Source: a virus. Taken from it: a stretch of DNA of 64,000 nucleotides. The stretch's first letter is position 1. Each line of letters opens with the position of its first letter. This document shows, one piece after another, positions 1-64,000 of the stretch. The notes beneath the pieces were generated by a model. The model saw only the letters and a list, made by a program, of their open reading frames with translations. It was not told where the DNA came from and searched no databases. A program made the position numbers and the translations under genes. Location: IMG/VR virus record IMGVR_UViG_3300029237_000366. The stretch is one strand, 5' to 3'.

Positions 1-420
1 TCCGGCATCGATAACAGCAGTATCCATTCTGGTAGTGCGGGTATGTGCGTCAAAGCGGACGGTCATACCGGTATCCGTAAACTGTACAGGGTCACGACTG
101 GTAAGCCGGAATACCCGGTTCTCTTCATCGACAACAATGATGTCATCCAACGCCATGCCCGGATGATAGGTCATCCCAAGAACCGCAGGCGAGACCATCG
201 TGCGTTCAGTCGGCTCGTTGATAAGCGCAATACGATAGCCATAAAGGAAGCCGTAGTGGTCGCCGTCTCTGTTGGCGTGAATGTCTGCGGTGGCAAGAAG
301 CTCTCGATAAAAATCCGCTGTCATAATGAGGACGATTTCGTCTTGCGTACAATAAGTCCTCACACGCTCTGCCTCTTGCAGGGCATTATCAATGTATCTC
401 TGAAATTCTGCTCTATCCAT
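1..420 (-). CDS. Hypothetical protein, 5'-partial at the window edge; the ORF continues past coordinate 1
   Basis: Minus-strand ATG at 418-420, then an open frame to the window edge (MDRAEFQRYIDNALQEAERV...ADIHANRDGDHYGFLYGY...); not in the ORF track because no stop falls inside the window. Confidence 0.4.
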   Translation of the reverse strand, partial: MDRAEFQRYIDNALQEAERVRTYCTQDEIVLIMTADFYRELLATADIHANRDGDHYGFLYGYRIALINEPTERTMVSPAVLGMTYHPGMALDDIIVVDEENRVFRLTSRDPVQFTDTGMTVRFDAHTRTTRMDTAVIDAG

Positions 421-422
421 TC

Positions 423-650
423 TCAGCTTACCTCCTCAATGGGTGACACGGTACACATGGCAACGACCTTGTCGAAGCAGTCACAGCAGAACTGGAGATG
501 AACCTTGTCGCCGTCATGGACACTGCCATAACCGATTCTTGTATGTATTGTAAAGTTCTCCTGCCGGTCAAAGAAATCAAGCTCTTTGCCGCAGAGATTG
601 CAGACCTGTTTGTCCTGCAAAATTCGCACCTCCATGCTTATAAAATCCAT
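423..650 (-). CDS. Small Cys-rich (zinc-finger-like) protein
   Basis: 75-aa ORF with CNLCGK...CCDCF Cys pairs, co-directional and adjacent to the polymerase gene. Confidence 0.35.
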   Translation of the reverse strand: MDFISMEVRILQDKQVCNLCGKELDFFDRQENFTIHTRIGYGSVHDGDKVHLQFCCDCFDKVVAMCTVSPIEEVS

Positions 651-663
651 GTTTTATATGTAA

Positions 664-3600
664 TCAAAAAACCTGCTGATACGCTGTCAGCGTGTAATAC
701 TCGCCATCTCTCTCATAGCCTTTGCAGTAGATGATGTCACCCTTTTTGACAGGCTCCTTATCAAAGACTCTGTTGAAGACAGTGAACCGGCTCTCCTTGC
801 CGCTGCCGATAGATTTCGTGAACAAGCTATACCCGAACTGCTTATTGTCACGCTTACGGTACAGCGGCTTGATATCCGTGATGTAGAGTTTGCGCCGGTC
901 GGCTTCGTTGCCGGACACATAGCCGATGTAGCCCATAACATCATAGAAGTTGCGCACCTTGATAAGGTCGCTCAAGTCATCCATTCCTGCTGCTTTGATG
1001 ACGGTTTCTGCCTCTCGCAGGATAGATGCGACATCAAGAAGCGTATAACTCTTTGCGATGCCGCCTGACTTGGTTACGCCCACCGCATATCGCTTTACGA
1101 TTTCCTCCAACGGCGTTCCATCCACATCGCTTTTTCGTATCTGCTTGGCTTGTCCTTTCTTGAACATCTCGGAAAACAGACTTGTTATGCGGAGAAGTTC
1201 ACGCTGATTACCAAAGTCAGAGAAGAAATCCAGCTTAATGAGGATGTCAAGCTGCCTGGAGTTAATGCTGGTCTTTTCATCCAAATCCCTGAGCAAATCC
1301 ATGAAGTAGGAGTATTTATTTCTGGCAAGGTCATAGAGTTCATCGGCAAGATTGGCGCTCATATACTTGATGGAGGTGAGCCCCTTTGCAATGATTCTCT
1401 TTTCTCTGTCGAAGAAATACTCACCTCTGGACAATCCCCACTTTGGCAGTGTGACGCGGATGCCGACGCTGGTAGCGTAATTGGTAATGGCGGCGGTCTT
1501 ATCCATGTTATCGCCAAAGATATTGAGTGCCGCAGTGAGGAACTCCAACGGATAGTAGTAACGCAGATACCCACAGATGTATCCGATGGAGGAGTAAGCA
1601 TCAGAGTGGTTCCATGAAAAGCCATAGGCGGAAGCATCCAGAATGATTTGCAAGAAAGGCTTGATGATTTTCTCGCACTGTTCCGAAGTCATGCTGTATT
1701 GTTCCGAACAATAGGCAACGAACCGTTCCTCAATCTCAGGAAGCAGTGTTTCTGTACCCTTCTTCTTTGCAATAGCACGGCGCACATTATCAGACTCCGC
1801 CGCAGAATAACCGCAGAACTTAACAAGGAACTGCATGATGGTCTCCTGCATGGCAATGCGTCCGGCCTCGGGGGAAAGAAATTCATTCAGCGCATCAAAA
1901 CCGTTATCGTAAAACTCGCCCTTTGCAACGCTGTCACGGAAGCTGGCGCAGGCAGGGCGGAGAAGTCCGTTGCCAAAGGACATCCATTTCAGCATGGAGA
2001 AGTTCGGAATTTTAGAGCGAGCCGTTTCCAGTGTGCTATCCGACATAAATTGCCGGAGGTAATGCTGTGCGCTGTCTGACTCCCATTGGAAGATAAGCGT
2101 TGTATCATCGCGGATACTTTTCCATACGCTCATATCTTCCATATCTGTGTTATCGGGAGTAAGCCGCTCAATGCCGAGAGTTTTACAAGTTTCATTGATG
2201 ACACCGATATTATCAAGCCCCAGGATATCCAGTTTGACATACATCAAGTCGTCCAGCTCTTTCATGTTAATCATGGAGACCGGATACTCAGATGTAGATA
2301 CGCTGCAGAGGCCTACGGTCTGCTCAATGGGCAGGTCGCTGATAAGCACACCGCTTGGGTGGGTTCCGATGGAAACAATAGTGCCGTTGACAATATCCAC
2401 ATATCGGAAAACCTCCGGATACTTTTTGCGAACTGCCTCTTCATGCGTCTCGACTTCTTTGCAGATGTGGTTGGAAACCTGAATATAGTTAATGTCCTGA
2501 CGGTCTTTGTAGAGGGCACGGCACACATCTCGAACAGCTCCCTTCAACGCAATGGTGTTAAAGGTAATGATTTCTGCGGAACGGATGCTTGGCAGGTTCA
2601 TCTTGTCACGAAGCAGGAACCGTTTGACTGTGTCTCTGTCCTTGCCAGAGTAGTCCGTATCAATATCTGCATTGGTCACACGGGAGGGGTTCATAAAGCG
2701 GAAGAAGTTCAGCCCAAACCGTAGACTGTCCATTTGTGTAATACCAAGCAGATAGGCAATCATACTGCCGGACACAGAGCCTCTTCCGTAACCGCATTGG
2801 ATACCGTTTTCTTTTTCCCATTCCCGCAGGTATGTTTGCAGGAGCATAAAGTCAATAGACTTTGTCGCCTTGTAAACATCAAACTCTTCTTCGACAACAC
2901 GCTCCAGCTCCTCTTTGGTATGGTTCTTCAGCGCATAGGGATGCGTCTCCATAGCAGACTGGACTTTTTCTCGGAAAGTTTTCTCCGGCTCTGCGTAAAT
3001 GTGAGGATACTTGGTGCCTCTGTCCAACTCAAATGGTTCCACCATATCTGCCAGCCGGTTGGTGTTCTCAATGGCCTGCATATACTCGGTTTCCGGCAAC
3101 GAACCTTGTGCTCGATAGGCTGCGACCAATTCATCATAAGTTTTGAACTTCAAGTCCCAACGCTCTTCGCCGTCGAAGAAAATGTTTTTGGATGCCTGCA
3201 GGATGCTGCGGCCTTTCTCGTGCTCTTCATTCAAAACATGAGTATCTGTTCCAGCTATCAGTGGAATAGTGAGTTCCTGACTTAACGCAAGCAGCTTTTT
3301 GTTATAGGAAATCTGTTTTTCATCCATGTGATGTCCGACTTCCAGAAAACAGCGATGCCGGTTACGAGTCAAAAAATCGAGGAACACCCGCTGTACCTGC
3401 TCGTCACCTTTTCCAAGCACACCGCCGACACAAGCGGTAGTGACAAGGATGTTATCCGATGTGTGGAACAACTCGTCAAAGGTAATGCGGGGAGCATAGT
3501 AGAAATGGTTGTCCTTCCTACAAAAACTGTTAGACACGAGACGGTTCAATTCCAAAAAACCGCTGTAGTTTTTGGCGAGAAGAACGCAGTGATAATTGTC

Positions 3601-3888
3601 TCTGATTTTTTCTGCAAGCGTTGTGGTGAGATAGCACTCAACGGCGTGGATATACTTCATCCCGGCTGCTTCAATCGCACTTTTCTTGTGCCACCACTCA
3701 AAAACAGAACCGTGTTCGGAAAAGCCCATCGCATTCATGCCGCATTCTTTGGCTTTTACGATGTACTCTCCGTATTTTGTGACCGAATCAATATTGGTAA
3801 CGCCATTTGACAGGTCACTATGTAGATGATAGACGGTGTATTGCCCACTCATCGCCACGACAGCCTCCCTTCGTAGAGTTTTTTCCAA
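664..3888 (-). CDS. dnaE: DNA polymerase III alpha subunit (DnaE-type) with N-terminal PHP domain
   Basis: 1074 aa. The PHP motifs YTVYHLHSDLSNG...GFSEHG...GTDTHV are followed by the polymerase core (GYGRGSVSGSMIAYLLGIT, FNPSR...DIDTD). Confidence 0.85.
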   Translation of the reverse strand: MEKTLRREAVVAMSGQYTVYHLHSDLSNGVTNIDSVTKYGEYIVKAKECGMNAMGFSEHGSVFEWWHKKSAIEAAGMKYIHAVECYLTTTLAEKIRDNYHCVLLAKNYSGFLELNRLVSNSFCRKDNHFYYAPRITFDELFHTSDNILVTTACVGGVLGKGDEQVQRVFLDFLTRNRHRCFLEVGHHMDEKQISYNKKLLALSQELTIPLIAGTDTHVLNEEHEKGRSILQASKNIFFDGEERWDLKFKTYDELVAAYRAQGSLPETEYMQAIENTNRLADMVEPFELDRGTKYPHIYAEPEKTFREKVQSAMETHPYALKNHTKEELERVVEEEFDVYKATKSIDFMLLQTYLREWEKENGIQCGYGRGSVSGSMIAYLLGITQMDSLRFGLNFFRFMNPSRVTNADIDTDYSGKDRDTVKRFLLRDKMNLPSIRSAEIITFNTIALKGAVRDVCRALYKDRQDINYIQVSNHICKEVETHEEAVRKKYPEVFRYVDIVNGTIVSIGTHPSGVLISDLPIEQTVGLCSVSTSEYPVSMINMKELDDLMYVKLDILGLDNIGVINETCKTLGIERLTPDNTDMEDMSVWKSIRDDTTLIFQWESDSAQHYLRQFMSDSTLETARSKIPNFSMLKWMSFGNGLLRPACASFRDSVAKGEFYDNGFDALNEFLSPEAGRIAMQETIMQFLVKFCGYSAAESDNVRRAIAKKKGTETLLPEIEERFVAYCSEQYSMTSEQCEKIIKPFLQIILDASAYGFSWNHSDAYSSIGYICGYLRYYYPLEFLTAALNIFGDNMDKTAAITNYATSVGIRVTLPKWGLSRGEYFFDREKRIIAKGLTSIKYMSANLADELYDLARNKYSYFMDLLRDLDEKTSINSRQLDILIKLDFFSDFGNQRELLRITSLFSEMFKKGQAKQIRKSDVDGTPLEEIVKRYAVGVTKSGGIAKSYTLLDVASILREAETVIKAAGMDDLSDLIKVRNFYDVMGYIGYVSGNEADRRKLYITDIKPLYRKRDNKQFGYSLFTKSIGSGKESRFTVFNRVFDKEPVKKGDIIYCKGYERDGEYYTLTAYQQVF

Positions 3889-4829
3889 GTTTCTTGGCCT
3901 CTATCGACAGGACTGTCCTTTTCACCAAGTAAATTATCCTTATCCCAAAGATATTGCACATTGACAAACTGCTTTAACCGCTTGATATTGTGGTCGTCTC
4001 GGATGCAGACATCCTTATCAAGGGCAAAAACCACACGGCAGCCAAGTGCTGCCAGCAATTTCATCTGATTTGGGTTCAGATGCGAGGTCAAAATCGCCCC
4101 GGTATTGTGAATTCCGTAAGTATCGGCAAGTAGAACGGATTTGCAGCCCTCAAACAAGATGATTTCCCCTTTCTGGAGGATAGCATCTCTGTTTTCTGCA
4201 AGACCATAGATGGTTTTCAACTCACCCCACGACATGAAATAGGTGTATTTACGCAAACCCTTCTCTTTCCAGTGCGGGTCGAGGGTTCGCCCACCGATAT
4301 TGACGATTTTTCCGTCTGGATTTCGTATTGGATAGACAAGCCGGTCGGAAAAGCTGTCATAGTACACCGAAAACTTGTCTATGGATGCACGGGAAATGCC
4401 TTCATGTTCCCAAACAGCCAACTTATCGTCTCGTTTCTCATACCGCTCCATGTAATCATCCGGCAGCACTGTTCCTTTGGCCTTTTTTGCTGTGTTATGG
4501 GGTGGCGCAAACCGTTTTGCCACCTCTGTAGCTGCAAGACGCTTCCTTGAACTTACTTTGCCATTAAATCCGCTGTATTTTTTCAGCTTTTCTACGGCTT
4601 CTGCCATACTACACTTGTCATAGTACCGAATAAATGTCAGCACATTGCCGCCGATACCGGAGGAGAAGTCAAAAAACGAATTTGTTTCTTTACGAACGGA
4701 GAAAGACGGCGTGTTTTCATCTTTAAGAGGTGACAGTGCCCAGTATTCTCCGTTTTTCTCTGTGAAATCCGTATATTGAGAAATGTAATCCAGAATATCG
4801 ACTGACTCTATCAGTTCAGACAGCTCCAA
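3849..4829 (-). CDS. DnaG-like DNA primase (TOPRIM), degenerate N-terminal zinc finger
   Basis: An N-terminal CHC2-like segment (SPLKDENTPSFSV, Cys replaced by Ser) is followed by TOPRIM motifs (ILFEGCKSVLLAD, VVFALDKD). Confidence 0.7.
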   Translation of the reverse strand: MELSELIESVDILDYISQYTDFTEKNGEYWALSPLKDENTPSFSVRKETNSFFDFSSGIGGNVLTFIRYYDKCSMAEAVEKLKKYSGFNGKVSSRKRLAATEVAKRFAPPHNTAKKAKGTVLPDDYMERYEKRDDKLAVWEHEGISRASIDKFSVYYDSFSDRLVYPIRNPDGKIVNIGGRTLDPHWKEKGLRKYTYFMSWGELKTIYGLAENRDAILQKGEIILFEGCKSVLLADTYGIHNTGAILTSHLNPNQMKLLAALGCRVVFALDKDVCIRDDHNIKRLKQFVNVQYLWDKDNLLGEKDSPVDRGQETWKKLYEGRLSWR

Positions 4830-4871
4830 ACCGTCTCCTCCTTTCGCATATTATTTAATTGTCACGATAGA

Positions 4872-6203
4872 TTAAAATGGGGTCTCCGGAATATGCTGCT
4901 TGGCCTGTTCATAGAGGATGTGATTGCCGTCAAACAGCAAGTCTATGTATTCATCCTGAGTCATCTGCATACCGTTACGGTTGACTGTAACACGCAGCTT
5001 TTTATTGCCGCATTCCGCACCATCTGCCTCGATTTCCTCCGGTGTTTTATCGGAAATCATGGCAATGGTCGAAGCGTTTCGTGCAATCTTGGCGCTGTCG
5101 GCAAGCTTACCTGTGATAGTTGCCTGTGCCGCACCGATACCGGCAATATTCATCTCTCCGCAGATTTGGTTCTTCACCATATCCACAAAACGGCCAAGTT
5201 CCTGATAGCTATCGAAGGCATCACCCTCGCCTTTACCTTTGAAGTAGTCCACGATAAGGACATCCAACCCCTGAGTGTGCTTGACCTTGTTGACAGCGGT
5301 ATAAATACTCTGCTGGTCGAACATGGGGATGTAAATATGGGTGAACTTACGAGTCTTGAGCCACTCTTTTGCCGCCAGAATCCGCTGTTCCTCTTCCTCA
5401 CTGTAATTACCGGAGGTGAGGCGCTTATACTCAATGCCTGACAGATGAGCAAGAATACGGGAAGTAAATAGCCGTGTGTTCAACTCGCTGTCCAAATATA
5501 GCACGGCGTAATCCTGCTTAAGCAAATCCACTGCACAATTCAGCAACATCATACTCTTACCCTGCTTCTGTTCGGCGCCGAAGATGAACAACTCTCCACG
5601 CTCAATGGTGGCGTAATCGTTCAAAGCAGGGAACTTGAAGGGGATTCCTGCGTAACCGGCGCCCTGACGGCCTTTGATTTCCTCCCAGCATTTATCGACC
5701 ACATCTTTATAGGCCGGGACATCATTGGTTGTAGAAAACTCCATCATCACATCGTCAAGCATCTTATAGATTTTCTGCTCGATGTTCTCAGCAGAAGGTT
5801 GTGTACACAGCTTTTGGCATTCCTTTAATTGCTGGTATGTATCTCTGCGAAACGCTGCGTCCATCACATTATTTACGAGAAGCTTATACTCCTCGACTGT
5901 ATTTCGGCTGATGTTTTCGCTGTTTTCCATGAGCGTATAGAGCTGGTCGATGCTCAGCTCATCCGCAAAACGCCGGGTAGCCTCTTTAGCAGTCAACGCT
6001 TGGATAATATTGTATGGGTCAATGCGTTCAATGCCATCTCTTGCGAGAGAACAAATCGCCTGATAGATATAGCGGTTCTCTTCGTTTGTGAAATGGTTTG
6101 GCAGCAGCTGCTCGGAGTAGTATGAAAAATCAGGATGGTGAATCAGCGTGGCGATAATACCCGCTTCGCTTTCGACCCGCGCCATATCTTCATTTGCCAG
6201 CAT
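4872..6203 (-). CDS. dnaB: Replicative DNA helicase, DnaB family
   Basis: A DnaB N-terminal domain precedes the RecA-like core, with Walker A GAEQKQGKS and a DnaB-type arrangement (LYLDSELN...ILAHLSGI). Confidence 0.8.
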   Translation of the reverse strand: MLANEDMARVESEAGIIATLIHHPDFSYYSEQLLPNHFTNEENRYIYQAICSLARDGIERIDPYNIIQALTAKEATRRFADELSIDQLYTLMENSENISRNTVEEYKLLVNNVMDAAFRRDTYQQLKECQKLCTQPSAENIEQKIYKMLDDVMMEFSTTNDVPAYKDVVDKCWEEIKGRQGAGYAGIPFKFPALNDYATIERGELFIFGAEQKQGKSMMLLNCAVDLLKQDYAVLYLDSELNTRLFTSRILAHLSGIEYKRLTSGNYSEEEEQRILAAKEWLKTRKFTHIYIPMFDQQSIYTAVNKVKHTQGLDVLIVDYFKGKGEGDAFDSYQELGRFVDMVKNQICGEMNIAGIGAAQATITGKLADSAKIARNASTIAMISDKTPEEIEADGAECGNKKLRVTVNRNGMQMTQDEYIDLLFDGNHILYEQAKQHIPETPF

Positions 6204-6209
6204 TTCTCA

Positions 6210-6995
6210 TCACCTCTTCTTCATCAACTGATAGTACTCGCACTCATCCTGCATTTCGCAGAGGTGGGTACATTTGAAAAACTCACATGACGGTTTGAAA
6301 TCTGATTCTTGCCGTATCTCGGAAATCATTTCTGCAAGCCATTGTTTTGCACCTTCGTAGTCCTTATCCAAGAACGGCTCTTCGATGAAGGTATCGGTGC
6401 GGAAACAGTTGAAGCAAAGCTTGCAAGGCCGAACACCGTATTCCTCCTCGACCGCAGCCGAATAGAGGTATAACTGCTTAAGGTAAGCATCCAGTTCCTC
6501 GTCCGTTTTGGTCGGTTTCTCCCGCTTGCTCCGAGGCTTCAAAACCCTGGACTTGTTATCCACCACATAGAGGGAGCCGTCCAGCTCTCCAAGAAAATCA
6601 ATGTAGCCAATGAAGGGGATTCCATTCACCTTGAAATCCACCTTCTTTTCAATGGCTGCAGGTCGATACGGAAACGGGTGGATGCCCCGCAAATACTCAA
6701 GGCCACCAGTGAAGTAGTTCCCGAAGACCGTTTTATTTGGCGCCCGACCGACAACCTCTTTCTTGAAGTCTCGCAGGTAAATGTCTGTCAACTGACGCGG
6801 GGATTTTCCCTCCTTGAAGTAGGTTTCAATCAGCTTGTGCATGAATGTGCCATAGCTTGCGAAGAACATTTCTTTGCCGTGGATATGCCGGATGTACTTC
6901 AGATAAAATCGATACGGACAGTCTACGAAAGCTTTGATACGGGAGTAGCTCCAGACCATATCGTCAATGAGCGGTGCGTAATTGATTTCTCCCAT
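6210..6995 (-). CDS. Cas4-like PD-(D/E)XK nuclease with an Fe-S Cys cluster (phage exonuclease)
   Basis: One N-terminal Cys (FVDCPYRFYL) plus a C-terminal CEFFKCTHLC...C cluster, and RecB-nuclease motifs (IDFLGE..VVDNK, KQLYLY = QxxxY). Confidence 0.7.
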   Translation of the reverse strand: MGEINYAPLIDDMVWSYSRIKAFVDCPYRFYLKYIRHIHGKEMFFASYGTFMHKLIETYFKEGKSPRQLTDIYLRDFKKEVVGRAPNKTVFGNYFTGGLEYLRGIHPFPYRPAAIEKKVDFKVNGIPFIGYIDFLGELDGSLYVVDNKSRVLKPRSKREKPTKTDEELDAYLKQLYLYSAAVEEEYGVRPCKLCFNCFRTDTFIEEPFLDKDYEGAKQWLAEMISEIRQESDFKPSCEFFKCTHLCEMQDECEYYQLMKKR

Positions 6996-7007
6996 AGGCC
7001 GCCACCT

Positions 7008-7379
7008 TTAGAAAGGCAGGCGGTTGTCGTCGATTTCACCCTCATCAACTGTGGGCTGCGGCTCTGTACTGCTGTCACGAGGTTCCTCTCCGTCAAGCTC
7101 GAAGGAGAACATTTTGAAGTTGGTATATGTAACCTTTTTCTCTTTGTCGTACTTGGTCGTCACATCTACATCGCCGAGTTTGATGCGGTTGCCCTCTTTC
7201 AAACCGGCAGCTTTCTTTGCTGCCGCCGTTCCGATGGCAAGGACGAAACCGGAAAAATCCTGTTCATACTCGCCAGACTGTTTGTTCTTTCGACTGATGG
7301 ACATACGAACCTTCGTGCTGGTGTCGCTCATCGGCGTCACTTCCCAGACCTTTGCATAAGCACCTGTGCGAAAACCCAT
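7008..7379 (-). CDS. ssb: Single-stranded DNA-binding protein
   Basis: 123-aa OB-fold-like protein with a Gly/acidic tail ending DDNRLPF, typical of the SSB C-terminus. Confidence 0.7.
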   Translation of the reverse strand: MGFRTGAYAKVWEVTPMSDTSTKVRMSISRKNKQSGEYEQDFSGFVLAIGTAAAKKAAGLKEGNRIKLGDVDVTTKYDKEKKVTYTNFKMFSFELDGEEPRDSSTEPQPTVDEGEIDDNRLPF

Positions 7380-7382
7380 GTG

Positions 7383-8084
7383 TTACTCCTCCTTAATACT
7401 AAATGTCTCTTTGAAATCTGCCAGCAATTTACCGGCAAGAGCTGACTCGGTGATGGCAAAATAGTTGCCACCCTTTGCGTACTTGGACACAAACTTTTTC
7501 ACATCCTCCGCCTTATCCTTATTGGACTCAAGGAAGTGCTTGACTGTCTCGTCAAAACTCTGGATGATGCCTTCCGCAATCATCTTATCCTCAGCCGCCT
7601 CAGCAGCACGCTGCTTGCTGCGGAAATTATCGGGGTCGTCATCCGGCGTTGCGATGTTGAAATACTTGAGAAGGAAGTACCGACTTGAGTAAGTCAACCC
7701 GGAACCAAATGCCTGTGAAGCATCGCTCTGTTGTCCAACAAGAGCCCAACTGACATCGATGCGCTCTTCGGGATTGTCGTTGTTGACCCAAGACCATGTC
7801 ATATCGGCGCTTACCAGAATCTCGTTGCTATTTTCTTCGTAAAACTCGCCCTTACCAGTTGTCTTGGTTTTCTTATATGTATAGGGTTCTACCCTTGTAG
7901 TTCCAGACTGAATACTGGGAACCAGTGACAGGTGATACTTGTCCATAAAAACCGAGATTTTTGCGAGAATTTCATCTTCGGTGACATACTTGTAGCCGTA
8001 GCCGCTTTTGTTTTTCCGGATGACCTCGACCTGTTTTCTGACCTTGGCAAGCTTTTGATAAATGTTGCCTGTCTGCTCTGACAT
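7383..8084 (-). CDS. ERF-family single-strand annealing protein
   Basis: N-terminus IYQKLAKVRKQVEVIRKNKSGYGYKYVTEDEIL matches the ERF signature (KNxxxxxKYAxLD-like). Confidence 0.65.
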   Translation of the reverse strand: MSEQTGNIYQKLAKVRKQVEVIRKNKSGYGYKYVTEDEILAKISVFMDKYHLSLVPSIQSGTTRVEPYTYKKTKTTGKGEFYEENSNEILVSADMTWSWVNNDNPEERIDVSWALVGQQSDASQAFGSGLTYSSRYFLLKYFNIATPDDDPDNFRSKQRAAEAAEDKMIAEGIIQSFDETVKHFLESNKDKAEDVKKFVSKYAKGGNYFAITESALAGKLLADFKETFSIKEE

Positions 8085-8102
8085 AAATAACCTTCTTTCC
8101 TT

Positions 8103-8699
8103 TTATTCGCCGCAAAGATAGGTAGCTTCCATATCGGCAAGATGCAACAGGACAGCAAGCTTACTCCGCTCGAAAATTTTGCCGATAAAAGCATTCCCGC
8201 CCTTTACTGCTGTGTCCCAACCGCCCATATGAGCGCGGATAGCGAGAATTTCCTCCGGCTCAAGATGCATGAAGTTCTGAATAAGGATGACAGACTTGTC
8301 TGCGTGCTCTCCGCAGGGGAACTTCTCATCGATTTCATAGACCTCTTTCTTGTACCACTGGCCGGTCTCCTCATCCTTGACATTGCGAAAGCCTTTCTTG
8401 TAGAAGTTGACCTTGCAAATGTCGTGAAGCAGCGAAACAACTGCGACAGTTTCTTCGGGGTAGCTGTTCTGCAATCCGGCGTTTGCCAGCCCTCTCTTTA
8501 AGCAGTCATACACATTCAGGGAATGCTGAAGAAGCCCACCTTCATGGCAGCCGTGGAACTTTGTGGATGCTGGTGCAACGAAGAAGTCGGAATCCTCCAA
8601 CCATCGCAGAAGCATATCGGAGCCATCTCTGTGTACTGCGTTATTGTACACAGAAAAAAATCTCTCCTTTAACTCGCCCATAGGAACCACTCCTTTCAA
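8103..8699 (-). CDS. HD-domain phosphohydrolase
   Basis: The residues FHGCHEGGLLQHS...LLHDICK are consistent with HD-motif metal ligands. Confidence 0.6.
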   Translation of the reverse strand: MKGVVPMGELKERFFSVYNNAVHRDGSDMLLRWLEDSDFFVAPASTKFHGCHEGGLLQHSLNVYDCLKRGLANAGLQNSYPEETVAVVSLLHDICKVNFYKKGFRNVKDEETGQWYKKEVYEIDEKFPCGEHADKSVILIQNFMHLEPEEILAIRAHMGGWDTAVKGGNAFIGKIFERSKLAVLLHLADMEATYLCGE

Positions 8700-8764
8700 T
8701 CTTATATTTTATTTAATTGTGTTGATATATGTAAAGAGAAACCTGCTTGATGCAGGTTCTCTGA

Positions 8765-9286
8765 TTACCAATTTCGGTTGGATTTGGGAATGGGATAAAG
8801 CTTTTCTGCCGTTGTCTTTGCATGGGACAACTTCATTTTACCGTATGTCTGCATCAAAAGCATGACTGCGATATTACGGTTTCCGTCCAATTCCAAATCC
8901 TGATACTGGCTTTTCCCATACAGGCTTCCGTTTGCGGTGCGGAATGGGAGCCTCTCTTCACCGACATTCTGCCAGCCAAAACGGCTGGTATAACCATAAG
9001 TACCATCGTACTTCTTGATAAGAGACTTCTTGGCTTCCTCATCGCAGAAAACAGGATTGTCTCGCTTAAAAGACTCGATACGCTCCCAAACCGCATCGTA
9101 CATATCGGGATTCTTTACATCCTCCATCATACGCTGCTCCAGCTCGGGGTCGGTATGTTCTGCGATATATGCCTTGATTAAACGGCTGCGCTCTTCGCCG
9201 ACAGCTCGTTCACCAATCTCTTTGGCTGTTTCTGTGGCAAGCCAAGCACCGCCCGCAAAGATTGAAAACAAATCTCCGATACCCAT
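8765..9286 (-). CDS. Hypothetical protein
   Basis: 173-aa ORF inside the co-directional early operon; no recognisable motif. Confidence 0.4.
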   Translation of the reverse strand: MGIGDLFSIFAGGAWLATETAKEIGERAVGEERSRLIKAYIAEHTDPELEQRMMEDVKNPDMYDAVWERIESFKRDNPVFCDEEAKKSLIKKYDGTYGYTSRFGWQNVGEERLPFRTANGSLYGKSQYQDLELDGNRNIAVMLLMQTYGKMKLSHAKTTAEKLYPIPKSNRNW

Positions 9287-9298
9287 TTTTTCACCGCC

Positions 9299-10249
9299 TT
9301 ACATCAGGAAAGCCAGCTTCCAACGCTGGTAGTCTTCCATATAGTCTTTTTCAATTTTGTTTTGTTTGTGCTCCAGCTTGACCCTGCCTTTAACAACATA
9401 TGTCCGCCCGGACATGAAATCAACTGCTGCGTCAGAGAAGTCCACTGGAATACCAGCCCGCTCTCTCTCGTACATCCGATAGAAAAGCCCGGACATCCAT
9501 ACTCTGTAGAAGCTTAACTGCTGCTTTGTCTTGCCATCCTGAAGTGCGGCGGCAGAGCGGTGCGAAAGCATAGAGCGAATGGACATGGTTTTTGTGGTAG
9601 CCCGAACCCCACGCATAATGGTATCGCCAGGAACTCTGTCACGCCGAATTTCCTTTGCGTAATTCGGATGTTTGTACAAAAAGCCAGGAAGCTCCACCGC
9701 ATTATGAAATGCAGGAAGGGATTCGCGGTAAAGAGGAACACAGTTATCGCCGTACCGAATGGACATATCCATGAAGTCTACATCCGAAGCTGTGATGCTC
9801 AGCGTATCTTCTTCCCGGATACCGGAAAACGCCATCCAGTAGTAGCAGCGGTAGAGATTATCGATAGTCTCGTCGCCCTCTGGGTCAAAGACCTCGTTGA
9901 GATACCGCTGGAGATGTAGCGGGCTTGTGACCATCTGCTTTCTGACCTTGTCAAGACCGACCGCTGTGATGCGAAGCATCCCATCACAGGCACCCGGCAC
10001 ATTCATGGTAATACACCACTTGACATACTCTTTCAGTATCGTCAGTGACATCCATTGACTTTTGGAGCGCAATCCTACGATTTCATCAATCACAGGCTGT
10101 AGTTCCTCGGTGCTTTTCGTACACAAATCAGCACCCCATGCCTCTTCATGCGGCTCAAACGCGGTAAATACCGTTGTTGCCACATTCGCGGTATTGATGC
10201 TTTGTGTATAGTTGCGGATGAAGTTTATCTTTAACCCTTCATTGTACAT
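9299..10249 (-). CDS. Hypothetical protein with weak tyrosine-recombinase-like motifs; possibly a replication initiator
   Basis: 316 aa. The segments GIREEDTLSITASDVD and LSHRSAAAL loosely resemble integrase boxes I/II, but the Tyr box is not canonical. Confidence 0.35.
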   Translation of the reverse strand: MYNEGLKINFIRNYTQSINTANVATTVFTAFEPHEEAWGADLCTKSTEELQPVIDEIVGLRSKSQWMSLTILKEYVKWCITMNVPGACDGMLRITAVGLDKVRKQMVTSPLHLQRYLNEVFDPEGDETIDNLYRCYYWMAFSGIREEDTLSITASDVDFMDMSIRYGDNCVPLYRESLPAFHNAVELPGFLYKHPNYAKEIRRDRVPGDTIMRGVRATTKTMSIRSMLSHRSAAALQDGKTKQQLSFYRVWMSGLFYRMYERERAGIPVDFSDAAVDFMSGRTYVVKGRVKLEHKQNKIEKDYMEDYQRWKLAFLM

Positions 10250-10278
10250 GGCGAACCTCCCGTTAATTGTATGTAGGG

Positions 10279-10716
10279 TTATGCCGGAACGGCAGCATTC
10301 AAGCGGATTGCCTTATGCCAAACGGCAAGCAGCACCTCAGTATCCAGAAAGGAAATAGCGGAGGTAGCGAGGAGATTTGCTGCTGCTATCTGCCGCATAT
10401 AGCGGTTGGACAATGTGGTGATATACTGACCGATGCGTTCTTTCGACATACATTCGGGATTCTCGCACAGAACCATGCTATCCAAGCGAAGGCCACTGTC
10501 AGCCGACTTGATAACAACATGGGTGGGCTGTCCGGCTTTCTTAATGGAACTGGTGATGGGAAGGGCGATGATGTTGGGACTGTGTGCGTTGCCGACATTG
10601 TTCTGAAAAACAACACCGGGGCGCCAGCCATTTTGTTCGCAGCCGCTTCCTCCAAAGTTCATCAGATATACTTCCCCAATTTGAGGGACTCGCTGCTCAT
10701 TATGATGAAAACCCAA
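10279..10716 (-). CDS. MazF/PemK-family mRNA-interferase toxin
   Basis: IGEVYLMNFGGSGCEQNGWRPGVVFQNNVGNAHSPNIIALPITSS...PTHVVI matches the MazF/PemK core; no MazE-like partner is obvious. Confidence 0.7.
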   Translation of the reverse strand: MGFHHNEQRVPQIGEVYLMNFGGSGCEQNGWRPGVVFQNNVGNAHSPNIIALPITSSIKKAGQPTHVVIKSADSGLRLDSMVLCENPECMSKERIGQYITTLSNRYMRQIAAANLLATSAISFLDTEVLLAVWHKAIRLNAAVPA

Positions 10717-10810
10717 GGTACTAACTCCTTCAATTCAATTATGTTGATAGTTGGAGTATAGCATAATGGTGGTTTCAAGTCAAGTCAATTATATAGACAA
10801 CATAAAAAGT

Positions 10811-11155
10811 TTATGAGAAAATAAGGGTGTAGGTTTTCTCAGGCTCCACAGCTTTCATGTTACCGCAGCTTACCGTGAGTATAGTACCCAAAGGATTGGC
10901 GTCGCTATTGATTTCGGCAAATTTTATCCGGTCGATGCACATAGTACTTGTCTCGGACTTTAGGCAAATCAGATTGGGATTTTCGCATATCAACATAATT
11001 GGGAAGGACAATCTGATTTTGCAGGGGTCTGCCACACGATACCATTCCTGATTCTCCGTGCAGAAGAGAACCTGTTGCGGTTTGTTTCGGGAACAGTATT
11101 CCTTCAGTTCCCTCACAGAAACTCTTTTTTTCATCTCGTAGTCAGAAACCTCCAT
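10811..11155 (-). CDS. Hypothetical protein; first gene leftward of the lysogeny switch
   Basis: 114-aa ORF divergent from the repressor gene; no HTH seen. Confidence 0.35.
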   Translation of the reverse strand: MEVSDYEMKKRVSVRELKEYCSRNKPQQVLFCTENQEWYRVADPCKIRLSFPIMLICENPNLICLKSETSTMCIDRIKFAEINSDANPLGTILTVSCGNMKAVEPEKTYTLIFS

Positions 11156-11445
11156 TGATTTATGAGGAAGCCCATGTTATACTACAAGTGGGTCATGATG
11201 AGTGGTGTCGTTATGACCACGGCCTGTAAATCTATGGGCTGCTCGCATACTGTTTTCTTGAGTTTGTGTTCATCGGCAGTATGCAACATGGGATAGTCCG
11301 TCGAAAGGCGGGCTATTCTTTTTCCTATTGACAGAAACATAAGTTTATGCTATCCTGTCAATGCAAACAGTAGTTACGGTGTTAATGCTACCACAAATAA
11401 TGGGTCGTGTCAACAACCAATCTCAAATTACGGAGGATAGTCATC
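11156..11445. promoter_or_regulatory. Divergent promoter/operator region between the early leftward operon and the repressor gene
   Basis: TTGACAG-N20-CTGTCAA inverted repeat overlapping a -35-like TTGACA; GGTCATGA..TTATGACC inverted repeat; GGAGG RBS before the repressor ATG. Confidence 0.4.
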
Positions 11446-12252
11446 ATGGACTTCGGCCAGCGCCTGAAAAATCTGCGTTTGGAGCGCGGATATACACAGC
11501 AGGATTTGAGTTCTGCTGTCGGAGTCTCTACCGTTGCTGTTAGGTCGTGGGAACACAATACGAAAAAGCCGAACATGGACGCCTTGATTGCACTTGGGCG
11601 TTTTTTGAACACATCGATAGATACGCTTCTTGATATTCAGCCGAAAGGGAGCGAACAAAACTACACTTTTATACTTTCTCCCGCAGAGAAACGCTTTCTA
11701 CAGGACTATCGTGAGCTTGATTCCCACGGCAAAAAAATCGTGAACACCGTATGCTCTTTGGAGAAAGAGCGTATTGACCTGGCGGTAAAACCGAAGAACC
11801 GCAGCAAGGTTATCCAGCTTGCAAATACCGAGAGAGAGCGGTATATCCCACGATATACTACACCATCCGCAGCCGGTACATCTGTCCCGCTTGACGGCGC
11901 TGACTTTGAGATGATTCTGGTGGACAACAGTGTCCCAGACGAAGCAGATTACGCCGTAAACATCCAGGGAAACAGTATGTTCCCATATATTCACGATGGC
12001 GACATGGTATATGTGAAAAAGGATGCGGAAATGGCTATCGGCGATGTTGGTATCTTCTGTGTGGATGGCGCAATGTACTGCAAGCAGTACTATGTAGATG
12101 AAAATGGGAATCTTGAGTTAGTATCCGCGAACCCAGAACTTCGTAAAACGAATGTCTTTGTGTCATCGGATAGTGGCAGCTCCGTAAAGTGCTACGGAAA
12201 AGTCCTGATGGGGTTCAAACTGGAACTGCCGGACTATTTGTTTGAGGAGTAA
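11446..12252 (+). CDS. CI/LexA-like repressor (XRE-family HTH plus S24 peptidase domain)
   Basis: N-terminal HTH (LKNLRLERGYTQQDLSSAVGVSTVAVRSWEH) and C-terminal S24 peptidase motifs (GNSMFP...VYVKK). Start placed at the ATG with a GGAGG RBS at 11433-11437, rather than the upstream ATG at 11407. Confidence 0.8.
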   Translation: MDFGQRLKNLRLERGYTQQDLSSAVGVSTVAVRSWEHNTKKPNMDALIALGRFLNTSIDTLLDIQPKGSEQNYTFILSPAEKRFLQDYRELDSHGKKIVNTVCSLEKERIDLAVKPKNRSKVIQLANTERERYIPRYTTPSAAGTSVPLDGADFEMILVDNSVPDEADYAVNIQGNSMFPYIHDGDMVYVKKDAEMAIGDVGIFCVDGAMYCKQYYVDENGNLELVSANPELRKTNVFVSSDSGSSVKCYGKVLMGFKLELPDYLFEE

Positions 12253-12284
12253 AAGAGCAGGGCAATCACGCCCTGCTTTTTTCT

Positions 12285-12515
12285 TTACTGGATAGCAGAC
12301 TGAATGTGGCTTTTTGCGTCGTCGATTTTTTCGAGCGCATCATTCAGACTATCCAATGCGTCTTCCATCTTTTCAAACCGTTCTGTGCTTTGCAGATTTT
12401 CAGGGTAGTTATCAACACAGTCCTGCTCCTTGTCACAAACCCTTTCTACCACAGAAGCGGCATTGCTCAACATATTGAGGGCGTCTCTGAGCTGCCCCCG
12501 TCTTCTATCATCCAC
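12285..12515 (-). CDS. Hypothetical small acidic protein
   Basis: 76-aa ORF convergent with the repressor gene. Confidence 0.35.
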   Translation of the reverse strand: MDDRRRGQLRDALNMLSNAASVVERVCDKEQDCVDNYPENLQSTERFEKMEDALDSLNDALEKIDDAKSHIQSAIQ

Positions 12516-12550
12516 TCAATTCCTCCTATGAAAGCAATTTGCATAGTGAA

Positions 12551-12943
12551 TTAGGCCGCCTGCCACACACCAGCGATATTCATATCGAGCCGCAGAGTAT
12601 CTTCTGCCGCCTTAGAGATAGAGAACGAAGTGACTTCCTGCAAAAGCTTACAGAAACGATTCTCTCTACCGTTTTCCAAAATGACCTCGTCGCAGAAGAT
12701 GCTGATAGTCAGCACTTTGTTATCCATATTGACGCTTGCGTCAATGACGGAGCAATCAATCTCTTCAAAAAGCGCATCGACTTTCTCGCAAGCTCTGCTG
12801 ACTTGCTCGGATTTTTCCGGTGAGACAACAAAAGCCGCACCGAACTCTTTGGAGGCATCCTCAATCAAACCATGCACCGTGTCAAAACAACCTTTGTATT
12901 CCATATTGTCCGCCCCCTTATTCGATTGGTGTTGTGATACCAT
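12551..12943 (-). CDS. Hypothetical protein
   Basis: 130-aa ORF in the co-directional gene string. Confidence 0.35.
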   Translation of the reverse strand: MVSQHQSNKGADNMEYKGCFDTVHGLIEDASKEFGAAFVVSPEKSEQVSRACEKVDALFEEIDCSVIDASVNMDNKVLTISIFCDEVILENGRENRFCKLLQEVTSFSISKAAEDTLRLDMNIAGVWQAA

Positions 12944-13325
12944 GAAAGGTAAATGTCAGCCGAATCCTGTTTTTTGTCAGAGGATAGACCTCTGTATTGC
13001 TGGCAAACTCAGCGGCTCTGGCAAACCATTCCGGATTATCAAAGTCCAACTTCTTTGCCTCGATAGAGACGCTGCCCATTGTCTTGAACGGCTCACACAA
13101 CTTATATGAAAGAACGGCATCCGTTCCTTTTGCGAAATGCTTAAGCACCGAATATACAAACTTCATCTGCTGATGCTTGGGAAGATTGATGATGGTTGTC
13201 TTCATCTCATCATTCATCACCTCATCATAAATGGCATCGACGAAACTGTCGAACGCCGTTTCAATGTCGGCATCAAGCGCATACTGCAAATCCAAATTGT
13301 TATCCATAAAGACCACTCCTTCCAA
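12918..13325 (-). CDS. Hypothetical protein
   Basis: 135-aa ORF overlapping neighbouring genes in operon fashion. Confidence 0.35.
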   Translation of the reverse strand: MEGVVFMDNNLDLQYALDADIETAFDSFVDAIYDEVMNDEMKTTIINLPKHQQMKFVYSVLKHFAKGTDAVLSYKLCEPFKTMGSVSIEAKKLDFDNPEWFARAAEFASNTEVYPLTKNRIRLTFTFHGITTPIE

Positions 13326-13346
13326 TATCTATTATACCATACACAG

Positions 13347-14036
13347 TCAACTGCAGAGATGACAGGTGATTTCCACCTCGCCAACTGCGTTCTCTCCGAG
13401 AATTTGCAGCAGAGAGTTCGCAATCATGTTTGCGTTGATTTTTCCACTAAAAGAAAGAGAGACCTTTTTCATGGACATGGTTTCGTTCTTGTCAGGCGTT
13501 AAGGCGTGAGGTTCCACCAGCTTAGAAGGAGTTGGCGCAGGCTTTACCTCGCCCTTCAAAAAACCACCCCACGCTTCTCGCTGCTCGGCATTCATGGAAT
13601 GCCCAACGGGGAACTTAACCGCAAGACCATTTGCTTGAATAAACCGGCGTATGGTAAGCGGCTGCACATGAAACATAGCTGCCAAGCTGGTCGCATTTGC
13701 CCCGTAAACAGCCAGCAGGTGATTGAGATATTCCTCCTGCGTCGGCTTGGAAACCTCCTTAAAAACCTCCCATGAAGTAGGTTGGTTCAAGTTGATAGAC
13801 AATGTTTTTCCATTCCTTTCTTTCCACTGCTTTTTCGTCAAGCTATCTGACGGAAGAGAACACTTCCGGCTTTTGCTGCCACACTTGCGATGACGAGCCT
13901 GTTGAGCCAACTGCTTCTTTTGCCAGCAATCATAAGTAAAGTCATCCACCGTGTTCCTCCATCCTTTGATATACGCGGAACCTCTCCTCCAATTCTGTCG
14001 GCGACCGCGCTTTTCCAAGCTTGCGAAAGTTACCAT
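13347..14036 (-). CDS. Hypothetical protein with a putative HTH segment
   Basis: ATSLAAMFHVQPLTIRRFIQANGL looks like an HTH. Confidence 0.35.
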   Translation of the reverse strand: MVTFASLEKRGRRQNWRRGSAYIKGWRNTVDDFTYDCWQKKQLAQQARHRKCGSKSRKCSLPSDSLTKKQWKERNGKTLSINLNQPTSWEVFKEVSKPTQEEYLNHLLAVYGANATSLAAMFHVQPLTIRRFIQANGLAVKFPVGHSMNAEQREAWGGFLKGEVKPAPTPSKLVEPHALTPDKNETMSMKKVSLSFSGKINANMIANSLLQILGENAVGEVEITCHLCS

Positions 14037-14149
14037 CTACCAGTTCATACAAGAAATAGAAGTCGCGGCTGTCTTTGCTTGTCAGGATAAAGCGCAGTTC
14101 GTGATGGTTGTCATAGTATCCCACCCACACTCGCTCACCCTTTGGATAT

Positions 14150-15502
14150 TTAGGTTCGCTCAATAAGTTCCACCGCCTTTCGCAGCAAAACATCGTGTTC
14201 GTTGGGAAGCGTATCAAGAATAACTTCCTCCAGCAACTCATGGAGAATGACTCCGATTTGTTTCCCCTGCGGCACACCGAGAGAAATAATATCCTTGCCG
14301 TTGATTGCCAAATCTTTCAAGGAAAAGCATTTTTCCTGCTCAAGTATCTCTGCCATCAGCACGCCAAGTGCCACACACCGCTCGATTCTGGACTCCTGTG
14401 TACCCTCTGCGTGAGCTTTGATATCCGCCATCCTGACATCCAGCAGCTGAGAAAATCTGTGCTCGCCGATTTTGCAGAGCCACCGGCGAACTGTTTTCGT
14501 TGTTGGTTCTATGACGGTATCATGGTACAAAACAAGGTCAAGCACCTCCTGTTTTGTTGCGGTGTCAAAGCGCAGCCGTTCCAGAACGACTTTGGAAATA
14601 TCATAACTATAGTTTCCGTGTCCGTGAAAATGGCCGCCGTTCTCATCCTCGGTATAGCAGCAAGGCTTTCCGATGTCGTGCAGTAGTAGCGATACCTTAA
14701 CAGCGATGTCCTTGCCTGTATAGTTGGAAACTGCATGAGCGATGTGGTCATAAATGGTGTACTGGTGGTATTTGTTGTTCTGGTCAAAACCGATACATGG
14801 TTTCATCTCTGGAATGATAGTCGCAATCACATCAGGATAATCCAGCAGGACGGGAAGGACGCCGTTTCCGAGAAGCAGCTTACAAAGCTCACTGTGAATT
14901 CTTTCCGCAGCAATGTTCGTAAGCCGCCATGCATTATCGTGAATAGCCTGAGCCGTGTTCTTCTCAATCGAAAATCCATAGACAGAAGCAAACCGTAATG
15001 CACGCAGAATGCGAAGTGCGTCTTCACTGAATCGGGCATTCGGATTTCCAACGCATCGGATAATGCCATTCTTCAAATCGTCTACGCCGTGAAAGGGGTC
15101 AATAAGACCGGCACTGTTATACGCCATTGCATTGATGGTAAAGTCTCTGCGGGACAAATCCTGATAAATGCTCTCTGTGAATGTAACAGAATCAGGACGG
15201 CGATTATCTGAGTAATCCCCGTCAATGCGGAAGGTTGTAATTTCGTATTTGCCCGCTCGCTCCATATCCGCTGTAACAGTACCATGCTTCAGCCCTGTAT
15301 CAATCGTCCGGACACTACAACGGTTGAGATGCTCTTTAACCTCCTGCGGTGTAGCGGAGGTACAGATATCCCAATCCTTTGGCTCTCTGCCAAGCAGACT
15401 GTCTCGAACGCAGCCGCCAACGACATAAGCCTCATGATTTTCATAGCGAAGCCCAAGAATAATCGTCTTCGCGCCCTTTGGAATAGAAATCTTATGCATC
15501 AA
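14150..15502 (-). CDS. cca: CCA-adding enzyme (tRNA nucleotidyltransferase) with an HD domain
   Basis: Class II CCA-enzyme head (GGCVRDSLLGREPKDWDICT) followed by RDFTINAMA and an HD motif (LLLHDIGKP). Confidence 0.85.
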   Translation of the reverse strand: MMHKISIPKGAKTIILGLRYENHEAYVVGGCVRDSLLGREPKDWDICTSATPQEVKEHLNRCSVRTIDTGLKHGTVTADMERAGKYEITTFRIDGDYSDNRRPDSVTFTESIYQDLSRRDFTINAMAYNSAGLIDPFHGVDDLKNGIIRCVGNPNARFSEDALRILRALRFASVYGFSIEKNTAQAIHDNAWRLTNIAAERIHSELCKLLLGNGVLPVLLDYPDVIATIIPEMKPCIGFDQNNKYHQYTIYDHIAHAVSNYTGKDIAVKVSLLLHDIGKPCCYTEDENGGHFHGHGNYSYDISKVVLERLRFDTATKQEVLDLVLYHDTVIEPTTKTVRRWLCKIGEHRFSQLLDVRMADIKAHAEGTQESRIERCVALGVLMAEILEQEKCFSLKDLAINGKDIISLGVPQGKQIGVILHELLEEVILDTLPNEHDVLLRKAVELIERT

Positions 15503-16514
15503 GAGACCTCCTGTTCACGCTGACCACGAACTCTTCGACACGCTTCATATCGGGGTGCTCCGGCAGACTTGTGTTCCGCTTTGCATAATCAAGACGCCTT
15601 TCAAAATCCGAAACCATCTCGAAAAACTCTGGATGGTAGGTGCCATCCTCCAGTTGATAGTCTCCTCTGCGGATACTCATAAGAAGAGGCAGGTCGGCGC
15701 CACGATAAGTGATGATGTCACCTTTTTCAAGGATATCCAGACACATCAGATACAGGCGGATGAGATGCATGGCGTGCTTGTTGAGATGATTGTCATCCTT
15801 CTTATGGTTTCTGTGGTTCAACTTTTCATAGGTGCCGACAACATTGGTCAAGTCGTTTAGAATGCTGTTGAACTCTCGCACCGGATACTTTGTAAGATGG
15901 ATGTCTGCAAAAATCTCTCTGTCCAAATCCTCGCGTGAACTCTCAGCCGTGTAAAGAGTGATGCCGCCATTCTCAAAGACCCTATATCTGCTTTCAAACG
16001 CCTTGACAGCACTCTTCATGGAGTTCAGAATGTGTTCTTCCTTCCGTGCTTGCGGAAGTTTATCTCTGGCAAGAGCATTTTCCAGCCGCCGCAGCTGCTG
16101 ATTGGCGTATCCCCCGAAGGAATTCACCGCTCGCTTGGAGAGAAACAGTTTTCTGTTCTCAATCATTTCTCGCCCAATGTCAGTGCAAACCATGTATTGT
16201 TCTGGACGGCAGCCCAGCATCTCAATCGTATTGGGGTTGCAGTTAAGAAGCAAACTTACAAGCTTATTGAATGAGTAGACTGTGGTATCCGTTTCCGTAT
16301 GAACGACCTGTTCAAAATTGGATAGCCCCAACAAATCGGAACGGCTGTTCAAGGCACAACCACGGATATCCACATCAGAGGTTTCAACATTTGTGCCGTA
16401 AGAATAGCTGCCGCCCAGCGTGAGGAAAATGATTTTGTCTTTTAGGTGCTCATTGCTCCTGAGAAACTCATATGCAGGGCTTTGCAGCATTTCTCTGATT
16501 TGTTCTGTGGTCAT
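15492..16514 (-). CDS. Pol-beta-superfamily nucleotidyltransferase
   Basis: The GSYSYGTNVETSDVDIRG motif (GS..h[DE]h[DE]h) is followed by a helical domain; start/stop overlaps with neighbours suggest an operon. Confidence 0.6.
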   Translation of the reverse strand: MTTEQIREMLQSPAYEFLRSNEHLKDKIIFLTLGGSYSYGTNVETSDVDIRGCALNSRSDLLGLSNFEQVVHTETDTTVYSFNKLVSLLLNCNPNTIEMLGCRPEQYMVCTDIGREMIENRKLFLSKRAVNSFGGYANQQLRRLENALARDKLPQARKEEHILNSMKSAVKAFESRYRVFENGGITLYTAESSREDLDREIFADIHLTKYPVREFNSILNDLTNVVGTYEKLNHRNHKKDDNHLNKHAMHLIRLYLMCLDILEKGDIITYRGADLPLLMSIRRGDYQLEDGTYHPEFFEMVSDFERRLDYAKRNTSLPEHPDMKRVEEFVVSVNRRSLDA

Positions 16515-16529
16515 GGCTATTCCTCCTCG

Positions 16530-16784
16530 TTAAACATTCAGGGCAAGAGTATCATACATAGTAAGAATCCCGCCGACAACAGCAAACTCGTATGTGTGGT
16601 AAGCCGCTCCGGGAAGAACCCCATAGTTGTCGCTCTCATCAAAAACATTGAAGACTTGGCAGCGCTCGTCATGTGACAATTCAAGAAACTCTCTGCACTC
16701 TTCTTCCGAATCAAAGGAATACAGCGTAGCTTTTGTTGCCGACTCATCGAAGCCGACATAGCCTGATACAAACAGCTTCTTCAC
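16530..16784 (-). CDS. Hypothetical small protein
   Basis: 84 aa, lies between the nucleotidyltransferase and cysteine desulfurase genes. Confidence 0.3.
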   Translation of the reverse strand: MKKLFVSGYVGFDESATKATLYSFDSEEECREFLELSHDERCQVFNVFDESDNYGVLPGAAYHTYEFAVVGGILTMYDTLALNV

Positions 16785-17983
16785 TTTGCTACCTCGTTTG
16801 CTAATATCTCAATACAGGACGCAATGATATTCGCTGCGTCTACTGCTTCGTCTGCCGTATTCATTCTGGAGAATGAAATTCGGACAGAGCTTCTTGCTTC
16901 ATCTGCTGTCAAACCCATCGCTGTCAGCACATGGCTCGGCTCAGCCTCATGACTGCGGCAAGCGGAACCGGCAGAGATGCAGATGTTTTTTCCGTCGAGC
17001 ATCAGAAGCAAGGTCTGCCCATCAATGCCGAAAAGGCACAGGTTCAGTGTCTTACCTGGATTGAGAACGGACGGGCCGTTTGTATGGACAATATCAGCGT
17101 GTCCATTCTTTTTCAAGGCGTCTGTCAGCGCCATATAAAAACGCTGCTTAAGCGTAGAAACCCAGATACAATCTTCATGAAGACTCTTGGAGGAGATTTC
17201 ACAGGCTGCACCAAAGCCTACTATACCGGCAACATTTTCTGTTCCGCCACGGAGTCCGAATTCCTGCTCCGCACCGCCAAAGATGATGGGTGCCAACATA
17301 CTTTTTTCTTTGGCGAACAGTGCTCCGACACCTTTTGGCCCGTGAATTTTATGAGAAGAAATAGAGAGGAAATCGCACCCGATTTTCTCCACATCAATTG
17401 GATGACAGCCAGCGGCCTGAACACAATCTGTGTGGAACAGGATACCACGCTTCATGCAAATCGTGCCGATTTCTTCAATCGGATTAACGGCGCCGGTCTC
17501 ATTGTTGACATACATAACAGATACCAGCCCTGTCTTTGGGGTAATGGCATCCTCTACGCTCTGTGCGAACACTTTTCCGTCACTATGTGCGGGCAGATAT
17601 TCAATATAAAACTCGTCTTTTATAAGCGAATGAGCTGCTTTCAGAACGGAATCGTGTTCAATAGCAGAAACCAAAATATGCGTCTTTCCGATACTTTTAA
17701 GATATTCCTTTAAGCCCTGAAACACAAGACTATTTGCTTCGCTACCGCCGGAGGTAAACAGAATCTGCTCCGGCTGGGCATTAAGGAACTCAGCTACCTG
17801 AGTTCGTGCCTGTTTAACGGCTTCACCTGCACTGCGTCCAAACTTATAGAGTGTACCAGCATTACCGTACTGAGTAGTCAGATACGGCATCATAGCATCC
17901 AATACACGCTTGTCTATCTGCGTGGTGGCCGCATTATCCAGATAAATCATGTGCGCCACGCTCCTTTCTTTTCTGTGTTGCAT
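16781..17983 (-). CDS. Cysteine desulfurase (NifS/IscS-like, class V aminotransferase)
   Basis: The IYLDNAATT and SISSHKIHGPKGVGALF PLP-lysine motifs, plus a C-terminal Cys loop (SAGSACRS). Confidence 0.85.
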   Translation of the reverse strand: MQHRKERSVAHMIYLDNAATTQIDKRVLDAMMPYLTTQYGNAGTLYKFGRSAGEAVKQARTQVAEFLNAQPEQILFTSGGSEANSLVFQGLKEYLKSIGKTHILVSAIEHDSVLKAAHSLIKDEFYIEYLPAHSDGKVFAQSVEDAITPKTGLVSVMYVNNETGAVNPIEEIGTICMKRGILFHTDCVQAAGCHPIDVEKIGCDFLSISSHKIHGPKGVGALFAKEKSMLAPIIFGGAEQEFGLRGGTENVAGIVGFGAACEISSKSLHEDCIWVSTLKQRFYMALTDALKKNGHADIVHTNGPSVLNPGKTLNLCLFGIDGQTLLLMLDGKNICISAGSACRSHEAEPSHVLTAMGLTADEARSSVRISFSRMNTADEAVDAANIIASCIEILANEVAK

Positions 17984-18011
17984 TGATACAGCCCATCAAG
18001 CAGCTGCAAAA

Positions 18012-18623
18012 CTACTGTGCGGCAGGCGGTTCCGCCGTTTCATTTTTGTAAACAGCTTCAAGCCGCAGGACTTCATCCAGTGTTCGCGGGGTGTAATCCA
18101 TCCACGGCATCATCGAGCCGACATTATACATAAGGCATGGGTGCCCGTATAATTCCTGCATCAGGAAGCGGTCATGCTCCATCATGTTCCACTCAAAAGA
18201 GTTATGAACATGACCGTACAGATGATACCAGCCGTAATAGTGGTTCTTAAAACACGGGATTGGGTAATGACAGAGGACAACCTTACGGTCGGAGTCCTCA
18301 ACCTCCAGATACTCCGTGACCTTGACGAACTTCTTGAGAAACCGCCCATCGCTGCAGCGGTCATGGTTGCCCTTAATCAGAAATACCTGCCCGTTCAACT
18401 GGTTAAGGACAGAAATCGCTTCCTGCATATTGCACCAGAACATATCGCCAAGAACATAGACGGTGTCACCCGGATAAACGGCGGCATTCCATCGCTCAAC
18501 AAGTGCAGCGTTCATGTCCTCAACTGTTTTGAAAGGACGATTATCGAACGCCAGAATGTTATTATGGCCGTAATGCCAATCGGAGATATATAGTTTTCTG
18601 TTAGCTGCTTGCTGCTCGGACAC
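18012..18623 (-). CDS. Calcineurin-like metallophosphoesterase
   Basis: DWHYGH, GDMF and GNHD motifs. Confidence 0.7.
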   Translation of the reverse strand: MSEQQAANRKLYISDWHYGHNNILAFDNRPFKTVEDMNAALVERWNAAVYPGDTVYVLGDMFWCNMQEAISVLNQLNGQVFLIKGNHDRCSDGRFLKKFVKVTEYLEVEDSDRKVVLCHYPIPCFKNHYYGWYHLYGHVHNSFEWNMMEHDRFLMQELYGHPCLMYNVGSMMPWMDYTPRTLDEVLRLEAVYKNETAEPPAAQ

Positions 18624-18897
18624 CGCTTAACACCTCGATTCTATCTGCTGCTTGGAGCAGCACATTTTTAGGAATACGGCAATCATCACCCATCTGCCCA
18701 TTAGGTTGGGCGCTGCCGTACAGCCGAAGCTTTTCTACGAGACCCTTGTCAGGAAACTCATAGCGTTTCAGATACTCCGGTTTGCTGGCTGGGCATTCAT
18801 AGCATGAACGGTTTTCATATACACCACAGCCGCCGCTTTTATAACACTTCATAAAGTCCTCCTTAGAACGGCAGCTGAACACCGGGGTCTGCATCAA
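18601..18897 (-). CDS. Hypothetical Cys-rich protein
   Basis: CYKSGGCGVYENRSCYEC four-Cys cluster. Confidence 0.3.
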   Translation of the reverse strand: MMQTPVFSCRSKEDFMKCYKSGGCGVYENRSCYECPASKPEYLKRYEFPDKGLVEKLRLYGSAQPNGQMGDDCRIPKNVLLQAADRIEVLSGVRAASS

Positions 18898-19165
18898 AAA
18901 TCAGTTTCCTGACGGCGGCGGCAAACTCTTCCTCGTCGATTGCCTGAATATCATCGTAACGCAGGCGTTCAATCAGTTCGTGAACCGCTTTTGTAATGGC
19001 GGTCTCGACAATGATTTCCAAACGGTCAATGCGCTCATTGGCGCTTCCCACCATTCCCTGCATGATATTGTGGTATGCAGCAAGCTCTCGTTTGGATTCC
19101 CTGTTTTTCTCCATCAGTTCGTGAAGCATGATTTCCTGCTGCTGGACTTTCTCTTCCATTGTCAT
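18863..19165 (-). CDS. Hypothetical coiled-coil protein
   Basis: 100-aa ORF in the operon. Confidence 0.3.
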   Translation of the reverse strand: MTMEEKVQQQEIMLHELMEKNRESKRELAAYHNIMQGMVGSANERIDRLEIIVETAITKAVHELIERLRYDDIQAIDEEEFAAAVRKLIFDADPGVQLPF

Positions 19166-19956
19166 AGCCGTCGCTCCACATACTCTCTGTCTTGTGTAAA
19201 GACAGGCGGTTCACGGTCAACGACCCAACGGCTTCTGGAAACCTCCACAGTCGCACCCCCGTTTAATACAGAGACGGCCTCTGTTATCCTTATTTTGATG
19301 CAACAGGAGCCACGCTTGCAATCTGTGGGGAAATCATTCCAGTTGATATTGCGTTCTTTCCAAAGCATATCTTGAATTTTGTTGCAGTTCTTTCCGTGCA
19401 GCTCTCGCTGACTGAAATTCGCCTGTCCAACAGCTTCTATGCTGTTCCGTGTGGCATCCTGCTGACGCCAAATCAGACAGTTGCAGACCTCGTCCAGAGG
19501 AACGGTGAAAGCTCTGGCATCGAACATGGCAGTTTGGAACTTGCGGCGATAAACGGAAAGGTCGAGGCCGCCGTCTTCTTTTTCTGTCTGCTCGGCAAAC
19601 GCCTTATTGAACGCCAGCGTCGCCATTGATGCGGCAATGCTGCACATCTTCTGGACATTATAGCCGAACCATGCATCTGTACGAATAGAGGCGTAATCGG
19701 TCAAAACCAATGTGATTTCATCAGACTGCGTGTATCCGAAGACACAGCCCTGAATGTTAGCACACAGGAAGCGCATGGTATCCTGCATGGCAGACATAAG
19801 AATGCGGTCGAAAGGCTTTCTCATTCCCTTTGTAAAGGTGTGAAAAGCCTTGCCGTCAATACGGATGATGACAGGAACACGACGGGTCAGGTAATTGCGT
19901 GAAACACACTCGTACCGTTTCATCCTGTCGCCCAGCGAATCGCGTTGATTTCCCAT
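19162..19956 (-). CDS. Thg1-like protein (tRNA-His guanylyltransferase family, 3'-5' polymerase)
   Basis: MKRYE..RVPVIIRIDGKAFHTFTKG..KPFD...GYTQSDEITLVL matches the Thg1/TLP N-terminal palm motifs. Confidence 0.7.
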   Translation of the reverse strand: MGNQRDSLGDRMKRYECVSRNYLTRRVPVIIRIDGKAFHTFTKGMRKPFDRILMSAMQDTMRFLCANIQGCVFGYTQSDEITLVLTDYASIRTDAWFGYNVQKMCSIAASMATLAFNKAFAEQTEKEDGGLDLSVYRRKFQTAMFDARAFTVPLDEVCNCLIWRQQDATRNSIEAVGQANFSQRELHGKNCNKIQDMLWKERNINWNDFPTDCKRGSCCIKIRITEAVSVLNGGATVEVSRSRWVVDREPPVFTQDREYVERRL

Positions 19957-20046
19957 AAGCGTACCCTCCTGTAAATGTAGTTTGAAAATTGCTTGACATC
20001 ACGACCATTTGGTCGTAATATATAAGAAAAACACGACCAATCGGTC

Positions 20047-20376
20047 GTGCTGAAAGGAGATATGATTATGATAGATTTTGATATGAACTTTCAAGACACC
20101 TATAAAACTCCCAGTGAAGACCTGTTGAGCAATGGTGAGCAGTGGTTCTTCCTTGAAACCGAAAAAGACATTTTGAAGAATCGGCGTGAGGAGCTCGGAA
20201 TGACCCAGCAGCAGGTGGCAGACGCTGCACACATTCAAGCTCGCCAATATCAGAGACTGGAAAATGGAGAGCGCAATATAAGCGGCGCCAGCATGAGAAT
20301 TGGATTATCTGTATGTGCCGTCCTGAAGCTCGACCCCTATCGCTTTATGCCAGAGTTCCGTTGGAGCAAAGACTAA
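20047..20376 (+). CDS. XRE-family HTH regulator
   Basis: LGMTQQQVADAAHIQARQYQRLENGERNIS HTH segment; the only plus-strand gene in this block. Confidence 0.5.
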   Translation: MLKGDMIMIDFDMNFQDTYKTPSEDLLSNGEQWFFLETEKDILKNRREELGMTQQQVADAAHIQARQYQRLENGERNISGASMRIGLSVCAVLKLDPYRFMPEFRWSKD

Positions 20377-20887
20377 GTGTCTCCAAGAGTGCTTTTTGAG
20401 GGGCGAACTCCCGATAAAGCTCAATCTCTTTTGTGAGCCGTGCCATAATGGCATCTTCTTTAGCATCGTACCTGCCGAGGTAAATCTTCTTACTATTATA
20501 GGTAATACTGGCGACCCACTTTTCTCTCTGCCTATCAAAGAAAACGCCGGAAACGCCAGATGTGTTGGTGATATAGAGGCTGCGGTTTCTGTCGTTCTCT
20601 GACCGCTGACAACAGCGCAGATTCTCTTTTCGATTATCAGCCTTGTTTTTGTTGATATGGTCAACAAACTGGCCCGGCTTTGCGTGCATAACCAGCCGGT
20701 GAAAGCGGACAAACCGCCGTACACCGCAGTAAAAGTAACTGCTGACGAGGTAACCGTCCTTGTCACAATACCAACTGTCGCGTCCCTTTATGAGCGGCAA
20801 GTCCTCCAAATCGAATAAGAACTCGCTTGTCTTTATCCGAAGAACGCCGTATGTGTCGTGAAGTTCAATCTGCATCGCTTCGTCCAA
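20345..20887 (-). CDS. HNH endonuclease with an AP2 DNA-binding domain (homing-endonuclease-like)
   Basis: HNH motif HRLVMH...VDHINKNKADNRKENLR, then AP2 (SGVSGVFFDRQREKWVASITYNSKKIYLGRY). Confidence 0.7.
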   Translation of the reverse strand: MDEAMQIELHDTYGVLRIKTSEFLFDLEDLPLIKGRDSWYCDKDGYLVSSYFYCGVRRFVRFHRLVMHAKPGQFVDHINKNKADNRKENLRCCQRSENDRNRSLYITNTSGVSGVFFDRQREKWVASITYNSKKIYLGRYDAKEDAIMARLTKEIELYREFAPQKALLETLSLCSNGTLA

Positions 20888-21149
20888 GAGTAGCCGGGGG
20901 TTCGGCTAATCGCCTGTCGAGTATTCCTTTTATGGAATCCGCGCTAATTCGAAATGATGTGCATCCAATGCTGTTAAATTTATCTACGATGGCTTCGTCA
21001 ATAAAGTCATCACATTGCCCCTCATCTGGGACTTCAAACCTGCACACTTTTTTGTGTAAGCATTTATCACATAACAATTATCCACACCTCTTCACTGTAA
21101 CCGCTTTCCGCATCGGTCGTTTTTCTAACTCCCTCAACCGATGTGCATA

Positions 21150-21330
21150 AGCATTGGTCGTAAACCAGAACTCACGAGCGTTGCTTGCAATGCGAGTGAG
21201 TAAAAGGAAAACCGCCCGCGTAGCGGGCTTCTGGTTTACGAGCATAGTGCCGAATTCTTACTTTTGCCTTTGGCGAAAAGCTGCTGAAGGAAATATGTAT
21301 AACAGCAAATCTACAAAGCGGTTGGTCGTT
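21150..21330. ncRNA. Divergent copy (R4) of the structured noncoding element family described under 38385-40480
   Basis: ACTTTT-GCCTTTGGCG-AAAAGC hairpin at about 21262-21283, an upstream GC hairpin (GCCCGCGTAGCGGGC), and a downstream AAATCTACAAAGCGGT block shared with the 35740-35860 copy; the region has no credible ORF. Confidence 0.4.
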
Positions 21331-21524
21331 ATTCTTTGTCTGCTGGGAATAGTTTACCATCATGTAGGCAGTCTCTGGCTTTCTGGCTCATTTCAACGAG
21401 GCTGTCCACCAGTTTCTTCAATCCGTCTACGGTACTTTCACCATCGTAATCGCAGCCGATAGCCCAGATATCAAAAAGCCATTCATCCACGCAATCCGGT
21501 TCGCACATCTTGCAGCCGGTTGTT

Positions 21525-21938
21525 TCATCTGTCCAAGTCCTCACGGCATTCCTCCAACTCAAATCCCTTGTGGCAAAAACCGGTTATATCGGAGATATAG
21601 TCAGAGATGGCTTCCTCATCTTCGATGTCGTTGGGAATCGTGATTTCATTTGGCAATTCAACGCCGCCGTCATCCTCCGGGTCAATATCCCACTGAATGT
21701 TGACCGCCTTTCTCTGCGGGCATTCCACTTCGCGCCACTCTCCCTCGCACACCCAAATTTCCGAACCGAAACCACGGTCAAACTCCCATTCGTCAAACAG
21801 CTCTTGGATGGGGGTGGAGATGCGGTCGCTGTCTTCGGGGTCATCATACTGAAGCTCTGTCAACTCACGCATCAAGTCCTGTAAGGAATAACCGTGGTCA
21901 AGCATCCATTGAAGTTGGTACTTCTGGTAATCGGTCAT
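21525..21938 (-). CDS. Highly acidic hypothetical protein
   Basis: 137 aa, rich in D/E. Confidence 0.35.
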   Translation of the reverse strand: MTDYQKYQLQWMLDHGYSLQDLMRELTELQYDDPEDSDRISTPIQELFDEWEFDRGFGSEIWVCEGEWREVECPQRKAVNIQWDIDPEDDGGVELPNEITIPNDIEDEEAISDYISDITGFCHKGFELEECREDLDR

Positions 21939-21948
21939 ATCGAAAGTC

Positions 21949-22398
21949 TCACACTCCTCTTAGCGCGTCGAGAACTGCCTGCGGAACAACCCGCTTTATT
22001 TCCTCGTGAATTGCATTCATCACGACTGCGCCCTTTAAGTACTTCTCAACTTCGGTCTGGGCAAACTGCTTCGTTTTATCTTTACACTCAGCCACCGCCG
22101 CCTGTACGGTTCCCTGAATCAAATCCAGCATCTCCTTGTGCGACATCTGCTCTTTGATGTAAGACTGGACTTCTGCCTTCACCAGCTTGTCGGTCATCGG
22201 CTCAGTGTATCTGCTCTCGTAAAGGCGCCTTGCCCACACTTTGGCGGTATCAGCAACGCATTCCTCAACTTCGTTCTGGAATGCTTCTCGTGCGATTGTC
22301 TTTGCGTAAGCACGCATAGCCTTGATAACCTCCTGTTCAAAGAGGTCTCCGTTTGTAAATTCCAAATCGATTGTTGCTCTGTGCTTCATGAAACTCAC
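21949..22398 (-). CDS. Hypothetical protein
   Basis: 149-aa co-directional ORF. Confidence 0.35.
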   Translation of the reverse strand: MSFMKHRATIDLEFTNGDLFEQEVIKAMRAYAKTIAREAFQNEVEECVADTAKVWARRLYESRYTEPMTDKLVKAEVQSYIKEQMSHKEMLDLIQGTVQAAVAECKDKTKQFAQTEVEKYLKGAVVMNAIHEEIKRVVPQAVLDALRGV

Positions 22399-22410
22399 TC
22401 CTTTCTTCCA

Positions 22411-22722
22411 TCAGCTTAAGCCATCAACAAAATCCCATTCGACATTGTATCGGAACTCAGTACTCAGAATTCCATCCAACAGTTCGTCGATGTACTCCTC
22501 GTCATCCCGGTCTGTCGGGATGGGAATAATCATCTCAAACTCCGGAGCAAAGCAAGACGACTTTACCCAAATTGTTCTTTTCTCCATGTCAAAAACATCC
22601 TTATCGCATATCGGGCAGTACCCGGCAGCTCCATTGGAAGGTATGTTTATATGGTGCCCACATCTTGGACAATGGATGATGCCGCTCATACACATCGACC
22701 TTTCATAAATCGTTTCCCGCAC
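22411..22722 (-). CDS. Zinc-ribbon protein
   Basis: CPRCGH...CPICDK. Confidence 0.35.
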   Translation of the reverse strand: MRETIYERSMCMSGIIHCPRCGHHINIPSNGAAGYCPICDKDVFDMEKRTIWVKSSCFAPEFEMIIPIPTDRDDEEYIDELLDGILSTEFRYNVEWDFVDGLS

Positions 22723-22902
22723 AGTGGACAGTTGCGTATCTCAATGATATCTTGAGTCGTGAAACTGCCATCGTCGTCAAGCACTCTCACCCTCAACATT
22801 CCCTGCCTGTTTACAGCCATCTCAATGCCGCTGTATTCAACGGCTTGGTTCATTGGAACAAAATCATTTGTCCCAGACTCACAGTATGGACATCTCATAG
22901 AA

Positions 22903-23694
22903 TTAACCTTTTATATCTTTCCAGTAGCAGTAGAGACACCCGTGGGGGCATCTCGTCTTATGTTTCAGCAGTTCAGTTTTCCCTGCATAACACATACAGC
23001 CCTTTCGTTGATAGCCAGCCCCGTTTGATTCTGCATCCTCAGAAAATCCAAGCAGATTAAGGTCGTAGTCTGAAATGCAGCCACAGGCAATCGGCTCCGT
23101 AAGACCGGGTTCTGCACAGGACTCAATTCGGAGAACTTTGCCGTTATCCAGCCCTTCCCAGAACTGCTTTGCTTGCCGCAGCATATCGTCCACTTTTGAA
23201 AGCTGTGCTTGGGACGGAGCGAAACCGTTGTCGCCATAGGGAAGCGGCAATCCAGCCTTTTTGAACCGGCTTCTTGCGTGTGGATACATATCAATAACGC
23301 TCACTCTGTAGCGCTGAAATCCCATTTCCATAAAGGAAATCATTGTACGGTATGCAACTGAAAGTCCTTTCTCTGTGGGGATGATGGGGTCGATGCGAAT
23401 GACGATTTTCTCCATCGGGAACCCAGCTTTAACCAGCTCCATAATTGCGGCAAACTCCTCGTATGGAGTTGGTACATTAGGTTCCAAAGCAGAGTGCCCG
23501 TATCCAGTGATTGTTGCATGGACAATGAGTCTGTCTTTGTGTTCAAGAGCGGCATCGAAGAAATCCGGCGACACACACTTCGTAATTAGAACAGCAGCAT
23601 CAACTCTGCCTAATTTCTCGACCCAAGACAAATCAACGCCTGCGTCTCCCGCCTCCGTAATTCCAATTTTGTATAGTGCCATATCACACCTCAC
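22903..23694 (-). CDS. Cys-rich hypothetical protein (possibly DUF1848-like)
   Basis: C-terminal GCMCYAGK..CPHGCLYCYW Cys cluster. Confidence 0.35.
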   Translation of the reverse strand: MRCDMALYKIGITEAGDAGVDLSWVEKLGRVDAAVLITKCVSPDFFDAALEHKDRLIVHATITGYGHSALEPNVPTPYEEFAAIMELVKAGFPMEKIVIRIDPIIPTEKGLSVAYRTMISFMEMGFQRYRVSVIDMYPHARSRFKKAGLPLPYGDNGFAPSQAQLSKVDDMLRQAKQFWEGLDNGKVLRIESCAEPGLTEPIACGCISDYDLNLLGFSEDAESNGAGYQRKGCMCYAGKTELLKHKTRCPHGCLYCYWKDIKG

Positions 23695-25068
23695 TCGCTA
23701 TTTTGCAGCAATTAGCACAGATATTCTCTTTGATTACACTGTTGCGAGCGCCACGAACTTCCGTCCTATTACTTTCAATGAAAATCCCGTGTTCATTTGT
23801 AGTAACCTTTGGGAAGATAATCTCTCCGCAAGATTCGCATATAAAGGTTGCTGACTCAAATGTTTTTAGGAAAAGCTCACACGCTTCAGAAGCCGCTTTA
23901 TCCCACGAAACTTTTCCTTCAAAATAGGGCACAAGAGCATCTGTAATGTTCATAAAGAATCCCTCATCTCGCCTGAGTGTACAACTAAATATTCCCACCA
24001 GATACACTTGCTCATAGTGTGAGTACCAACAAGAGAAAGGCAAGATGTCTTGTTTTTACATTTATGACAAGCCGGTTTCAAAGCCTCGCTTACATCTTCA
24101 AAATCGCATACGAACCACGATTCATCCGAATCAAGGGTTATAAAAATTGAATAACCGCCATCTTGCTTCCGATATAATTCTATTGTCCAGATATCATTCT
24201 GCAATGCAACCGTGTCTGAGTTGCCGATAAACCCGATGCGTTCACGAGTTGCAAGCCATTCATCACGCTCATCCCATCTTGTTATCTCATGCATAAAATC
24301 AGCCTTTCATGTTCTCCAACATTCCTGTTCTTTGTCCCACCACTCAATCTTTCTCGGCCTGTCAATACTGTAGGTTACTCTCAACAGGTAATTGCGACCA
24401 CCACTACGATACGCCTGAAACGCCTCATTCTCATCAAGAGTTGTGATAACGCTGGAGAATGAAGAGCCAGAGCCAAGGATTTCCGGCGTTTCAATGCCGG
24501 TTTCATAATATGTTTTGCTCATCTTCTCAGAAATCATAGTCCAGTACCTGTCTACATTCTGGGCAGGTCTCGAAGAACGGATTTTGGTAGTATCCATCAT
24601 TACATTCGCCGCCGAGGTCGGCACCGCAATTCGGACAGGTATTCGGTGACCACGCCTCACGAATTGGTTTTGTTGGTATGCACTTCTTCATTTCGTTAAT
24701 TGCAAACTCCAATTCTCTTCTGACGGGTTCCCACTGATTTGTTGACAGCATAGACCGAAGAATACTAATACTGTCGAGTGCAGTCTGTATATCATTTTGT
24801 TTCACTTCGTAATCCTCTGTTCATCAATACACCTTGTGGATTTCTTGTCTGACTATCTCGCCTGTAGAATCCATTACCCATGAGTACATTTCTGTCTTCA
24901 CGATATCGCCCTTGCGATAGTTTCCCTGTTCGGGGTAACCAAATGCGCCAGAACCAGCGAACTCATCCGTATAAGTCAGTTGATACTCGTCGCTTCTTAC
25001 CGTTACATACACTATGTAGTGATGTAACGAAAATCTTTTTATTTAATTTCATATCAGCCGCCCTGCCT

Positions 25069-25239
25069 TCACTCTGACATTTTTGCTTTGCAAGACGGGC
25101 AGAACGCTTTTATTCTCCGCACTGTTTCCCCACATTTTGAGCAGGTATAACGGACTTCCCAGTGTGCGTGTTGATTTACACACCATGAACGGCGCTCATG
25201 AGGCGGCCATTCAATCGTCGGCATATCATCACCATTCAT
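25069..25239 (-). CDS. Small zinc-ribbon protein (56 aa, below the ORF-track cutoff)
   Basis: Translated by hand: MNGDDMPTIEWPPHERRSWCVNQHAHWEVRYTCSKCGETVRRIKAFCPSCKAKMSE, with two CxxC pairs. Confidence 0.3.
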   Translation of the reverse strand: MNGDDMPTIEWPPHERRSWCVNQHAHWEVRYTCSKCGETVRRIKAFCPSCKAKMSE

Positions 25240-26643
25240 CTCACATTTGTTGAAATCTGAGTAGATATCATCCCGGTTGCCATATTAAATCAGCTCTCCT
25301 TCTTATGATTCGCCGAATACCTACCCTTAATCATTTCAACAAAGCAGTTGCTATAAAACCATTTTTTCTTCACGACTTCACCCACTAAATCCAACGCTGT
25401 TTAATTCCATTGAAACAACATTATCGTTCCAAAATTCGACATTTTCACTTGTCCCGCCAAATAACAATAGTCCGTCCACCTCAACAAAGCCATGCGGATT
25501 CCATTTAATTGATTGTGTTACGCCCACGACTTTTTCTGTCCCTTGTTCATCATACTGAATAATGGGTAGGTTTGAAGCAGTTTCACAGGCTTTACGAATG
25601 GCAGGGATTGAATAGGAAACATGGTTATCATCGCAAAAACAGTTGTTTTTGTCCGCATATACAGGGATTTCAACATGAATCCGAATATTTCCACACCTCA
25701 TATAATCACCACCCTTACCACCGTTTTTTGTCTTGATATCGGTTTGGCGGAGGCAAAGAAAGCCGCTCCTCATCGTCACGAAGTTCAACCGAGAATTTGT
25801 TTGTATAATCCTCATCATCCTTGTTTGCATAGACGAGAACCTCAAATTTACCAGGGTTCCAATTAACAATGAGATTATCGTCAATGGAGTATGCGTTCCT
25901 AATAACGGCTAAGTCCTGGTGCCAAATTCCGTCCGGGGTCTCGATGCCAACATAGATTTCATTCTGATATTCCGGGTCAATATTCTGCTCTGCAACCAAC
26001 TTCAATCCCTTAGGCAACTCAATGGTAATACGATTATCGCCACTCTTCATCAGAATCCCTCCGTAATCATCTCCAACATTTTGTCAGGGGAGATATCAAG
26101 AAGCTCGGCACCGACGGCCAAGAGCAAGTCAGTGGTTGCCTCGTCACCTTTGTTGCAGAGGTAAAAGGACTGAATTACATTGGCAACATCTTCGGGGAAA
26201 AGCATTGTGTTCATAACGACCTACACTTTCTTACAACAACTTTCACATAACTCCAGTGTCTGCCTGCCAATCGTTGCTTCGTAGCGAACGCTATCTGCAT
26301 ACAATGGGGCGCCGCAATTATCACACCTACCAACAAAAGTAGGACGGAAAAAGAGATAATCGCGGACACGACACTCTCTTCTTCTTTGCTCAGAGCAGGA
26401 ATCATAGTTTTGACACATAGTACATTTACGCATTTGGAAGCACCTCAAAACAAAGCGTGAAGAATTGCACGCAGCGTTCGCTTCCAGCGGCCATTACGGT
26501 ATTCATACCCGTTGACATACAGTCTATTGCCTACCTGCGACAGGCTCACGCTTGACTTCGCGCCTGGAACCGGAGGCAGAAGAGACCCGTTTACAAAAAC
26601 CTTGTTTCCGATGATGTTTACATTCATAAAGGCACCCTCCTGA

Positions 26644-27081
26644 TTAACCGCAACCGTAGTCATAGATGTCATCATCAATCAGGGTCTCTACCTGCTCTCG
26701 TGTCATATCGCAGAGACGGAGGATGGCTTTGATAACCCGCTCATGGACTTCTGCAATACTTGATGGCTCATTTTCTGTCCGCTCCCACGGGTAAGAAGGC
26801 GGATAATAGAAGTAAGATTCCCCATCGCCATTGTCACCGTATGTCAGGGAATCCGTATCGTCACAAAAAGTGAAGACATCCGCCAGATTCTCAAAAGGTT
26901 CGCCATAAAGGTAGTCATCAATGTCAAACCCATCCTCTGAGATTTCTTCACCGGGCAGCTGCTCCTTCAAAAGCTGGATACACTTCTGCGGATTCAGAAA
27001 AGGGCGCAGCTGATTAACACGAACCCCGACGCCCTCGCAAATCCAGTAGCTCATACTCATTTTGGGATACCTCCACTTCAT
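26644..27081 (-). CDS. Acidic hypothetical protein
   Basis: 145-aa ORF rich in D/E. Confidence 0.35.
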   Translation of the reverse strand: MKWRYPKMSMSYWICEGVGVRVNQLRPFLNPQKCIQLLKEQLPGEEISEDGFDIDDYLYGEPFENLADVFTFCDDTDSLTYGDNGDGESYFYYPPSYPWERTENEPSSIAEVHERVIKAILRLCDMTREQVETLIDDDIYDYGCG

Positions 27082-27408
27082 TTTTCTTTATTGTTGCAAA
27101 AGTGACTCCACTCCCAGCCTCACCACACGCCTTTACGCTGTGCCATATTCCCACCACAGCATGACCTCTTGTGCCATGCGGTAGTCCTTTCAGCCTTTCT
27201 ATCGGGGAGCAGGGGGATTAGTGTTTCCCGTCTCAGTTTACCAAAGTATTATGTGCGGCTATGGCTTGTGCGCAGCTTCCGCAACGCCTTCGGTGGTGCA
27301 ACGCCACCTAACCGCTATTTCTTTTACGCCCGGTCACAATATGTGTGCCACTTTGGATTCCGACCGCCACTTACAGCCGCGATATGTTATCTCAATCGGG
27401 CAAGGTGG

Positions 27409-27906
27409 TTAATACCAGAGATGGAAGCACCACTTAGAAAATAGGCGCAGTGCCTCGGTTCGACACCGCTCCAGCTCTACACGAACCGACTCCCATTTTT
27501 CCGGGTCGTACTCGCCATCTTCATAGTAGCGTTTCTGATGCAGTCGTTGATACACATGGTCTTCATCGCAGTTCTCAAAGTAGAAAATCATCTCCTTAAT
27601 AACCGCATTTGTTTCTTCCTCATCAAGCTGTTTATCTGCTTCGACATCGTAGAACAGGCCGACATTGTTTTTCAGAAACTCTGTAAGTAGAACGGGCATC
27701 TTAGCTGTGAAGTTGTACCCAAGCTCGAAGACATCGGTGAAATCATAGCCGCGCCATGCACGCTGCCATGCATACCGCAGCTGCCACCAAAACTCTCTCA
27801 GCTTGTAGCGCAGAGAAGCGCCCTTTGTCCGCTCAAGAAAACCGTTCAAACCGAATTTTGTCAAGACCGCACCTCCTCCATGATTTGCTGGACTACTTCT
27901 GCCCAC
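27409..27906 (-). CDS. Hypothetical protein
   Basis: 165-aa ORF. Confidence 0.35.
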   Translation of the reverse strand: MGRSSPANHGGGAVLTKFGLNGFLERTKGASLRYKLREFWWQLRYAWQRAWRGYDFTDVFELGYNFTAKMPVLLTEFLKNNVGLFYDVEADKQLDEEETNAVIKEMIFYFENCDEDHVYQRLHQKRYYEDGEYDPEKWESVRVELERCRTEALRLFSKWCFHLWY

Positions 27907-28421
27907 TCGGGGTTTCCGTTATACCGAACGCAGACCCCTTCAACAGTTTCGCCGTTATAATATTTGCCATCGGGACTGAGATAATGTTTGGCGAGATATG
28001 CGGCGACCGTGTCAATGCACTCTTCCATACTGGAAAACTCCATCTGCCCGAAGCCCATAATGTTATTTGGGCGGAATTGATAGCGTCCCCAACCACTTTC
28101 CAGCGCCGCAACAGCAGCAAGGAAATCTGCACGAACCCCATGCTTAACCTCAGCATCAATGAATACTTGCTCCAATCCAATCAGGTTATGGCGAAGGTGT
28201 AAGTCTTCTGCCGCTAATCCTGACGGAGAGGTCAGCAAACCGTCATCAACCTCGACGGTCTCCGGCTCAGCTGCAAGGTTTGTCTCAAAAGTTCCTTCTG
28301 TATGCAGTGCTGTTGTTATAGGCTCGACCTGCTGCTGCTCTTTCTGTGCATCAATAGGTGTGGCAAATGCAATTACCACAACCACCATCAGCATAAAAAT
28401 CGGCGGAAGTATCCGCTTCAT
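27861..28421 (-). CDS. Secreted glucosaminidase/lysozyme-like protein (candidate lysis or peptidoglycan hydrolase)
   Basis: N-terminal signal/TM segment, then an AVAALESGWGR...NNIMGFG glucosaminidase-like motif. Confidence 0.5.
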   Translation of the reverse strand: MKRILPPIFMLMVVVVIAFATPIDAQKEQQQVEPITTALHTEGTFETNLAAEPETVEVDDGLLTSPSGLAAEDLHLRHNLIGLEQVFIDAEVKHGVRADFLAAVAALESGWGRYQFRPNNIMGFGQMEFSSMEECIDTVAAYLAKHYLSPDGKYYNGETVEGVCVRYNGNPEWAEVVQQIMEEVRS

Positions 28422-28434
28422 TCAATCCCTCCTG

Positions 28435-29082
28435 TCAGTGCTCGTTAAATACCACCTGTTCTCCTGTGTGCAAAGACCAGCAGCCACCAGATGTGCAGGC
28501 ACATTCCGTGCAGTTGCCGCCACATTCTTTTGCGTCTGACCTTGCGGTAGTTGTCCCATCTTTATATCGGACATGGGCTTCCGGCAGTTGGAAAGGATTA
28601 TCCATCCTTAGACCTTTCCATGCGCTGAAAATCATATGTAGGTTTGAAGGCAATGGTATGCCAGACGCCAGAACCTCATTGACGATTTCATACTTCTTTG
28701 TGAAGCATAGAATCTCACAATGGGAATTGCGCTTGGCGACCTCCATCATGATGTGAAAATAAGTGGTATTTGGAATATCTCCGGAAACATGAAAGCGGAA
28801 GAATCGAGACAGCATAATCGCCGCCTCGACCTCCCGCCAGTATGTTGCCGGTTCTGTCTCTAAAACCTGTAGATTATTTCGATAAGCCGCCGCAACACTT
28901 GGCCGACGGCGCTCTATGCGTCTTGCGTAACACTTCCTGCTGCAATCACACTCCCGGCAGGTCAAACCGGATGGAAGCGATACGCTCTGGATGCTGCCGA
29001 GCTTTTCATTCCCTCGACTAATACTAACTTTCAATAGTGAACCGCCTCCTATGTCATCGATTTTTTCTTCTGGCAAAATCAT
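28435..29082 (-). CDS. Cys-rich hypothetical protein
   Basis: CRECDCSRKC and C-terminal CGGNCTECAC..GGC clusters. Confidence 0.35.
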   Translation of the reverse strand: MILPEEKIDDIGGGSLLKVSISRGNEKLGSIQSVSLPSGLTCRECDCSRKCYARRIERRRPSVAAAYRNNLQVLETEPATYWREVEAAIMLSRFFRFHVSGDIPNTTYFHIMMEVAKRNSHCEILCFTKKYEIVNEVLASGIPLPSNLHMIFSAWKGLRMDNPFQLPEAHVRYKDGTTTARSDAKECGGNCTECACTSGGCWSLHTGEQVVFNEH

Positions 29083-29128
29083 TGAATTATGCCAAAGAAA
29101 AAGAGCCGAATAAATCGGCTCTTGGAAA

Positions 29129-29611
29129 TTAGATATAAGCTACGCTCAAAGTTCCACGATGCTCACGGCGCAAAAGCGCCAGCAGTCTATCTGGGTCTGT
29201 ATTCGTCAAGAGTTTATACCACGCTGAGTGAAAAAACTTTTCCAACTCTTTCTGCAGCGATTCGTTATTATCCTTTAGCGCGGTACGATAATCATCCGCA
29301 GCAACACAAACAATGGCGTTTGCCAAGCTCTGATATGGGTCTGCTCCATCGTACTGCAAGCGCATCCTGCTTTCGGAAGAGTCCCATTCCTCACGGCTTG
29401 TCATGGCTGTTGCGCTCTTTGCGCCACGAGGGATGCAACCACAGGATTTTGTCTTACCAGACTTGAGGTAGCGCCCCTCGGCGATATATGTATTGCCGCA
29501 CTTACATTCACAAAGCCACCGTGGCTGACGATTGTGATTGTTTTTAACACGGCGAATGACCTTCAGATTTCCAAAAGTCTCGCCTGTCAAGTCGATAGAT
29601 ACTCCGCTCAT
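29129..29611 (-). CDS. Zinc-ribbon hypothetical protein
   Basis: WLCECKCGNTYIAEGRYLKSGKTKSCGC. Confidence 0.35.
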   Translation of the reverse strand: MSGVSIDLTGETFGNLKVIRRVKNNHNRQPRWLCECKCGNTYIAEGRYLKSGKTKSCGCIPRGAKSATAMTSREEWDSSESRMRLQYDGADPYQSLANAIVCVAADDYRTALKDNNESLQKELEKFFHSAWYKLLTNTDPDRLLALLRREHRGTLSVAYI

Positions 29612-29641
29612 GGTTCACATCTCCTTTCGCAGATGTACGGG

Positions 29642-30727
29642 TCAATCCTTTTCTGCCAACAGGAAATCAGGATTGATGACCTTGAAACTGATGTTGTTTT
29701 TGACATTCCTCATGACAACACCCTCGCGCTTCTGCCCATTGCGAACCACAGAACACCCCTTAGAATACTCCACCAATTCCGCAATGGTATCAGGCAGCGT
29801 TTTGCCCTCTTCAACAATGGGAACAGAGCGAATACCATAAGGCGCCAACAGCTCCTTGATTTCCGCAGTCGTGCATTTGTGGTCAGGGAAAATCAGATTG
29901 AACGCAAACAGTTCGTAGTTGCTGATGTGATACTTGTTGCCCTGAATCTGGTTGCCGCAAATCTCACCCTGTAAAACGATGGTTTCATAATCACCGATGA
30001 GCTGCCGCAGCACATTTTCGATGTTGTACTTCTTGGCAACTGTCCAGTAGGAACTGTTGTCCGGTGTACCGAGATAGATATTGCGGCTGCACACGCCGAA
30101 CTCATACTTGCGTCTGGAAACCTTACGCAAATAGTAGGTCGCTGACTGACCGTCCATCTTCTCCGTAACAGAAAACTCTGTTCCCTTGTTGCGCTCTGCC
30201 TCAAAGAGCGCAGTAAGGTTCTGGATGCGAGTCTCATCGGTCTTAACAATCCAATCAGGGAAACCACCCTTGCGCTTGGACTTCATGAACAGCTTACGAT
30301 ACCACTTGAAGCGCATAAGGAATCGCACCAGTGCGCTCTTAGGTTTGGCGGGTTGCTTGGTCAGCAGCTGCGCCTCCTGCTGTGCTTCAGGGTCATATTT
30401 CTTGATGCCCAAAACATCGGTCACATCGGCACCCAAATCGGCGGGAGCGCCATTCGGCAGAATGGACAGTGGGAGAACCAAGCCCTGACTGACCTGACCA
30501 CGAAGCTTAATGGTGCGAACACGGAACTTACGGTCACGCAAAAACTCAAACTCCGGTCTCTCTGGAACAATGGAATCAACTTCGATATAGACGATGTGTT
30601 CCCCAGTGTGGAACTCGCCCTTCTGTACAACGCACTCCCATCCGTCAACCTGAGCAACCTCGATGCGGTCTGCTCCTGCAATCGGACGGAGGGTTGTAAT
30701 CTCACGAATAGTAGCTAAGTGTCGCAT
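29642..30727 (-). CDS. ATP-dependent RNA ligase (Rnl family; N-terminal OB-like domain plus nucleotidyltransferase)
   Basis: Motif I lysine in VTEKMDGQSATYY (KxDG), plus downstream ligase-like motifs; the N-terminal domain resembles the DraRnl/Rnl5 type. Confidence 0.65.
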   Translation of the reverse strand: MRHLATIREITTLRPIAGADRIEVAQVDGWECVVQKGEFHTGEHIVYIEVDSIVPERPEFEFLRDRKFRVRTIKLRGQVSQGLVLPLSILPNGAPADLGADVTDVLGIKKYDPEAQQEAQLLTKQPAKPKSALVRFLMRFKWYRKLFMKSKRKGGFPDWIVKTDETRIQNLTALFEAERNKGTEFSVTEKMDGQSATYYLRKVSRRKYEFGVCSRNIYLGTPDNSSYWTVAKKYNIENVLRQLIGDYETIVLQGEICGNQIQGNKYHISNYELFAFNLIFPDHKCTTAEIKELLAPYGIRSVPIVEEGKTLPDTIAELVEYSKGCSVVRNGQKREGVVMRNVKNNISFKVINPDFLLAEKD

Positions 30728-31036
30728 GAAACTTTCCTCCTAATTAAAACAGGATGCAGTCTCGGACAATTCTCTTTTTTAAGAGTTCATCATCCAACGC
30801 ATCCCAGTGTTCTACTTGATACTTTTCAGTTACATCACCAGTGATGTCATAAAGCCGACCTTGTATCTGGGTAACAAAATGATTTTCCACCTGGTCATAC
30901 ATCAGTGTGCTGTCAGAGAAGCGGCAGTGCAGAATAACTGCAAACCAGTAGCAACAGCCGTTGGTAAATACCGTATCGACATCATCGGCCAGATGAAAAC
31001 GGGCAAGGAAATGCTCAATGGTTGAAACCATCGTTC

Positions 31037-31537
31037 TCAATTCTTTCGGATGACTCTCTTGCATTTCAATAAACTCCGTTCGATGTACTCGTCTATCAGA
31101 CGGCTCTGTGCTTTTGTTTGAGCATAAGCGGTGATGGAAATGGATTTCCGGCTCCAGTCCAATGTGTAGCTATCGGTGGCAACATTGGTAATATGATTTT
31201 CAGCCAGAAAATCACGGAACTCTTTCATCTCTTCCTTGTCATCCGACAAGATGACATTCACATAGGTTCTGTCTTTTGAGAATCGATTACTGAGGGCAAC
31301 GGCAAGACAGCACCCAACGCCGCTTGCTATGGAAACTATCACAAGGGCGAGTGTGCTGTCGCTGGTAACGATGTCTTTTGTGATACTCAGGTAAATGAAG
31401 TTTGACAGGCCGAGAGCGACACCGGCAAGCAGGCAACGGTTGCGCTGAACAAGAATTGTCTTTGCTGTATTGAGCGTATTGTCCAGAACCTTTGCCAGAA
31501 ACAAAATGAACATATAAAAAGCGGTCGTCAAACTCAT
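31037..31537 (-). CDS. DUF2179/UPF0316-family membrane protein
   Basis: N-terminal transmembrane helices (AFYMFILFLAKVLDNTLNTAKTIL...) and a C-terminal soluble domain, in the YebE-like pattern. Confidence 0.45.
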   Translation of the reverse strand: MSLTTAFYMFILFLAKVLDNTLNTAKTILVQRNRCLLAGVALGLSNFIYLSITKDIVTSDSTLALVIVSIASGVGCCLAVALSNRFSKDRTYVNVILSDDKEEMKEFRDFLAENHITNVATDSYTLDWSRKSISITAYAQTKAQSRLIDEYIERSLLKCKRVIRKN

Positions 31538-31553
31538 TCCTCCTTAGTGTTTA

Positions 31554-32441
31554 TTAGGGTTCGATGCTGATAATGGAACTGGAACCGGTCACAGTAGGCA
31601 GTTCGCCGTTCCACTGCTCATACTTGATTTTTTCAATCAACTCACCGGTCAAAGAACCGGCAATCATACGGTTTGCCTCAGCCTCGGCCTCGGCTGCAAT
31701 ACGCAGAGCTTCTGCCTTTGCCTCCGCTTCGATAACCGCTTTTTCTGCGTTAATCTGGGCAACCTCTCTGTCCTTTTCTGCCTGAATCTTTGCGGTCTGC
31801 TTCTCAATATTCGCCAGCTCCAGCTCCTGCTGGGCGGTAACCTTTTTCTGGATAGCGGCAGCAGTCTCCTCATCGACGGAAATATCGGTGAAGTTCACCG
31901 TGTCGATGATAATGCCATACTGGTCGAACTTCTCACGCAGATAGGTGTCTAACTCGGCATTGATTTCGGTACGCTTGTCGCCGAAGATGTCAGTGACGGG
32001 ATAGTTGGCAGACACCTCCTGTGTCCACGCAATGACCTTGGGTTTGATGAACGAATCCTTGATTGCCTCGCCTGACTTTCCTTTGAACATAGCAAAGGTT
32101 TCGGAGACACGCGCCTCATCAAAACGATATGAGAACTCGATATTCACACGGACTGTCTTGCCATCTGAGGTGGGAATGTTAAAACTCTCATCCTTGGGCG
32201 AATCGCCCTTATCCTCAGCGGTCAAATAAGATTGCTCAATACCGATAGAATACTGGGTCACCTTCTTGGTCGGGGCAACCAGATGCCAGCCCTGTGTCAG
32301 AACCTCGCCATCAACGCCGCCGTTCATGTTGTACACGACGCCGACATAACCGGCGGGGATTTTCTCAAGACACACAATGCAGGCAATCAGGCAGAAGACC
32401 ATCACGATACCCAAAATAATTGCGCCGATTTTACCCTTCAT
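31554..32441 (-). CDS. SPFH/band-7 (prohibitin/HflC-like) membrane protein
   Basis: N-terminal TM helix, SPFH core, and a C-terminal Ala/Glu-rich coiled coil (AEAEAEANRMIAG). Confidence 0.7.
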   Translation of the reverse strand: MKGKIGAIILGIVMVFCLIACIVCLEKIPAGYVGVVYNMNGGVDGEVLTQGWHLVAPTKKVTQYSIGIEQSYLTAEDKGDSPKDESFNIPTSDGKTVRVNIEFSYRFDEARVSETFAMFKGKSGEAIKDSFIKPKVIAWTQEVSANYPVTDIFGDKRTEINAELDTYLREKFDQYGIIIDTVNFTDISVDEETAAAIQKKVTAQQELELANIEKQTAKIQAEKDREVAQINAEKAVIEAEAKAEALRIAAEAEAEANRMIAGSLTGELIEKIKYEQWNGELPTVTGSSSIISIEP

Positions 32442-32670
32442 CCTTTAACTCCTCTGTTGTTTTTTCAGATTTCTCTTCCGATTCCTCGGAGATTTCCTTT
32501 TTCGCATCGTTGTAAATTCGCAGGCCGAATGCACCAATGCCCTTAAAGGCAAAGCTCAGACAGAACCATAACAGCACAAGCGCAACGATGACAATGAGCC
32601 AGAACACGATGTTCACTTGCTTACCTCCTGTTCTAAAACTCGTGGTATGTATGTGCGGGTTTCCATGCAC
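32431..32670 (-). CDS. Small membrane protein
   Basis: Hydrophobic helix IVFWLIVIVALVLLWFCLSFAF, translationally coupled to the SPFH gene. Confidence 0.35.
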   Translation of the reverse strand: MHGNPHIHTTSFRTGGKQVNIVFWLIVIVALVLLWFCLSFAFKGIGAFGLRIYNDAKKEISEESEEKSEKTTEELKDEG

Positions 32671-33030
32671 TTCTCGACCTTTCTGGTCTTTCCCAGTGCC
32701 TCGCGCATCAAGTTCAAAAGGTTTTTGCCTTTGTCGCTTTCCAAAAACTGAACGAGCGGTTCAAGGATTTCTACCGTGTCTTTGTATTCACGGCGTGCCT
32801 GCCTGCATTTGGTAAGACTTGTGGCAACCTTTGCCCGTTCCTTATAGTCGAGGCCATCAAGCTCCAGTTTGTGGAGGTAGTCCTGCGTAAGCCTGTCCAT
32901 GCGGTTGACCTCGCTATAATTCCACGCATAATCTTTCTGCGCATCCTCCATCATTCTGCAGAACGCCCCGATGGATTCGGAGAACTGCGGTGGCTTTAAT
33001 TGTTTTTTCATGCAAGACCTCCTCTCTGAT

Positions 33031-34323
33031 TTATCCGAAGCTGACTTCGCTTTTATCGGTTCGGATAGAAATAAACACCGGGAACTGAAGACTCTCAGCA
33101 CCGGTGTTTTTATCACTGGATATTTCCTTGTACTTTACTTCGCAGAGCAAACCCGGCAGGCCATCTTTTCCTTGCCAGAATGTTGCTCGCTGCTCGTCGG
33201 TGAACCCGGAGCCGACCTTGACTTCATTCCCCTTATAGTCGAGTACAAGCGCACCTAAAGTCCCTGCCAATCTTCCGCTGCCTTCTTCGCAGCGGAGGAT
33301 ACGCAAGTCCATCGTGTAAAAGCGTTTGACCTTCAGGATTCCATTGTGTCGTCTGCACTGGTAGGGAACATTGAGGTTTACCATCAGCCCCTCTTTATCC
33401 TCACGAACCATCTGCTCCAGCAGTTCACTGATTTTGTTCTGGTCTTTTCCATGATACAGAACCGGCAGAATACTGACCCGGCCATCCTGCGGAATGAAGC
33501 GGTGAAGTTGGTCTAAGAAAGCACGGCGGTAGCCGTAACTGCCGTCGCTCTGCCCACGGTGGAACTCTTCAACCGTCAGAACATCAAAAATCGTGTAGCA
33601 AATCACCGTTTTATCACCATCGTCTGAGTTGATAATACCGGTGGCTTTGCGGAATGCCTCATTGTCTGAGAGGCTGCCCTTCTCACGAAGCGTCAGCTCA
33701 CCATCGAATACATAGCTATCCTCTTCATCAAAACAGAGAGCATCCAGAATATGGTCAAGTCCTTCATAGGGAACTCCGCTTCTTGCGTACAGTCTGCCTT
33801 TGTAATAGGTCGCCCGGACACCGTTCAGCTTTTGTGTTAGCCAGAACTCCGTGCCCTCCTTCAAAGGATACTTATCAATGGGGTACGCCTGCTGAACTTC
33901 CCATTCTGGAATCAGATTGGGGATAACCTTGTTCACGGTCTTTGCCGTGACGCCCAGCCTGAGTGTCTTGGAAAGAAGCTTGATATAAACATCAGCTTCA
34001 TCCGGCGGGCTGCTCTGAACGAATGCACAAACCTGATACACCGTACCGGCGTCCAATGCTTTTCTTTTAGACAACAGTTCGCAGACAGAAAAGATGTCTG
34101 TCATTGTCAGTGTGATGGCTGAGTCATACCGGGTAGGAGAGCGAAGCGTTTGCTCCGAAATCTTATAGGTGAGCATCGGGTTGAGCGCGTAATATAAAAA
34201 ATTACGGAAGTTCGCATCGTCTTGGAACTCCCGTAATAGCTGGGTCTTTCTTATTGAGCCGACCGCTTCCTGCAAACGGCGTAATTTTACGATAGAATCT
34301 GACAGCGGCGTTGCAGTAATCAA
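33031..34323 (-). CDS. ATP-dependent polynucleotide ligase-family protein (DNA-ligase-like, with Asn in motif I)
   Basis: Motifs KLNGVR (I, N instead of D), FDGELTL (III), EGLMVNL (IV) and ILKVKR (V), then an OB domain (GSGFTDEQR). Confidence 0.6.
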   Translation of the reverse strand: MITATPLSDSIVKLRRLQEAVGSIRKTQLLREFQDDANFRNFLYYALNPMLTYKISEQTLRSPTRYDSAITLTMTDIFSVCELLSKRKALDAGTVYQVCAFVQSSPPDEADVYIKLLSKTLRLGVTAKTVNKVIPNLIPEWEVQQAYPIDKYPLKEGTEFWLTQKLNGVRATYYKGRLYARSGVPYEGLDHILDALCFDEEDSYVFDGELTLREKGSLSDNEAFRKATGIINSDDGDKTVICYTIFDVLTVEEFHRGQSDGSYGYRRAFLDQLHRFIPQDGRVSILPVLYHGKDQNKISELLEQMVREDKEGLMVNLNVPYQCRRHNGILKVKRFYTMDLRILRCEEGSGRLAGTLGALVLDYKGNEVKVGSGFTDEQRATFWQGKDGLPGLLCEVKYKEISSDKNTGAESLQFPVFISIRTDKSEVSFG

Positions 34324-35525
34324 TCTTCATCACCCGCCTTGAAATTATAAATGGGCTTGATAATGGCATCGATGGTTACAGCTGGCTCGATATTACCGAC
34401 AATATCATCCATACCCTTATAGGCCATTGGGCATTCATCCAGCGTGCTGCGCCCAACGGAGGTCGTGTAGATACCCGCCATCTGCTTTTTGAATTCGGAT
34501 ACAGTGAAAGCTTCTTTTGCGGCGCTGCGGCTCATCAGCCGACCGGCACCATGAGGGGCGGAAAAGTTCCAATCCGGATTGCCCTTGCCGGTGCAAAGCA
34601 GGCTGCCGTCACGCATATTGATGGGAATCAACAGACGCTCACCGGCCTGTGCAGACACAGAACCCTTACGCAAAATCATGTTCTCCACATCAATATAGTT
34701 GTGAATCGTTGTAAACTGTTCAGTCACATGGAATCCCATCCCTTTGACAATGGTATCCATCATCGCCTGCCGGTTCAGCTCGGCAAAATGCTGTGCAATT
34801 TTCATGTCATGAAGATACTGCTCAAAGAGCTCGCCCTCCACATAAGCAAGCGGTTTGGGAACGGAGGAATGCTTTGACTTCATGGACTTCAACACTGCTT
34901 GAATCTCTTTCTGGCGGCCATCCGCTTTCAGCTGTTCAATAGCCGCCTCAACCTCTTCATGGCTATAAGAGGTCAGTGCCTTGAAAGCAGCCTCCTGATA
35001 GAAGTTGGCGATTTCTAAACCCAGATGACGGCTGCCGGAGTGGACAACGATATAGATATTCCCATCATCGTCCTTGTTCGCCTCAATAAAATGATTGCCG
35101 CCACCCAATGTACCGATACTGTGATAGGCACGGTCAGTGTTGACCTTTTTTGCGCAGCACAACTGCGACAAATCGATTTCTTTTGCGTAACGATGCGGTG
35201 CGGAACGGATTGCAAAGCCAGACGGAATGCCCTCACGGATAACCTTGTCCAACTTCTGCGGTTCGATATTGGTCTCTTTCAGGCGGATGGTTTCCATACC
35301 GCATCCAATATCAACGCCAACAAGGTTGGGGCAAATCTTATCCTTGATAGTCATGGTGGTTCCGATGGTGCAGCCAGCACCGGCATGAATATCCGGCATC
35401 ATACGAACCTTGCTTCCCTCGACATAGGGTTGGTTCAAGAGATTGATGACCTGAGAAATGGATTCGCTATCGACCACATCGGTAAATACTTTTGCCGAAG
35501 CGTATTTCCCCTGAAGCTCAAGCAT
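34320..35525 (-). CDS. rtcB: RtcB RNA-splicing ligase (3'-phosphate/5'-OH ligase)
   Basis: MPDIHAGAGCTIG, GGGNHFIE, VVHSGSRHLG and APHGAGR signatures. Confidence 0.9.
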   Translation of the reverse strand: MLELQGKYASAKVFTDVVDSESISQVINLLNQPYVEGSKVRMMPDIHAGAGCTIGTTMTIKDKICPNLVGVDIGCGMETIRLKETNIEPQKLDKVIREGIPSGFAIRSAPHRYAKEIDLSQLCCAKKVNTDRAYHSIGTLGGGNHFIEANKDDDGNIYIVVHSGSRHLGLEIANFYQEAAFKALTSYSHEEVEAAIEQLKADGRQKEIQAVLKSMKSKHSSVPKPLAYVEGELFEQYLHDMKIAQHFAELNRQAMMDTIVKGMGFHVTEQFTTIHNYIDVENMILRKGSVSAQAGERLLIPINMRDGSLLCTGKGNPDWNFSAPHGAGRLMSRSAAKEAFTVSEFKKQMAGIYTTSVGRSTLDECPMAYKGMDDIVGNIEPAVTIDAIIKPIYNFKAGDED

Positions 35526-35571
35526 TTTATCGCCCTCCTTTGGCTTGGTATATAGTCCTGTTATAGCACAG

Positions 35572-35597
35572 GTAAAAGGGGCTTGTGCCCCTTTATC
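35572..35597 (-). terminator. Rho-independent terminator-like hairpin
   Basis: The AAAGGGGC-TTGT-GCCCCTTT hairpin is followed by a T-run on the minus strand. Confidence 0.4.
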
Positions 35598-35739
35598 TGT
35601 ACCCGACCGCTTTCCGCAGGGGAGCGCGTTTGTACTGTGGCGCGACCCTGTGCATCAAGTGACATTTTTAACGAGAGATTTTGGCTGTATTAAAATGATT
35701 ATCCGCTGGATAATCTTTTTAATACTGGCTAAATCCGAA

Positions 35740-35860
35740 GTTAAAAATGAAGAACGCAAAGTGTTTCTTCTGCTTTGAGCGAGAAGATACCGCACGGAGA
35801 AGGGGGTATGTATGTGCGGAAAATCTACAAAGCGGTCATATCAAAAGCGAAAGATTTTTT
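35740..35860. ncRNA. Divergent copy (R5) of the structured noncoding element family
   Basis: TCTTCT-GCTTTGAGCG-AGAAGA hairpin with the same architecture as the other cores, a CCGCAC...GTGCGG hairpin, and the AAATCTACAAAGCGGT block shared with R4; lies in a 350-nt ORF-poor gap. Confidence 0.35.
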
Positions 35861-35875
35861 CGCTTAAGAACAAAG

Positions 35876-36415
35876 TTAGTGAAGAATCATCGGTCGATTG
35901 GTGTTAATGAGTTGATTCAATGCCTCGTCTTCTCTTGCTCGTTCAGCGGCTTCCTCTCGGCGGATATCCAGAAGAACAACGCCGCAGAACCCCATCAGCT
36001 CACCGATGGAAAAATCCTCTTCCTCCACAGGAGGCTCATCCGGCTCGGAATCTTCTTCATTAAACATGGTGTCGGTATCGAAATCGTCCTCGTCATCAGG
36101 CTCATCTTCCCAAACACCGTTGTTGTCGCCCCACTCCAGGACATCCTCCTTATAACTGTCAAAGTCATTTTCGTCCATACCGTCATAGTCGAAGCTGCCG
36201 TTCATACGGTAGTAACCATATCCGGTTGGGATTTCGGAAAGCGAGTCTCGAATGTCTCTCCATGAGTAATTGGTGTCGCGGATATCTTCCTCGACATACT
36301 CGTCAAGCTGGTCAGAGTCGATAATGTCTTCGCAGATATTGCAGCCCTCGTCGGAGCAGAAATCAAGCAACTCCCACCATTCGGTTACATCGTTAAGGAA
36401 ATCATTTCTTGTCAT
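35876..36415 (-). CDS. Highly acidic protein (candidate DNA mimic or anti-restriction protein)
   Basis: 179 aa with long D/E runs (EDEPDDEDDFDTD, EEDSEPDEPPVEEED). Confidence 0.4.
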   Translation of the reverse strand: MTRNDFLNDVTEWWELLDFCSDEGCNICEDIIDSDQLDEYVEEDIRDTNYSWRDIRDSLSEIPTGYGYYRMNGSFDYDGMDENDFDSYKEDVLEWGDNNGVWEDEPDDEDDFDTDTMFNEEDSEPDEPPVEEEDFSIGELMGFCGVVLLDIRREEAAERAREDEALNQLINTNRPMILH

Positions 36416-36903
36416 ACTGCATCCTCTCTTTCTACCATTTCGGTATCAATCAATGTTAATTTGGATAGCGCCTTTTCTGTCAAAAACGCATACTGCAATC
36501 CAAGATTAGTGCTGGTGAGGTCGTGCTTCATTATTGACATGACCTCTGCTATGGACATACTTGCCCGTCTAAATTTAGAGAACTTACTTTTGAGGTTTGC
36601 TCCGCCGCCAGCCATATTACCAATAACCAAATCATACTCAGTGGAAGTATAGCCCAGCCGAGATGCTACAGCAAACCGCAGCCATGCTTCGGAGTAGCCC
36701 GCAAACTCTAACACCGATAGACCGCCCAAATCCTTTACGGTATATGTCTGGATGAAACCTGCGGTTGAGTGCTTGATTGCCATCGGTAATGCGTCAAAAT
36801 AGTTTGGGGTAAGATAAAAGCCGCACCCGAAATCGCGGTACGGCTTGCAAAAAGATAAGGACGGTACAGTAAATGAAACTGGCGTGCCATGATACAGATA
36901 CAT
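36412..36903 (-). CDS. DUF3990-family protein (predicted ADP-ribosyltransferase fold)
   Basis: MYLYHGTPVSF...DFGCGFYLT matches the DUF3990 N-terminal signature. The track ORF was shortened to the internal Met so that it does not overlap tRNA-Thr. Confidence 0.5.
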   Translation of the reverse strand: MYLYHGTPVSFTVPSLSFCKPYRDFGCGFYLTPNYFDALPMAIKHSTAGFIQTYTVKDLGGLSVLEFAGYSEAWLRFAVASRLGYTSTEYDLVIGNMAGGGANLKSKFSKFRRASMSIAEVMSIMKHDLTSTNLGLQYAFLTEKALSKLTLIDTEMVEREDAV

Positions 36904-36926
36904 TACCAACCCTCCCATATGTTTTG

Positions 36927-37002
36927 TGGAGCTGGTGACAGGGCTCGAACCCGCGACCCTCGGAGTACAAAACCGATGCTCTACCAACTGAGCTACACCA
37001 GC
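36927..37002 (-). tRNA. tRNA-Thr(TGT)
   Basis: 76-nt cloverleaf: GCTGGTG acceptor, AGCTCAGTTGGTAGAGC D-arm, anticodon loop TTTGTAC, GGGTTCGAGCCC T-arm, CCA encoded. Confidence 0.85.
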
Positions 37003-37005
37003 AAA

Positions 37006-37081
37006 TGGAGCTGGAACTCGGAATCGAACCGAGAACCTACGCTGTACGAGAGCGTTGCTCTACCAGTTGAGCTATTCCAGC
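37006..37081 (-). tRNA. tRNA-Thr(CGT)
   Basis: 76 nt: GCTGGAA acceptor, anticodon loop CTCGTAC, T-arm TCGGTTCGATTCCGA, CCA encoded. Confidence 0.85.
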
Positions 37082-37270
37082 ATTGGTCGGCTTCCCGCTT
37101 AGATTGTCACACGCTCATGTGCGGCTGGCGCCCCGCAAGCATACCAACCGGCCACTCTTGGGCTAAATCACAAGGGAGACGCATCTCCTCGCGCAGTTTT
37201 CAGCGGGCATTGTTATTCTCTGTGAGGTAAGCCGATAATCTCTCACATCATCTGGGCGCTACCCAGCCTC

Positions 37271-37348
37271 TGGCACGGACGGTTGGGAATCGAACCCACC
37301 ACAAGCGATTTTGGAGACCGCCTCGCCAGCCTTGGAACATTCGCCCGT
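37271..37348 (-). tRNA. tRNA-Trp(CCA)-like; non-canonical D-arm and an extra nucleotide near the T-stem; possibly a pseudogene
   Basis: Acceptor ACGGGCG/CGTCCGT pairs at 7/7 and the anticodon arm GCGGT-CTCCAAA-ATCGC is good, with discriminator G and CCA. The D-stem barely pairs and the T-arm region is one nucleotide too long. Confidence 0.45.
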
Positions 37349-37530
37349 ATAAGTGGCAGACTATTGCGAACTTGCGGTCTGCCAGCGCGACTCTTTGGTA
37401 ACGCAGGTCTGTATCTGCGTTGCAGATTCCGTCTCTACAGGCTCTGCACAGCCCAGCCACTTTCTATGTGTCGGCACACCGGCATAATTCTGGAGAAACA
37501 TTAGTCCTTTCCACGGCAATGCCATGCCGA

Positions 37531-37588
37531 TGGCGCAGATGGCGGGGATTTGCACCCCGCATGACCTTACAGCGCATCGGTCTCCGCC
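37531..37588 (-). other. tRNA-like fragment (T-arm plus acceptor-like helix, no D-arm or anticodon arm)
   Basis: GCGGGG-TGCAAAT-CCCCGC T-arm-like hairpin, and GGCGGAG...CTGCGCC ends that pair at 6/7, in only 58 nt. The region 37350-37620 has no credible ORF. Confidence 0.25.
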
Positions 37589-37626
37589 ATTTGAGAGGTC
37601 GGCATCCTGTCTGTAATTTGTAGCGT

Positions 37627-38328
37627 CTACCTATTCCGCCACATCTGCATATCTGAAATCGGAATTACCCGATTGTACAGGGCGACAAACTGGTCGTTGA
37701 GCTGTTTGTCCACATGGTAGTGACCGAAGTACCACCGCTTAAAATGAAGGTCTTGACGAATGCGTTCCAAAAAACTGACCATCGGGTCGTTTTCATACCA
37801 ACTTGCCAGCATTGTCTGGATGCTGCGGGGAGCGCAGTGCGTTACAACATAATCAACTGTCCAGTTGTTCTGCTCCAGAGCACAAACTGCACGCTCCATC
37901 TCCTCGTTTGACGGCATCTCCTGCTGCCACCATGAAATATGCTCCGTGCGATACGCCTTGTCCACTGAGCGAGCACCGCCCATACAGAAGATTTTTCTAC
38001 CGTCAATGGTAAGAACCTGACCTCTGTCCAAATGATAAATGTCCGGTGCAATTTGCCTGACTTTACCGCCGAACCTATCCTCTAACGGGAACTGGTATAG
38101 CATATCAAAGTTTTCGTGGTTTCCGTCAATCCAGAGAGTGGTGAAATTTTTGGCTGTGAGCCAGTCTTGCCACCACATCTCCCTGCGTGAGCCATCCCAG
38201 CATAATCCAAAGTCGCCACATATTATCAAGTAATCATCTTTTGTCAGATTTTTCTGCTGCGGGAATTTTGTTGTGTTAAGTTTTTCAATATCGATATTGG
38301 CGTGAGTATCACCTGTTACATATATCAT
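37627..38328 (-). CDS. Calcineurin-like metallophosphoesterase
   Basis: GDTHAN, GDFG, GNHE and GHYH motifs. Confidence 0.7.
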   Translation of the reverse strand: MIYVTGDTHANIDIEKLNTTKFPQQKNLTKDDYLIICGDFGLCWDGSRREMWWQDWLTAKNFTTLWIDGNHENFDMLYQFPLEDRFGGKVRQIAPDIYHLDRGQVLTIDGRKIFCMGGARSVDKAYRTEHISWWQQEMPSNEEMERAVCALEQNNWTVDYVVTHCAPRSIQTMLASWYENDPMVSFLERIRQDLHFKRWYFGHYHVDKQLNDQFVALYNRVIPISDMQMWRNR

Positions 38329-38384
38329 GGAATCCGATTCCTTTCTTCATTTGCAATCTACACGGAGCGTGTACCTGGAGACCG

Positions 38385-38680
38385 GTACCGGATGACGGCC
38401 CGGCTACTTGAGTTGGTGATTTCAAGGGAATTTGTTGGTATGGGGAAGCGCTTGTGGCTCAGTGGTTTATCGACCTTGCTATATCTCGTGCTCCTGCTGC
38501 TCGGCTTCTATCGGGGTGTATCACTTCGGCGATGAGTCCTGAGCCTTCGTTCCGCCTTCGTGGCGGGCGGCCTTTGTTTTCCCAACAAATTGTTACTTTG
38601 GCCTTTGGCGCAAAGCACATTCCTTTCGGGATGTTATTCATTGCAAATGATTTTGGTGTTCCTGTAATCTACATAGGATA
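38385..38680. ncRNA. Structured noncoding repeat element, copy R1
   Basis: Core hairpin CTTTG-GCCTTTGGCG-CAAAG at 38586-38605, second hairpin ACATTCC-TTTC-GGGATGT, flanking conserved blocks (GTGTTTTCC..CCAACAA.TTGTTAC; TTATTCATTGCA..AAATG), and an upstream GC hairpin CCGCC-TTCGT-GGCGG. Confidence 0.45.
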
Positions 38681-38689
38681 AGCGTGCCG

Positions 38690-38950
38690 GATGCGAGGCG
38701 CCTGGAGCGCATTGCAGGTGCGGTTAGTTCCTATTTTAATTCTCTACTGGTGTGGAACCCATTGTGCCGCAATGACCGCTGACTCTATTTTTCATGCCTG
38801 ATGACGAGCCCGACTGGGTCGCAGCCGCGTCGGCAGCCGGTCTTCAGGAAGAGGCGAGGGTGTTCCTTCCCAACAAGTTGTTACTTATGCCTTTGGCGAT
38901 AAGCATTGCTTTCGCAATTATCCATTACAGGAAATGGCGGTTTAACCTCA
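38690..38950. ncRNA. Structured noncoding repeat element, copy R2
   Basis: Core hairpin CTTAT-GCCTTTGGCG-ATAAG at 38874-38893 (compensatory relative to R1), second hairpin ATTGC-TTTC-GCAAT, a terminal GGCGG...CCGCC hairpin; homologous upstream arm. Confidence 0.45.
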
Positions 38951-38964
38951 ATCCGCCAAAGAGA

Positions 38965-40122
38965 TTATCTTAAATCGTCTTTGATAAGCCGCAGGACATC
39001 TGTCTCCATTTTTTCGTTGGTGTGCTTCACGATGGCATCGATAGTCTCCGGCTCTACCATACGATAGTAGCTATGTAAGCCCTGCATGGTTTGAACATCT
39101 TCTCTCGGCCACGAGACGCCCTTGCGTTTATCGGTAATGTAGTTGTAAAGCATGGACTGGAACTGGCGCTTCTTCTTATGGCCGACAGTAATTTCATTGT
39201 CCTTGTTGAGCATGACACCAAGATTCCAGTTACGACCTGCGGAAGAGCCGTATCTCGTTTTGCTTTCGTTGATGGTGAACGGTGCTCCAAATTCATGCAG
39301 CGTATCCACCACGAGTTTTTCTACACGATGCACATCGAAATCAACCTTAGACGAAATGATGAAGTCATCGGCATATCTGGTGTAAATGAACCGCTGCTTG
39401 TCAAAATCACGGAATGCATTGGCAAGCTTATAGTCAACAGGAATCATCATTACATTGGTAATCAGCGGGGAAAGCGGAGTTCCCTGCGGCAGACCTCCAT
39501 TGAGAAAAGCCAAATCCAAGGCCTTCCGCAACTCTGCCTCGCCGTTGGGAAACTTTACGATTTCGCTGAATGGGAACACCATAGAAAACATTTTGATAAC
39601 ATAATCCAGTGTAGTGCTACCAAAGAAATCGTGCAAATCCAGCTTGCCGAACCACTTGCTGTTGTTTTTCTGATGACGCTTGACCGCATCAACCGTACAT
39701 CTGTTTTTTACATAGGCGAATGCAGAAGTGTGATACAACGCATGGAAATCTTCCTCAAAAATAGTCTTGAGATTCCGCAATGCGTTCATCAGCTCCGGTT
39801 TAGGGGCATCAATACGACGCAAACCACCAGACTTTTTGGGGATGTGGAATGTTTCATACAAAGTACTGCGTTCTTGTGCGCGAAGCGCCTCCGTTTGCTC
39901 ATTAAAGCGCACCAGTTTGCGGATAAGAGCATCCGTATCAATGCGGCTTGTAAAATGCTCACTTACCGTTTCATATGCATAGGTTCGTGTGTTGGAAACA
40001 TTTGTGTTTAATATGGTTTGTGCTTGGAAGTTTTGAAAGAGGAACTCCTCCAGTGTCATTTGGTGATAAATCGGGGATTGCATGACCGTGATATATACCA
40101 TAGTTCTATGCCTCCTTTTCAT
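38965..40122 (-). CDS. Reverse transcriptase (retron/group-II-intron-like, free-standing, no endonuclease domain)
   Basis: RT motifs IPKKSGGLRRI (1), AFAYVKNRCTVDA (2), LDLHDFFGS (3), GLPQGTPLSPL (4, QG type), YTRYADDFIISS (5, YADD), and a thumb-like C-terminus (ITVGHKKKRQFQSMLY; GLHSYYRMV). Confidence 0.8.
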   Translation of the reverse strand: MKRRHRTMVYITVMQSPIYHQMTLEEFLFQNFQAQTILNTNVSNTRTYAYETVSEHFTSRIDTDALIRKLVRFNEQTEALRAQERSTLYETFHIPKKSGGLRRIDAPKPELMNALRNLKTIFEEDFHALYHTSAFAYVKNRCTVDAVKRHQKNNSKWFGKLDLHDFFGSTTLDYVIKMFSMVFPFSEIVKFPNGEAELRKALDLAFLNGGLPQGTPLSPLITNVMMIPVDYKLANAFRDFDKQRFIYTRYADDFIISSKVDFDVHRVEKLVVDTLHEFGAPFTINESKTRYGSSAGRNWNLGVMLNKDNEITVGHKKKRQFQSMLYNYITDKRKGVSWPREDVQTMQGLHSYYRMVEPETIDAIVKHTNEKMETDVLRLIKDDLR

Positions 40123-40199
40123 AGTCGTAACTGTAACCTACATAAGGTAATGCCGCGTTTGAATCAAAAGAAGGTACCTGCAGCGAGCTTTGGTGAGCT

Positions 40200-40480
40200 G
40201 CGTTGGTGGGTATTCTTTTGATAAAAGTGGTGAGTACTTGTCGAGATTGGGTTGATTTCGTGATGGTTTTCACTTGACAGTCTCGGTTTGTTGTGTTATT
40301 CCTTCTACCGGTTCCCTGGCGGATGTCTATCGGCTTCGAGTCTCCTGAGGAGTCTCCAGTCGTCGCTCTGGGCAGGCGGTGTTTTCCACCCCGACAATTT
40401 GTTACTTCAGCCTTTGGCGTGAAGCCCCCGAAAAGGGTAATTCGTTACAGTTAAATGGCGCATTTTAAGGCTGCGCCACA
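40200..40480. ncRNA. Structured noncoding repeat element, copy R3
   Basis: Core hairpin CTTCA-GCCTTTGGCG-TGAAG at 40405-40424 (a third compensatory variant), second hairpin CCC-GAAAA-GGG, a terminal GGCGC...GCGCC hairpin; the upstream arm is homologous to R1. Confidence 0.45.
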
Positions 40481-41274
40481 CCTAATAGCTCGAACAGTTC
40501 TGCATCTGTGCAGGTTTCGTTTTTCAATGCGTATGGTTTGATGTGGGCTACGCCGTTTTCATCAACCTCTACCACTGTTTCCGGTTTCAACCGGCACAAC
40601 GGCCTAAGCCCCGCACAGTCACGGGGATATTTCCTCTCACAATACCCAGACCTACTAAGAGTCAAAGCATAGCCTCTGAATTCATCCTGCTTGCCTGCCA
40701 ACCAGAAGTTCATGTAAGACTCCCAACTGAAATTACCAAACCGGCCTTTTTTATCAGCACAGTCTTCTGTTGCTTTGGGACGAATACCTTTCTTGGAAAA
40801 CAGCTTCAGCTTCAACTGGTCATCAAAGATATCGGTGATAGTAGGAAGTCGAATGAGGGAACTGAGCGTCTCACCGTCAACAACATACTGCTGCATCTGC
40901 AAGCTATCGAGTTCATAATCTTCAAAGAAGTATAGAAACCCATAATGGTTGCGATAGCTTTGTGCTCGGTTGCTGAAAACATTATTCGGAGGGGCATCTG
41001 CTTCATGAGTTTTGCGAAACCAATCGTCTCTGTCGCTGTTTAGGTATGTATGAATATTGGACAGACGATAGTCGGGATTGCCAAGATTGCGCCTGCCGTC
41101 TCCAGTTCTTTCCGGTGCATCAAAGCAAAGATAATCCACGGCACACTCGGTGATAAAATCGCAGTTTGGACTACCTTTCAGCCAAACAACGGGGTGCGGT
41201 TCATCATTGTTGACTCCGTAAGAACCAATGATGACCTGTGTGCCGACCTTAAGGCGTTCGACGGTAGTATCCAT
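40465..41274 (-). CDS. Hypothetical protein, DUF1566/Lcl-C-terminal-like; paralog of the 45474-46148 gene
   Basis: RLPTITD..., ...SRSGYCERK...CAGLRPLCRL C-terminal pattern. Confidence 0.35.
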   Translation of the reverse strand: MDTTVERLKVGTQVIIGSYGVNNDEPHPVVWLKGSPNCDFITECAVDYLCFDAPERTGDGRRNLGNPDYRLSNIHTYLNSDRDDWFRKTHEADAPPNNVFSNRAQSYRNHYGFLYFFEDYELDSLQMQQYVVDGETLSSLIRLPTITDIFDDQLKLKLFSKKGIRPKATEDCADKKGRFGNFSWESYMNFWLAGKQDEFRGYALTLSRSGYCERKYPRDCAGLRPLCRLKPETVVEVDENGVAHIKPYALKNETCTDAELFELLGVAQP

Positions 41275-41308
41275 AATGCACCGCCCTCCTTTCGTTTCTC
41301 ATCGCTGA

Positions 41309-41986
41309 TTAAAAAGCGTCCAACATAAAGTTGAACGCATCCAAGATAATCAGTTTTTTCAGTCCCTTGCCACGAATGAAGTTGACAAAGTTGGCGACGC
41401 CGAGTGCGCAGATAGCCCTGACGGTTGGCGCAACGCCCAGTGTAACACCGCAAGCGGAGACAGGTGTTTCCTCAGACGCCTCTTCATGACTGAAGTTCAT
41501 GGAGTTCAGCAAGTCTTTCTTCATCTTGTAGTCAGACCAGTCGGCAGCATAATGCTGTGCAGATTCCAATAGAGTGCGGAAGTCCAGCATTGCTTTGACA
41601 TAGGGATTGTCGAAGTGCTTTTCAACAATCTGGCGACGAAGTTCGATATTGTCTACGCAAAGGAAGACATACCCGGAAAGCTGCTGCCCACTCCACCCCT
41701 TGCCATAAAGCTTGAGGTCGTCCTTAATTTCGGGATTGATTTCAAACAGGATATCTGCCAGAGCCTCCACTTTGGGGCGGCCAATATCCTGCTGGCGGAA
41801 AATCTGGTTTGCCAGATTATGCGGATTCACAACATCCATATCCCACAGAGCGAGATTGGTGATGCCAAGACGGACGAGGTTCTCTGCCAGCGTTGCACCA
41901 ACAGAACCACATCCAACAATGTTAATGCGAGCCTCAACCTTTTCAGGCTGGAAATACTCGTAGCTTTTGGACAAATCCATTGCCAT
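41309..41986 (-). CDS. E1-like adenylyltransferase (ThiF/MoeB/HesA family)
   Basis: The Rossmann nucleotide-binding loop IVGCGSVGATLAENLVRLGITNLALWDMDVVNPHNLANQ is typical of the E1/ThiF family. Confidence 0.75.
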   Translation of the reverse strand: MAMDLSKSYEYFQPEKVEARINIVGCGSVGATLAENLVRLGITNLALWDMDVVNPHNLANQIFRQQDIGRPKVEALADILFEINPEIKDDLKLYGKGWSGQQLSGYVFLCVDNIELRRQIVEKHFDNPYVKAMLDFRTLLESAQHYAADWSDYKMKKDLLNSMNFSHEEASEETPVSACGVTLGVAPTVRAICALGVANFVNFIRGKGLKKLIILDAFNFMLDAF

Positions 41987-41988
41987 TG

Positions 41989-42957
41989 TTACTCACCTCC
42001 AAGATACTGGTCGCTGTAGCCGCCATAGGGATATACGGAACCATCATCGTCTTCATCCCACATGGACTGCTGACAGCTATTCTTCCCCTGCCAACCTGCA
42101 CCGATTCTTGTGCGCGGCTTCTCGGCCTTTTCGGATTTTTGCTCTGATTTCTTATCAGACTTCTTGCCGTCTTTGTCATCCTTCTCATCTTTTTTGCTGC
42201 CCGGAAGAGGATTATAAGGGGCTCCGGAATAAGGTGGACGATTGCCGCTATATCCGCTATATCCACCATAGTTTCCGTAGGTATAGCTTTTCTGCTTTAC
42301 CATATCCTTGGCGGTCTTGAGGAACTCAGCCAGCCCCTCATGTTCACCCTCAAGTTTGACGGTGATGTCCTTATCTTCAAACAGGACATTCTTCTTGAGG
42401 TCATAGATTTTATTTGTACTGACAAATGACTTGTTCCAAATCATGAAGATGTAGAAGTCGTCGTCCCCCAGCATATTGAGGATTTCCTCCTGATGATTGA
42501 GGTCTACGGAAGATGGGCTGGTCGCCATATTGACATGGGAATGTCCCTGCATATGAATGTTGTTGAAACGCTCATCGTCTGCATTCTGCATCAACCACTC
42601 AGCGTACTTCTCAGTATCCATCTCAACCGTGGTTCCGGAGACCTCCTGCGGATAAACCACGATGTCTTCGATGATGTACTCATCTACGGCTTCGTCAGCT
42701 GCACGATGTGCAACGCCATGCCAAGCGACCTCCTTATCAAACTCTTTGACGAGGAGTGCCATCTTCGCCCATGCTCCGGCAGTAAAGACGACAGTTGCTT
42801 TTCTGTCGCCACAGGTGAACACCTTTGTGAAAGACAGTTTCCCATCTGCAAGCTTTGTAAGCTGCAAAGCCTTTTCAAAATCTGCACGGCACTCAGCCAT
42901 GTACTGTTCGGTCATCTTAATGGGTTTACTCATTTTGCGCCTCCTCCGCTTACTCAT
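41989..42957 (-). CDS. JAB/MPN (JAMM) metalloprotease-domain protein with a disordered Lys/Tyr-rich C-terminal tail
   Basis: HSHVNMATSPSSVD fits the JAMM motif HxHx7Sx2D. The C-terminus is low-complexity (YSGYSGNRPPYSG...KKDEKDDKDGKKSDKK); 4-bp overlap with the E1-like gene. Confidence 0.7.
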   Translation of the reverse strand: MSKRRRRKMSKPIKMTEQYMAECRADFEKALQLTKLADGKLSFTKVFTCGDRKATVVFTAGAWAKMALLVKEFDKEVAWHGVAHRAADEAVDEYIIEDIVVYPQEVSGTTVEMDTEKYAEWLMQNADDERFNNIHMQGHSHVNMATSPSSVDLNHQEEILNMLGDDDFYIFMIWNKSFVSTNKIYDLKKNVLFEDKDITVKLEGEHEGLAEFLKTAKDMVKQKSYTYGNYGGYSGYSGNRPPYSGAPYNPLPGSKKDEKDDKDGKKSDKKSEQKSEKAEKPRTRIGAGWQGKNSCQQSMWDEDDDGSVYPYGGYSDQYLGGE

Positions 42958-44413
42958 TTGCCTGCGTTTCCTGCTGCTCCAACCAGCTGATGGCTTCGTT
43001 GGGTTTTACGATACGGCCATCGGGCAGTTCAATGCAGCGATTGTTGCTACCGTTGCCCCACATAGACCGCATAAACGAAGTCATGACAGCAGAGTCTCCC
43101 CAGTTAAGGCTCTTGCAGGAAGCAACGCACTGCTCCAAAGCGCCAATATAGTCGTGGTTCCTAAGCAGCCGATTGATAGTGGTGGTATAATTACCCATGC
43201 AGTTGTAATCATTGATATGGGGATTGGGGAGGTAGTCACCATACTCCGCGCCAAAATCCCGATGCCCATTGGGAGCAACGCTACCATTAAGGTCAAAACG
43301 GTAGGAAGCACAGACACGAATTCTCAGGCGCGGCTCTTCACTGACAAAGATTTCAGTCATCAGCTTCTTCATTTTCTCAGCAGCTGCGCCTGTATGACCG
43401 GAGCCTCCGTCGGGGCGGTACACGAAACTCGTAGCGTGGTTAATGATTTGTTCTGCCATATCCCGGTCAAAATATTCCAGACAATCCTTGACCGTGAAGT
43501 ACATATCGGTATTGGTCACACGCTCCAGAACCAGCTTGGTATTACACAGGAAGTACTCCATGATTTCAGAGTCCTCACCGCCATCGGCAACTTTCTGCTC
43601 AAGTCCCAGCAAGCGAATACACTGTTCATTACGCTTTGTGAACTGCTCACCGATATTGTCATTTAGACGGGTGATTTCTCTATCGATATTTTGAATTACC
43701 TGCCTGACACGGTCACACTCAACTTGCTCATAGCGAGTTTCAAAACCCTTCAGCAGCTGACGGATTCTTGCTGTGCGGAAATCGTACCGTTCTGCAAGCT
43801 TGGCAAGACAGCGTTCATAGTCTTCTGAGCTCTTTTCGCGGAGGGATTTGACCAATGCAAGCTCATCTTCGGTGATACCCTCCTGCTGATTCAGATACCA
43901 CGGCAGGAATGCGAGGATAGATACCTGCAAGTAGTGCATTTTGCGAATGTCAAGATTGTCCGCAAAGATGATAACACTCTTAAGCTCAGGATTGATGTAG
44001 CAATCCACGGCAAAGGATTTGCGGTAAAACTCGGCGAACTTTTCAAGCCGGTGATACCCTGCAAACACGGAAACGAACTTGTCAACAATAATTTTCATGT
44101 TGGCAAGATTGCTATCCGAGTCTGCCCGCAAACTATGAATAATAACCTGACCGGTTGCGCTCATATCATAGTTGTTGCAGATAGCCGAAACGGCTCTGTC
44201 CGCCGGAACACTACGAATCGTGTCTGCCGTATAATCGGAAGAACCGAACACCAAATTGACGGACTCTCCCTCTTTGATTCGAGGTGCAACTAAGGCACGA
44301 AGCGTCGCAAGGAAAGAGCAGTCGTTTCCGAAAGCACCGCCGGTGATATTGGTGAAGTAGCTATTGGCAGCTTCCGTAGTAAACGGCGTTGACGAAATGC
44401 TTGTTTTGAACAT
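42950..44413 (-). CDS. Hypothetical large protein (about 488 aa) upstream of the JAB gene
   Basis: Start moved to the internal Met (MFKTSISS, AGAGGTG RBS) to avoid overlapping tRNA-Leu; no recognisable domain. Confidence 0.4.
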   Translation of the reverse strand: MFKTSISSTPFTTEAANSYFTNITGGAFGNDCSFLATLRALVAPRIKEGESVNLVFGSSDYTADTIRSVPADRAVSAICNNYDMSATGQVIIHSLRADSDSNLANMKIIVDKFVSVFAGYHRLEKFAEFYRKSFAVDCYINPELKSVIIFADNLDIRKMHYLQVSILAFLPWYLNQQEGITEDELALVKSLREKSSEDYERCLAKLAERYDFRTARIRQLLKGFETRYEQVECDRVRQVIQNIDREITRLNDNIGEQFTKRNEQCIRLLGLEQKVADGGEDSEIMEYFLCNTKLVLERVTNTDMYFTVKDCLEYFDRDMAEQIINHATSFVYRPDGGSGHTGAAAEKMKKLMTEIFVSEEPRLRIRVCASYRFDLNGSVAPNGHRDFGAEYGDYLPNPHINDYNCMGNYTTTINRLLRNHDYIGALEQCVASCKSLNWGDSAVMTSFMRSMWGNGSNNRCIELPDGRIVKPNEAISWLEQQETQANE

Positions 44414-44440
44414 AGGAACACCTCTATTCATTTTGTTATA

Positions 44441-44525
44441 TGGTGGGGAATATCGGAGTCGAACCGATATGGTATGCACCAGCGGATTTTAAGTCCGCAG
44501 CGTCTGCCTGTTCCGCCAATTCCCC
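44441..44525 (-). tRNA. tRNA-Leu(TAA)
   Basis: 85 nt: GGGGAAT acceptor, anticodon loop CTTAAAA, long variable arm, ATCGG-TTCGACT-CCGAT T-arm, CCA encoded. Confidence 0.85.
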
Positions 44526-44575
44526 ATAGAAAGAGCCGCCCGAATGGGCGGCTCAATTGGTCTATTGCTTGTGAA

Positions 44576-44803
44576 TCAGGCGTTATCGGCCTTGACCACA
44601 TTCAGCAGGAAGCACTTCTCGGTGATACCGAACTGAGCGAAGGTCTTGTCGAGGTCGCCGGGGTTCAGGGAAGACCCGTCGAGGTGCATGACGCCACGGG
44701 TATAGTCAACACCGTTCGCCTCCAGACAGGCACGCAGGGTGGTGGACTCGTCGATGATAACGGACTCGCGCTTGACATTGTTGCCAACAGTAACCTTAAT
44801 CAT
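44576..44803 (-). CDS. Small hypothetical protein with beta-grasp-like alternation of strands
   Basis: 75 aa (MIKVTVGNNVKRESVIID...GITEKCFLLNV); no C-terminal GG. Confidence 0.3.
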   Translation of the reverse strand: MIKVTVGNNVKRESVIIDESTTLRACLEANGVDYTRGVMHLDGSSLNPGDLDKTFAQFGITEKCFLLNVVKADNA

Positions 44804-44882
44804 AATGTTTCTCCTTTAATTCAAAATTTGTTTTGTTGTGAACGGAAGGGGGCGGCATAAGCCGCCCCTTTGCGACCAGTGA

Positions 44883-45281
44883 TTACTGAGCGACCGTGAT
44901 GTTGCTCAGCACATTTGCCTTCTCAGCCGCAATCTCATCGAGAACGGCAGGCAGCTTCTCCTCAAGCTTGTTGAGGCTGATGATGGCGGCGCCCAGACGG
45001 TCAGCGACCCAGTCCTTAACATCGCCGGTCACACCGTCGAGGAACAGGGTGATGCACGCCAGCTTCTCATCGTCGCGGGTCTCAGCGCCGAAAGAAGCGC
45101 CGAAAGCGTTGATGTTACCGGCACCATTGGTGGTACCCACAGCGAAGATAGGCTCCTTGCCGTCCTCGCCACCCTTGAGAACCAGCTCCTTGGGACGATA
45201 CTTCTCAATGGTCTTGATGTCCTCCAGCTTTATTGCGGAAGTTACGACAGCTGCGTCGCCTGCGATAGTGATTTTTGCCAT
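44883..45281 (-). CDS. Hypothetical protein
   Basis: 132-aa ORF with a clean context. Confidence 0.4.
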   Translation of the reverse strand: MAKITIAGDAAVVTSAIKLEDIKTIEKYRPKELVLKGGEDGKEPIFAVGTTNGAGNINAFGASFGAETRDDEKLACITLFLDGVTGDVKDWVADRLGAAIISLNKLEEKLPAVLDEIAAEKANVLSNITVAQ

Positions 45282-45473
45282 GATGTATGTACTCCTTCAA
45301 TACTGATGTACTCCTATTTGTTCACCTTTCGGTTATCCGCCCACACCACGAGGAGGTTGGAGCCGTTGTGGGTATGAAACGCGCCCGGTCTCCTTCGCGG
45401 AGCGCCGGGCGCTTGTAAAAAGCTATTTGATTTTACTGGTTCGGGCAAAAGCTGATGGCTACGCCATGCAGCT

Positions 45474-46148
45474 TTAAGTGCAGAAGCCGAAAGCGACGCC
45501 ATGACTGCTGTCGGCGTAGTAATTGTTGGCGGTGCCGGTGCTGTAGACATCACAGAAACGATCGCTGTTGCCAGAACGAGGAGAACGCAACATGGTGTAA
45601 TCAGGATTACCGTTGCGGAGCTTAAACCATGCGACATCTTCCTGACGATACCACTCGTACCAATGCCCCTCACCGGGAGCGGAGTAAATATTGCGTCCAT
45701 ACAATTCCTTCTCAGACTTTATCCAGAAAGAGTCCAGCGTCTCGATAATACGATTCTCGCCAGTGTACACATCAGCTGTCTGCTTAATGACTGGTGTGAC
45801 AACATCCAAAATCTCGTCGGGAATCAGACGATGAATGTCGCCGTCCGCATCGTTGAGCCGATGGCGAATCTGCGTTGCTTCCCACGACCCTTCATTGGTG
45901 TCGCGCCTGTTCCAGGGGTAAGTGTTAGGCAGACAATCCACCATCTCCCAAGAGATAGGAGCCAAAGAACCGTCGCTCGTCTTGTCGTGATTGAAGCCGA
46001 TGATGCGAAACTGAACCTGCGCACCGTTCTTCAGCACAACATTGCGGTAATCTCCGAGCTGCAAGAAATCAGCCGCATATTTTCCAAGCCCCTTTAAGGA
46101 ACGCCATGGCATATTATCCAAACAGTTTGGCATTTCACAGACCTCCAA
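45474..46148 (-). CDS. Hypothetical protein, DUF1566/Lcl-C-terminal-like
   Basis: C-terminal MLRSPRSGNSDRFCDVYS...GVAFGFCT pattern; paralogous to 40465-41274 and to the fragment at 62614-62832. Confidence 0.4.
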   Translation of the reverse strand: MEVCEMPNCLDNMPWRSLKGLGKYAADFLQLGDYRNVVLKNGAQVQFRIIGFNHDKTSDGSLAPISWEMVDCLPNTYPWNRRDTNEGSWEATQIRHRLNDADGDIHRLIPDEILDVVTPVIKQTADVYTGENRIIETLDSFWIKSEKELYGRNIYSAPGEGHWYEWYRQEDVAWFKLRNGNPDYTMLRSPRSGNSDRFCDVYSTGTANNYYADSSHGVAFGFCT

Positions 46149-46158
46149 TCAAAAAATG

Positions 46159-46249
46159 TGGCGGGGAGTGTAGGATTTGAACCCACGGACGGCTCATCAC
46201 CGTCAACGGTTTTCAAGACCGCCGCCATAAGCCACTCGGCCAACTCCCC
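46159..46249 (-). tRNA. tRNA-Ser(TGA)
   Basis: 91 nt: GGGGAGT acceptor, anticodon loop CTTGAAA, long variable arm, GTGGG-TTCAAAT-CCTAC T-arm, discriminator G, CCA. Confidence 0.85.
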
Positions 46250-46265
46250 ATAAAAGAAGGGCGGG

Positions 46266-46949
46266 TCATCTCAGACCGCCGCCCTTAATATCATCCCAAA
46301 AGCCTCCACTAAACTCTTCATCATCCACTGGATAACCAGCATCATCCTCATACGGAAACTCCGTATAGACCTCGCAGCCAGTTTCTTCATCCGTGATAAT
46401 CATGGGGCGGTAAATTGGCAGGCACTGCTCCTGAGCGAGGTACTCCAAGAAGTGGTCTAAGACCTCGTTTACAAACATTTCTCCGTATGTATCCATGATT
46501 TCAGGGCTGTTGTCTATCGACTCCTGCAAGACAACGGACAGGAAATCACACAGAGCGAGAGAAAGCTCGTCCTCGCGCTCATACTGAGCATCCTCCATAT
46601 CCTGCCGAGTCAAATCTTCTGGCTCTTCCTCCGGCAATTCCGGCGGGCATTTCTTCCCATCAACAATCATGACAGGGAAAAGATATTGTGCATACAGGCG
46701 TTTCGCCGCTTCATTACAACCTGTCTCGGTCAGAACACACTCCTCATACTCCGGTTTTGCATCGCCCTTACACACGGAAAACAAAGGAAGTGCATTATCC
46801 TCGGTAAGATATACCGCATACTCTGTGTCCTTGTTCTCTGCGATGACGACCATTTCCTTTGACAGGCGGTCTTTATGACTTTGGAAAAAAGCCCACACTG
46901 TATTTGCGGCTACATAAATATGAACCCCCATGATAGATGACCTCCTCAC
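46266..46949 (-). CDS. Acidic hypothetical protein
   Basis: 227-aa ORF rich in D/E. Confidence 0.35.
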   Translation of the reverse strand: MRRSSIMGVHIYVAANTVWAFFQSHKDRLSKEMVVIAENKDTEYAVYLTEDNALPLFSVCKGDAKPEYEECVLTETGCNEAAKRLYAQYLFPVMIVDGKKCPPELPEEEPEDLTRQDMEDAQYEREDELSLALCDFLSVVLQESIDNSPEIMDTYGEMFVNEVLDHFLEYLAQEQCLPIYRPMIITDEETGCEVYTEFPYEDDAGYPVDDEEFSGGFWDDIKGGGLR

Positions 46950-46959
46950 GAAATAGAAT

Positions 46960-47035
46960 TGGTGCCCCCGATGGGGCTTGAACCCATGACACCCGCCTTA
47001 AAAGGGCGGTGCTCTACCGACTGAGCTACGGAAGC
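46960..47035 (-). tRNA. tRNA-Lys(TTT)
   Basis: 76 nt: GCTTCCG acceptor, anticodon loop CTTTTAA, ATGGG-TTCAAGC-CCCAT T-arm, CCA. Confidence 0.85.
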
Positions 47036-47175
47036 ATAAACCGGCTGTTACGGAGCGCCCTAAATGGTGGACACGCTTGGATTCCACAGCAGCTTTGCCG
47101 TTTGAAAGGAAAACGATGAACGACGGACGAAAAGGAGGGAGCTACTGAAAGGACACAACACCGTGGCAAAGCTAA

Positions 47176-47259
47176 TGGTGCAGGATAAGAGACTTGAACT
47201 CTTACGCCAAAGGCAACGGGACTTGAATCCGCCGTGTCTGCCAATTCCACCAATCCTGC
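47176..47259 (-). tRNA. tRNA-Leu(CAA)-like (type II; the anticodon stem has one mismatch)
   Basis: 84 nt: GCAGGAT acceptor, AATTGGCAGA D-loop, loop TTCAAGT read as anticodon CAA, variable-arm hairpin GCC-TTT-GGC, AAGAG-TTCAAGT-CTCTT T-arm, CCA. With the alternative loop register the anticodon would be UCA. Confidence 0.6.
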
Positions 47260-47387
47260 GTATGAAAGTGGCCTTTAGGTCGGCCAACCACCATCTGACT
47301 AACTATTTTGTCATTACAAGCGTACTCTCTATTGGAAAGCCGTTAGCTTGTAATCTTGCCCCAGTCATGTTTGTTAGAAGGGCTCCG

Positions 47388-47474
47388 TGGTGCGGGTAGT
47401 GAGATTTGAACTCACACGCCCTAATGGGCACAAGCACCTCAAGCTTGCCTGTCTGCCGATTCCAGCATACCCGC
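47388..47474 (-). tRNA. tRNA-Leu(GAG)
   Basis: 87 nt: GCGGGTA acceptor, anticodon arm CAAGC-TTGAGGT-GCTTG, long variable arm, GTGAG-TTCAAAT-CTCAC T-arm, CCA. Confidence 0.8.
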
Positions 47475-47700
47475 ATAAAACCCAGAACCTTTTACTCGAC
47501 AATGAGGATAATGGAGCTTCCACGCCGTGGAAGGCACCACTTTCTGATTGTGGCACACTTCACTTCGGACTTCATGTAACGCTCGTCATCGATAGCTCCG
47601 TTGTACAGCGTCTCGCAGAAACCGTCTGTGTTGCGCCGAACCAGCAGGTTATCGACCTGAGAATCCAGCGAAAAGTGCGCTCTTATAAAATCCAAAACCG

Positions 47701-48129
47701 TCATGAGATGGCCTCCCTTGAGAAAGATTCAAAGAGCTTGTCAAACTCTGTTGTGTCAGCATCAAACTCGTCATCGTCATCAATGCGCTTAATATCACTT
47801 GGCGTAACAAACCATCCGTATCCATGAGAGCACGCCCCGTGACAGTCATGACCTCCATCGACTTTTTCGTTCCATCTGACTCCGATGTGCGGGGAGGACT
47901 CAACGATAACACAGATAACTCCCTGCATTCCAATAGCGATGCTATCATTATTGTCCGGCGAGTCCCGAACGCATTCGACCTTATCGCCGACATTGAGGGT
48001 ATCAGCAATCTTATCTTCGTCCATCTTCTTCCTCCTCAAAATGCTTGATGATTTCGGCAATGGAGTAATCATCCCACCATCCACCAGAATACTGGACGGC
48101 AGAACCGAAGAAACCCCGTTTAACGACAA
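47701..48129 (-). CDS. Hypothetical protein (GGHDCHGACSHGYGW motif)
   Basis: 142-aa ORF; conserved-looking CHGAC..GYGW block. Confidence 0.35.
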   Translation of the reverse strand: MSLNGVSSVLPSSILVDGGMITPLPKSSSILRRKKMDEDKIADTLNVGDKVECVRDSPDNNDSIAIGMQGVICVIVESSPHIGVRWNEKVDGGHDCHGACSHGYGWFVTPSDIKRIDDDDEFDADTTEFDKLFESFSREAIS

Positions 48130-48185
48130 CTGTCTTGTTGGGAATGTCGATATGTACTCTTATCCGACGCATTTTAACCCTCCAT

Positions 48186-48998
48186 TTATCTCCAGTTGGT
48201 GGACACACGGCCATCCGGATGGATGATGATATTGGAATAGCCGTCACCGTAATCATTGTGACGCTGCTGCCACATATCACCGAGTGTTACACGAGCGTGT
48301 TTTCCTGCATAGTCAAAGGTTGCATACACAAAGAAATCGCCGATTCTGAATGTATGCACATCGACATCTGCGTCCTGCTGCAAATCATTCCAAATATCTA
48401 CAGGGTAATCTTTCTTTTCAAGACCGCTCAGGAACCGAAAAGAAAAGCTGCTGGCATCCATCTTCATGTAGTCCTTGATAAAAGTAAGCGTAGGATTCTC
48501 AACTATCGTTTGGACAGTACACCCCGGAAAACCAGCCGGGTCTGTCCAGACATAGTCGTTGCGGGAAAGGTTGATGTGCGCCAGCCCATTCAGTTCCGTG
48601 CTGAAACCCGTAGTGTTGATGGAACAAAACACACCATTACCGTTCTTACGATAAGTCTCAACGATATTGGCGATGTGCTTGGGATAAAGGCCGGGTTCGC
48701 CGCCCGTGATAGACAACCGTGCGTTGGGATGCTCCAGCAAAACCCGCCTCAACGCCTCGATTTGTGCATCAAAATCATTGTCTCCCGACATGGGATTCTG
48801 TCGTTCCAAGCAGAAGGGGCAGTGGAACGGACACTCCTGTGTCGTAATCATCTGGACATTGATGCGATAATAGAGAGGGCGTCCGAGAGAAGTTCTGACA
48901 GTCCTGTTCGCCAGCCTATACTGCAAGTCGTTGCTCATTTCGGCTCGAATATCCTCGTAGGAAGATATGTATGGTATGTAGTTCATCTTGCTGCTCAT
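48186..48998 (-). CDS. Radical SAM enzyme
   Basis: CPFHCPFC (CxxxCxxC) near the N-terminus and a SAM-binding ITGGEP motif; 270 aa, no SPASM extension. Confidence 0.7.
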   Translation of the reverse strand: MSSKMNYIPYISSYEDIRAEMSNDLQYRLANRTVRTSLGRPLYYRINVQMITTQECPFHCPFCLERQNPMSGDNDFDAQIEALRRVLLEHPNARLSITGGEPGLYPKHIANIVETYRKNGNGVFCSINTTGFSTELNGLAHINLSRNDYVWTDPAGFPGCTVQTIVENPTLTFIKDYMKMDASSFSFRFLSGLEKKDYPVDIWNDLQQDADVDVHTFRIGDFFVYATFDYAGKHARVTLGDMWQQRHNDYGDGYSNIIIHPDGRVSTNWR

Positions 48999-49252
48999 CG
49001 GCGTCCCTCCTCATGAATTGTTCTTAGCCTCTACCCACCAAGAGAAAGGCTATAAATGCGACAAGAACCGTTATTACGACGCTGTCATAAGCTACTCGAA
49101 CATAGTTGTCGGTTCTCATTCGCTCCATCTTTGTACGGAGGCGCTGGATTTCTTCGTTCTTGCTTTCACGCTCAAATTTGTATCGGTAGTACGCATCACC
49201 AGATATAAAATCATTACGCTCCACGCTTTTGCCTCCTTACCAAAGTCATGTT

Positions 49253-49579
49253 TTATTGAATGCCGTCTACCCACAACTCTAAAGTGCGACGATTTGCGTA
49301 CTGTTTACAGAGCTCTTCGATGGACACACCATGTGCCTTTGCATCCGTTTTCATTGCCGTAAACTGGTCTCTGTATTTTTTGACTATCTTTTCAACGGCA
49401 AGAAAATGTTCTTTGTCTTTAGGATAGAAGGCAATATCATCAAGGCAAACACTACTTATATCTCCCGTGTGGCAAATTGCTTTCCAGCAATTTTTGCATG
49501 GCGCATCATCTATACTCACCATATGATTGATGCAGTCGCTGCAGTGGACAACCACTCCATTTACCTTAATTGGTTTCAT
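49253..49579 (-). CDS. Cys-rich hypothetical protein
   Basis: HCSDCINH..CKNCWKAICH. Confidence 0.3.
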   Translation of the reverse strand: MKPIKVNGVVVHCSDCINHMVSIDDAPCKNCWKAICHTGDISSVCLDDIAFYPKDKEHFLAVEKIVKKYRDQFTAMKTDAKAHGVSIEELCKQYANRRTLELWVDGIQ

Positions 49580-49602
49580 TGGTCGCTCCTCCTTTTATGA
49601 GG

Positions 49603-49678
49603 TGGTGGAGATAGCCGGACTCGAACCGGCGACCCTCTGCGTGCAAAGCAGATGCTCTCCCAACTGAGCTATATCCCC
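49603..49678 (-). tRNA. tRNA-Ala(TGC)
   Basis: 76 nt: GGGGATA acceptor with the G3-U70 pair, anticodon loop TTTGCAC, GCCGG-TTCGAGT-CCGGC T-arm, CCA. Confidence 0.85.
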
Positions 49679-49805
49679 ATACTTTTACGGCATAAAACCC
49701 AAGTCAACTCCGCCGTTTGATGTTCCCCACACTAATACCTCAATGCTTCGGATTGCATCAATAAGCCTTGCGCTCCGATACTCAAGGAATGAACATCGTT
49801 CCCGC

Positions 49806-49885
49806 TGGTGCCGAGAGCCGGTCTTGAACCGCCATTATAGCCTGATGTTGACAGCACTATGTTTTACCAATTAAACTACCTCGGC
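49806..49885 (-). tRNA. tRNA-Asp(GTC)-like, non-canonical (80 nt, extended variable region, imperfect stems)
   Basis: GCCGAGG/TCTCGGC acceptor, anticodon loop CTGTCAA, T-loop TTCAAGA, CCA; the anticodon and T-stems each carry a mismatch. Confidence 0.5.
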
Positions 49886-49920
49886 AAAAAGCGCCGCCGT
49901 TTTTTCGGCGGCGCTAAAAA
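49886..49920 (-). terminator. Rho-independent terminator (minus-strand sense; the palindrome is flanked by A/T runs)
   Basis: AAAAA-GCGCCGCCG-TTTTTT-CGGCGGCGC-TAAAAA perfect palindrome. Confidence 0.5.
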
Positions 49921-50471
49921 CTCATTCAATCTATCTCACTTAATCTCCGCTACATTTGAATTAGGGCTGGTCTCGTGCTTTTCCCATAGTAGAGCCTCCT
50001 AACTACATCCCATGTGGTGCGCCGAATGTCGGCGCTGTTGAAGCATTAGGTATTGCAGATTGAACTGCTTTATATAAACAACTCGCTACCGTCCAGCCAA
50101 GTGGTACTCCCTGCGGTCACATATACACCCGACGAACCATCAATCTTGGATTTTATAAAAGGTTGGTGTTTATGCTTTAAGGCTTGAGCTTTGTTCAAAG
50201 AAAATCTTTAAGCGTTGAGCCTTTAACCTTCAGCTTTGATTTTTGAGTTTTACAGTGATGCTTCACCAGAACCAAGCCGACATTCATCTTATGTCGCTTG
50301 ATTGCAGTGACTCTTTTCATCATAATTTGATTTTGTAAAACCCATTACAAAAGCAGTATAGACAGCTTAGCAGGCTGGAGCCAAATTCTTTTTTACTTTA
50401 CTTATCTGTATTTGGCGGAAACAGAGAAGGTATATGATTCAGGGTTTTCGGGCGGCAGCGAAGTTGATTGC

Positions 50472-51113
50472 TTAATAGGCGATTTCCAGCTCAGTCAGAG
50501 CGTTGGACACAGACAGAGCGGAATCAATCTCGACAACGAAGTCATTGATTTCCTTTTCCAGCGTAGTCAGCTCTGTCGTAATGTTGATGGGGTCAACAAT
50601 CTCCATCGTCTGAGCGGCGATAAAGTCAGCGCGAACCTTTTTGATTTCGTCGCTGGCACCCTTCATATCAACATTGCCGTAGAGGGACTTGACATACTCG
50701 TCGGCACGCATCTCCAGCATATCGCCGTTGTTCTTATCCGCCTCAAGACGGGCACGGCGATTGTCATTGTCCAGCTTCTTGAGAAGCAACTGCTTCAGCG
50801 GGATACCGTGGTTCTTCATCTCGATTGCCTCGGCAACCGTGTACTCTTTGCCACCAATCGTCACCTTAACAGTAGCGTTGGACAGCGTAACCGCACGCTT
50901 GATAGCGTCGCGGCGAGCGATGAGGTCTTTTGCCGACTGATATGCAGCACGAATCTCCTCGCTGTAAGTGCCGATGCTAACACCAGCAACCTTGTTGTTG
51001 CTGTGCTTGTTGGCAAAAACGAATGTACTCTGCTGGACGCTCTTCTGGATACGAGCATCGAGCGTCTTCAGCTCACAGAGCGCCTTATGGACGGTCATCT
51101 TTTCAGTGGTCAT
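50472..51113 (-). CDS. Hypothetical protein
   Basis: 213-aa ORF; first gene after an 800-nt ORF-free region. Confidence 0.4.
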   Translation of the reverse strand: MTTEKMTVHKALCELKTLDARIQKSVQQSTFVFANKHSNNKVAGVSIGTYSEEIRAAYQSAKDLIARRDAIKRAVTLSNATVKVTIGGKEYTVAEAIEMKNHGIPLKQLLLKKLDNDNRRARLEADKNNGDMLEMRADEYVKSLYGNVDMKGASDEIKKVRADFIAAQTMEIVDPINITTELTTLEKEINDFVVEIDSALSVSNALTELEIAY

Positions 51114-51146
51114 AACTTGTTCTCCTAATCTTTGATTTTTGATAGA

Positions 51147-51428
51147 TTACTTGCCGCGTTCAACGGCTGCTTTCAGCCCTTCGCTGGGCTTGAAGAATGG
51201 TACCCGTTTGGCAGGAATCGGGACAGGCACATTGGCTTTGGGATTTCTGCCGACCCTCGGCGCTCGTTCTCTTGCCTCAAAAACGCCCAGCTCCGTCAGC
51301 TTGATTTTCTCACCGGCAGACAAAGTGTCTGTGATGATTTGAAAAACAGCATCCAAAGCGACACGGGCGTTTACCTTTGTCATCCCTGTACGGTGTGCGA
51401 GAGCAGAAATCATCTCTTCCTTGTTCAA
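51147..51428 (-). CDS. HU/IHF-family DNA-binding protein
   Basis: RVGRNPKANVPVPIPAKRVPFFKPSEGLKAAV matches the HU arm and C-terminus. Confidence 0.8.
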   Translation of the reverse strand: MNKEEMISALAHRTGMTKVNARVALDAVFQIITDTLSAGEKIKLTELGVFEARERAPRVGRNPKANVPVPIPAKRVPFFKPSEGLKAAVERGK

Positions 51429-51469
51429 TAAATCAGCCCCTTTCCTTTATTGGATGAACCGTAAGCCAG

Positions 51470-51856
51470 TCAACCCGCTTTCAGTTCGCTATATGCTTCC
51501 TGCATGGTATCGGCAGAAAACTGAAACTCGCCATCGAGAAAAACCTCGATATGCCCATTGATATGACGGAACTCATACATACCGCCGACCTCCAATCCTC
51601 TATCAAGAATGAAATCATATCGTTCCATAATGTCATCTATGTAATTGTTGTCAGGGTTATATACCATATAGGACAGAAAAACTGTTCCATCCCGCATCTG
51701 GTAATCCCAAATCTTGTACGGGATATAGCAGCCATCTGTCGGGCAGGCAATATACCATTTGTGGATTGGCGGCTTTAGGCATAAGAAAAACCGCCGGACG
51801 ATTACCCATTCTACAAAACTGCCAGCATTGGCATGGGTTCGGCGGCGGTTCTTCAA
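51470..51856 (-). CDS. Hypothetical protein
   Basis: 128-aa ORF. Confidence 0.3.
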   Translation of the reverse strand: MKNRRRTHANAGSFVEWVIVRRFFLCLKPPIHKWYIACPTDGCYIPYKIWDYQMRDGTVFLSYMVYNPDNNYIDDIMERYDFILDRGLEVGGMYEFRHINGHIEVFLDGEFQFSADTMQEAYSELKAG

Positions 51857-51865
51857 AACCCGCAG

Positions 51866-52615
51866 TTAGTTGTCTTTCTTGGTACGATAGTCCAACTCGT
51901 AGGACTTGCCGGTGACGATGCGATGGCAAACCTCAGCCAGATAATTGCGGAAATACCGGTGATTGGAACAGGTGACGGTCAGAGCCTTGCGGTTCTTCTT
52001 GGAATACACGGACATCAGGAAGTTGACATCGTGAGATGTCGCCTTATACTGTTCGCCCAGCATGGCGGTGATAACCGTCTGCAAAGTCTTGAGCAGATTG
52101 GTCTTGCTCACGGGGTTCTTGCCCATGTCAAACTCGCGGGCAATCTCGCTCATAGCGTAACTGTCGTTGACCGCTTTGGGGTCGATACCCAAATCCACGG
52201 CTTTCTGTGCGGTCAGCAGAAAGTTCATCTTCTGGGCGATATGCGCCCAATTCTCGTTGGCACCGATTTTGCCGCAATACTTGTGGAGCTTGAGCAGGTC
52301 AATCTGACGCTCTTTATCCACGATAGTGCGGACAGGAACCTTGTCATCGCCCTTCTGCTCGTCCTTGACCCCGATGGTAACATAGGACAAGGTCGTGACT
52401 GCGGTGAGCATGGGATTATCAGTGTTTTTGCAGTCCTCAAAGCACATATCCCGGACAGTAGCGGTGTACTCATTGACCTTTTCGGTCATAGCCTTTTCCG
52501 CTTTGGTTGCGTCCTCATACTTGCCGTTCTGGATTGCATCATTGTAATCCTTGACAAGGGCTTCGGCGTCAGAGCGCAACTGTGCCAATTTGGCGATGTT
52601 TTCTTCTCTGGTCAT
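51866..52615 (-). CDS. Hypothetical protein
   Basis: 249-aa ORF with a GAAAGGGG RBS. Confidence 0.4.
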   Translation of the reverse strand: MTREENIAKLAQLRSDAEALVKDYNDAIQNGKYEDATKAEKAMTEKVNEYTATVRDMCFEDCKNTDNPMLTAVTTLSYVTIGVKDEQKGDDKVPVRTIVDKERQIDLLKLHKYCGKIGANENWAHIAQKMNFLLTAQKAVDLGIDPKAVNDSYAMSEIAREFDMGKNPVSKTNLLKTLQTVITAMLGEQYKATSHDVNFLMSVYSKKNRKALTVTCSNHRYFRNYLAEVCHRIVTGKSYELDYRTKKDN

Positions 52616-53177
52616 TTTGAAATGCCCCTTTCACAGTTTTTTCTTGGGTGATAACAGGTTTATCACTCAATGAAGCCGCCGAAGAAAACCCTCGGCGGCT
52701 CTATCAATGATAAACCCGATATTTGAAATGGTTCCGGCTCTGCATTTCGGCGCATGGGGTATATTTTTCCCCACAGCCGTTGCAGTATCGAACGGAACAC
52801 GCACCATTTCCGATACTCATTTCTATCGGGGACTGTTCTGTTCAATTCGCAATACTTGACCAAATTCGGCTTTCATATCTATATGCCCTTGCTTTCGGCT
52901 CCTCGGAGCACAATACCCTTGGGTAGAAAACTCGGACGATACTACTTACTTTCAAAAGTCGTTCTTGTATAGCCATCAGTTATGCAAGCCGCACTTAGGT
53001 TCATAGGCGCAAACCTCCGGGGATTTTCACTATCTCGTACCATGAGCCTAACTCTCATGCACCGGCGACGCCTTTGATAGCAAAGGTACTCTATTGACAT
53101 TCGCTCAATAGTGCGTTGGCTTGCCATTCCCGGAAGTGGCGAACATCTCCGCTTGTATTCCGTGGCTTGCCTTGCGG

Positions 53178-53289
53178 GGTCTTGCCCTGCACCCTTAACC
53201 GCAAGGGGTGTACCCTGTGAGCGGCGGGGCGGCGGGGTCTTGCCCTGCACCCTTAACCGCAAGGGGTGTACCCTGTGAGCGGCGGGGCG
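53178..53289. repeat. Exact 56-bp tandem duplication (2 copies) in the GC-rich insertion
   Basis: GGTCTTGCCCTGCACCCTTAACCGCAAGGGGTGTACCCTGTGAGCGGCGGGGCGGCGG occurs twice in direct tandem; the AACCGCAAGGGGTGTACCCTGT core recurs at 54514-54535. Confidence 0.6.
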
Positions 53290-53324
53290 GCGGGTGTTCC
53301 TTGCGGTTGCGGGTGGTCTGTCCA

Positions 53325-53360
53325 AAAGAAAAGGGCGGGGGCTTTTCGCCCCCGCCTTTC
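53325..53360 (-). terminator. Rho-independent terminator downstream of the regulator gene
   Basis: The GGCGGGGGC-GAAAAG-CCCCCGCC hairpin is followed by TTTTCTTTT on the minus strand. Confidence 0.45.
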
Positions 53361-53379
53361 GTGCGGTGTTGTGTTCGGT

Positions 53380-54369
53380 TTAGTCCTGTGCGGTGGTCAG
53401 TCCGTGCGGGGTCAGTCCCGCCGCCGTGGCTTTCGTCTGTATCTGTCCCACGGTCTTTGCAATCGCCCTTTGCGTTACGCCTAAATAGGTTGCTATCGCC
53501 TTGTATCCCTTGCCCTGCATACGCAAGCGGAGAATTTGCGCTTGTCTGTCGGTCAAGTTCAGACTTGCGACAAGCGTTTCATAATCGGCGGCGGCTTGTC
53601 TGTCGGTGGTGTAATTGCCGTTACAATCGTACCCGCCTAAATCGGTGTACTTGCCCATACGGTAGTAAATATTGTCCAGTCCGTCCGCTGTCATATCCTC
53701 TATGTAGCTGTACCCGTTGCGGGGGTCAGTCTGGACGGCGCGGGAATTTTGGACGGCCTGCCTCACAGCCCTGTAAACCTCTTGAATGGGGGTTGTTTCA
53801 TCGTCCCTATATGCGGCACTTTCGTCCGAACGGATATAGACACGGCGGGACAGGCGGCGAACAATGTACTTGCTGTCAAGCCAGCTTTCGCCGTTGGCGT
53901 GTTCGGCGGCTTGTTCCAAAATGGCAAGGGCGGCGGTCTGCACAAGGTCTACACCGTCGGAAAGGGTTGTTTCCATAAGGTCAACAAGGGCGGCGGCGGC
54001 GTCCTTGTCCGCCGTGACGGTCACTAAATCGCCGTCGGCGTTGTAGGTTGTGGCGGTTGCGGCGTTGGCGTTGCGGCGGGTGTTGTCCAGCGTGGCAAGG
54101 TCAGCGGCTATGCCTCTTTTCAGTGCTACCATAGCGGGATTAAATCCGGTGTTGCTTGCGGTGTCCCGCTGTGCGGCGGTCTTGCGCTGTGGGTCAATAC
54201 ACTTGTTGATGACAGAATATGCAACGGCGGTTGCAAGGGCGGTCAATTCCTGTGCGGTGTCCTTGCCCTGTGCAAGGGCGGTTTCATAGTTGCGCTTGAC
54301 GGTTTCAAAGGTGGTTGCGGTGGTGGTGTTGGCTTTCGCCTGTGCGGTTGCTTTCGTGTTCGTGTTCAT
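53380..54369 (-). CDS. Transcriptional regulator with a C-terminal sigma-70 region-4/LuxR-type HTH
   Basis: C-terminus LTDRQAQILRLRMQGKGYKAIATYLGVTQRAIAKTV; start set at the internal Met (MNTNTK, AAGGAA RBS); the DNA is GC-rich, unlike the surroundings. Confidence 0.5.
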   Translation of the reverse strand: MNTNTKATAQAKANTTTATTFETVKRNYETALAQGKDTAQELTALATAVAYSVINKCIDPQRKTAAQRDTASNTGFNPAMVALKRGIAADLATLDNTRRNANAATATTYNADGDLVTVTADKDAAAALVDLMETTLSDGVDLVQTAALAILEQAAEHANGESWLDSKYIVRRLSRRVYIRSDESAAYRDDETTPIQEVYRAVRQAVQNSRAVQTDPRNGYSYIEDMTADGLDNIYYRMGKYTDLGGYDCNGNYTTDRQAAADYETLVASLNLTDRQAQILRLRMQGKGYKAIATYLGVTQRAIAKTVGQIQTKATAAGLTPHGLTTAQD

Positions 54370-54986
54370 CTTGTGTTTCCTTTCTGCCGTTGGTGTTTTT
54401 GGCTTGCGGTGGTGTTGTGGCGTTGTGGTGTCCCGCTTGCCTTGTTCGGCATGAACAAGTATAGCACCACTTGCATACAATGTCAACACAATTTTTTGAC
54501 ATACACACATAGCCGCAAGGGGTGTACCCTGTTGCAACCGTCCCCGCCTTGCTTGCCGCCTGTCGTGCCGCCGTTGCCGCTGTGGTGTCTACTTGCCTTT
54601 TCGGTGCTATGGCAAGTAGGGGGGTGGTTATGGTCTTTTCAGCCCCTGCCGACAGCGTAAACAGATGTAGTCGGTTCATCTGACCCAAACCATCACTATT
54701 TATTGCAAGCCCAACACGCCTTGATTTTACTTGCTTTCTCGGCAAAGAATGTCCAGAGGAACATGATTGGTTAAGCCCTTTGCGTGGATGCTTGTGAGGA
54801 GGATTCAACTTGTCCAAAAGAGAAAAGGGCTTAACTACGCCGCCTGTTATTTATACTTCTGTTTTTCACTGTTTTTCCTATGTTGTCTACTAATTATACT
54901 TACATTCCATAAAGGAATGTGGTATAATATCGGTATAATCAAGATAATTAAATAGACTACATTTTGATTGAGAAAGGAGAGCTACG

Positions 54987-55814
54987 ATGGCTAAGATAAT
55001 CCACATCGACTTCACACAGGAGGCTAAGCCCTCAACTGTCATCGACATCGCCACCGTCCAGCAGAGCTGTCGTAAGCTCAAGGCTGGCCTCATCGCCCCC
55101 GCTGCTGAAGAGGTACATACCGACCTTGCTGTCGAGCACTCCGCTGAACCTATCAAGAGCATGGATGACATCATCCGCATCTCTCAGTTCCTGATTGGAC
55201 AAAAGCGGTTCAGAGATAATATGCTGTTCATTGTTGGTATCAACTTTGGACTTCGTATCAGCGACCTCCGTATGCTTCGGTTCACTTACATCATCAATGA
55301 TGATTGTACTTTTCGCGACCGCTTTCCGGTTCTGGAGAAGAAGACGAGAAACACCCGCAAGCGTCAGCGCAACCGCTACATCACCATCAACACAGCAGTT
55401 GTAGAAGCTGTGACCCTGTACCTTGAGAACACGCCCGGAGTTCACCTCAGCGACTATATGTTCCGCAGCCAGTCTAATAATGGAGTGAACGAAAACAAGC
55501 CTATCAGCAAGCAGGCCGTTGACCTTATGCTTAAGGGTATCGCTAAAGACCTTGGCCTTGGTAATCGTATGGCGACCCACACACTGCGTAAGACCTTCGC
55601 CTATCATCAGATGGTGATGAGCGGTAACGACCCCCGCAAGCTGCTGCTCCTCCAGAAGATATTCGGTCACTCCACCGCTGCTCAGACTTTGGATTACATC
55701 GGTATCACCAGCGAAGAGATTGATGAAGCCTATCGGAACCTCAACCTCGGCAGCGTCAATCACAACTATCTGGTCGATAGTGACATTGGAGAGACTGAGA
55801 TTTTGATGGCCTGA
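54987..55814 (+). CDS. Tyrosine recombinase/integrase (small, catalytic domain only)
   Basis: GLRISDL (Arg I), HTLRKTFAYH (HxxR), GHSTAAQTLDYIG (catalytic Tyr); preceded by an extended -10 (TGGTATAAT) and an ACATTCC..GGAATGT palindrome. Confidence 0.85.
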   Translation: MAKIIHIDFTQEAKPSTVIDIATVQQSCRKLKAGLIAPAAEEVHTDLAVEHSAEPIKSMDDIIRISQFLIGQKRFRDNMLFIVGINFGLRISDLRMLRFTYIINDDCTFRDRFPVLEKKTRNTRKRQRNRYITINTAVVEAVTLYLENTPGVHLSDYMFRSQSNNGVNENKPISKQAVDLMLKGIAKDLGLGNRMATHTLRKTFAYHQMVMSGNDPRKLLLLQKIFGHSTAAQTLDYIGITSEEIDEAYRNLNLGSVNHNYLVDSDIGETEILMA

Positions 55815-56102
55815 TGACCATCTGCTGCACCTTGATAATCGCATATCGGATAAACAAGTTAGGACACACCGAGTGTCCTGGCCGTTTTGGAAAGTCCTTG
55901 TGTTGCAAGGATTTTCGATTCAAAGGTTATAAAGAAGGAGGAGTTTGAAAAAAGAGCTATTAAAAAAGCTACTCAAAGCAGGTTACAGGAGCTGCGTTGA
56001 TAGCGACAGTATAACCAGTCGAGCGGCTTTTTTGTGTCCTAAAATTTTTTGGATGGTTTGGTTAATCAAAAATACGCAGAAAGGATGTGATGACACCACC
56101 CA

Positions 56103-57320
56103 ATGAACCAGATAACTATTGTTGACGCCCGTATGGGCAGAGGTAAATCGTCGGCAGCTATTCGTTACATGAACCGGCACAAGGACAGCAAGCGGTTTTT
56201 GTACATCACCCCATATCTGGACGAGGTCGGGCGTATCTGCGAACGCTGCGACTTTGACCAGCCGGACAGTGACCACATGAGCAAGTCATCTGAGTTGAAG
56301 CTCCACCTTCGTCTTGGACACAATGTCTCCGCAACGCATTCGCTGTTTTATCTGATGGACGACGAGGCGCTGAAGCTAATTCGAGAGAAGCACTATTCTC
56401 TTATCGTAGATGAGAGCATCCAGGTGATAGAGAGGTTGAATATCACTGATAAAGATTTCGACCTGATTGTCACACAGCTCGCTGAAGTTTTAGAAGACGG
56501 ATGCATCCAGTGGAAAGATGAGGAGTACACCGGGCGGTTTAGCGATTACAAGGAGATGGCAAACACCCGCTCACTATTCCGGCTGGACAATGCGCTGCTG
56601 AACATTCTTAACCCAGAACTACTTCGCTCATTTGATGAAGTGTTCATGCTGACCTATCTTTTCAATGGGCAGTACCAGAAAGCATACCTGGATTATTTCG
56701 GGTTTGACTACAGAGTAGTTGGTGTGGAGAGCGACGCCAATGGCTATCGATTCTCTGACAGGCCGGACGAACCGCCGCCCTTGGATTACCACGACCTGAT
56801 ACATATTGTGGACAGCCCAAAACTCAATGCTGTTGGGGACAAGACTTATACCCTGTCCAAGTCATGGTACGACAAACGGGGGTATAACAACGCTGAGATT
56901 CGCACGCTGCGAAACGGCATGAAGAAGTTCTTTCAAAGTGTCCAAGGCGGTGGTCAGGATACACGACTGTGGACTTGCTACAAGAGCGATGTAAACAAAC
57001 TGGTGGACAGCAAAACAGGAAGGTTCCGAAAGAACTTTTTACAGACCAGTGCCAGAGCGACCAATGAGTACAAAGACCGTACCGATGTGGCATACATGGT
57101 CAACCGGTTTGCAGACCCCAACATCATGAAATTCTTCCATGCCCAGAATATTACTATTGATGCGGATGCCTTCGCACTGTCAGAGATGCTGCAGTGGATA
57201 TGGAGAAGCGCCATTCGTGATGACCGCCCCATTAACCTATACATACCGAGCAAGCGCATGAGAGAGTTGCTCATAAATTGGATAGACACAACGAACGGAG
57301 GAAAGACGATTGCAGAATAG
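56103..57320 (+). CDS. P-loop NTPase (putative helicase or replication-initiation ATPase)
   Basis: Walker A VDARMGRGKSSAAI and Walker B LIVDESIQ. Confidence 0.5.
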   Translation: MNQITIVDARMGRGKSSAAIRYMNRHKDSKRFLYITPYLDEVGRICERCDFDQPDSDHMSKSSELKLHLRLGHNVSATHSLFYLMDDEALKLIREKHYSLIVDESIQVIERLNITDKDFDLIVTQLAEVLEDGCIQWKDEEYTGRFSDYKEMANTRSLFRLDNALLNILNPELLRSFDEVFMLTYLFNGQYQKAYLDYFGFDYRVVGVESDANGYRFSDRPDEPPPLDYHDLIHIVDSPKLNAVGDKTYTLSKSWYDKRGYNNAEIRTLRNGMKKFFQSVQGGGQDTRLWTCYKSDVNKLVDSKTGRFRKNFLQTSARATNEYKDRTDVAYMVNRFADPNIMKFFHAQNITIDADAFALSEMLQWIWRSAIRDDRPINLYIPSKRMRELLINWIDTTNGGKTIAE

Positions 57321-57684
57321 TTACCCTTATACATATGAAGATTCCGATGAGCTGTGGCTCAAGCAGGAGGAGATTCTTGAGAACCCGTTTGAAAACGAAG
57401 CGGAGCTGGAACGATACATAGAGCGTGAGCGGATGCGCTTTTACCGAGAATGGTTCCAATATACAGCCGAAGACTACGAGTAAGGATTTTATTTTTCCCT
57501 TATCATAGCAATTAAATATAATACAACTGTGAGGTGAGCAAGTCTGGCAAAACAGTTAGTATGTCAGAAGTATATCTTCAAACTGCATAGCAGCAGACTG
57601 CGAAAGGCTAAGTGGAAGCTGACGCTACCCATAGCGGAGGCGCGACGAAACGATGAGGTCATTTCGCTTGCAGACAGCCAGGTA

Positions 57685-60288
57685 TTGCGCTGGCTGGATG
57701 AGCTGAACGGGATTACCGATGCTGAGGTCAGAGCGAAGGAAATCAAGATGGAAATTCGGCGTCTGCGCAAAGAGCAGAACAGTGTGCAGAACCGCCGCCG
57801 TATCAAGCAGCTTTATGCTCAGCTGGATACTATCCAGTTCAAGCCGGATTATCTGTGCGTAATCATCGACAAGGAAAAAGACTATCACCGTGCCTGCCGT
57901 GGATTCAGCATTAACGGCATCAAGTATCAGCGGCTCTTGGGGACGAATGGCGGCGTCAAGAATGAGACGATTGTCTTTGTCAGCGAACGGCACGCAGATG
58001 AAATCCGTAGGCGTATCAACAACGGTCGCAATATGGAAAAGGCGATGGTGCCTGCCAAGCTGGAAGCTTATAACGCATTGACTTGCAGCGCATCCATCCC
58101 CGTGTCTATGCCGCACGGTATTCTGGTGGTAAGCGACTGTGAGACGGAGTTCCTGTCCGATATCATTTACCTGAACGATGAGGGCGACGGCGAACCTGTA
58201 ATGGAGGAGCGTAAGCAAACAACGGTGCAGCTTAAGGAGTCAGACGGATATGGCCTGATGCTTCCATCTCTGGCAAGGCGTTGGTCAGAGGAGCTTGAAC
58301 TTGACTATCTTGTCAGCGGAGTGAACACCAGATTCTCATGGGAGAAGGGTATGGTATTTACCTTTGACTTTTTGGACTTCGCCGAGAATATCGCAGGGAC
58401 TTACATTGTCAAGGACGCATGGGGTAACGATGTGGATGTGCGGAATGTGGAACTGATACTGACAACATCCATGTTGAAGCTGTGGGACGCCTATGACAGC
58501 TGCGATGACTATGTGCAGAATTGTCTCCGCAACGGTTATACCTTCGGCGTGGCGAAGACCTGCCCCAGAGAGCTGGAAAGCGAGAGAACACTGAACTATC
58601 AGTTCATCCAGAGCTATGAGCTGGATGACGCAGATATGGAGCAGCTCATCAAGCCAACAATGGATGAGATAAAGGATGTGCTGTATGCCGATTGGGCAAA
58701 AACCGTTCTGTTTCTCAAAGGCGCAGGGCTGAACGAAGAGAATGTCGGCTGCATGGAAAACGACTTTATAAAAGCACTGATGATTGAGCCCCACATTCTT
58801 AACGACCCCTATGTTCAGAGTAGCGTTTACCAGATGATAAAGAACCGCATTAACGAGGCTAAGGTGGGTGTGCTGAAGGTACACGGAAATTATTCCATTG
58901 TGTCCGGCGACCCCTACTCCCTCTGTCAGCACATCTTTGCCATGCCGGTGACGGGGCTGTTAAAGGCCGGTGAAATCTATAACCAGTACTGGTGCCGACA
59001 GGGCGCGCAGAAGCTTGCCTGCTATCGAGCACCCATGACCTGCCACAATAATATTCGATTGGTGTATCCGAACCACAGCGAGGTGGCGGCTTACTGGTAT
59101 CAGTATATGACGACCTGCACTATCTTCAATTCGTGGGACACTGCTGCCCATGCCCTGAATGGCATGGACAAAGATGGCGACCTTGTGATGTTGACCGATA
59201 ACGATGTTCTCGTCCGCAACCTGAGAGAACTTCCTGCGCTGATGTGTGTGCAGCGTAATGCCAAAAAGAAAATCGTCACCGAGGCAGACTTCATTCAGGC
59301 GAATATCGACAGCTTCGGCGACGATATCGGAAAAACAACAAACTGGATTACCTCCATGTTTGATGTGCGGGCGCAATTCAAAAAGGGCAGCGAAGAATAC
59401 GAGGCGCTTGATTATCGTATCAAGTGTGGACAGCTATTCCAACAGAATGCTATCGACAAGGCCAAAGGTATTATTGCCAAACCCATGCCGAGAGAATGGC
59501 ACGACCGCCACAGCGTCAACACCATTGAAGACCCCGCCAAGCGCCGCTTTTATCAGAAAATCGTAGCGGATAAGAAGCCGTATTTCATGCGTATTATCTA
59601 TCCTGCGCTGATGAAGCAATACAATACATACATAAAAAACACCAATAAGAATGCCATGCGTGAATTCCAGATGACGGTAGATGAATTGCTGGAGCTGCCG
59701 CCTACCGAACTGAGTGACCGGCAGAAGGATTTCCTCCGCTATTATGAGTCCCGGATGCCCGTGGGTAATCACGACTGTGTGATGAACCGGATATGCCACC
59801 GTTTCGAGCAAGAGTTTGACGGGTATCTCGGACGGCACAGTGCAGAGACGGAGTTTGACTACACCGTTATGAAAAGCGGCGCCGCTTATACCCGTTCACA
59901 GTACAACGCAATTCTGAAGCTGTATGAGAATTATAACCACCGGCTGCGCAGCTATGCTGTGTTTGCGAACTACGAAAGGGTAGACGAGTATGACACCTTC
60001 TCAAAGATGATGGAAATGCGCACTGAGTTTGAGCAGGAGTGCAGCAAGATTTGCTCCAATCGGTTTGCTCTGTGCGACATCGTATTGGACATTTGCTACC
60101 GGAAGAGCTCGACCAAACGGTTTGCATGGGAGATGTGCGGAAATGAAATCATCTGCAATCTGCTGAACAAGCACGAGGGATTGATTTCTTATCCGACTAT
60201 CGACCCCGCCGGAGAAATCGTGTTCTGCGGGAATCGCTTTACCCTGAGACAAAAAAGACTGGAGGAATTCAATGAGCATTGTTCTTAA
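57685..60288 (+). CDS. Large hypothetical protein (867 aa), possibly a replication or primase-type protein
   Basis: Long ORF translationally coupled to the next gene; no confident motif. Confidence 0.4.
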   Translation: MRWLDELNGITDAEVRAKEIKMEIRRLRKEQNSVQNRRRIKQLYAQLDTIQFKPDYLCVIIDKEKDYHRACRGFSINGIKYQRLLGTNGGVKNETIVFVSERHADEIRRRINNGRNMEKAMVPAKLEAYNALTCSASIPVSMPHGILVVSDCETEFLSDIIYLNDEGDGEPVMEERKQTTVQLKESDGYGLMLPSLARRWSEELELDYLVSGVNTRFSWEKGMVFTFDFLDFAENIAGTYIVKDAWGNDVDVRNVELILTTSMLKLWDAYDSCDDYVQNCLRNGYTFGVAKTCPRELESERTLNYQFIQSYELDDADMEQLIKPTMDEIKDVLYADWAKTVLFLKGAGLNEENVGCMENDFIKALMIEPHILNDPYVQSSVYQMIKNRINEAKVGVLKVHGNYSIVSGDPYSLCQHIFAMPVTGLLKAGEIYNQYWCRQGAQKLACYRAPMTCHNNIRLVYPNHSEVAAYWYQYMTTCTIFNSWDTAAHALNGMDKDGDLVMLTDNDVLVRNLRELPALMCVQRNAKKKIVTEADFIQANIDSFGDDIGKTTNWITSMFDVRAQFKKGSEEYEALDYRIKCGQLFQQNAIDKAKGIIAKPMPREWHDRHSVNTIEDPAKRRFYQKIVADKKPYFMRIIYPALMKQYNTYIKNTNKNAMREFQMTVDELLELPPTELSDRQKDFLRYYESRMPVGNHDCVMNRICHRFEQEFDGYLGRHSAETEFDYTVMKSGAAYTRSQYNAILKLYENYNHRLRSYAVFANYERVDEYDTFSKMMEMRTEFEQECSKICSNRFALCDIVLDICYRKSSTKRFAWEMCGNEIICNLLNKHEGLISYPTIDPAGEIVFCGNRFTLRQKRLEEFNEHCS

Positions 60289-61039
60289 CGAATATGACTG
60301 GGCGGAGAGAATGTTGAACAACCACGAGCTTGGGCAGAAACCCGTGGAGACGCTTAACCGCATTTCAAGATACTACTATGCGAACCAATACAGCAAAAAA
60401 GAGATTCGGCGGCTGCTCGACTCCTTTATGCTGCAGTGCGACCCGTCTGTTTCGCTTGTCCAGTGGTCGGATATTCTGGATAAGCTGACAAAGAATGTCG
60501 CCAAGTTCCCATTGATTCGGTTGGACGGGGTTGACATCACCGAGAACGAACTGCGAAAGATTGAGTCGCTTGAAGGAAAGCAGCTTCGGCGATTGGCGTT
60601 CACGCTGTTGTGTGTTGCCAAGTACTGGGACGCCGCATCCGACAAGAACAATCATTGGGTCAACAGTTCCGATAAGGAAGTTATGCAGATGGCGAATATC
60701 AATACATCTATCAAACGGCAGAGCCTTATGTTCGCAGAACTGCGCAGTGCTGGTTTTATTCGGTTTTCCAAAAAGATTGACAATCTGAATGTGCAGGTGT
60801 GTTTTATGGAAAACGGTAAAACAGCGATACATATTCAGGACTTCCGCAACCTGGGCTATCAGTACATGAAGCATTATGGCGGACAATACTTTGAGTGCGA
60901 GAACTGTGGTCTGACGGTAAAGGTACAAGAACCCGCCAAAGGCCGTCCGCAAAAGTATTGTCCCAACTGCGCTGTGGAGCTTCACACAAGACAGATTGTA
61001 AATTCAGTAATGCGCCGAAGACAGGCTTTGAAAAATTGA
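60272..61039 (+). CDS. Hypothetical protein with a C-terminal zinc ribbon
   Basis: CENCGL...CPNC. Confidence 0.4.
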   Translation: MSIVLNEYDWAERMLNNHELGQKPVETLNRISRYYYANQYSKKEIRRLLDSFMLQCDPSVSLVQWSDILDKLTKNVAKFPLIRLDGVDITENELRKIESLEGKQLRRLAFTLLCVAKYWDAASDKNNHWVNSSDKEVMQMANINTSIKRQSLMFAELRSAGFIRFSKKIDNLNVQVCFMENGKTAIHIQDFRNLGYQYMKHYGGQYFECENCGLTVKVQEPAKGRPQKYCPNCAVELHTRQIVNSVMRRRQALKN

Positions 61040-61392
61040 ATCTGTTTACAAAAAGTACCCCCGTCAAACCGTTGTGCCACAAGGTAAAAGGGCGTGTTTG
61101 ATGGGGTGTTGTAATGAATGATAAAAGCAAATCTATAAAATAAAAATTTGAAGCAAAGGATGATAGTTCAGTGATTGCAATTACTTTATCAGAAAAAGAG
61201 GCCATTCGTGAGAGGTTCCCCCGTGTTCACATTGTGCGCACGATGAAGAGCGACTCAAAACGGCATCATTATTATATGGTTGAGGAGGGCGCCCCCATGA
61301 GACTGCTGCGCAGCCTGCGTGGGCAGGAGCGCCCTCGTGACAAACGAAAGGGAGTGTAAGCCATAGGCACCAATACAGCAAGCTATAAAGAA

Positions 61393-62559
61393 ATGCGCAA
61401 CATCGTTATGGGAAAGCTGGTTGACCACACCATAGACGATGAGTACGAGGATTTGAGCGAGCGTCTGTTTGGTGAGGGCAACTGCTTCAACTCCAGTGAA
61501 GTCCGGAAGAGGATGTACGGGATGCGTACCATCATCGAAGCTATTGAGCGTGACGGTGAGGACGCCGTATGCGATGAAGAGCAGCTGTCTGCACTGGAGA
61601 CCAGACGCATTGAGCTGCTCAAGGAACGACAGAAGTTCTTTGACCAGAGAAATGCATTCAACAAACTAATTCGTGAGCGTTCCCGACAGGAGGAACTTAA
61701 CGAGATTCTTGTGGAGGCAGTCAGGAACGGAAACTTACCTCGCCTTGCCTATGAGCCGTGCCACATCGAGCCGTCCGACAATGACCTATTGGTCAGTCTC
61801 AACGACATCCATTACGGTGCGGATGTGGACAACCATTGGAATACATACAACTCAGATGTGTGCAGAGAGATGATGTGCCGATATCTGGATAAGGTCGTTG
61901 CTATTGGTGAGACTCACGGCAGCGAGAATTGTATTGTCTGGTCAAACGGCGACGCAATCAGCGGCAATATTCACCAGTCTATTGCTGTCACCAACAAAGA
62001 GAATGTGATTGAGCAAATCAAGGGTGTTTCAGAATTGATTGCAGAGTTCATTGCCGAACTGAGCAAGCATTTCAAGTCTGTGGTGTTTGTCAGTGTGGCG
62101 GGCAATCACAGCCGCATTACGCCCAACAAGGATGACGCTTTGCTCAGCGAGCGTTTAGACGACTTGGTCGAGTGGTATCTCGGCGCACGATTGCAGAACT
62201 TTGAGAATGTAACGATTGGTGCAGCGGAAGGAAGCTCCGTCAAAATCGACAGCACCATGTATCTTATCAATATCCGTGGCAAGACATACTGTGGCGTACA
62301 CGGAGATTTTGATGGTTCCGCCAGCAAAGTGCAGGCATTGCAGACAATGGCAAGAACTCCGCTGTACGCCGTGTTGTCCGGGCACTTGCACCATAACAAG
62401 ATTGATGAAGTGCAAGGCGTCAAGACCATCATGGCAGGAAGCTTTCTCGGAATGGATGATTACTGCGTACAGAAACGAATTTACGGGAAAGCAGAGCAGA
62501 TGGTATGTATCTGCGATGCAGAGGGAGTTCGCTGTTCTTACGGCGTCCCACTTCAATAA
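61393..62559 (+). CDS. Calcineurin-like metallophosphoesterase (SbcD/Mre11-like nuclease or phosphatase)
   Basis: DIHYGAD, GNHS and GHLHH motifs after an N-terminal coiled coil. Confidence 0.65.
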   Translation: MRNIVMGKLVDHTIDDEYEDLSERLFGEGNCFNSSEVRKRMYGMRTIIEAIERDGEDAVCDEEQLSALETRRIELLKERQKFFDQRNAFNKLIRERSRQEELNEILVEAVRNGNLPRLAYEPCHIEPSDNDLLVSLNDIHYGADVDNHWNTYNSDVCREMMCRYLDKVVAIGETHGSENCIVWSNGDAISGNIHQSIAVTNKENVIEQIKGVSELIAEFIAELSKHFKSVVFVSVAGNHSRITPNKDDALLSERLDDLVEWYLGARLQNFENVTIGAAEGSSVKIDSTMYLINIRGKTYCGVHGDFDGSASKVQALQTMARTPLYAVLSGHLHHNKIDEVQGVKTIMAGSFLGMDDYCVQKRIYGKAEQMVCICDAEGVRCSYGVPLQ

Positions 62560-62568
62560 ACAACCCGC

Positions 62569-62607
62569 GAGGGCTGTCCGCAATGGGCAGCCCTCTTCTG
62601 ATTTTGG
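62569..62607 (+). terminator. Rho-independent terminator
   Basis: GAGGGCTG-N11-CAGCCCTC followed by TTCTGATTTTGG. Confidence 0.5.
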
Positions 62608-62613
62608 TTTGGT

Positions 62614-62832
62614 TCCACCACCTATTCCGTTTCTGGAGAAGGAACGCAGTACGCATATTACAAGGCAGGCAACTCGAAGGTGAAGAACAAAGGTGGCTCC
62701 GCTACCTCCTGGTGGGAGCGTTCTCCTTTTTCTGGCAACAGCTATTATTTCTGTCGTGTCTACAGCAACGGCAGCGCCATCTATTACAACGCCAGCGACA
62801 GTTTTGGCGTCGCTTTCGGCTTCTGCGTCTAA
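62614..62832 (+). pseudogene. Start-less C-terminal fragment paralogous to the DUF1566-like gene at 45474-46148
   Basis: Frame translates ...SWWERSPFSGNSYYFCRVYSNGSAIYYNASDSFGVAFGFCV*, against ...MLRSPRSGNSDRFCDVYSTGTANNYYADSSHGVAFGFCT* in the paralog; the last ~40 nt are nearly identical, and there is no ATG or RBS. Confidence 0.5.
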
Positions 62833-62883
62833 CCTCTCCACCCTGCCGCATTTGCTTTGACGCAGAATATAAGTTTTTACATG

Positions 62884-62959
62884 GGGTCGTGGTCAAGCGG
62901 CTAAGACACCGCCCTTTCACGGCGGTAACGATGGGTTCGATTCCCTCCGACCTCACCAT
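62884..62959 (+). tRNA. tRNA-Glu(TTC)
   Basis: 76 nt: GGGGTCG acceptor, 3-bp D-stem GTC/GAC, anticodon arm CCGCC-CTTTCAC-GGCGG, TTCGATT T-loop (stem with a bulged T), CCA. Confidence 0.8.
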
Positions 62960-62965
62960 ACTTTG

Positions 62966-63051
62966 GGAGAGTGGTAGAGCGGTCAATTACAGCAGACTGT
63001 AAATCTGCCGCCTTCGGGCTGCGTTGGTTCAAATCCAACCTCTCCCACCAT
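62966..63051 (+). tRNA. tRNA-Tyr(GTA)
   Basis: 86 nt: GGGAGAG acceptor, anticodon arm GCAGA-CTGTAAA-TCTGC, long variable arm CGCC-TTCG-GGCTGCG, TTGG-TTCAAAT-CCAA T-arm, CCA. Confidence 0.85.
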
Positions 63052-63054
63052 ATT

Positions 63055-63130
63055 GCGGGCAGGACAAGCGGTTAAGTCGCAGGTCTCATAAACCTTGAGG
63101 AATCGGTTCAACTCCGATGCCCGCAACCAG
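63055..63130 (+). tRNA. tRNA with a CAT anticodon (Met, or Ile2 if lysidine-modified)
   Basis: 76 nt: TGCGGGC/GCCCGCA acceptor with a U1-A72 pair, D-stem GAC/GTC, anticodon loop CTCATAA, ATCGG-TTCAACT-CCGAT T-arm, CCA. Confidence 0.75.
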
Positions 63131-63163
63131 TTTTTAATTCAATAGAAAGCGAGGTGGCTTGTA

Positions 63164-64000
63164 TGCCCCGAAAAACAAAGCAAAACGAAATCACAAGCCC
63201 TGAGCTTTTAAGTCAGGTCAACTCGGAAAACATCCGGCTAAAACAGGATTTTATTGCCTATCTGCAGTCTGTGCAGCGCAGTCCGAAGACGATTGCGGGC
63301 TATGCAAATGACCTTGATATTTTCTGGGTTTGGAATTTACAGAACAACGGGAACAAGTTTTTCCCGAAAATCTCCAAGCGTGATTACGCAGCATATCAGC
63401 ATTGGCTCATCAATGAGAACGGTAATTCTCCCGCTCGTGTGCGGCGATTGAAGTCTGCGATTTCCTCGCTCTCCAATTATGTGGAGAACATCTTGGATGA
63501 TGAAGATGAGTTTAAGGGGTTCCGTTCTACCGTAAGAAAGATAGAGAACCCTGCTATGCAACAGGTGCGAAAGAAAACGGTGTGGAGCGATGAGGCGCTG
63601 GATAAGCTACTTGATGACCTGCTTGCTTCCGGGCAAAACAAAAAAGCCTGTGCCGTGGCTCTCGCTATGTGCAGTGGACGGCGTAAGGCAGAGCTTTGCC
63701 GATTCCGGGTTGACGATTTCAAAGACGACAACCTTGTATGCGGCGGGGCGTTGTACAAGACCAGTGAGCCGATTCAGACAAAAGGGTTCGGCCTGGGCAA
63801 ATACATTTACTGCTACACGCTGGCAAAAAAGTTCAAACCATATTTTGATGCATGGATGCGTGAACGGACGGAACTTGGTATTGAAAGTGAGTGGCTGTTT
63901 CCTGCTGGAACGACAAGTGAACAAATGAGTGAGACAACGCTCAACAGCTGGGCGAACACCTTTAGCAGGATGACAGGTGAAGATTTTTACTGGCACAGTC
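63164..64000 (+). CDS. Tyrosine integrase, 3'-partial (runs off the right edge)
   Basis: Translated by hand; N-terminal SAM-like domain (FIAYLQSVQRSPKTIAGYANDLDIFWVW) and catalytic motifs (ALAMCSGRRKAEL; EDFYWHS...); lies 33 bp after the tRNA(CAT). Confidence 0.8.

Follow-up and report, generated by a model that had tools for sequence, protein, structure and literature searches.

Results

A reverse transcriptase gene between three noncoding units

The window analysed here, a 64,000-nucleotide stretch of viral DNA (IMG/VR record IMGVR_UViG_3300029237_000366), carries on its minus strand a reverse transcriptase (RT) gene flanked by three complete copies of a structured noncoding element, U, D1 and D2 (Table 1). 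The RT reading frame, recognised in the first-pass annotation by a QG-type motif and YADD, stood up to profile search, and its translation contains LPQGTPLSP and YADD. The true start is probably the methionine at codon 8 (position 40101), which would give a protein of 378 aa; we prefer this start because the database copies are 378 aa long, and an AAGGAGG ribosome-binding site precedes it. The 3' end of U lies 27 nt upstream of the RT start, D1 begins 31 nt past the RT stop codon, and D2 is placed 8 nt after D1 and ends 18 nt ahead of the start of the next gene. These are the paralogous elements that the first-pass annotation had set around the RT as R3, R2 and R1, respectively, with their boundaries now redrawn from the closing stems. 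It had spoken of five copies; what accompanies the three complete units is a degenerate copy of the unit core (Table 1) and an H2-like hairpin remnant at 35757-35801. The degenerate copy lacks a closing stem (best closing run, 5 bp) and is probably a decayed unit, not a working part. A further match at 17299 falls within coding sequence and was set aside as a chance hit. The shared motif TTGTTACTTNNGCCTTTGGCG occurs four times in the window compared to 0.01 expected. No Rfam family covers the units, either at the gathering score or at E up to 10.

Table 1. Positions of the RT gene, the noncoding units with their parts, and associated features in the window.
Feature	Coordinates	Strand	Remarks
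Retron-type RT	38965-40122	-	ORF 385 aa; Pfam RVT_1 3.9e-19
ThiF/E1-like adenylyltransferase gene	41309-41986	-	Pfam ThiF 1.7e-23; PADLOC Cap2 E1-E2 models 5e-17
Unit U, 326-nt msr-msd-like ncRNA	40128-40453	-	covariance model 78 bits
U 5' strand	40444-40453	-	
U candidate priming G	40443	-	
U H1 region	40426-40442	-	
U H2	40404-40425	-	
U AACAAATTG motif	40388-40403	-	
U variable interior	40145-40387	-	
U TATGTAG	40138-40144	-	
U 3' strand	40128-40137	-	
Unit D1, 275-nt ncRNA	38659-38933	-	covariance model 90 bits
D1 5' strand	38924-38933	-	
D1 G	38923	-	
D1 H1 region	38905-38922	-	
D1 H2	38883-38904	-	
D1 AACAACTTG motif	38867-38882	-	
D1 interior	38676-38866	-	
D1 TATGTAG	38669-38675	-	
D1 3' strand	38659-38668	-	
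Unit D2, 304-nt ncRNA	38347-38650	-	covariance model 84 bits
D2 5' strand	38640-38650	-	
D2 G	38639	-	
D2 H1 region	38617-38638	-	
D2 H2	38595-38616	-	
D2 AACAATTTG motif	38579-38594	-	
D2 interior	38365-38578	-	
D2 CGTGTAG	38358-38364	-	
D2 3' strand	38347-38357	-	
Degenerate orphan unit core	21239-21319	-	34 bits; H2 intact; A replaces invariant G

Each unit is closed by a stem of its own beside an invariant G

All three units in the window are closed by a perfect inverted repeat of 10-11 bp on the minus strand, in the manner of the a2/a1 repeats. The 5' strand is followed directly by an invariant G, and the 3' strand is preceded directly by a conserved (U)GUAG. This arrangement contradicts the initial view that the locus was no recognisable retron and had no a1/a2 repeats. 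The stem sequence is not the same from unit to unit; since the two ends of a unit make a private stem, each unit folds independently. Minimum-free-energy folds recovered the closing stem in all three.

Across 77 units, 79% had at least seven Watson-Crick pairs anchored beside the G, compared to 3.7% in shuffles, and 40 had at least 10. The closing stem occurred in 15 covarying variants, with double changes at 12 of 12 pairs. Cells of the closing stem paired in 88% of cases compared to 29-38% with a slid partner, the former value being inflated because the partner of the 5' strand was called by complementarity; the shuffle control and the conserved AG flank are independent evidence. In this flank, the two positions before the 3' strand (-2 and -1) were A in 53 of 62 units and G in 58 of 62, respectively, and a G followed the 5' strand in 60 of 61. 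The TGTAGATTAC box was also considered as a promoter, a reading that we rejected after a consensus scan of the unit-bearing intergenic regions gave no promoter- or terminator-like site on the gene strand. The box covaries with the 5' strand, which indicates that it is the pairing partner of that strand.

Two covarying hairpins and the sense of the RNA

The G is followed by two covarying hairpins, H1 and then H2. Among 79 homologous units, 99% of H1 and H2 cells paired (29-48% with a slid partner), and compensatory double changes were present in 12 of the 13 hairpin pairs, so that the covariation seen at first pass in the copies of the window extends to the larger set. The outer pair of H2 was G-U in 66 of the 79 units, and covariance-model matches with E < 0.2 all lay on the RT strand; together these indicate that the RNA corresponds to the minus strand of the window. 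The tip of H2 takes one form within the units of a phage and differs among phages, with an edit distance of 1.6 within a phage compared to 5.0 between phages. H1 lacked such a contrast (9.5 within and 10.1 between phages). By these sequence comparisons, the H2 tip co-evolves with the RT of its genome.

The interior of the unit is hypervariable

Units ranged from 234 to 458 nt (median 301 nt), and only a 5' core of ~90 nt and a 3' end of ~20 nt were conserved. The interior between them is A/C-rich and 150-370 nt long, and this length and composition are kept while its sequence diverges two to five times faster than third codon positions. RNAalifold found no conserved msd-type hairpin or consensus structure in the interior, and its mean folding z-score was only -1.1. 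A long-range stem between the AACAAYTTGNNGG motif and the interior reaches 10 bp in U and D2 of the window; as a feature of the family it was discarded (6.5 compared to 6.2 in shuffles, 70 units). A hidden reading frame in the manner of DRT2 was likewise dismissed, since close relatives differ by indels of 1-2 nt, which indicates that the interiors are free of coding constraint. The interiors varied without adenine bias, at a transition:transversion ratio close to 1, and D2 fell into two groups of discrete haplotypes. This pattern fits exchange of alleles, not errors of the RT.

The RT belongs with retron RTs

All 25 PADLOC matches listed for the RT were retron RT models (1.6e-47 to 4.6e-27), the top one among them being RT_II-A (1.6e-47). 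The scores lay close together across many of the listed retron types (93-160 bits), and the RT therefore fits none of these types cleanly. The NCBIfam model retron_St85_RT gave 177 bits over the whole model, below its equivalog cut-off of 235 bits, compared to 80 bits for the group II RT model (cut-off 300) and 40 bits for Drt2. The top PDB sequence matches were the retron RTs Ec83, Ec78, Ec67 and Kva2, with the alignment extending through the thumb, and Abi or DRT structures were absent from the 19 PDB matches. The thumb is retron-like, and neither Pfam nor PDB sequence matching found an additional domain. By HMM and PDB sequence matching, the RT is a member of the retron/retron-like clade; where the first-pass annotation had not recognised a retron, the profile scores place it as a retron variant.

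When aligned to the Ec83 RT, the NAXXH motif reads AVKRH and the VTG motif reads NLG, with only the H and the G kept. Both residues are invariant within the RT family (10 divergent homologues), and Mestre et al. 2020 name them as the best-conserved positions of their respective motifs. The catalytic residues, YADD included, are invariant across the same 10 homologues.

The first-pass rejection of a group II intron was upheld by the low group II RT score and by an Rfam search that gave no intron match (gathering score or E up to 10). Its rejection of a diversity-generating retroelement (DGR) agrees with our analysis as well: no interior of any unit has a second copy or other VR-like target in the window, and the variable columns show no excess of A. 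Phage DGRs likewise have an RT beside a noncoding, template-like region that varies among close relatives, but the present locus differs from them in having no TR/VR pair, no adenine-specific substitutions and an RT that is not of DGR type.

The units travel with the RT in gut phages

Phage contigs with RTs of 44-99% identity supply ~77 units in which the msr-msd layout recurs. All of these share the strand of the RT, typically with one unit ahead of the gene and one or two behind it, and they adjoin the RT in nearly all of the 45 sources searched; the same holds in contigs of Clostridia metagenome-assembled genomes. Similar stem-G...TAG-stem units also stand beside RTs of only 37-40% identity. 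Over the whole range of RT identity (37-99%), units are kept on both sides of the RT, whereas the gene downstream of the module changes from locus to locus. Across the loci compared, a small and a large ORF did not consistently follow the RT as a pair. The exact H2 motif was found in 42 stretches of the viral collection, all on RT-bearing contigs except one that is cut off at the expected place of the RT. U, D1 and D2 are paralogues of long standing, each specific to its position. The number of units varies between near-identical phages, and the single copy loss examined was a homologous deletion between H2 tips.

The phage is highly prevalent in the human gut, being index-listed in 2402 blocks of the collection, and this large (about 130 kb), abundant phage probably infects one of the Clostridia. 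No nucleotide match turned up among 50,697 phage records, and the only full-length protein relative in the comparison with known phages came from an unannotated faecal 'Bacteriophage sp.' contig (41% identity). Our literature search, which was incomplete, found no description of this RT family.

Upstream of the RT lies a block of genes, with E1 and JAMM signatures, that is tightly conserved alongside it. The ThiF/E1-like gene was present upstream of the RT module in 19 of 19 loci compared, divergent loci included, and may be an accessory to the module. Profile search against PDB sequences gave only a weak match to RPN11 (JAMM) for a 322-aa neighbour family and no match for a 509-aa neighbour. 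The module also adjoins RNA-repair genes (RtcB, ligase and tRNAs). Effector models detected no known retron effector among the neighbouring genes or fused to the RT, and the E1-like and JAMM-like genes are not among known retron effectors.

Discussion

A probable phage-borne retron array

We think it somewhat more likely than not that this locus is a phage-borne retron array, in which one RT and three msr-msd-like ncRNAs would yield several msDNA-like single-stranded DNAs. Of the guesses made at first pass, that the RNAs are templates or partners of the RT in the manner of retron ncRNAs is the one that the evidence favours. U, D1 and D2 would be co-transcribed with the single retron-clade RT, which would serve all three: it may recognise the H2 tip, prime from the 2'-OH of the invariant G and copy the RNA upstream of the 3' strand. 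The predicted output is three different G/T-rich, msDNA-like single-stranded DNAs made from the A/C-rich, fast-evolving interiors.

Retrons are known as bacterial abortive-infection systems in which a single RT and a single ncRNA are combined with a toxin. Because no toxin-type effector is linked to the array and its neighbours are RNA-repair genes, we believe its products more likely serve the phage than abortive infection. Acting perhaps as decoys, they could help the phage against rival phages or the defences of the host, an anti-defence role that we infer purely from the gene context. A more specific version, which we regard as possible but doubtful, makes the array a counter-defence or inter-phage weapon whose hypervariable G/T-rich, msDNA-like products would occupy host sensors or effectors, acting as decoys or sponges. 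They might, for example, replace the antitoxin msDNAs of the host's own retrons or titrate immunity that senses ssDNA. Phages would swap alleles of the template cassettes under diversifying selection, and the array might cooperate with the conserved upstream Ubl-like/JAMM/E1 module.

The array reading suggests that retron-made DNA is used by phages as well as by bacteria. If it is correct, phages have co-opted the priming chemistry of retrons for a role independent of a toxin, and, given the unrelated arrays of UG27 RTs described below, the combination of an RT with an ncRNA array would have had at least two origins in gut phages. Template cassettes that evolve this fast would let the role of phage-made ssDNA be tested directly. 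Their different closing stems, served by one RT through a shared hairpin tip, could also offer a natural blueprint for multiplexed retron editing.

Comparison with retrons and retron arrays

HMM and PDB sequence matching place the RT in one clade with those of bacterial retrons such as Ec86/Eco1, St85/Sen2, Ec83 and Ec78. The ncRNA of these retrons likewise lies on the RT strand directly upstream, its ends pair in the a2/a1 style, and a variable region resembling a template comes after conserved msr-like hairpins. The Ec86 ncRNA, ~80 nt upstream of its RT, has a stem-G...G-stem geometry that is the same as in the present units. The array differs from these retrons in having two to four units per RT, some of them downstream, and in its units, which are long, A/C-rich and hypervariable in the interior and without a conserved msd hairpin. 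It also resides in a phage genome of ~130 kb among RNA-repair genes, not in a bacterial defence island or a P2/P4-type prophage, with no known effector and with NAXXH and VTG only partly kept. We found no description of natural retrons with downstream units or with several units per RT in the literature that our incomplete search covered. Engineered multitron arrays show that tandem msr-msd units work with a single retron RT (10.1101/2023.07.17.549397). Multitrons are man-made, whereas the present array occurs naturally, is kept throughout a phage family and has a distinct closing-stem sequence in each unit.

Alternative explanations

The closest precedent is UG27, whose RTs of 380-450 aa occur in gut phages of Bacteroidota and Bacillota together with variable arrays of sequence-diverse, basal-stem ncRNA units of 135-167 nt; these units carry AUCN7UANAG and UUYA motifs around a central hairpin template and template cDNAs of 50-100 nt, and the RT has YSDD in five of five systems tested and works with two domain-less accessory proteins, sORF and bORF (Mestre et al. 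2022, PMC9226505; 10.64898/2026.09.22.753630). A UG27-like mechanism, in which the units would template short unbranched cDNA from an internal segment with the help of accessory proteins and no 2'-5' priming from the G, would suit a phage-borne RT of similar size in gut phages, basal-stem units that vary in number and sequence and are gained or lost between close relatives, and a conserved gene block upstream of the RT. Neither system has yielded a sequence target. We consider the UG27-like mechanism distinctly unlikely. The present RT scores as a retron RT, far above the 40 bits for Drt2, a class 2 UG RT, whereas UG27 RTs are of the class 2 UG/Abi clade, with no Abi or DRT structure among the PDB matches here and with YADD invariant in place of YSDD. 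AUCN7UANAG was present in 0 of 62 units, the UUYA motif and the central hairpin template are absent too, and the median unit is about twice as long. The neighbours have recognisable E1 and JAMM domains, which the accessory proteins required by UG27 lack. Membership in UG27 was rejected on motif, unit size, YSDD and RT similarity, the distinction being drawn from the Drt2 score and the published features of UG27. Ranking lower still is the idea that the RNAs are never copied and serve the RT or the E1/JAMM module as scaffold, regulator or localisation signal. The unstructured interior, the confinement of conservation to the two ends of the unit and the tight conservation of the upstream block with the RT would all be expected of such a partner. 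The invariant catalytic residues of the RT, however, indicate that polymerisation is under selection, the stem-G...AG-stem arrangement is exactly the priming geometry of retrons, and the interior retains its length and A/C-rich composition.

Two further explanations detach the units from a retron-like product. In the first, the units would act in cis to regulate or process the phage transcript (antitermination, RNase sites, translation control of the next gene), or would be repeats acting as DNA, linked to the RT by position only; the first-pass annotation had raised the possibility that the RT was inserted into a family of cis-regulatory RNAs. D2 and U do stop 18-27 nt short of the next start codon, and lone H2-like hairpins occur in two other intergenic regions of the window (the degenerate copy and the remnant). 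We judge this quite improbable, because units continue to flank the RT while downstream genes change, the exact H2 motif keeps to RT-bearing contigs apart from the one truncated case, the H2 tip co-evolves per genome, and the unit-bearing intergenic regions lack promoter- or terminator-like sites on the gene strand; the G-U pairs and strict strandedness also speak against a DNA-level element. Least probable, in our view, is that the units are non-autonomous retroelements copied and re-inserted by the RT, the array having arisen by retro-transposition or error-prone self-copying. This would accommodate the difference in copy number between near-identical phages and the rapid divergence of the interiors. 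Yet the three units are old and position-specific, each with a stem sequence of its own, there is no scatter of copies (the window contains a single decayed extra), and the copy loss examined was a homologous deletion. The substitution pattern of the interiors and the haplotypes of D2 fit allele exchange.

RNA units on the RT strand flank the RT gene

The sequence motif on which the first-pass annotation had based an array of structured elements around the reverse transcriptase (RT) gene occurs four times in the window, against 0.01 expected. With a covariance model built from the conserved core of roughly 83 nt, we searched 45 sources (44 phage loci and the window) whose RTs are 44–99% identical to the window RT. 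Copies were detected in nearly all 45, and every copy found lay on the RT strand. In these loci a single copy preceded the RT start by ~280–390 nt and one to three followed the stop codon; among 31 representative loci the layout was one upstream plus two downstream in 14 and one plus one in 10. The window units are designated U (upstream), D1 and D2 (both downstream). A comparison with Rfam, proposed in the annotation as a check, gave no family matching the units.

Both hairpins 3' of each unit's G, H1 and H2, covary as originally described: across 79 units, 99% of cells were paired and 12 of 13 pairs showed compensatory double changes. The outer H2 pair was G-U in 66 of the 79, and U-G pairs were frequent at other positions. 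Because these pairs restrict the structure to the RT strand, this argues for a function as RNA rather than DNA.

Features of the RT locus and related elements in the window
Feature	Position	Strand	Remarks
Degenerate full-length unit-core remnant	21239-21319	-	Intergenic; 34 bits; A replaces G; no closing stem
Co-oriented gene run	~33-45 kb	-	Contains the RT locus
ATP-dependent DNA ligase	33031-34323	-	
RtcB RNA ligase	34320-35525	-	
H2-like hairpin remnant	35757-35801	-	Intergenic; 23 bits; followed by AACACTTTG
Two tRNA genes	36930-37081	-	
Metallophosphoesterase	37627-38328	-	
Unit D2	38347-38650	-	Closing stem TCATTTGCAAT / ATTGCAAATGA
Unit D1	38659-38933	-	Closing stem TTCCTGTAAT / ATTACAGGAA
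RT	38965-40122	-	Pfam RVT_1 match
Unit U	40128-40453	-	Closing stem TAACTGTAAC / GTTACAGTTA
269-aa protein	40465-41274	-	Function unassigned
ThiF/E1-like protein	41309-41986	-	19/19 loci
322-aa protein	41989-42957	-	Complete JAMM/JAB metalloprotease motif E76...H139-x-H141-x7-S149-xx-D152; 18/19 loci
509-aa protein	42950-44479	-	No detectable domain; 14/19 loci
75-aa protein	44576-44803	-	Beta-grasp-like appearance; 7/19 loci

An inverted repeat closes each unit beside an invariant G

In each window unit an invariant G is directly preceded by 10–11 nt that are perfectly complementary, in inverted orientation, to a segment 230–350 nt downstream. The resulting closing stems, which fix the unit boundaries, were recovered in the minimum-free-energy folds of U, D1 and D2; the earlier statement that no a1/a2 repeats were visible is thereby overturned. 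Stems anchored at the G reached 7 or more Watson-Crick pairs in 79% of 77 units compared to 3.7% of shuffled controls, and 10 or more in 40 of the 77. The inner 6 bp occurred in 15 distinct covarying versions, and double changes affected 12 of 12 positions of the stem. Pairing, a percentage biased by the choice of the 3' partner for complementarity, was 88% and fell to 29–38% when the register was slid. Evidence free of this choice comes from the shuffle control and from the (T)GTAG conserved 5' of the partner, with A at –2 in 53 and G at –1 in 58 of 62 units.

The RT and its units resemble retrons

According to Mestre et al. (2020), the hallmarks of a retron ncRNA are a1/a2 inverted repeats that join its two ends, a branching G where the 5' repeat stops, msr hairpins that the RT recognises, and an msd template whose reading begins immediately upstream of the 3' repeat. 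In 48 E. coli genomes the Ec86 ncRNA was found with 100% identity, some 80 nt upstream of an RT of the 'retron St85 family'; it reads TGCGCACCCTTA / G...CTGACG / TAAGGGTGCGCA and has the same stem-G...G-stem geometry as the window units. Among the PADLOC matches listed for the window RT, 25 of 25 were retron RT models (1.6e-47 to 4.6e-27). NCBIfam retron_St85_RT scored 177 bits over the full model, whereas group II reached 80 and Drt2 40, and the best PDB sequence matches were the RTs of retrons Ec83, Ec78, Ec67 and Kva2, aligned through the thumb. In the alignment NAXXH is replaced by AVKRH and VTG by NLG, with H and G alone kept; these two residues and the catalytic residues were invariant in ten divergent members of the RT family. 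Because scores against the different retron types were similar, the RT appears from its sequence to lie outside all described types.

Retrons are overall the closest family, sharing the RT clade, adjacency and strand, the a1/a2 stem, the conserved G and, in part, the NAXXH and VTG motifs, but the window system differs in two features, the msd hairpin and the effector; no retron effector was present among the genes checked around the RT. The layout of the units and the RT matches contradict the first-pass view that this was not a recognisable retron: its observation stands in sharpened form, and a retron variant replaces its RNA family of unknown kind. We consider it probable that the RT has these units as its cognate ncRNAs and that their architecture is that of a retron; with less assurance, we lean towards reverse transcription of the units that starts at the conserved G and yields msDNA-like products.

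The closest phenomenon is that of the UG27 systems of gut phages, in which arrays of sequence-diverse 135–167 nt units template 50–100 nt cDNA hairpins and require the RT and two accessory proteins (PMC9226505; 10.64898/2026.09.22.753630). Lifestyle and array logic are common to both, but RT similarity, YSDD, unit size and the AUCN7UANAG motif all fail in the window system when UG27 is judged by its description rather than its sequence, and membership was rejected. A literature search of incomplete coverage returned neither a natural multi-ncRNA retron nor the present RT family, an absence that is weak evidence. Engineered 'multitron' arrays show that more than one msr-msd unit in tandem can be used by a single retron RT (10.1101/2023.07.17.549397).

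Units accompany the RT both upstream and downstream, also in loci whose downstream genes differ, and units with the layout stem-G...TAG-stem also adjoin RTs of only 37–40% identity. On a Rikenellaceae-binned contig (L133, 5810-6490; RT 37% identical), three tandem ~215-nt units follow this distant relative of the window RT, each reading stem-GAA...TAATAG-stem; the array design therefore reaches well beyond the present covariance model. The apical part of H2 had a mean edit distance of 1.6 within a phage versus 5.0 between phages, compared to 9.5 and 10.1 for H1. Since H2 tips are near-identical within a phage and different between phages, and H1 lacks this contrast, the H2 tip is most simply read as the feature by which the genome's own RT recognises its units. 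Closing-stem sequences differ from unit to unit, and such private stems would prevent mispairing between units in a polycistronic transcript.

Unit interiors are hypervariable

The interior, the variable middle of the unit, is 150–370 nt long (median 212). We found no conserved structure in it and its folding propensity was weak (mean z –1.1), so a long hairpin of the msd type is absent. The interior is A/C-rich (A 31%, C 29%, G 22%, U 18%), and any cDNA made from it would be G/T-rich. Among seven phages with RT genes 97.8% identical (94.6% at third codon positions), unit cores were 98–99.6% identical and interiors 78% (U), 88% (D1) and 70% (D2); the interior is hypervariable.

The changes in the interiors were not biased towards adenine and had a transition:transversion ratio near 1, and the D2 interior (38365-38578), compared with loci L001, L004, L005, L007, L008 and L053, fell into two sharply different haplotype groups despite RT genes ~98% identical. 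Together these observations point to exchange of old alleles, not RT errors, and the D2 haplotypes suggest cassette exchange rather than gradual divergence. In a near-identical phage (L118, 7138-7480; RT protein identical to database protein P0021), the single downstream unit is a chimera of the D1 5' half and the D2 3' half, with mismatched H2 lower stem and closing stem. As the halves are joined at the shared H2 tip, this unit loss is a homologous deletion/recombination.

Phage, host and neighbouring genes

Translation of the RT probably starts at M8 (40101), the second ATG of the ORF, rather than at the first (40122), because database copies are 378 aa long and all begin there; an AAGGAGG ribosome-binding site lies 9 nt upstream. 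The exact RT protein is index-listed in 2402 blocks of a public assembly collection and contigs of about 130 kb keep the same gene order around it, so the RT-bearing phage is very common, and it has no cultured relative. All close RT relatives in species-level genomes came from contigs assigned by binning to Clostridia (Oscillospiraceae, Roseburia, Lachnospiraceae, Christensenella, Lawsonibacter), and the host is likely a member of the Firmicutes.

Across 19 compared loci, the conserved RT neighbours were those on the upstream side. By its gene content, this phage-encoded block (41309-44803, minus strand) resembles a ubiquitin-like conjugation module, like systems of the Bil or Cap2/Cap3 kind; it may work with the RT or be merely syntenic. 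Gene context raises the possibility, of low probability, that the RT/unit products serve the phage in conflict with host defences.

The RT module sits inside an apparent RNA-repair/tRNA island (33031-38328, 44444-49885 and 62883-63126) with RtcB, the ATP-dependent DNA ligase, the metallophosphoesterase and the window's 12 tRNA genes. Phages use gene sets of this kind against anticodon nucleases. Elsewhere in the window, Rfam matched RAGATH-4 (52704-52838, minus strand, 112 bits) and RAGATH-16 (53015-53086, minus strand, 96 bits), which adjoin a perfect 58-nt tandem duplication (53174-53289); a third copy, 62% identical, lies at 54488-54545.

Follow-up and report, generated by a model that had tools for sequence, protein, structure and literature searches.

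The complete ubiquitin-like (Ubl) cascades characterised to date in prokaryotes are weapons with which bacteria fight phages, namely the Bil, Bub and type II CBASS systems. The anti-phage Bil systems (BilABCD, 'bacterial ISG15-like', types I and II) have the gene order Ubl-E2-DUB-E1, and the conserved Gly of their Ubl, BilA, precedes up to 9 residues that are removed by BilC. In Bub (6E/DUF6527), a Ubl-E2 precursor, BubAB, is cleaved by the Bub JAB, and the chemistry is that of an oxyester, with no Cys in the crossover loop of the E1 and a Ser in the E2. The only phage-encoded pairing of a Ubl with a JAB described so far is that of the lambda/T1-type TAPI Ubl with the TAPK JAB-NlpC/P60 protein; the TAPI Ubl has a C-terminal Gly and is fused to a small C-terminal domain, from which it is thought to be released by the JAB.

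The DNA analysed here (the window, 64,000 nucleotides of IMG/VR virus record IMGVR_UViG_3300029237_000366) encodes an E1-like enzyme and a JAMM/JAB protease that probably provide activation and proteolysis in a complete, phage-encoded system of Ubl conjugation and deconjugation. The roles appear reversed in this case: the Ubl, the E1, a probable E2 and the protease, which is of the deubiquitinase type, form a private set fixed in the genomes of a whole lineage of abundant, uncultured gut phages.

A conserved six-gene cassette

The E1 and JAB genes belong to a cassette of six genes on the minus strand of the window, which runs from p132 to a retron-like reverse transcriptase (RT):

44883-45281, minus strand: p132, an ORF of 132 aa, the first gene of the cassette
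44576-44803, minus strand: Ubl, a 75-aa beta-grasp ORF ending in ...VVKADNA
42950-44413, minus strand: p488, 487 aa, with an N-terminal alpha/beta domain, a long helix (residues 224-276) and a C-terminal alpha/beta domain
41989-42933, minus strand: JAMM/JAB (MPN+) metalloprotease, domain at about residues 1-215, with an alternative upstream start at 42957
41309-41986, minus strand: E1, a minimal single-domain ThiF/UBA5-like protein of 225 aa (Pfam ThiF)
38965-40122, minus strand: retron-like RT, 385 aa (RVT_1, 3.9e-19), with which the conserved cassette ends

The genes run Ubl-p488-JAB-E1, in agreement with the Ubl-E2-DUB-E1 order of Bil. This agreement, together with the conservation of the cassette, supports the suggestion of a preliminary description of the locus that the E1 and JAB form part of a Ubl conjugation/deconjugation module. 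The large upstream protein named there exists, with a length of 487 rather than 488 aa, as does the 75-aa ORF without a terminal Gly-Gly.

The cassette is retained in approximately 160 related phage or MAG loci, among which the identity of the JAB falls to 37%. The four upstream genes are found together in 127 of 132 loci, and the RT starts less than 3 kb downstream of the E1 in 131 of 135, with a gap between the two of merely 5-15 nt in the most compact relatives (L075 and L078-L082). Flanking genes for Metallophos, DUF6273 and radical SAM proteins are lost among the loci while the cassette stays. Its location is amid replication, tRNA and RNA-repair genes, in a region that holds tRNA arrays and a YonO-like RNA polymerase. 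The carriers, which include 78 IMG/VR contigs, constitute a large lineage of roughly 100-130-kb uncultured phages, apparently with gut Clostridia as hosts, in which the cassette is fixed and vertically inherited. No bacterial non-phage copy was found among 80 genome-contig matches, all of which are MAG contigs, many of them phage-sized. A megablast search of INPHARED phages with positions 38-47 kb gave no match, and tblastn located the cassette in one GenBank record only (MT835544.1, in which it is unannotated); the literature searched held no description of a phage-encoded Ubl/E1/JAB module with an RT.

Further features lie between or at the ends of the cassette genes:

44533-44554, minus strand: GC-rich hairpin with a 9-bp stem, directly after the Ubl gene (consensus scan)
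44441-44525, minus strand: tRNA-Leu(UAA), between the Ubl gene and p488 (ARAGORN; Rfam tRNA, 55 bits)
41316-41338, minus strand: terminator-like hairpin and T-run overlapping the E1 stop codon (consensus match only)
40465-41274, minus strand: DUF6273-like protein of 269 aa, between the E1 and the RT and outside the conserved core

The tRNA-Leu(UAA) gene is found at the equivalent place in loci L001, L013, L022, L045, L047, L057, L060, L063 and L084, and tRNAs were the only Rfam matches over 36.5-50 kb. The hairpin that follows the Ubl gene may be an attenuator between the abundant p132/Ubl genes and the enzyme genes, but counts of terminators and promoters in scans of the region are not above those of shuffled sequences, so that both hairpins are only suggestive. 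The 269-aa DUF6273-like protein, the N-terminal part of which matches PHROG 10993 ('Hoc-like head decoration', 1.4e-11), is encoded in the closer relatives only; most loci whose JAB identity is under about 55% lack it.

The ubiquitin-like protein and p132

The 75-aa protein has a beta-grasp fold with a flexible C-terminal tail and, as far as can be judged from its sequence, it behaves like a Ubl. It is the slowest-evolving protein of the cassette, and sequence and profile searches of Pfam, NCBIfam, PHROGs, PADLOC and the PDB returned nothing for it. In 106 distinct sequences the tail closes with an invariant Ala, after which come 0-4 non-conserved residues, an arrangement that mirrors the Gly and up to 9 residues of BilA. 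The conserved terminus is [N/G/C/S]-Ala, with D-N-A here and G-A, C-A or S-A in variants, in place of the C-terminal Gly (Gly-Gly) of a typical Ubl; a GG end occurs in a single sequence of the 106. For the adenylation of a C-terminal Ala there is a precedent in Cap2, whose E1 domain acts in this way on E. cloacae CdnD (...GRFA-AMP).

In nearly all loci the Ubl is immediately preceded by p132, which has a beta-rich N-terminal part, a C-terminal amphipathic helix and no conserved catalytic-type residue. It has no match in Pfam, NCBIfam, PHROGs, PADLOC or a profile search of the PDB, and hhalign detects no relation to p488 or to the JAB. In four loci (L123, L125, L133 and L142) the Ubl reads on in frame into p132 through the junction ...DNA-A(K/V/E/T)..., in which the Met of p132 is replaced and ...DNA is joined straight to its residue 2. 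The sequences accordingly present three forms of the Ubl, namely the mature protein (...KADNA), the protein with 1-4 additional C-terminal residues and, in some relatives, a linear Ubl-p132 fusion. The variable tails after the Ala and the fusions provide an obvious substrate for the JAB within the cassette, and p132 is the lead candidate for a target of the Ubl, whether as substrate or as partner.

The E1 and the JAMM protease

The E1, which carries GCGSVGATLAENLVRLGITNLALWDMD, matches Pfam ThiF (PF00899) with an E-value of 1.7e-23 and 83.4 bits against a cut-off of 28.1, in agreement with its earlier description as a minimal ThiF-type E1 of 225 aa. Invariant in all 131 homologues are the GxGxxG motif (G25, G27, G30), D49, D51, K72, D112, R137 and C179, the last within the sequence 'TPVSACG'. 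The helix downstream of Cys179 aligns to the residues of UBA5 just past the catalytic Cys of that enzyme, which we take to be Cys250, and Cys179 is an invariant crossover-loop Cys, the candidate catalytic residue of a thioester-forming E1. Position 60 is an Asn in 131/131, where UBA7 and UBA1 have the Arg of the NLxRQ motif. In the ThiF/E1 superfamily this Arg touches the ATP phosphates. Since mutation of the equivalent Arg in BilD (R246A) serves as an adenylation-dead control, the chemistry of the present E1 could differ.

All NCBIfam equivalog cut-offs lie above the scores of the E1, the best being 77.5 bits for ThiF (NF006395, cut-off 159), with 51 bits for MoeB (cut-off 376.6) and 41.7 bits for TcdA (cut-off 304). 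The family profile finds its best PDB match in UBA5 (4.7e-18), the best PADLOC matches are Cap2 E1 domains, and Zn-binding CxxC pairs are absent. A role in thiamine or molybdopterin biosynthesis was rejected on the ThiF and MoeB scores; membership of such a clade in a host-like context, which had been named as the outcome that would overturn the initial assignment, is contradicted by these scores, by UBA5 as closest relative and by the phage context. A PRTRC cassette was also considered and rejected, as the PRTRC_ThiF score of 25.6 bits falls far short of the 144.75 needed and no PRTRC A-F or ParB partners are present.

The JAB ORF extends over 41989-42957 (322 aa) and includes HSHVNMATSPSSVD, which matches HxHx7Sx2D, the motif on which the preliminary description had relied. 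A 'YPQ' element and, upstream, the Glu E76 of 'KEVAWHG' make the signature complete. None of the five residues E76, H139, H141, S149 and D152 varies among the 135 distinct homologues aligned, which is far more than would be expected of a chance motif. Pfam, NCBIfam and PHROGs do not recognise the protein. Its sole match in a defence library is to the Cap3-type JAB of PADLOC, which is weak (E=9e-4), and its family profiles retrieve only Rpn11 from the PDB, again weakly (E=0.059 and 0.028); in these alignments the Glu, the HxH and the S..D fall on the catalytic residues of Rpn11 and are not displaced from them, as the first assignment demanded. The protein is, as its motif indicates, probably a JAMM/MPN+ metalloprotease, with statistically weak sequence-level homology (E ~0.03-0.001). 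Both it and the E1 look active, judged from the conservation of catalytic residues.

In most homologues the JAB starts at the second ATG (MSKPIK...), which is preceded by GGAGGAGG, so that the gene is probably 41989-42933, encoding 314 aa. The tail (residues ~222-322) is long and disordered, Tyr/Gly-rich and then Lys/acid-rich, which refines its previous description as Lys/Tyr-rich, and is poorly conserved except for the motifs 'PYNPL' and 'EKPRTRIGAGW' in close relatives. The JAB and E1 genes had been thought to overlap by 4 bp; the JAB stop codon (TAA, 41989-41991) and the E1 start codon (ATG, 41984-41986) are in fact separated by a 2-nt spacer, and GGAGG stands immediately upstream of the E1 start.

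A candidate E2

The C-terminal domain of p488 contains the invariant motif P-N-P-H399-I-x4-C405-x-G, in which a His-x5-Cys pair is located in a loop past a beta-meander and ahead of helices. On this basis p488 is a candidate E2-like carrier or ligase, although a Cys/His peptidase or another kind of ligase is possible. No E2 was recognised in p488 by profiles or by Foldseek. Matches to UQ_con, Prok-E2 and RWD are absent, with no Pfam match in 18 divergent members even at E<=10, and NCBIfam, PHROGs and PADLOC likewise gave nothing. Neither sequence and profile searches of the PDB with the full-length protein and the C-terminal domain nor a Foldseek search of the PDB with a model of p488 produced a match, and hhalign of the p488 profiles against BilB (preprint sequence) and against UBE2D2 gave probabilities below 1%. 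The family is very large, as indicated by an exhaustive HMMER search with the C-terminal domain and by 2,082 clusters at 50% identity; the 150 matches listed share the same architecture of about 490 aa, and this uniformity means that they offer no bridge from p488 to known E2s.

The reverse transcriptase and its ncRNA repeats

The RT is accompanied by three copies of an ncRNA repeat:

40355-40455, minus strand: ncRNA repeat copy 1, upstream of the RT
38547-38934, minus strand: ncRNA repeat copies 2 (38836-38934) and 3 (38547-38647), downstream of the RT

The RT scores best on retron models, with 177 bits (4e-52) for NCBIfam retron_St85, under the cut-off of 235, and 1.6e-47 for PADLOC RT_II-A, and its YxDD motif is present in 127 of 129 homologues. 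The ncRNA copies, which match no Rfam family, are found on both sides of the RT in 68 sequences; in L097, where the RT is relocated, an ncRNA copy has moved along with it. A diversity-generating retroelement was considered and rejected: the repeats are non-coding, the 3' ends of DUF6273 genes contain none of them, and no DGR model is found among the matches of the RT. None of the 13 retron types is known to have Ubl, E1 or JAB partners, and no such retron was found in the literature searched.

The pairing of the RT and ncRNAs with the cassette makes a connection of reverse transcription with protein tagging directly accessible to tests. The idea that the RT, its ncRNAs and the Ubl cascade form a single machine is prompted by the Arg-to-Asn exchange in all E1 members, the non-Gly terminus of the Ubl, the 5-15-nt gaps between E1 and RT and the L097 ncRNA that moves with the RT, and is advanced here tentatively, as a rather improbable extension of the main reading. 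In one version, Ubl conjugation would have the RT-ncRNA or cDNA complex as its sensor, guide or substrate; in a more radical one, the E1-activated ..Asn-Ala end would be joined to a nucleotide or RT product in the manner of MccB, to yield a protein-linked nucleic acid, possibly a primer. Because all loci come from one phage lineage, the synteny with the RT could reflect inheritance and not function.

Proposed mechanism and alternative explanations

By analogy with BilC, BubC and Cap3, the JAB would cut the Ubl precursor after its invariant Ala and would later strip the Ubl from its targets. The E1, probably a homodimer like UBA5 and ThiF, would use ATP to adenylate the C-terminal Ala, and the Ubl may then be held as a thioester on Cys179 before being handed to Cys405 of p488, beside His399 in what would be a UBC/RWD-like C-terminal domain; this transfer is the weakest step of the proposal. 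The acceptor may be chosen by the N-terminal domain and long helix of p488, and the Ubl would finally be ligated to an amino group of the target, with p132, probably through its N-terminus, as the best candidate for substrate or cofactor. Since the cassette is fixed, vertically inherited and joined to an RT with ncRNAs, it is taken to serve the infection cycle of the phage itself, and would tag phage or host proteins for the phage rather than being exchangeable defence cargo. If this is true, bacterial viruses, like many eukaryotic viruses, exploit ubiquitin-like tagging for themselves, an E1 can act on a Ubl that ends in Ala, and do so with Asn in place of the active-site Arg, and the 225-aa E1 with its novel Cys/His carrier constitutes a third independent minimal architecture of ubiquitination.

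Among the roles raised in the preliminary description, a conjugation system is thus favoured, and the alternatives differ from it mainly in the part given to p488 or in the purpose of the cassette. An E2-independent system of the SAMP/Urm1 type, in which the E1 would pass the Ubl straight to its targets, is unlikely in our estimation; p488 would then be no thioester carrier and would act as substrate, adaptor, or second Cys/His peptidase or ligase. It draws on the failure of sequence methods and Foldseek to recognise an E2 in p488, on an invariant His/Cys pair that would suit a thiol peptidase too, and on the resemblance of the minimal E1 to enzymes that work without a canonical E2 (ThiF/MoeB-like). 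It is quite unlikely that the cassette is a Bil-like superinfection exclusion system plus retron, carried by a temperate phage on behalf of the lysogen and tagging the structural proteins of competitors. In its favour are the frequent presence of defence systems in prophages, an architecture and gene order shared with Bil, whose defensive role is proven, and the RT, for which retron and defence RT models give the best matches. However, the cassette is no variable 'moron', being kept in the same place in the ~160 loci across JAB divergence to 37% while its neighbours vary; all its proteins are under defence-family thresholds, and neither the Ubl nor p488 has a PADLOC match; the 80 genome-contig matches included no bacterial non-phage copy, and no integrase was noticed in passing among the genes examined.

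The two other roles suggested at the outset fare worse. A sulfur relay, in which a ThiS/MoaD/TtuB-like carrier matured by the JAB would be thiocarboxylated by the E1 with sulfur from the phage cysteine desulfurase, for thiolation of the phage tRNAs, is very unlikely. The desulfurase gene (16781-17983) is present in the window but is ~24 kb away and outside the conserved cassette, as is, at ~4 kb, the sporadically kept radical-SAM gene (48186-48998) that had been invoked with it; the Ubl does not end in Gly-Gly, the ThiF and MoeB scores are far under their cut-offs, and the cassette has no rhodanese domain, no thiolase, no TtuA/ThiG/MoaE-type acceptor enzyme and no Zn-binding CxxC pairs, whereas the Ubl-p132 fusions and the Bil-like gene order favour protein conjugation. 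Phages commonly encode counter-defences, and the JAB, whose only defence-library match is to Cap3-type models, might be a stand-alone anti-defence deconjugase that strips host Bil-Ubl or CBASS cGAS conjugates, with the E1 incidental. That match is weak, the JAB was never seen without its own Ubl, E1 and p488 among the loci compared, and the Ubl tails and fusions supply it with a substrate in the cassette, all of which makes such a function extremely unlikely.

Comparison with known systems

As with the TAPI/TAPK pair of lambda/T1-type phages, a phage-encoded Ubl is paired with a JAB in the present system; the TAPI/TAPK pair, however, is located inside a tail-assembly gene cluster, with neither an E1 nor an E2-like protein. 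The adjacent RT resembles retrons in its preference for retron RT models and in the putatively structured ncRNA repeats that flank it, but differs in an RT score under the curated cut-off, in the lack of an Rfam match and in the presence of three ncRNA copies. With UBA5, ThiF and MoeB the E1 shares a single adenylation domain and a catalytic-type Cys at the C-terminal end of the crossover loop, UBA5 being the best solved relative. Only residues ~3-120 align well, however, and the Asn in place of the NLxRQ Arg, the missing Zn-binding Cys pairs and, relative to UBA5, the missing C-terminal UFM1/UFC1-binding extension set it apart.

The relationship with type II CBASS is seen in the E1 domains of Cap2 (E1-E2), which are the best PADLOC matches of the E1, in the Cap3-type models that are the only ones matched by the JAB, and in the precedent that Cap2 sets for a C-terminal Ala. 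In contrast to CBASS, the cassette has no CD-NTase and no effector, its E1 and candidate E2 are unfused, and its substrate is a dedicated beta-grasp Ubl rather than the tail of an enzyme. Bub likewise has a minimal homodimer-type E1 that resembles UBA5/ThiF and a Ubl that can be made as a linear fusion, released by the JAB in the case of BubAB and found here as Ubl-p132 in four loci. Unlike the Bub enzymes, the E1 and p488 have invariant Cys residues (Cys179 and Cys405), the cassette has no match to the DUF6527/BubE protease and no JAB-E1 fusion, and its fusion partner, p132, lacks a conserved catalytic-type residue.

With Bil the cassette has its gene order in common, and it differs in several respects. 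Bil occupies bacterial defence islands and the present cassette phage contigs; BilD is ~500 aa in length, compared with the single 225-aa adenylation domain of the E1, which has no IAD or inserted CYS domain; the Ubl ends in Ala and not in Gly; p488 has 487 aa, no sequence similarity to BilB, and its His before the Cys, unlike the C...E.H....H ('CEHH') arrangement of BilB; no Bil/ISG15-like match is found by PADLOC for the Ubl or p488; and p132 and the RT with its ncRNAs are added as conserved partners. The best reading of these comparisons is that the cassette resembles Bil or Bub in its logic and belongs to neither.

Composition and conservation of the cassette

The cassette comprises p132, a 75-aa ubiquitin-like protein (Ubl), p488, a JAB protein, an E1 protein and a retron-like reverse transcriptase (RT), and is arranged with its neighbours in the window as follows:

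38547-38647, 38836-38934 and 40355-40455, minus strand: ncRNA repeat copies of about 100 nt, flanking the RT
38965-40122, minus strand: RT
40465-41274 and 45474-46148, minus strand: two DUF6273-like paralogues, bracketing the cassette
41309-41986, minus strand: E1, 225-aa ORF of the ThiF/E1 family
41989-42957, minus strand: JAB, 322-aa ORF with a JAMM signature
42950-44413, minus strand: p488
44441-44525, minus strand: tRNA-Leu(UAA), lying within the cassette, with the Ubl gene on one side and p488 on the other
44576-44803, minus strand: Ubl
44883-45281, minus strand: p132
48186-48998, minus strand: radical-SAM protein with a weak match to prokaryotic viperins
57685-60288, plus strand: 867-aa protein, Pfam RdRP PF05183 (1.7e-14)

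Related DNA was retrieved as 4 metagenome contigs, 78 IMG/VR viral contigs and 80 GTDB genome contigs (all MAGs, mostly Clostridia, many of 95-135 kb), and the cassette was surveyed by BLASTP and HMM searches of the ORFs on the fetched contigs. Throughout these contigs the six genes form one co-directional block: p132, Ubl, p488 and JAB are all there in 127 of the 132 loci with enough upstream sequence, and the RT starts less than 3 kb downstream of E1 in 131 of 135 loci, a synteny for which all loci come from one phage lineage. Where divergence is greatest, at loci whose JAB is 37-49% identical, the genes lie only 5-15 nt apart. Metallophos, the two DUF6273-like genes and the radical-SAM gene, which are neighbours in the window, are missing from more distant relatives. 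Because its position is fixed lineage-wide while the neighbours vary, the cassette appears to belong to the core of these phages, not to their cargo. Among GenBank phage records it was found in one only, the unannotated MT835544.1 from human faeces.

Some loci differ in composition. p132 and Ubl are each present in two tandem copies at L070:6659-8208 and L104:174-2209; L155 retains neither p488 nor JAB, and its E1 is shortened; and no RT follows E1 in L104 and L112.

The E1 and JAB proteins

The preliminary description had proposed a ThiF-type E1 overlapping by 4 bp a second ORF with a JAMM motif. The E1 is borne out by a match to Pfam PF00899 (1.7e-23; 83.4 bits, cut-off 28.1), and the adenylation-site residues (the GxGxxG motif, D49, D51, K72, D112 and R137) are invariant across 131 distinct sequences. 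Equally invariant is Cys179, which lies in 'TPVSACG' where the crossover region ends. The nearest match to the family profile is UBA5 (4.7e-18), a minimal homodimeric E1, followed by Uba1, TcdA, MoeB, ThiF, MccB and Cap2, while the protein falls far short of each of the ThiF, MoeB and TcdA equivalog cut-offs. There is one anomaly: every family member (n=131) carries Asn at the Arg position of the N-L-x-R-Q motif, an ATP-binding motif in which, to our knowledge, all characterised E1/ThiF enzymes have Arg. Mutation of this Arg in BilD (R246A) has served as an adenylation-site control. The invariant Lys7 and Arg137 might compensate for the replacement.

The JAMM motif is likewise present, HSHVNMATSPSSVD being joined by an upstream Glu in 'KEVAWHG' and by 'YPQ' to make up the JAMM signature. 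The overlap was wrong, as the junction (...GGTGAG TAA CA ATG...) leaves two bases between the genes. Because the second ATG, preceded by GGAGGAGG, is the start in most JAB homologues, the JAB gene probably spans 41989-42933. The protein is unrecognised by Pfam, NCBIfam and PHROGs and weakly matches a Cap3-type JAB in PADLOC (E=9e-4); against the PDB, two JAB family profiles matched Rpn11 only (E=0.059 and 0.028), and their Glu, HxH and S..D align with its catalytic residues. A metagenome protein collection holds 1,929 homologues, none with a Pfam domain.

JAB residues of about 222-322 (41989-42330) form a disordered tail with the short motifs 'PYNPL' and 'EKPRTRIGAGW', whose conservation extends to relatives of about 58% identity and which are flanked by Tyr/Gly-rich and Lys/Asp-rich low-complexity stretches. 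These may be docking motifs.

The Ubl and its fusions to p132

The product of the 75-aa ORF is ubiquitin-like and is the best-conserved protein of the cassette, with 95% identity where JAB and p488 show about 69% and E1 about 84%. Over 106 distinct sequences its tail has the form K-A-D-[N/G/C/S]-A, after which the protein either stops or continues for 1-4 unconserved residues (A, R, AA, NN, LAL, LAA and RVIV, for example), and a GG terminus occurs in one of the 106. BilA, from which BilC removes the tail, shows the same pattern of a conserved residue and a variable tail. E1 enzymes accept a C-terminal Ala: E. cloacae CdnD, which ends in ...GRFA, was captured as an AMP conjugate in Cap2.

Four MAG loci encode an in-frame Ubl-p132 fusion (L123:6393-7013, L125:1606-2370, L133:7113-7757 and L142:6907-7518), in which residue 2 of p132 directly follows the Ubl ...DNA, as in '...VVKADNA|AVIKIVGG...' and '...KDNA|AKATIVGS...'. 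Judged from these junctions, a cut after Ala would free both the mature Ubl and a p132 with the N-terminus of the unfused protein minus Met. Fusions of ubiquitin to ribosomal proteins are a known parallel; another is the BubAB precursor, which is cleaved by the Bub JAB. On the strength of the fusions, p132 is therefore the best candidate for a Ubl partner or N-terminal acceptor. No relatives of p132 were detectable in Pfam, NCBIfam, PHROGs, PADLOC or a PDB profile search. In a reversal of the usual p132-then-Ubl order, the Ubl comes first at the four fusion loci.

p488, a probable E2-like carrier

In an AlphaFold2 model of p488 (pLDDT 88.7), two alpha/beta domains, one N-terminal and one C-terminal, are separated by a 50-residue helix. 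His399 and Cys405, in 'PNPHIxxxxCxG', are the sole invariant residues among members down to 12% identity, and the model places this motif in a loop between a beta-meander and three helices. On our own reading of the model, this position would match the layout of the UBC fold, and the motif recalls the E2 'HPN...C' motif. Speaking against this, Foldseek and profile searches of the PDB, Pfam searches with 18 divergent members and hhalign comparisons with BilB and UBE2D2 returned nothing. The C-domain family is very large, comprising 2,082 clusters at 50% identity (E<=0.001), and the 150 matches listed share one architecture. We regard p488 as a probable E2-like thioester carrier.

The reverse transcriptase and ncRNA repeats

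Retron models are the best RT matches, yet fall under their cut-offs; YxDD is kept in 127 of 129 RT sequences. The repeats share the core GCTTnnCGCCAAAGGCnnAAGTAACAAnTTGTnGGG, preceded by a variable hairpin whose stem shows compensatory changes, and match no Rfam family. With nhmmer, the repeat was found in a like arrangement in 68 related sequences. At L097 the RT lies between JAB and E1, and one repeat copy has moved along with it. A fourth, weak copy lies at 21251-21308.

Genomic surroundings

The window encodes RtcB, RNA ligase, Thg1, a CCA-adding enzyme (with an HD domain), an RlaP-family nucleotidyltransferase, an ATP-dependent DNA ligase, a cysteine-desulfurase-like class-V aminotransferase, a YonO-like RNA polymerase and 13 tRNAs. 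RNA/tRNA-repair genes are dense at 14150-19956, 29642-30727 and 33031-35525, minus strand. This polymerase is the 867-aa RdRP-like protein; we take its PF05183 match to reflect a fold shared by the single-subunit RNA polymerases of YonO-type and crAss-type phages, a clue to what sort of phage this is. A suggested role of the radical-SAM protein in a sulfur relay is not supported, its gene being near the cassette just sporadically in relatives. The protein matches prokaryotic viperin models weakly (2.5e-7; 30 bits, cut-off 180).

The tRNA-Leu(UAA) keeps its place in many relatives, sometimes with a tRNA-Leu(CAA), and tmRNA genes occur close to the cassette on related phage contigs (L038:1729-2138, L084:18615-18922). 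A tRNA with a UCA anticodon in L070, 'SeC' according to ARAGORN, is possibly a suppressor. One DUF6273-like paralogue has an N-terminal match to the PHROG 'Hoc-like head decoration' (1.4e-11).

Proposed mechanism and comparison with known systems

From the observed parts of the cassette and their invariant residues, we infer each chemical step of a Ubl cascade by analogy with Bil, Bub and CBASS. JAB would cut Ubl precursors after Ala75, which E1 would adenylate and then bind as a thioester on Cys179; the Ubl would be handed to Cys405 of p488, which would pick an acceptor and ligate the Ubl to it, and JAB would undo the modification.

A full-text literature search turned up no account of a Ubl/E1/JAB cassette encoded by a phage, nor of an RT-linked one. 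Should the RT turn out to belong to the mechanism, the system could count as a new category. The cassette would work like Bil, but lacks the Bil E1 architecture and terminal Gly. Its likeness to Bub is partial, and it has neither the Bub oxyester residues nor BubE; its likeness to Cap2/Cap3 of CBASS is partial too, and it has no CD-NTase. The only phage Ubl and JAB pair described so far, the TAPI/TAPK tail-assembly pair of lambda, has neither E1 nor E2.
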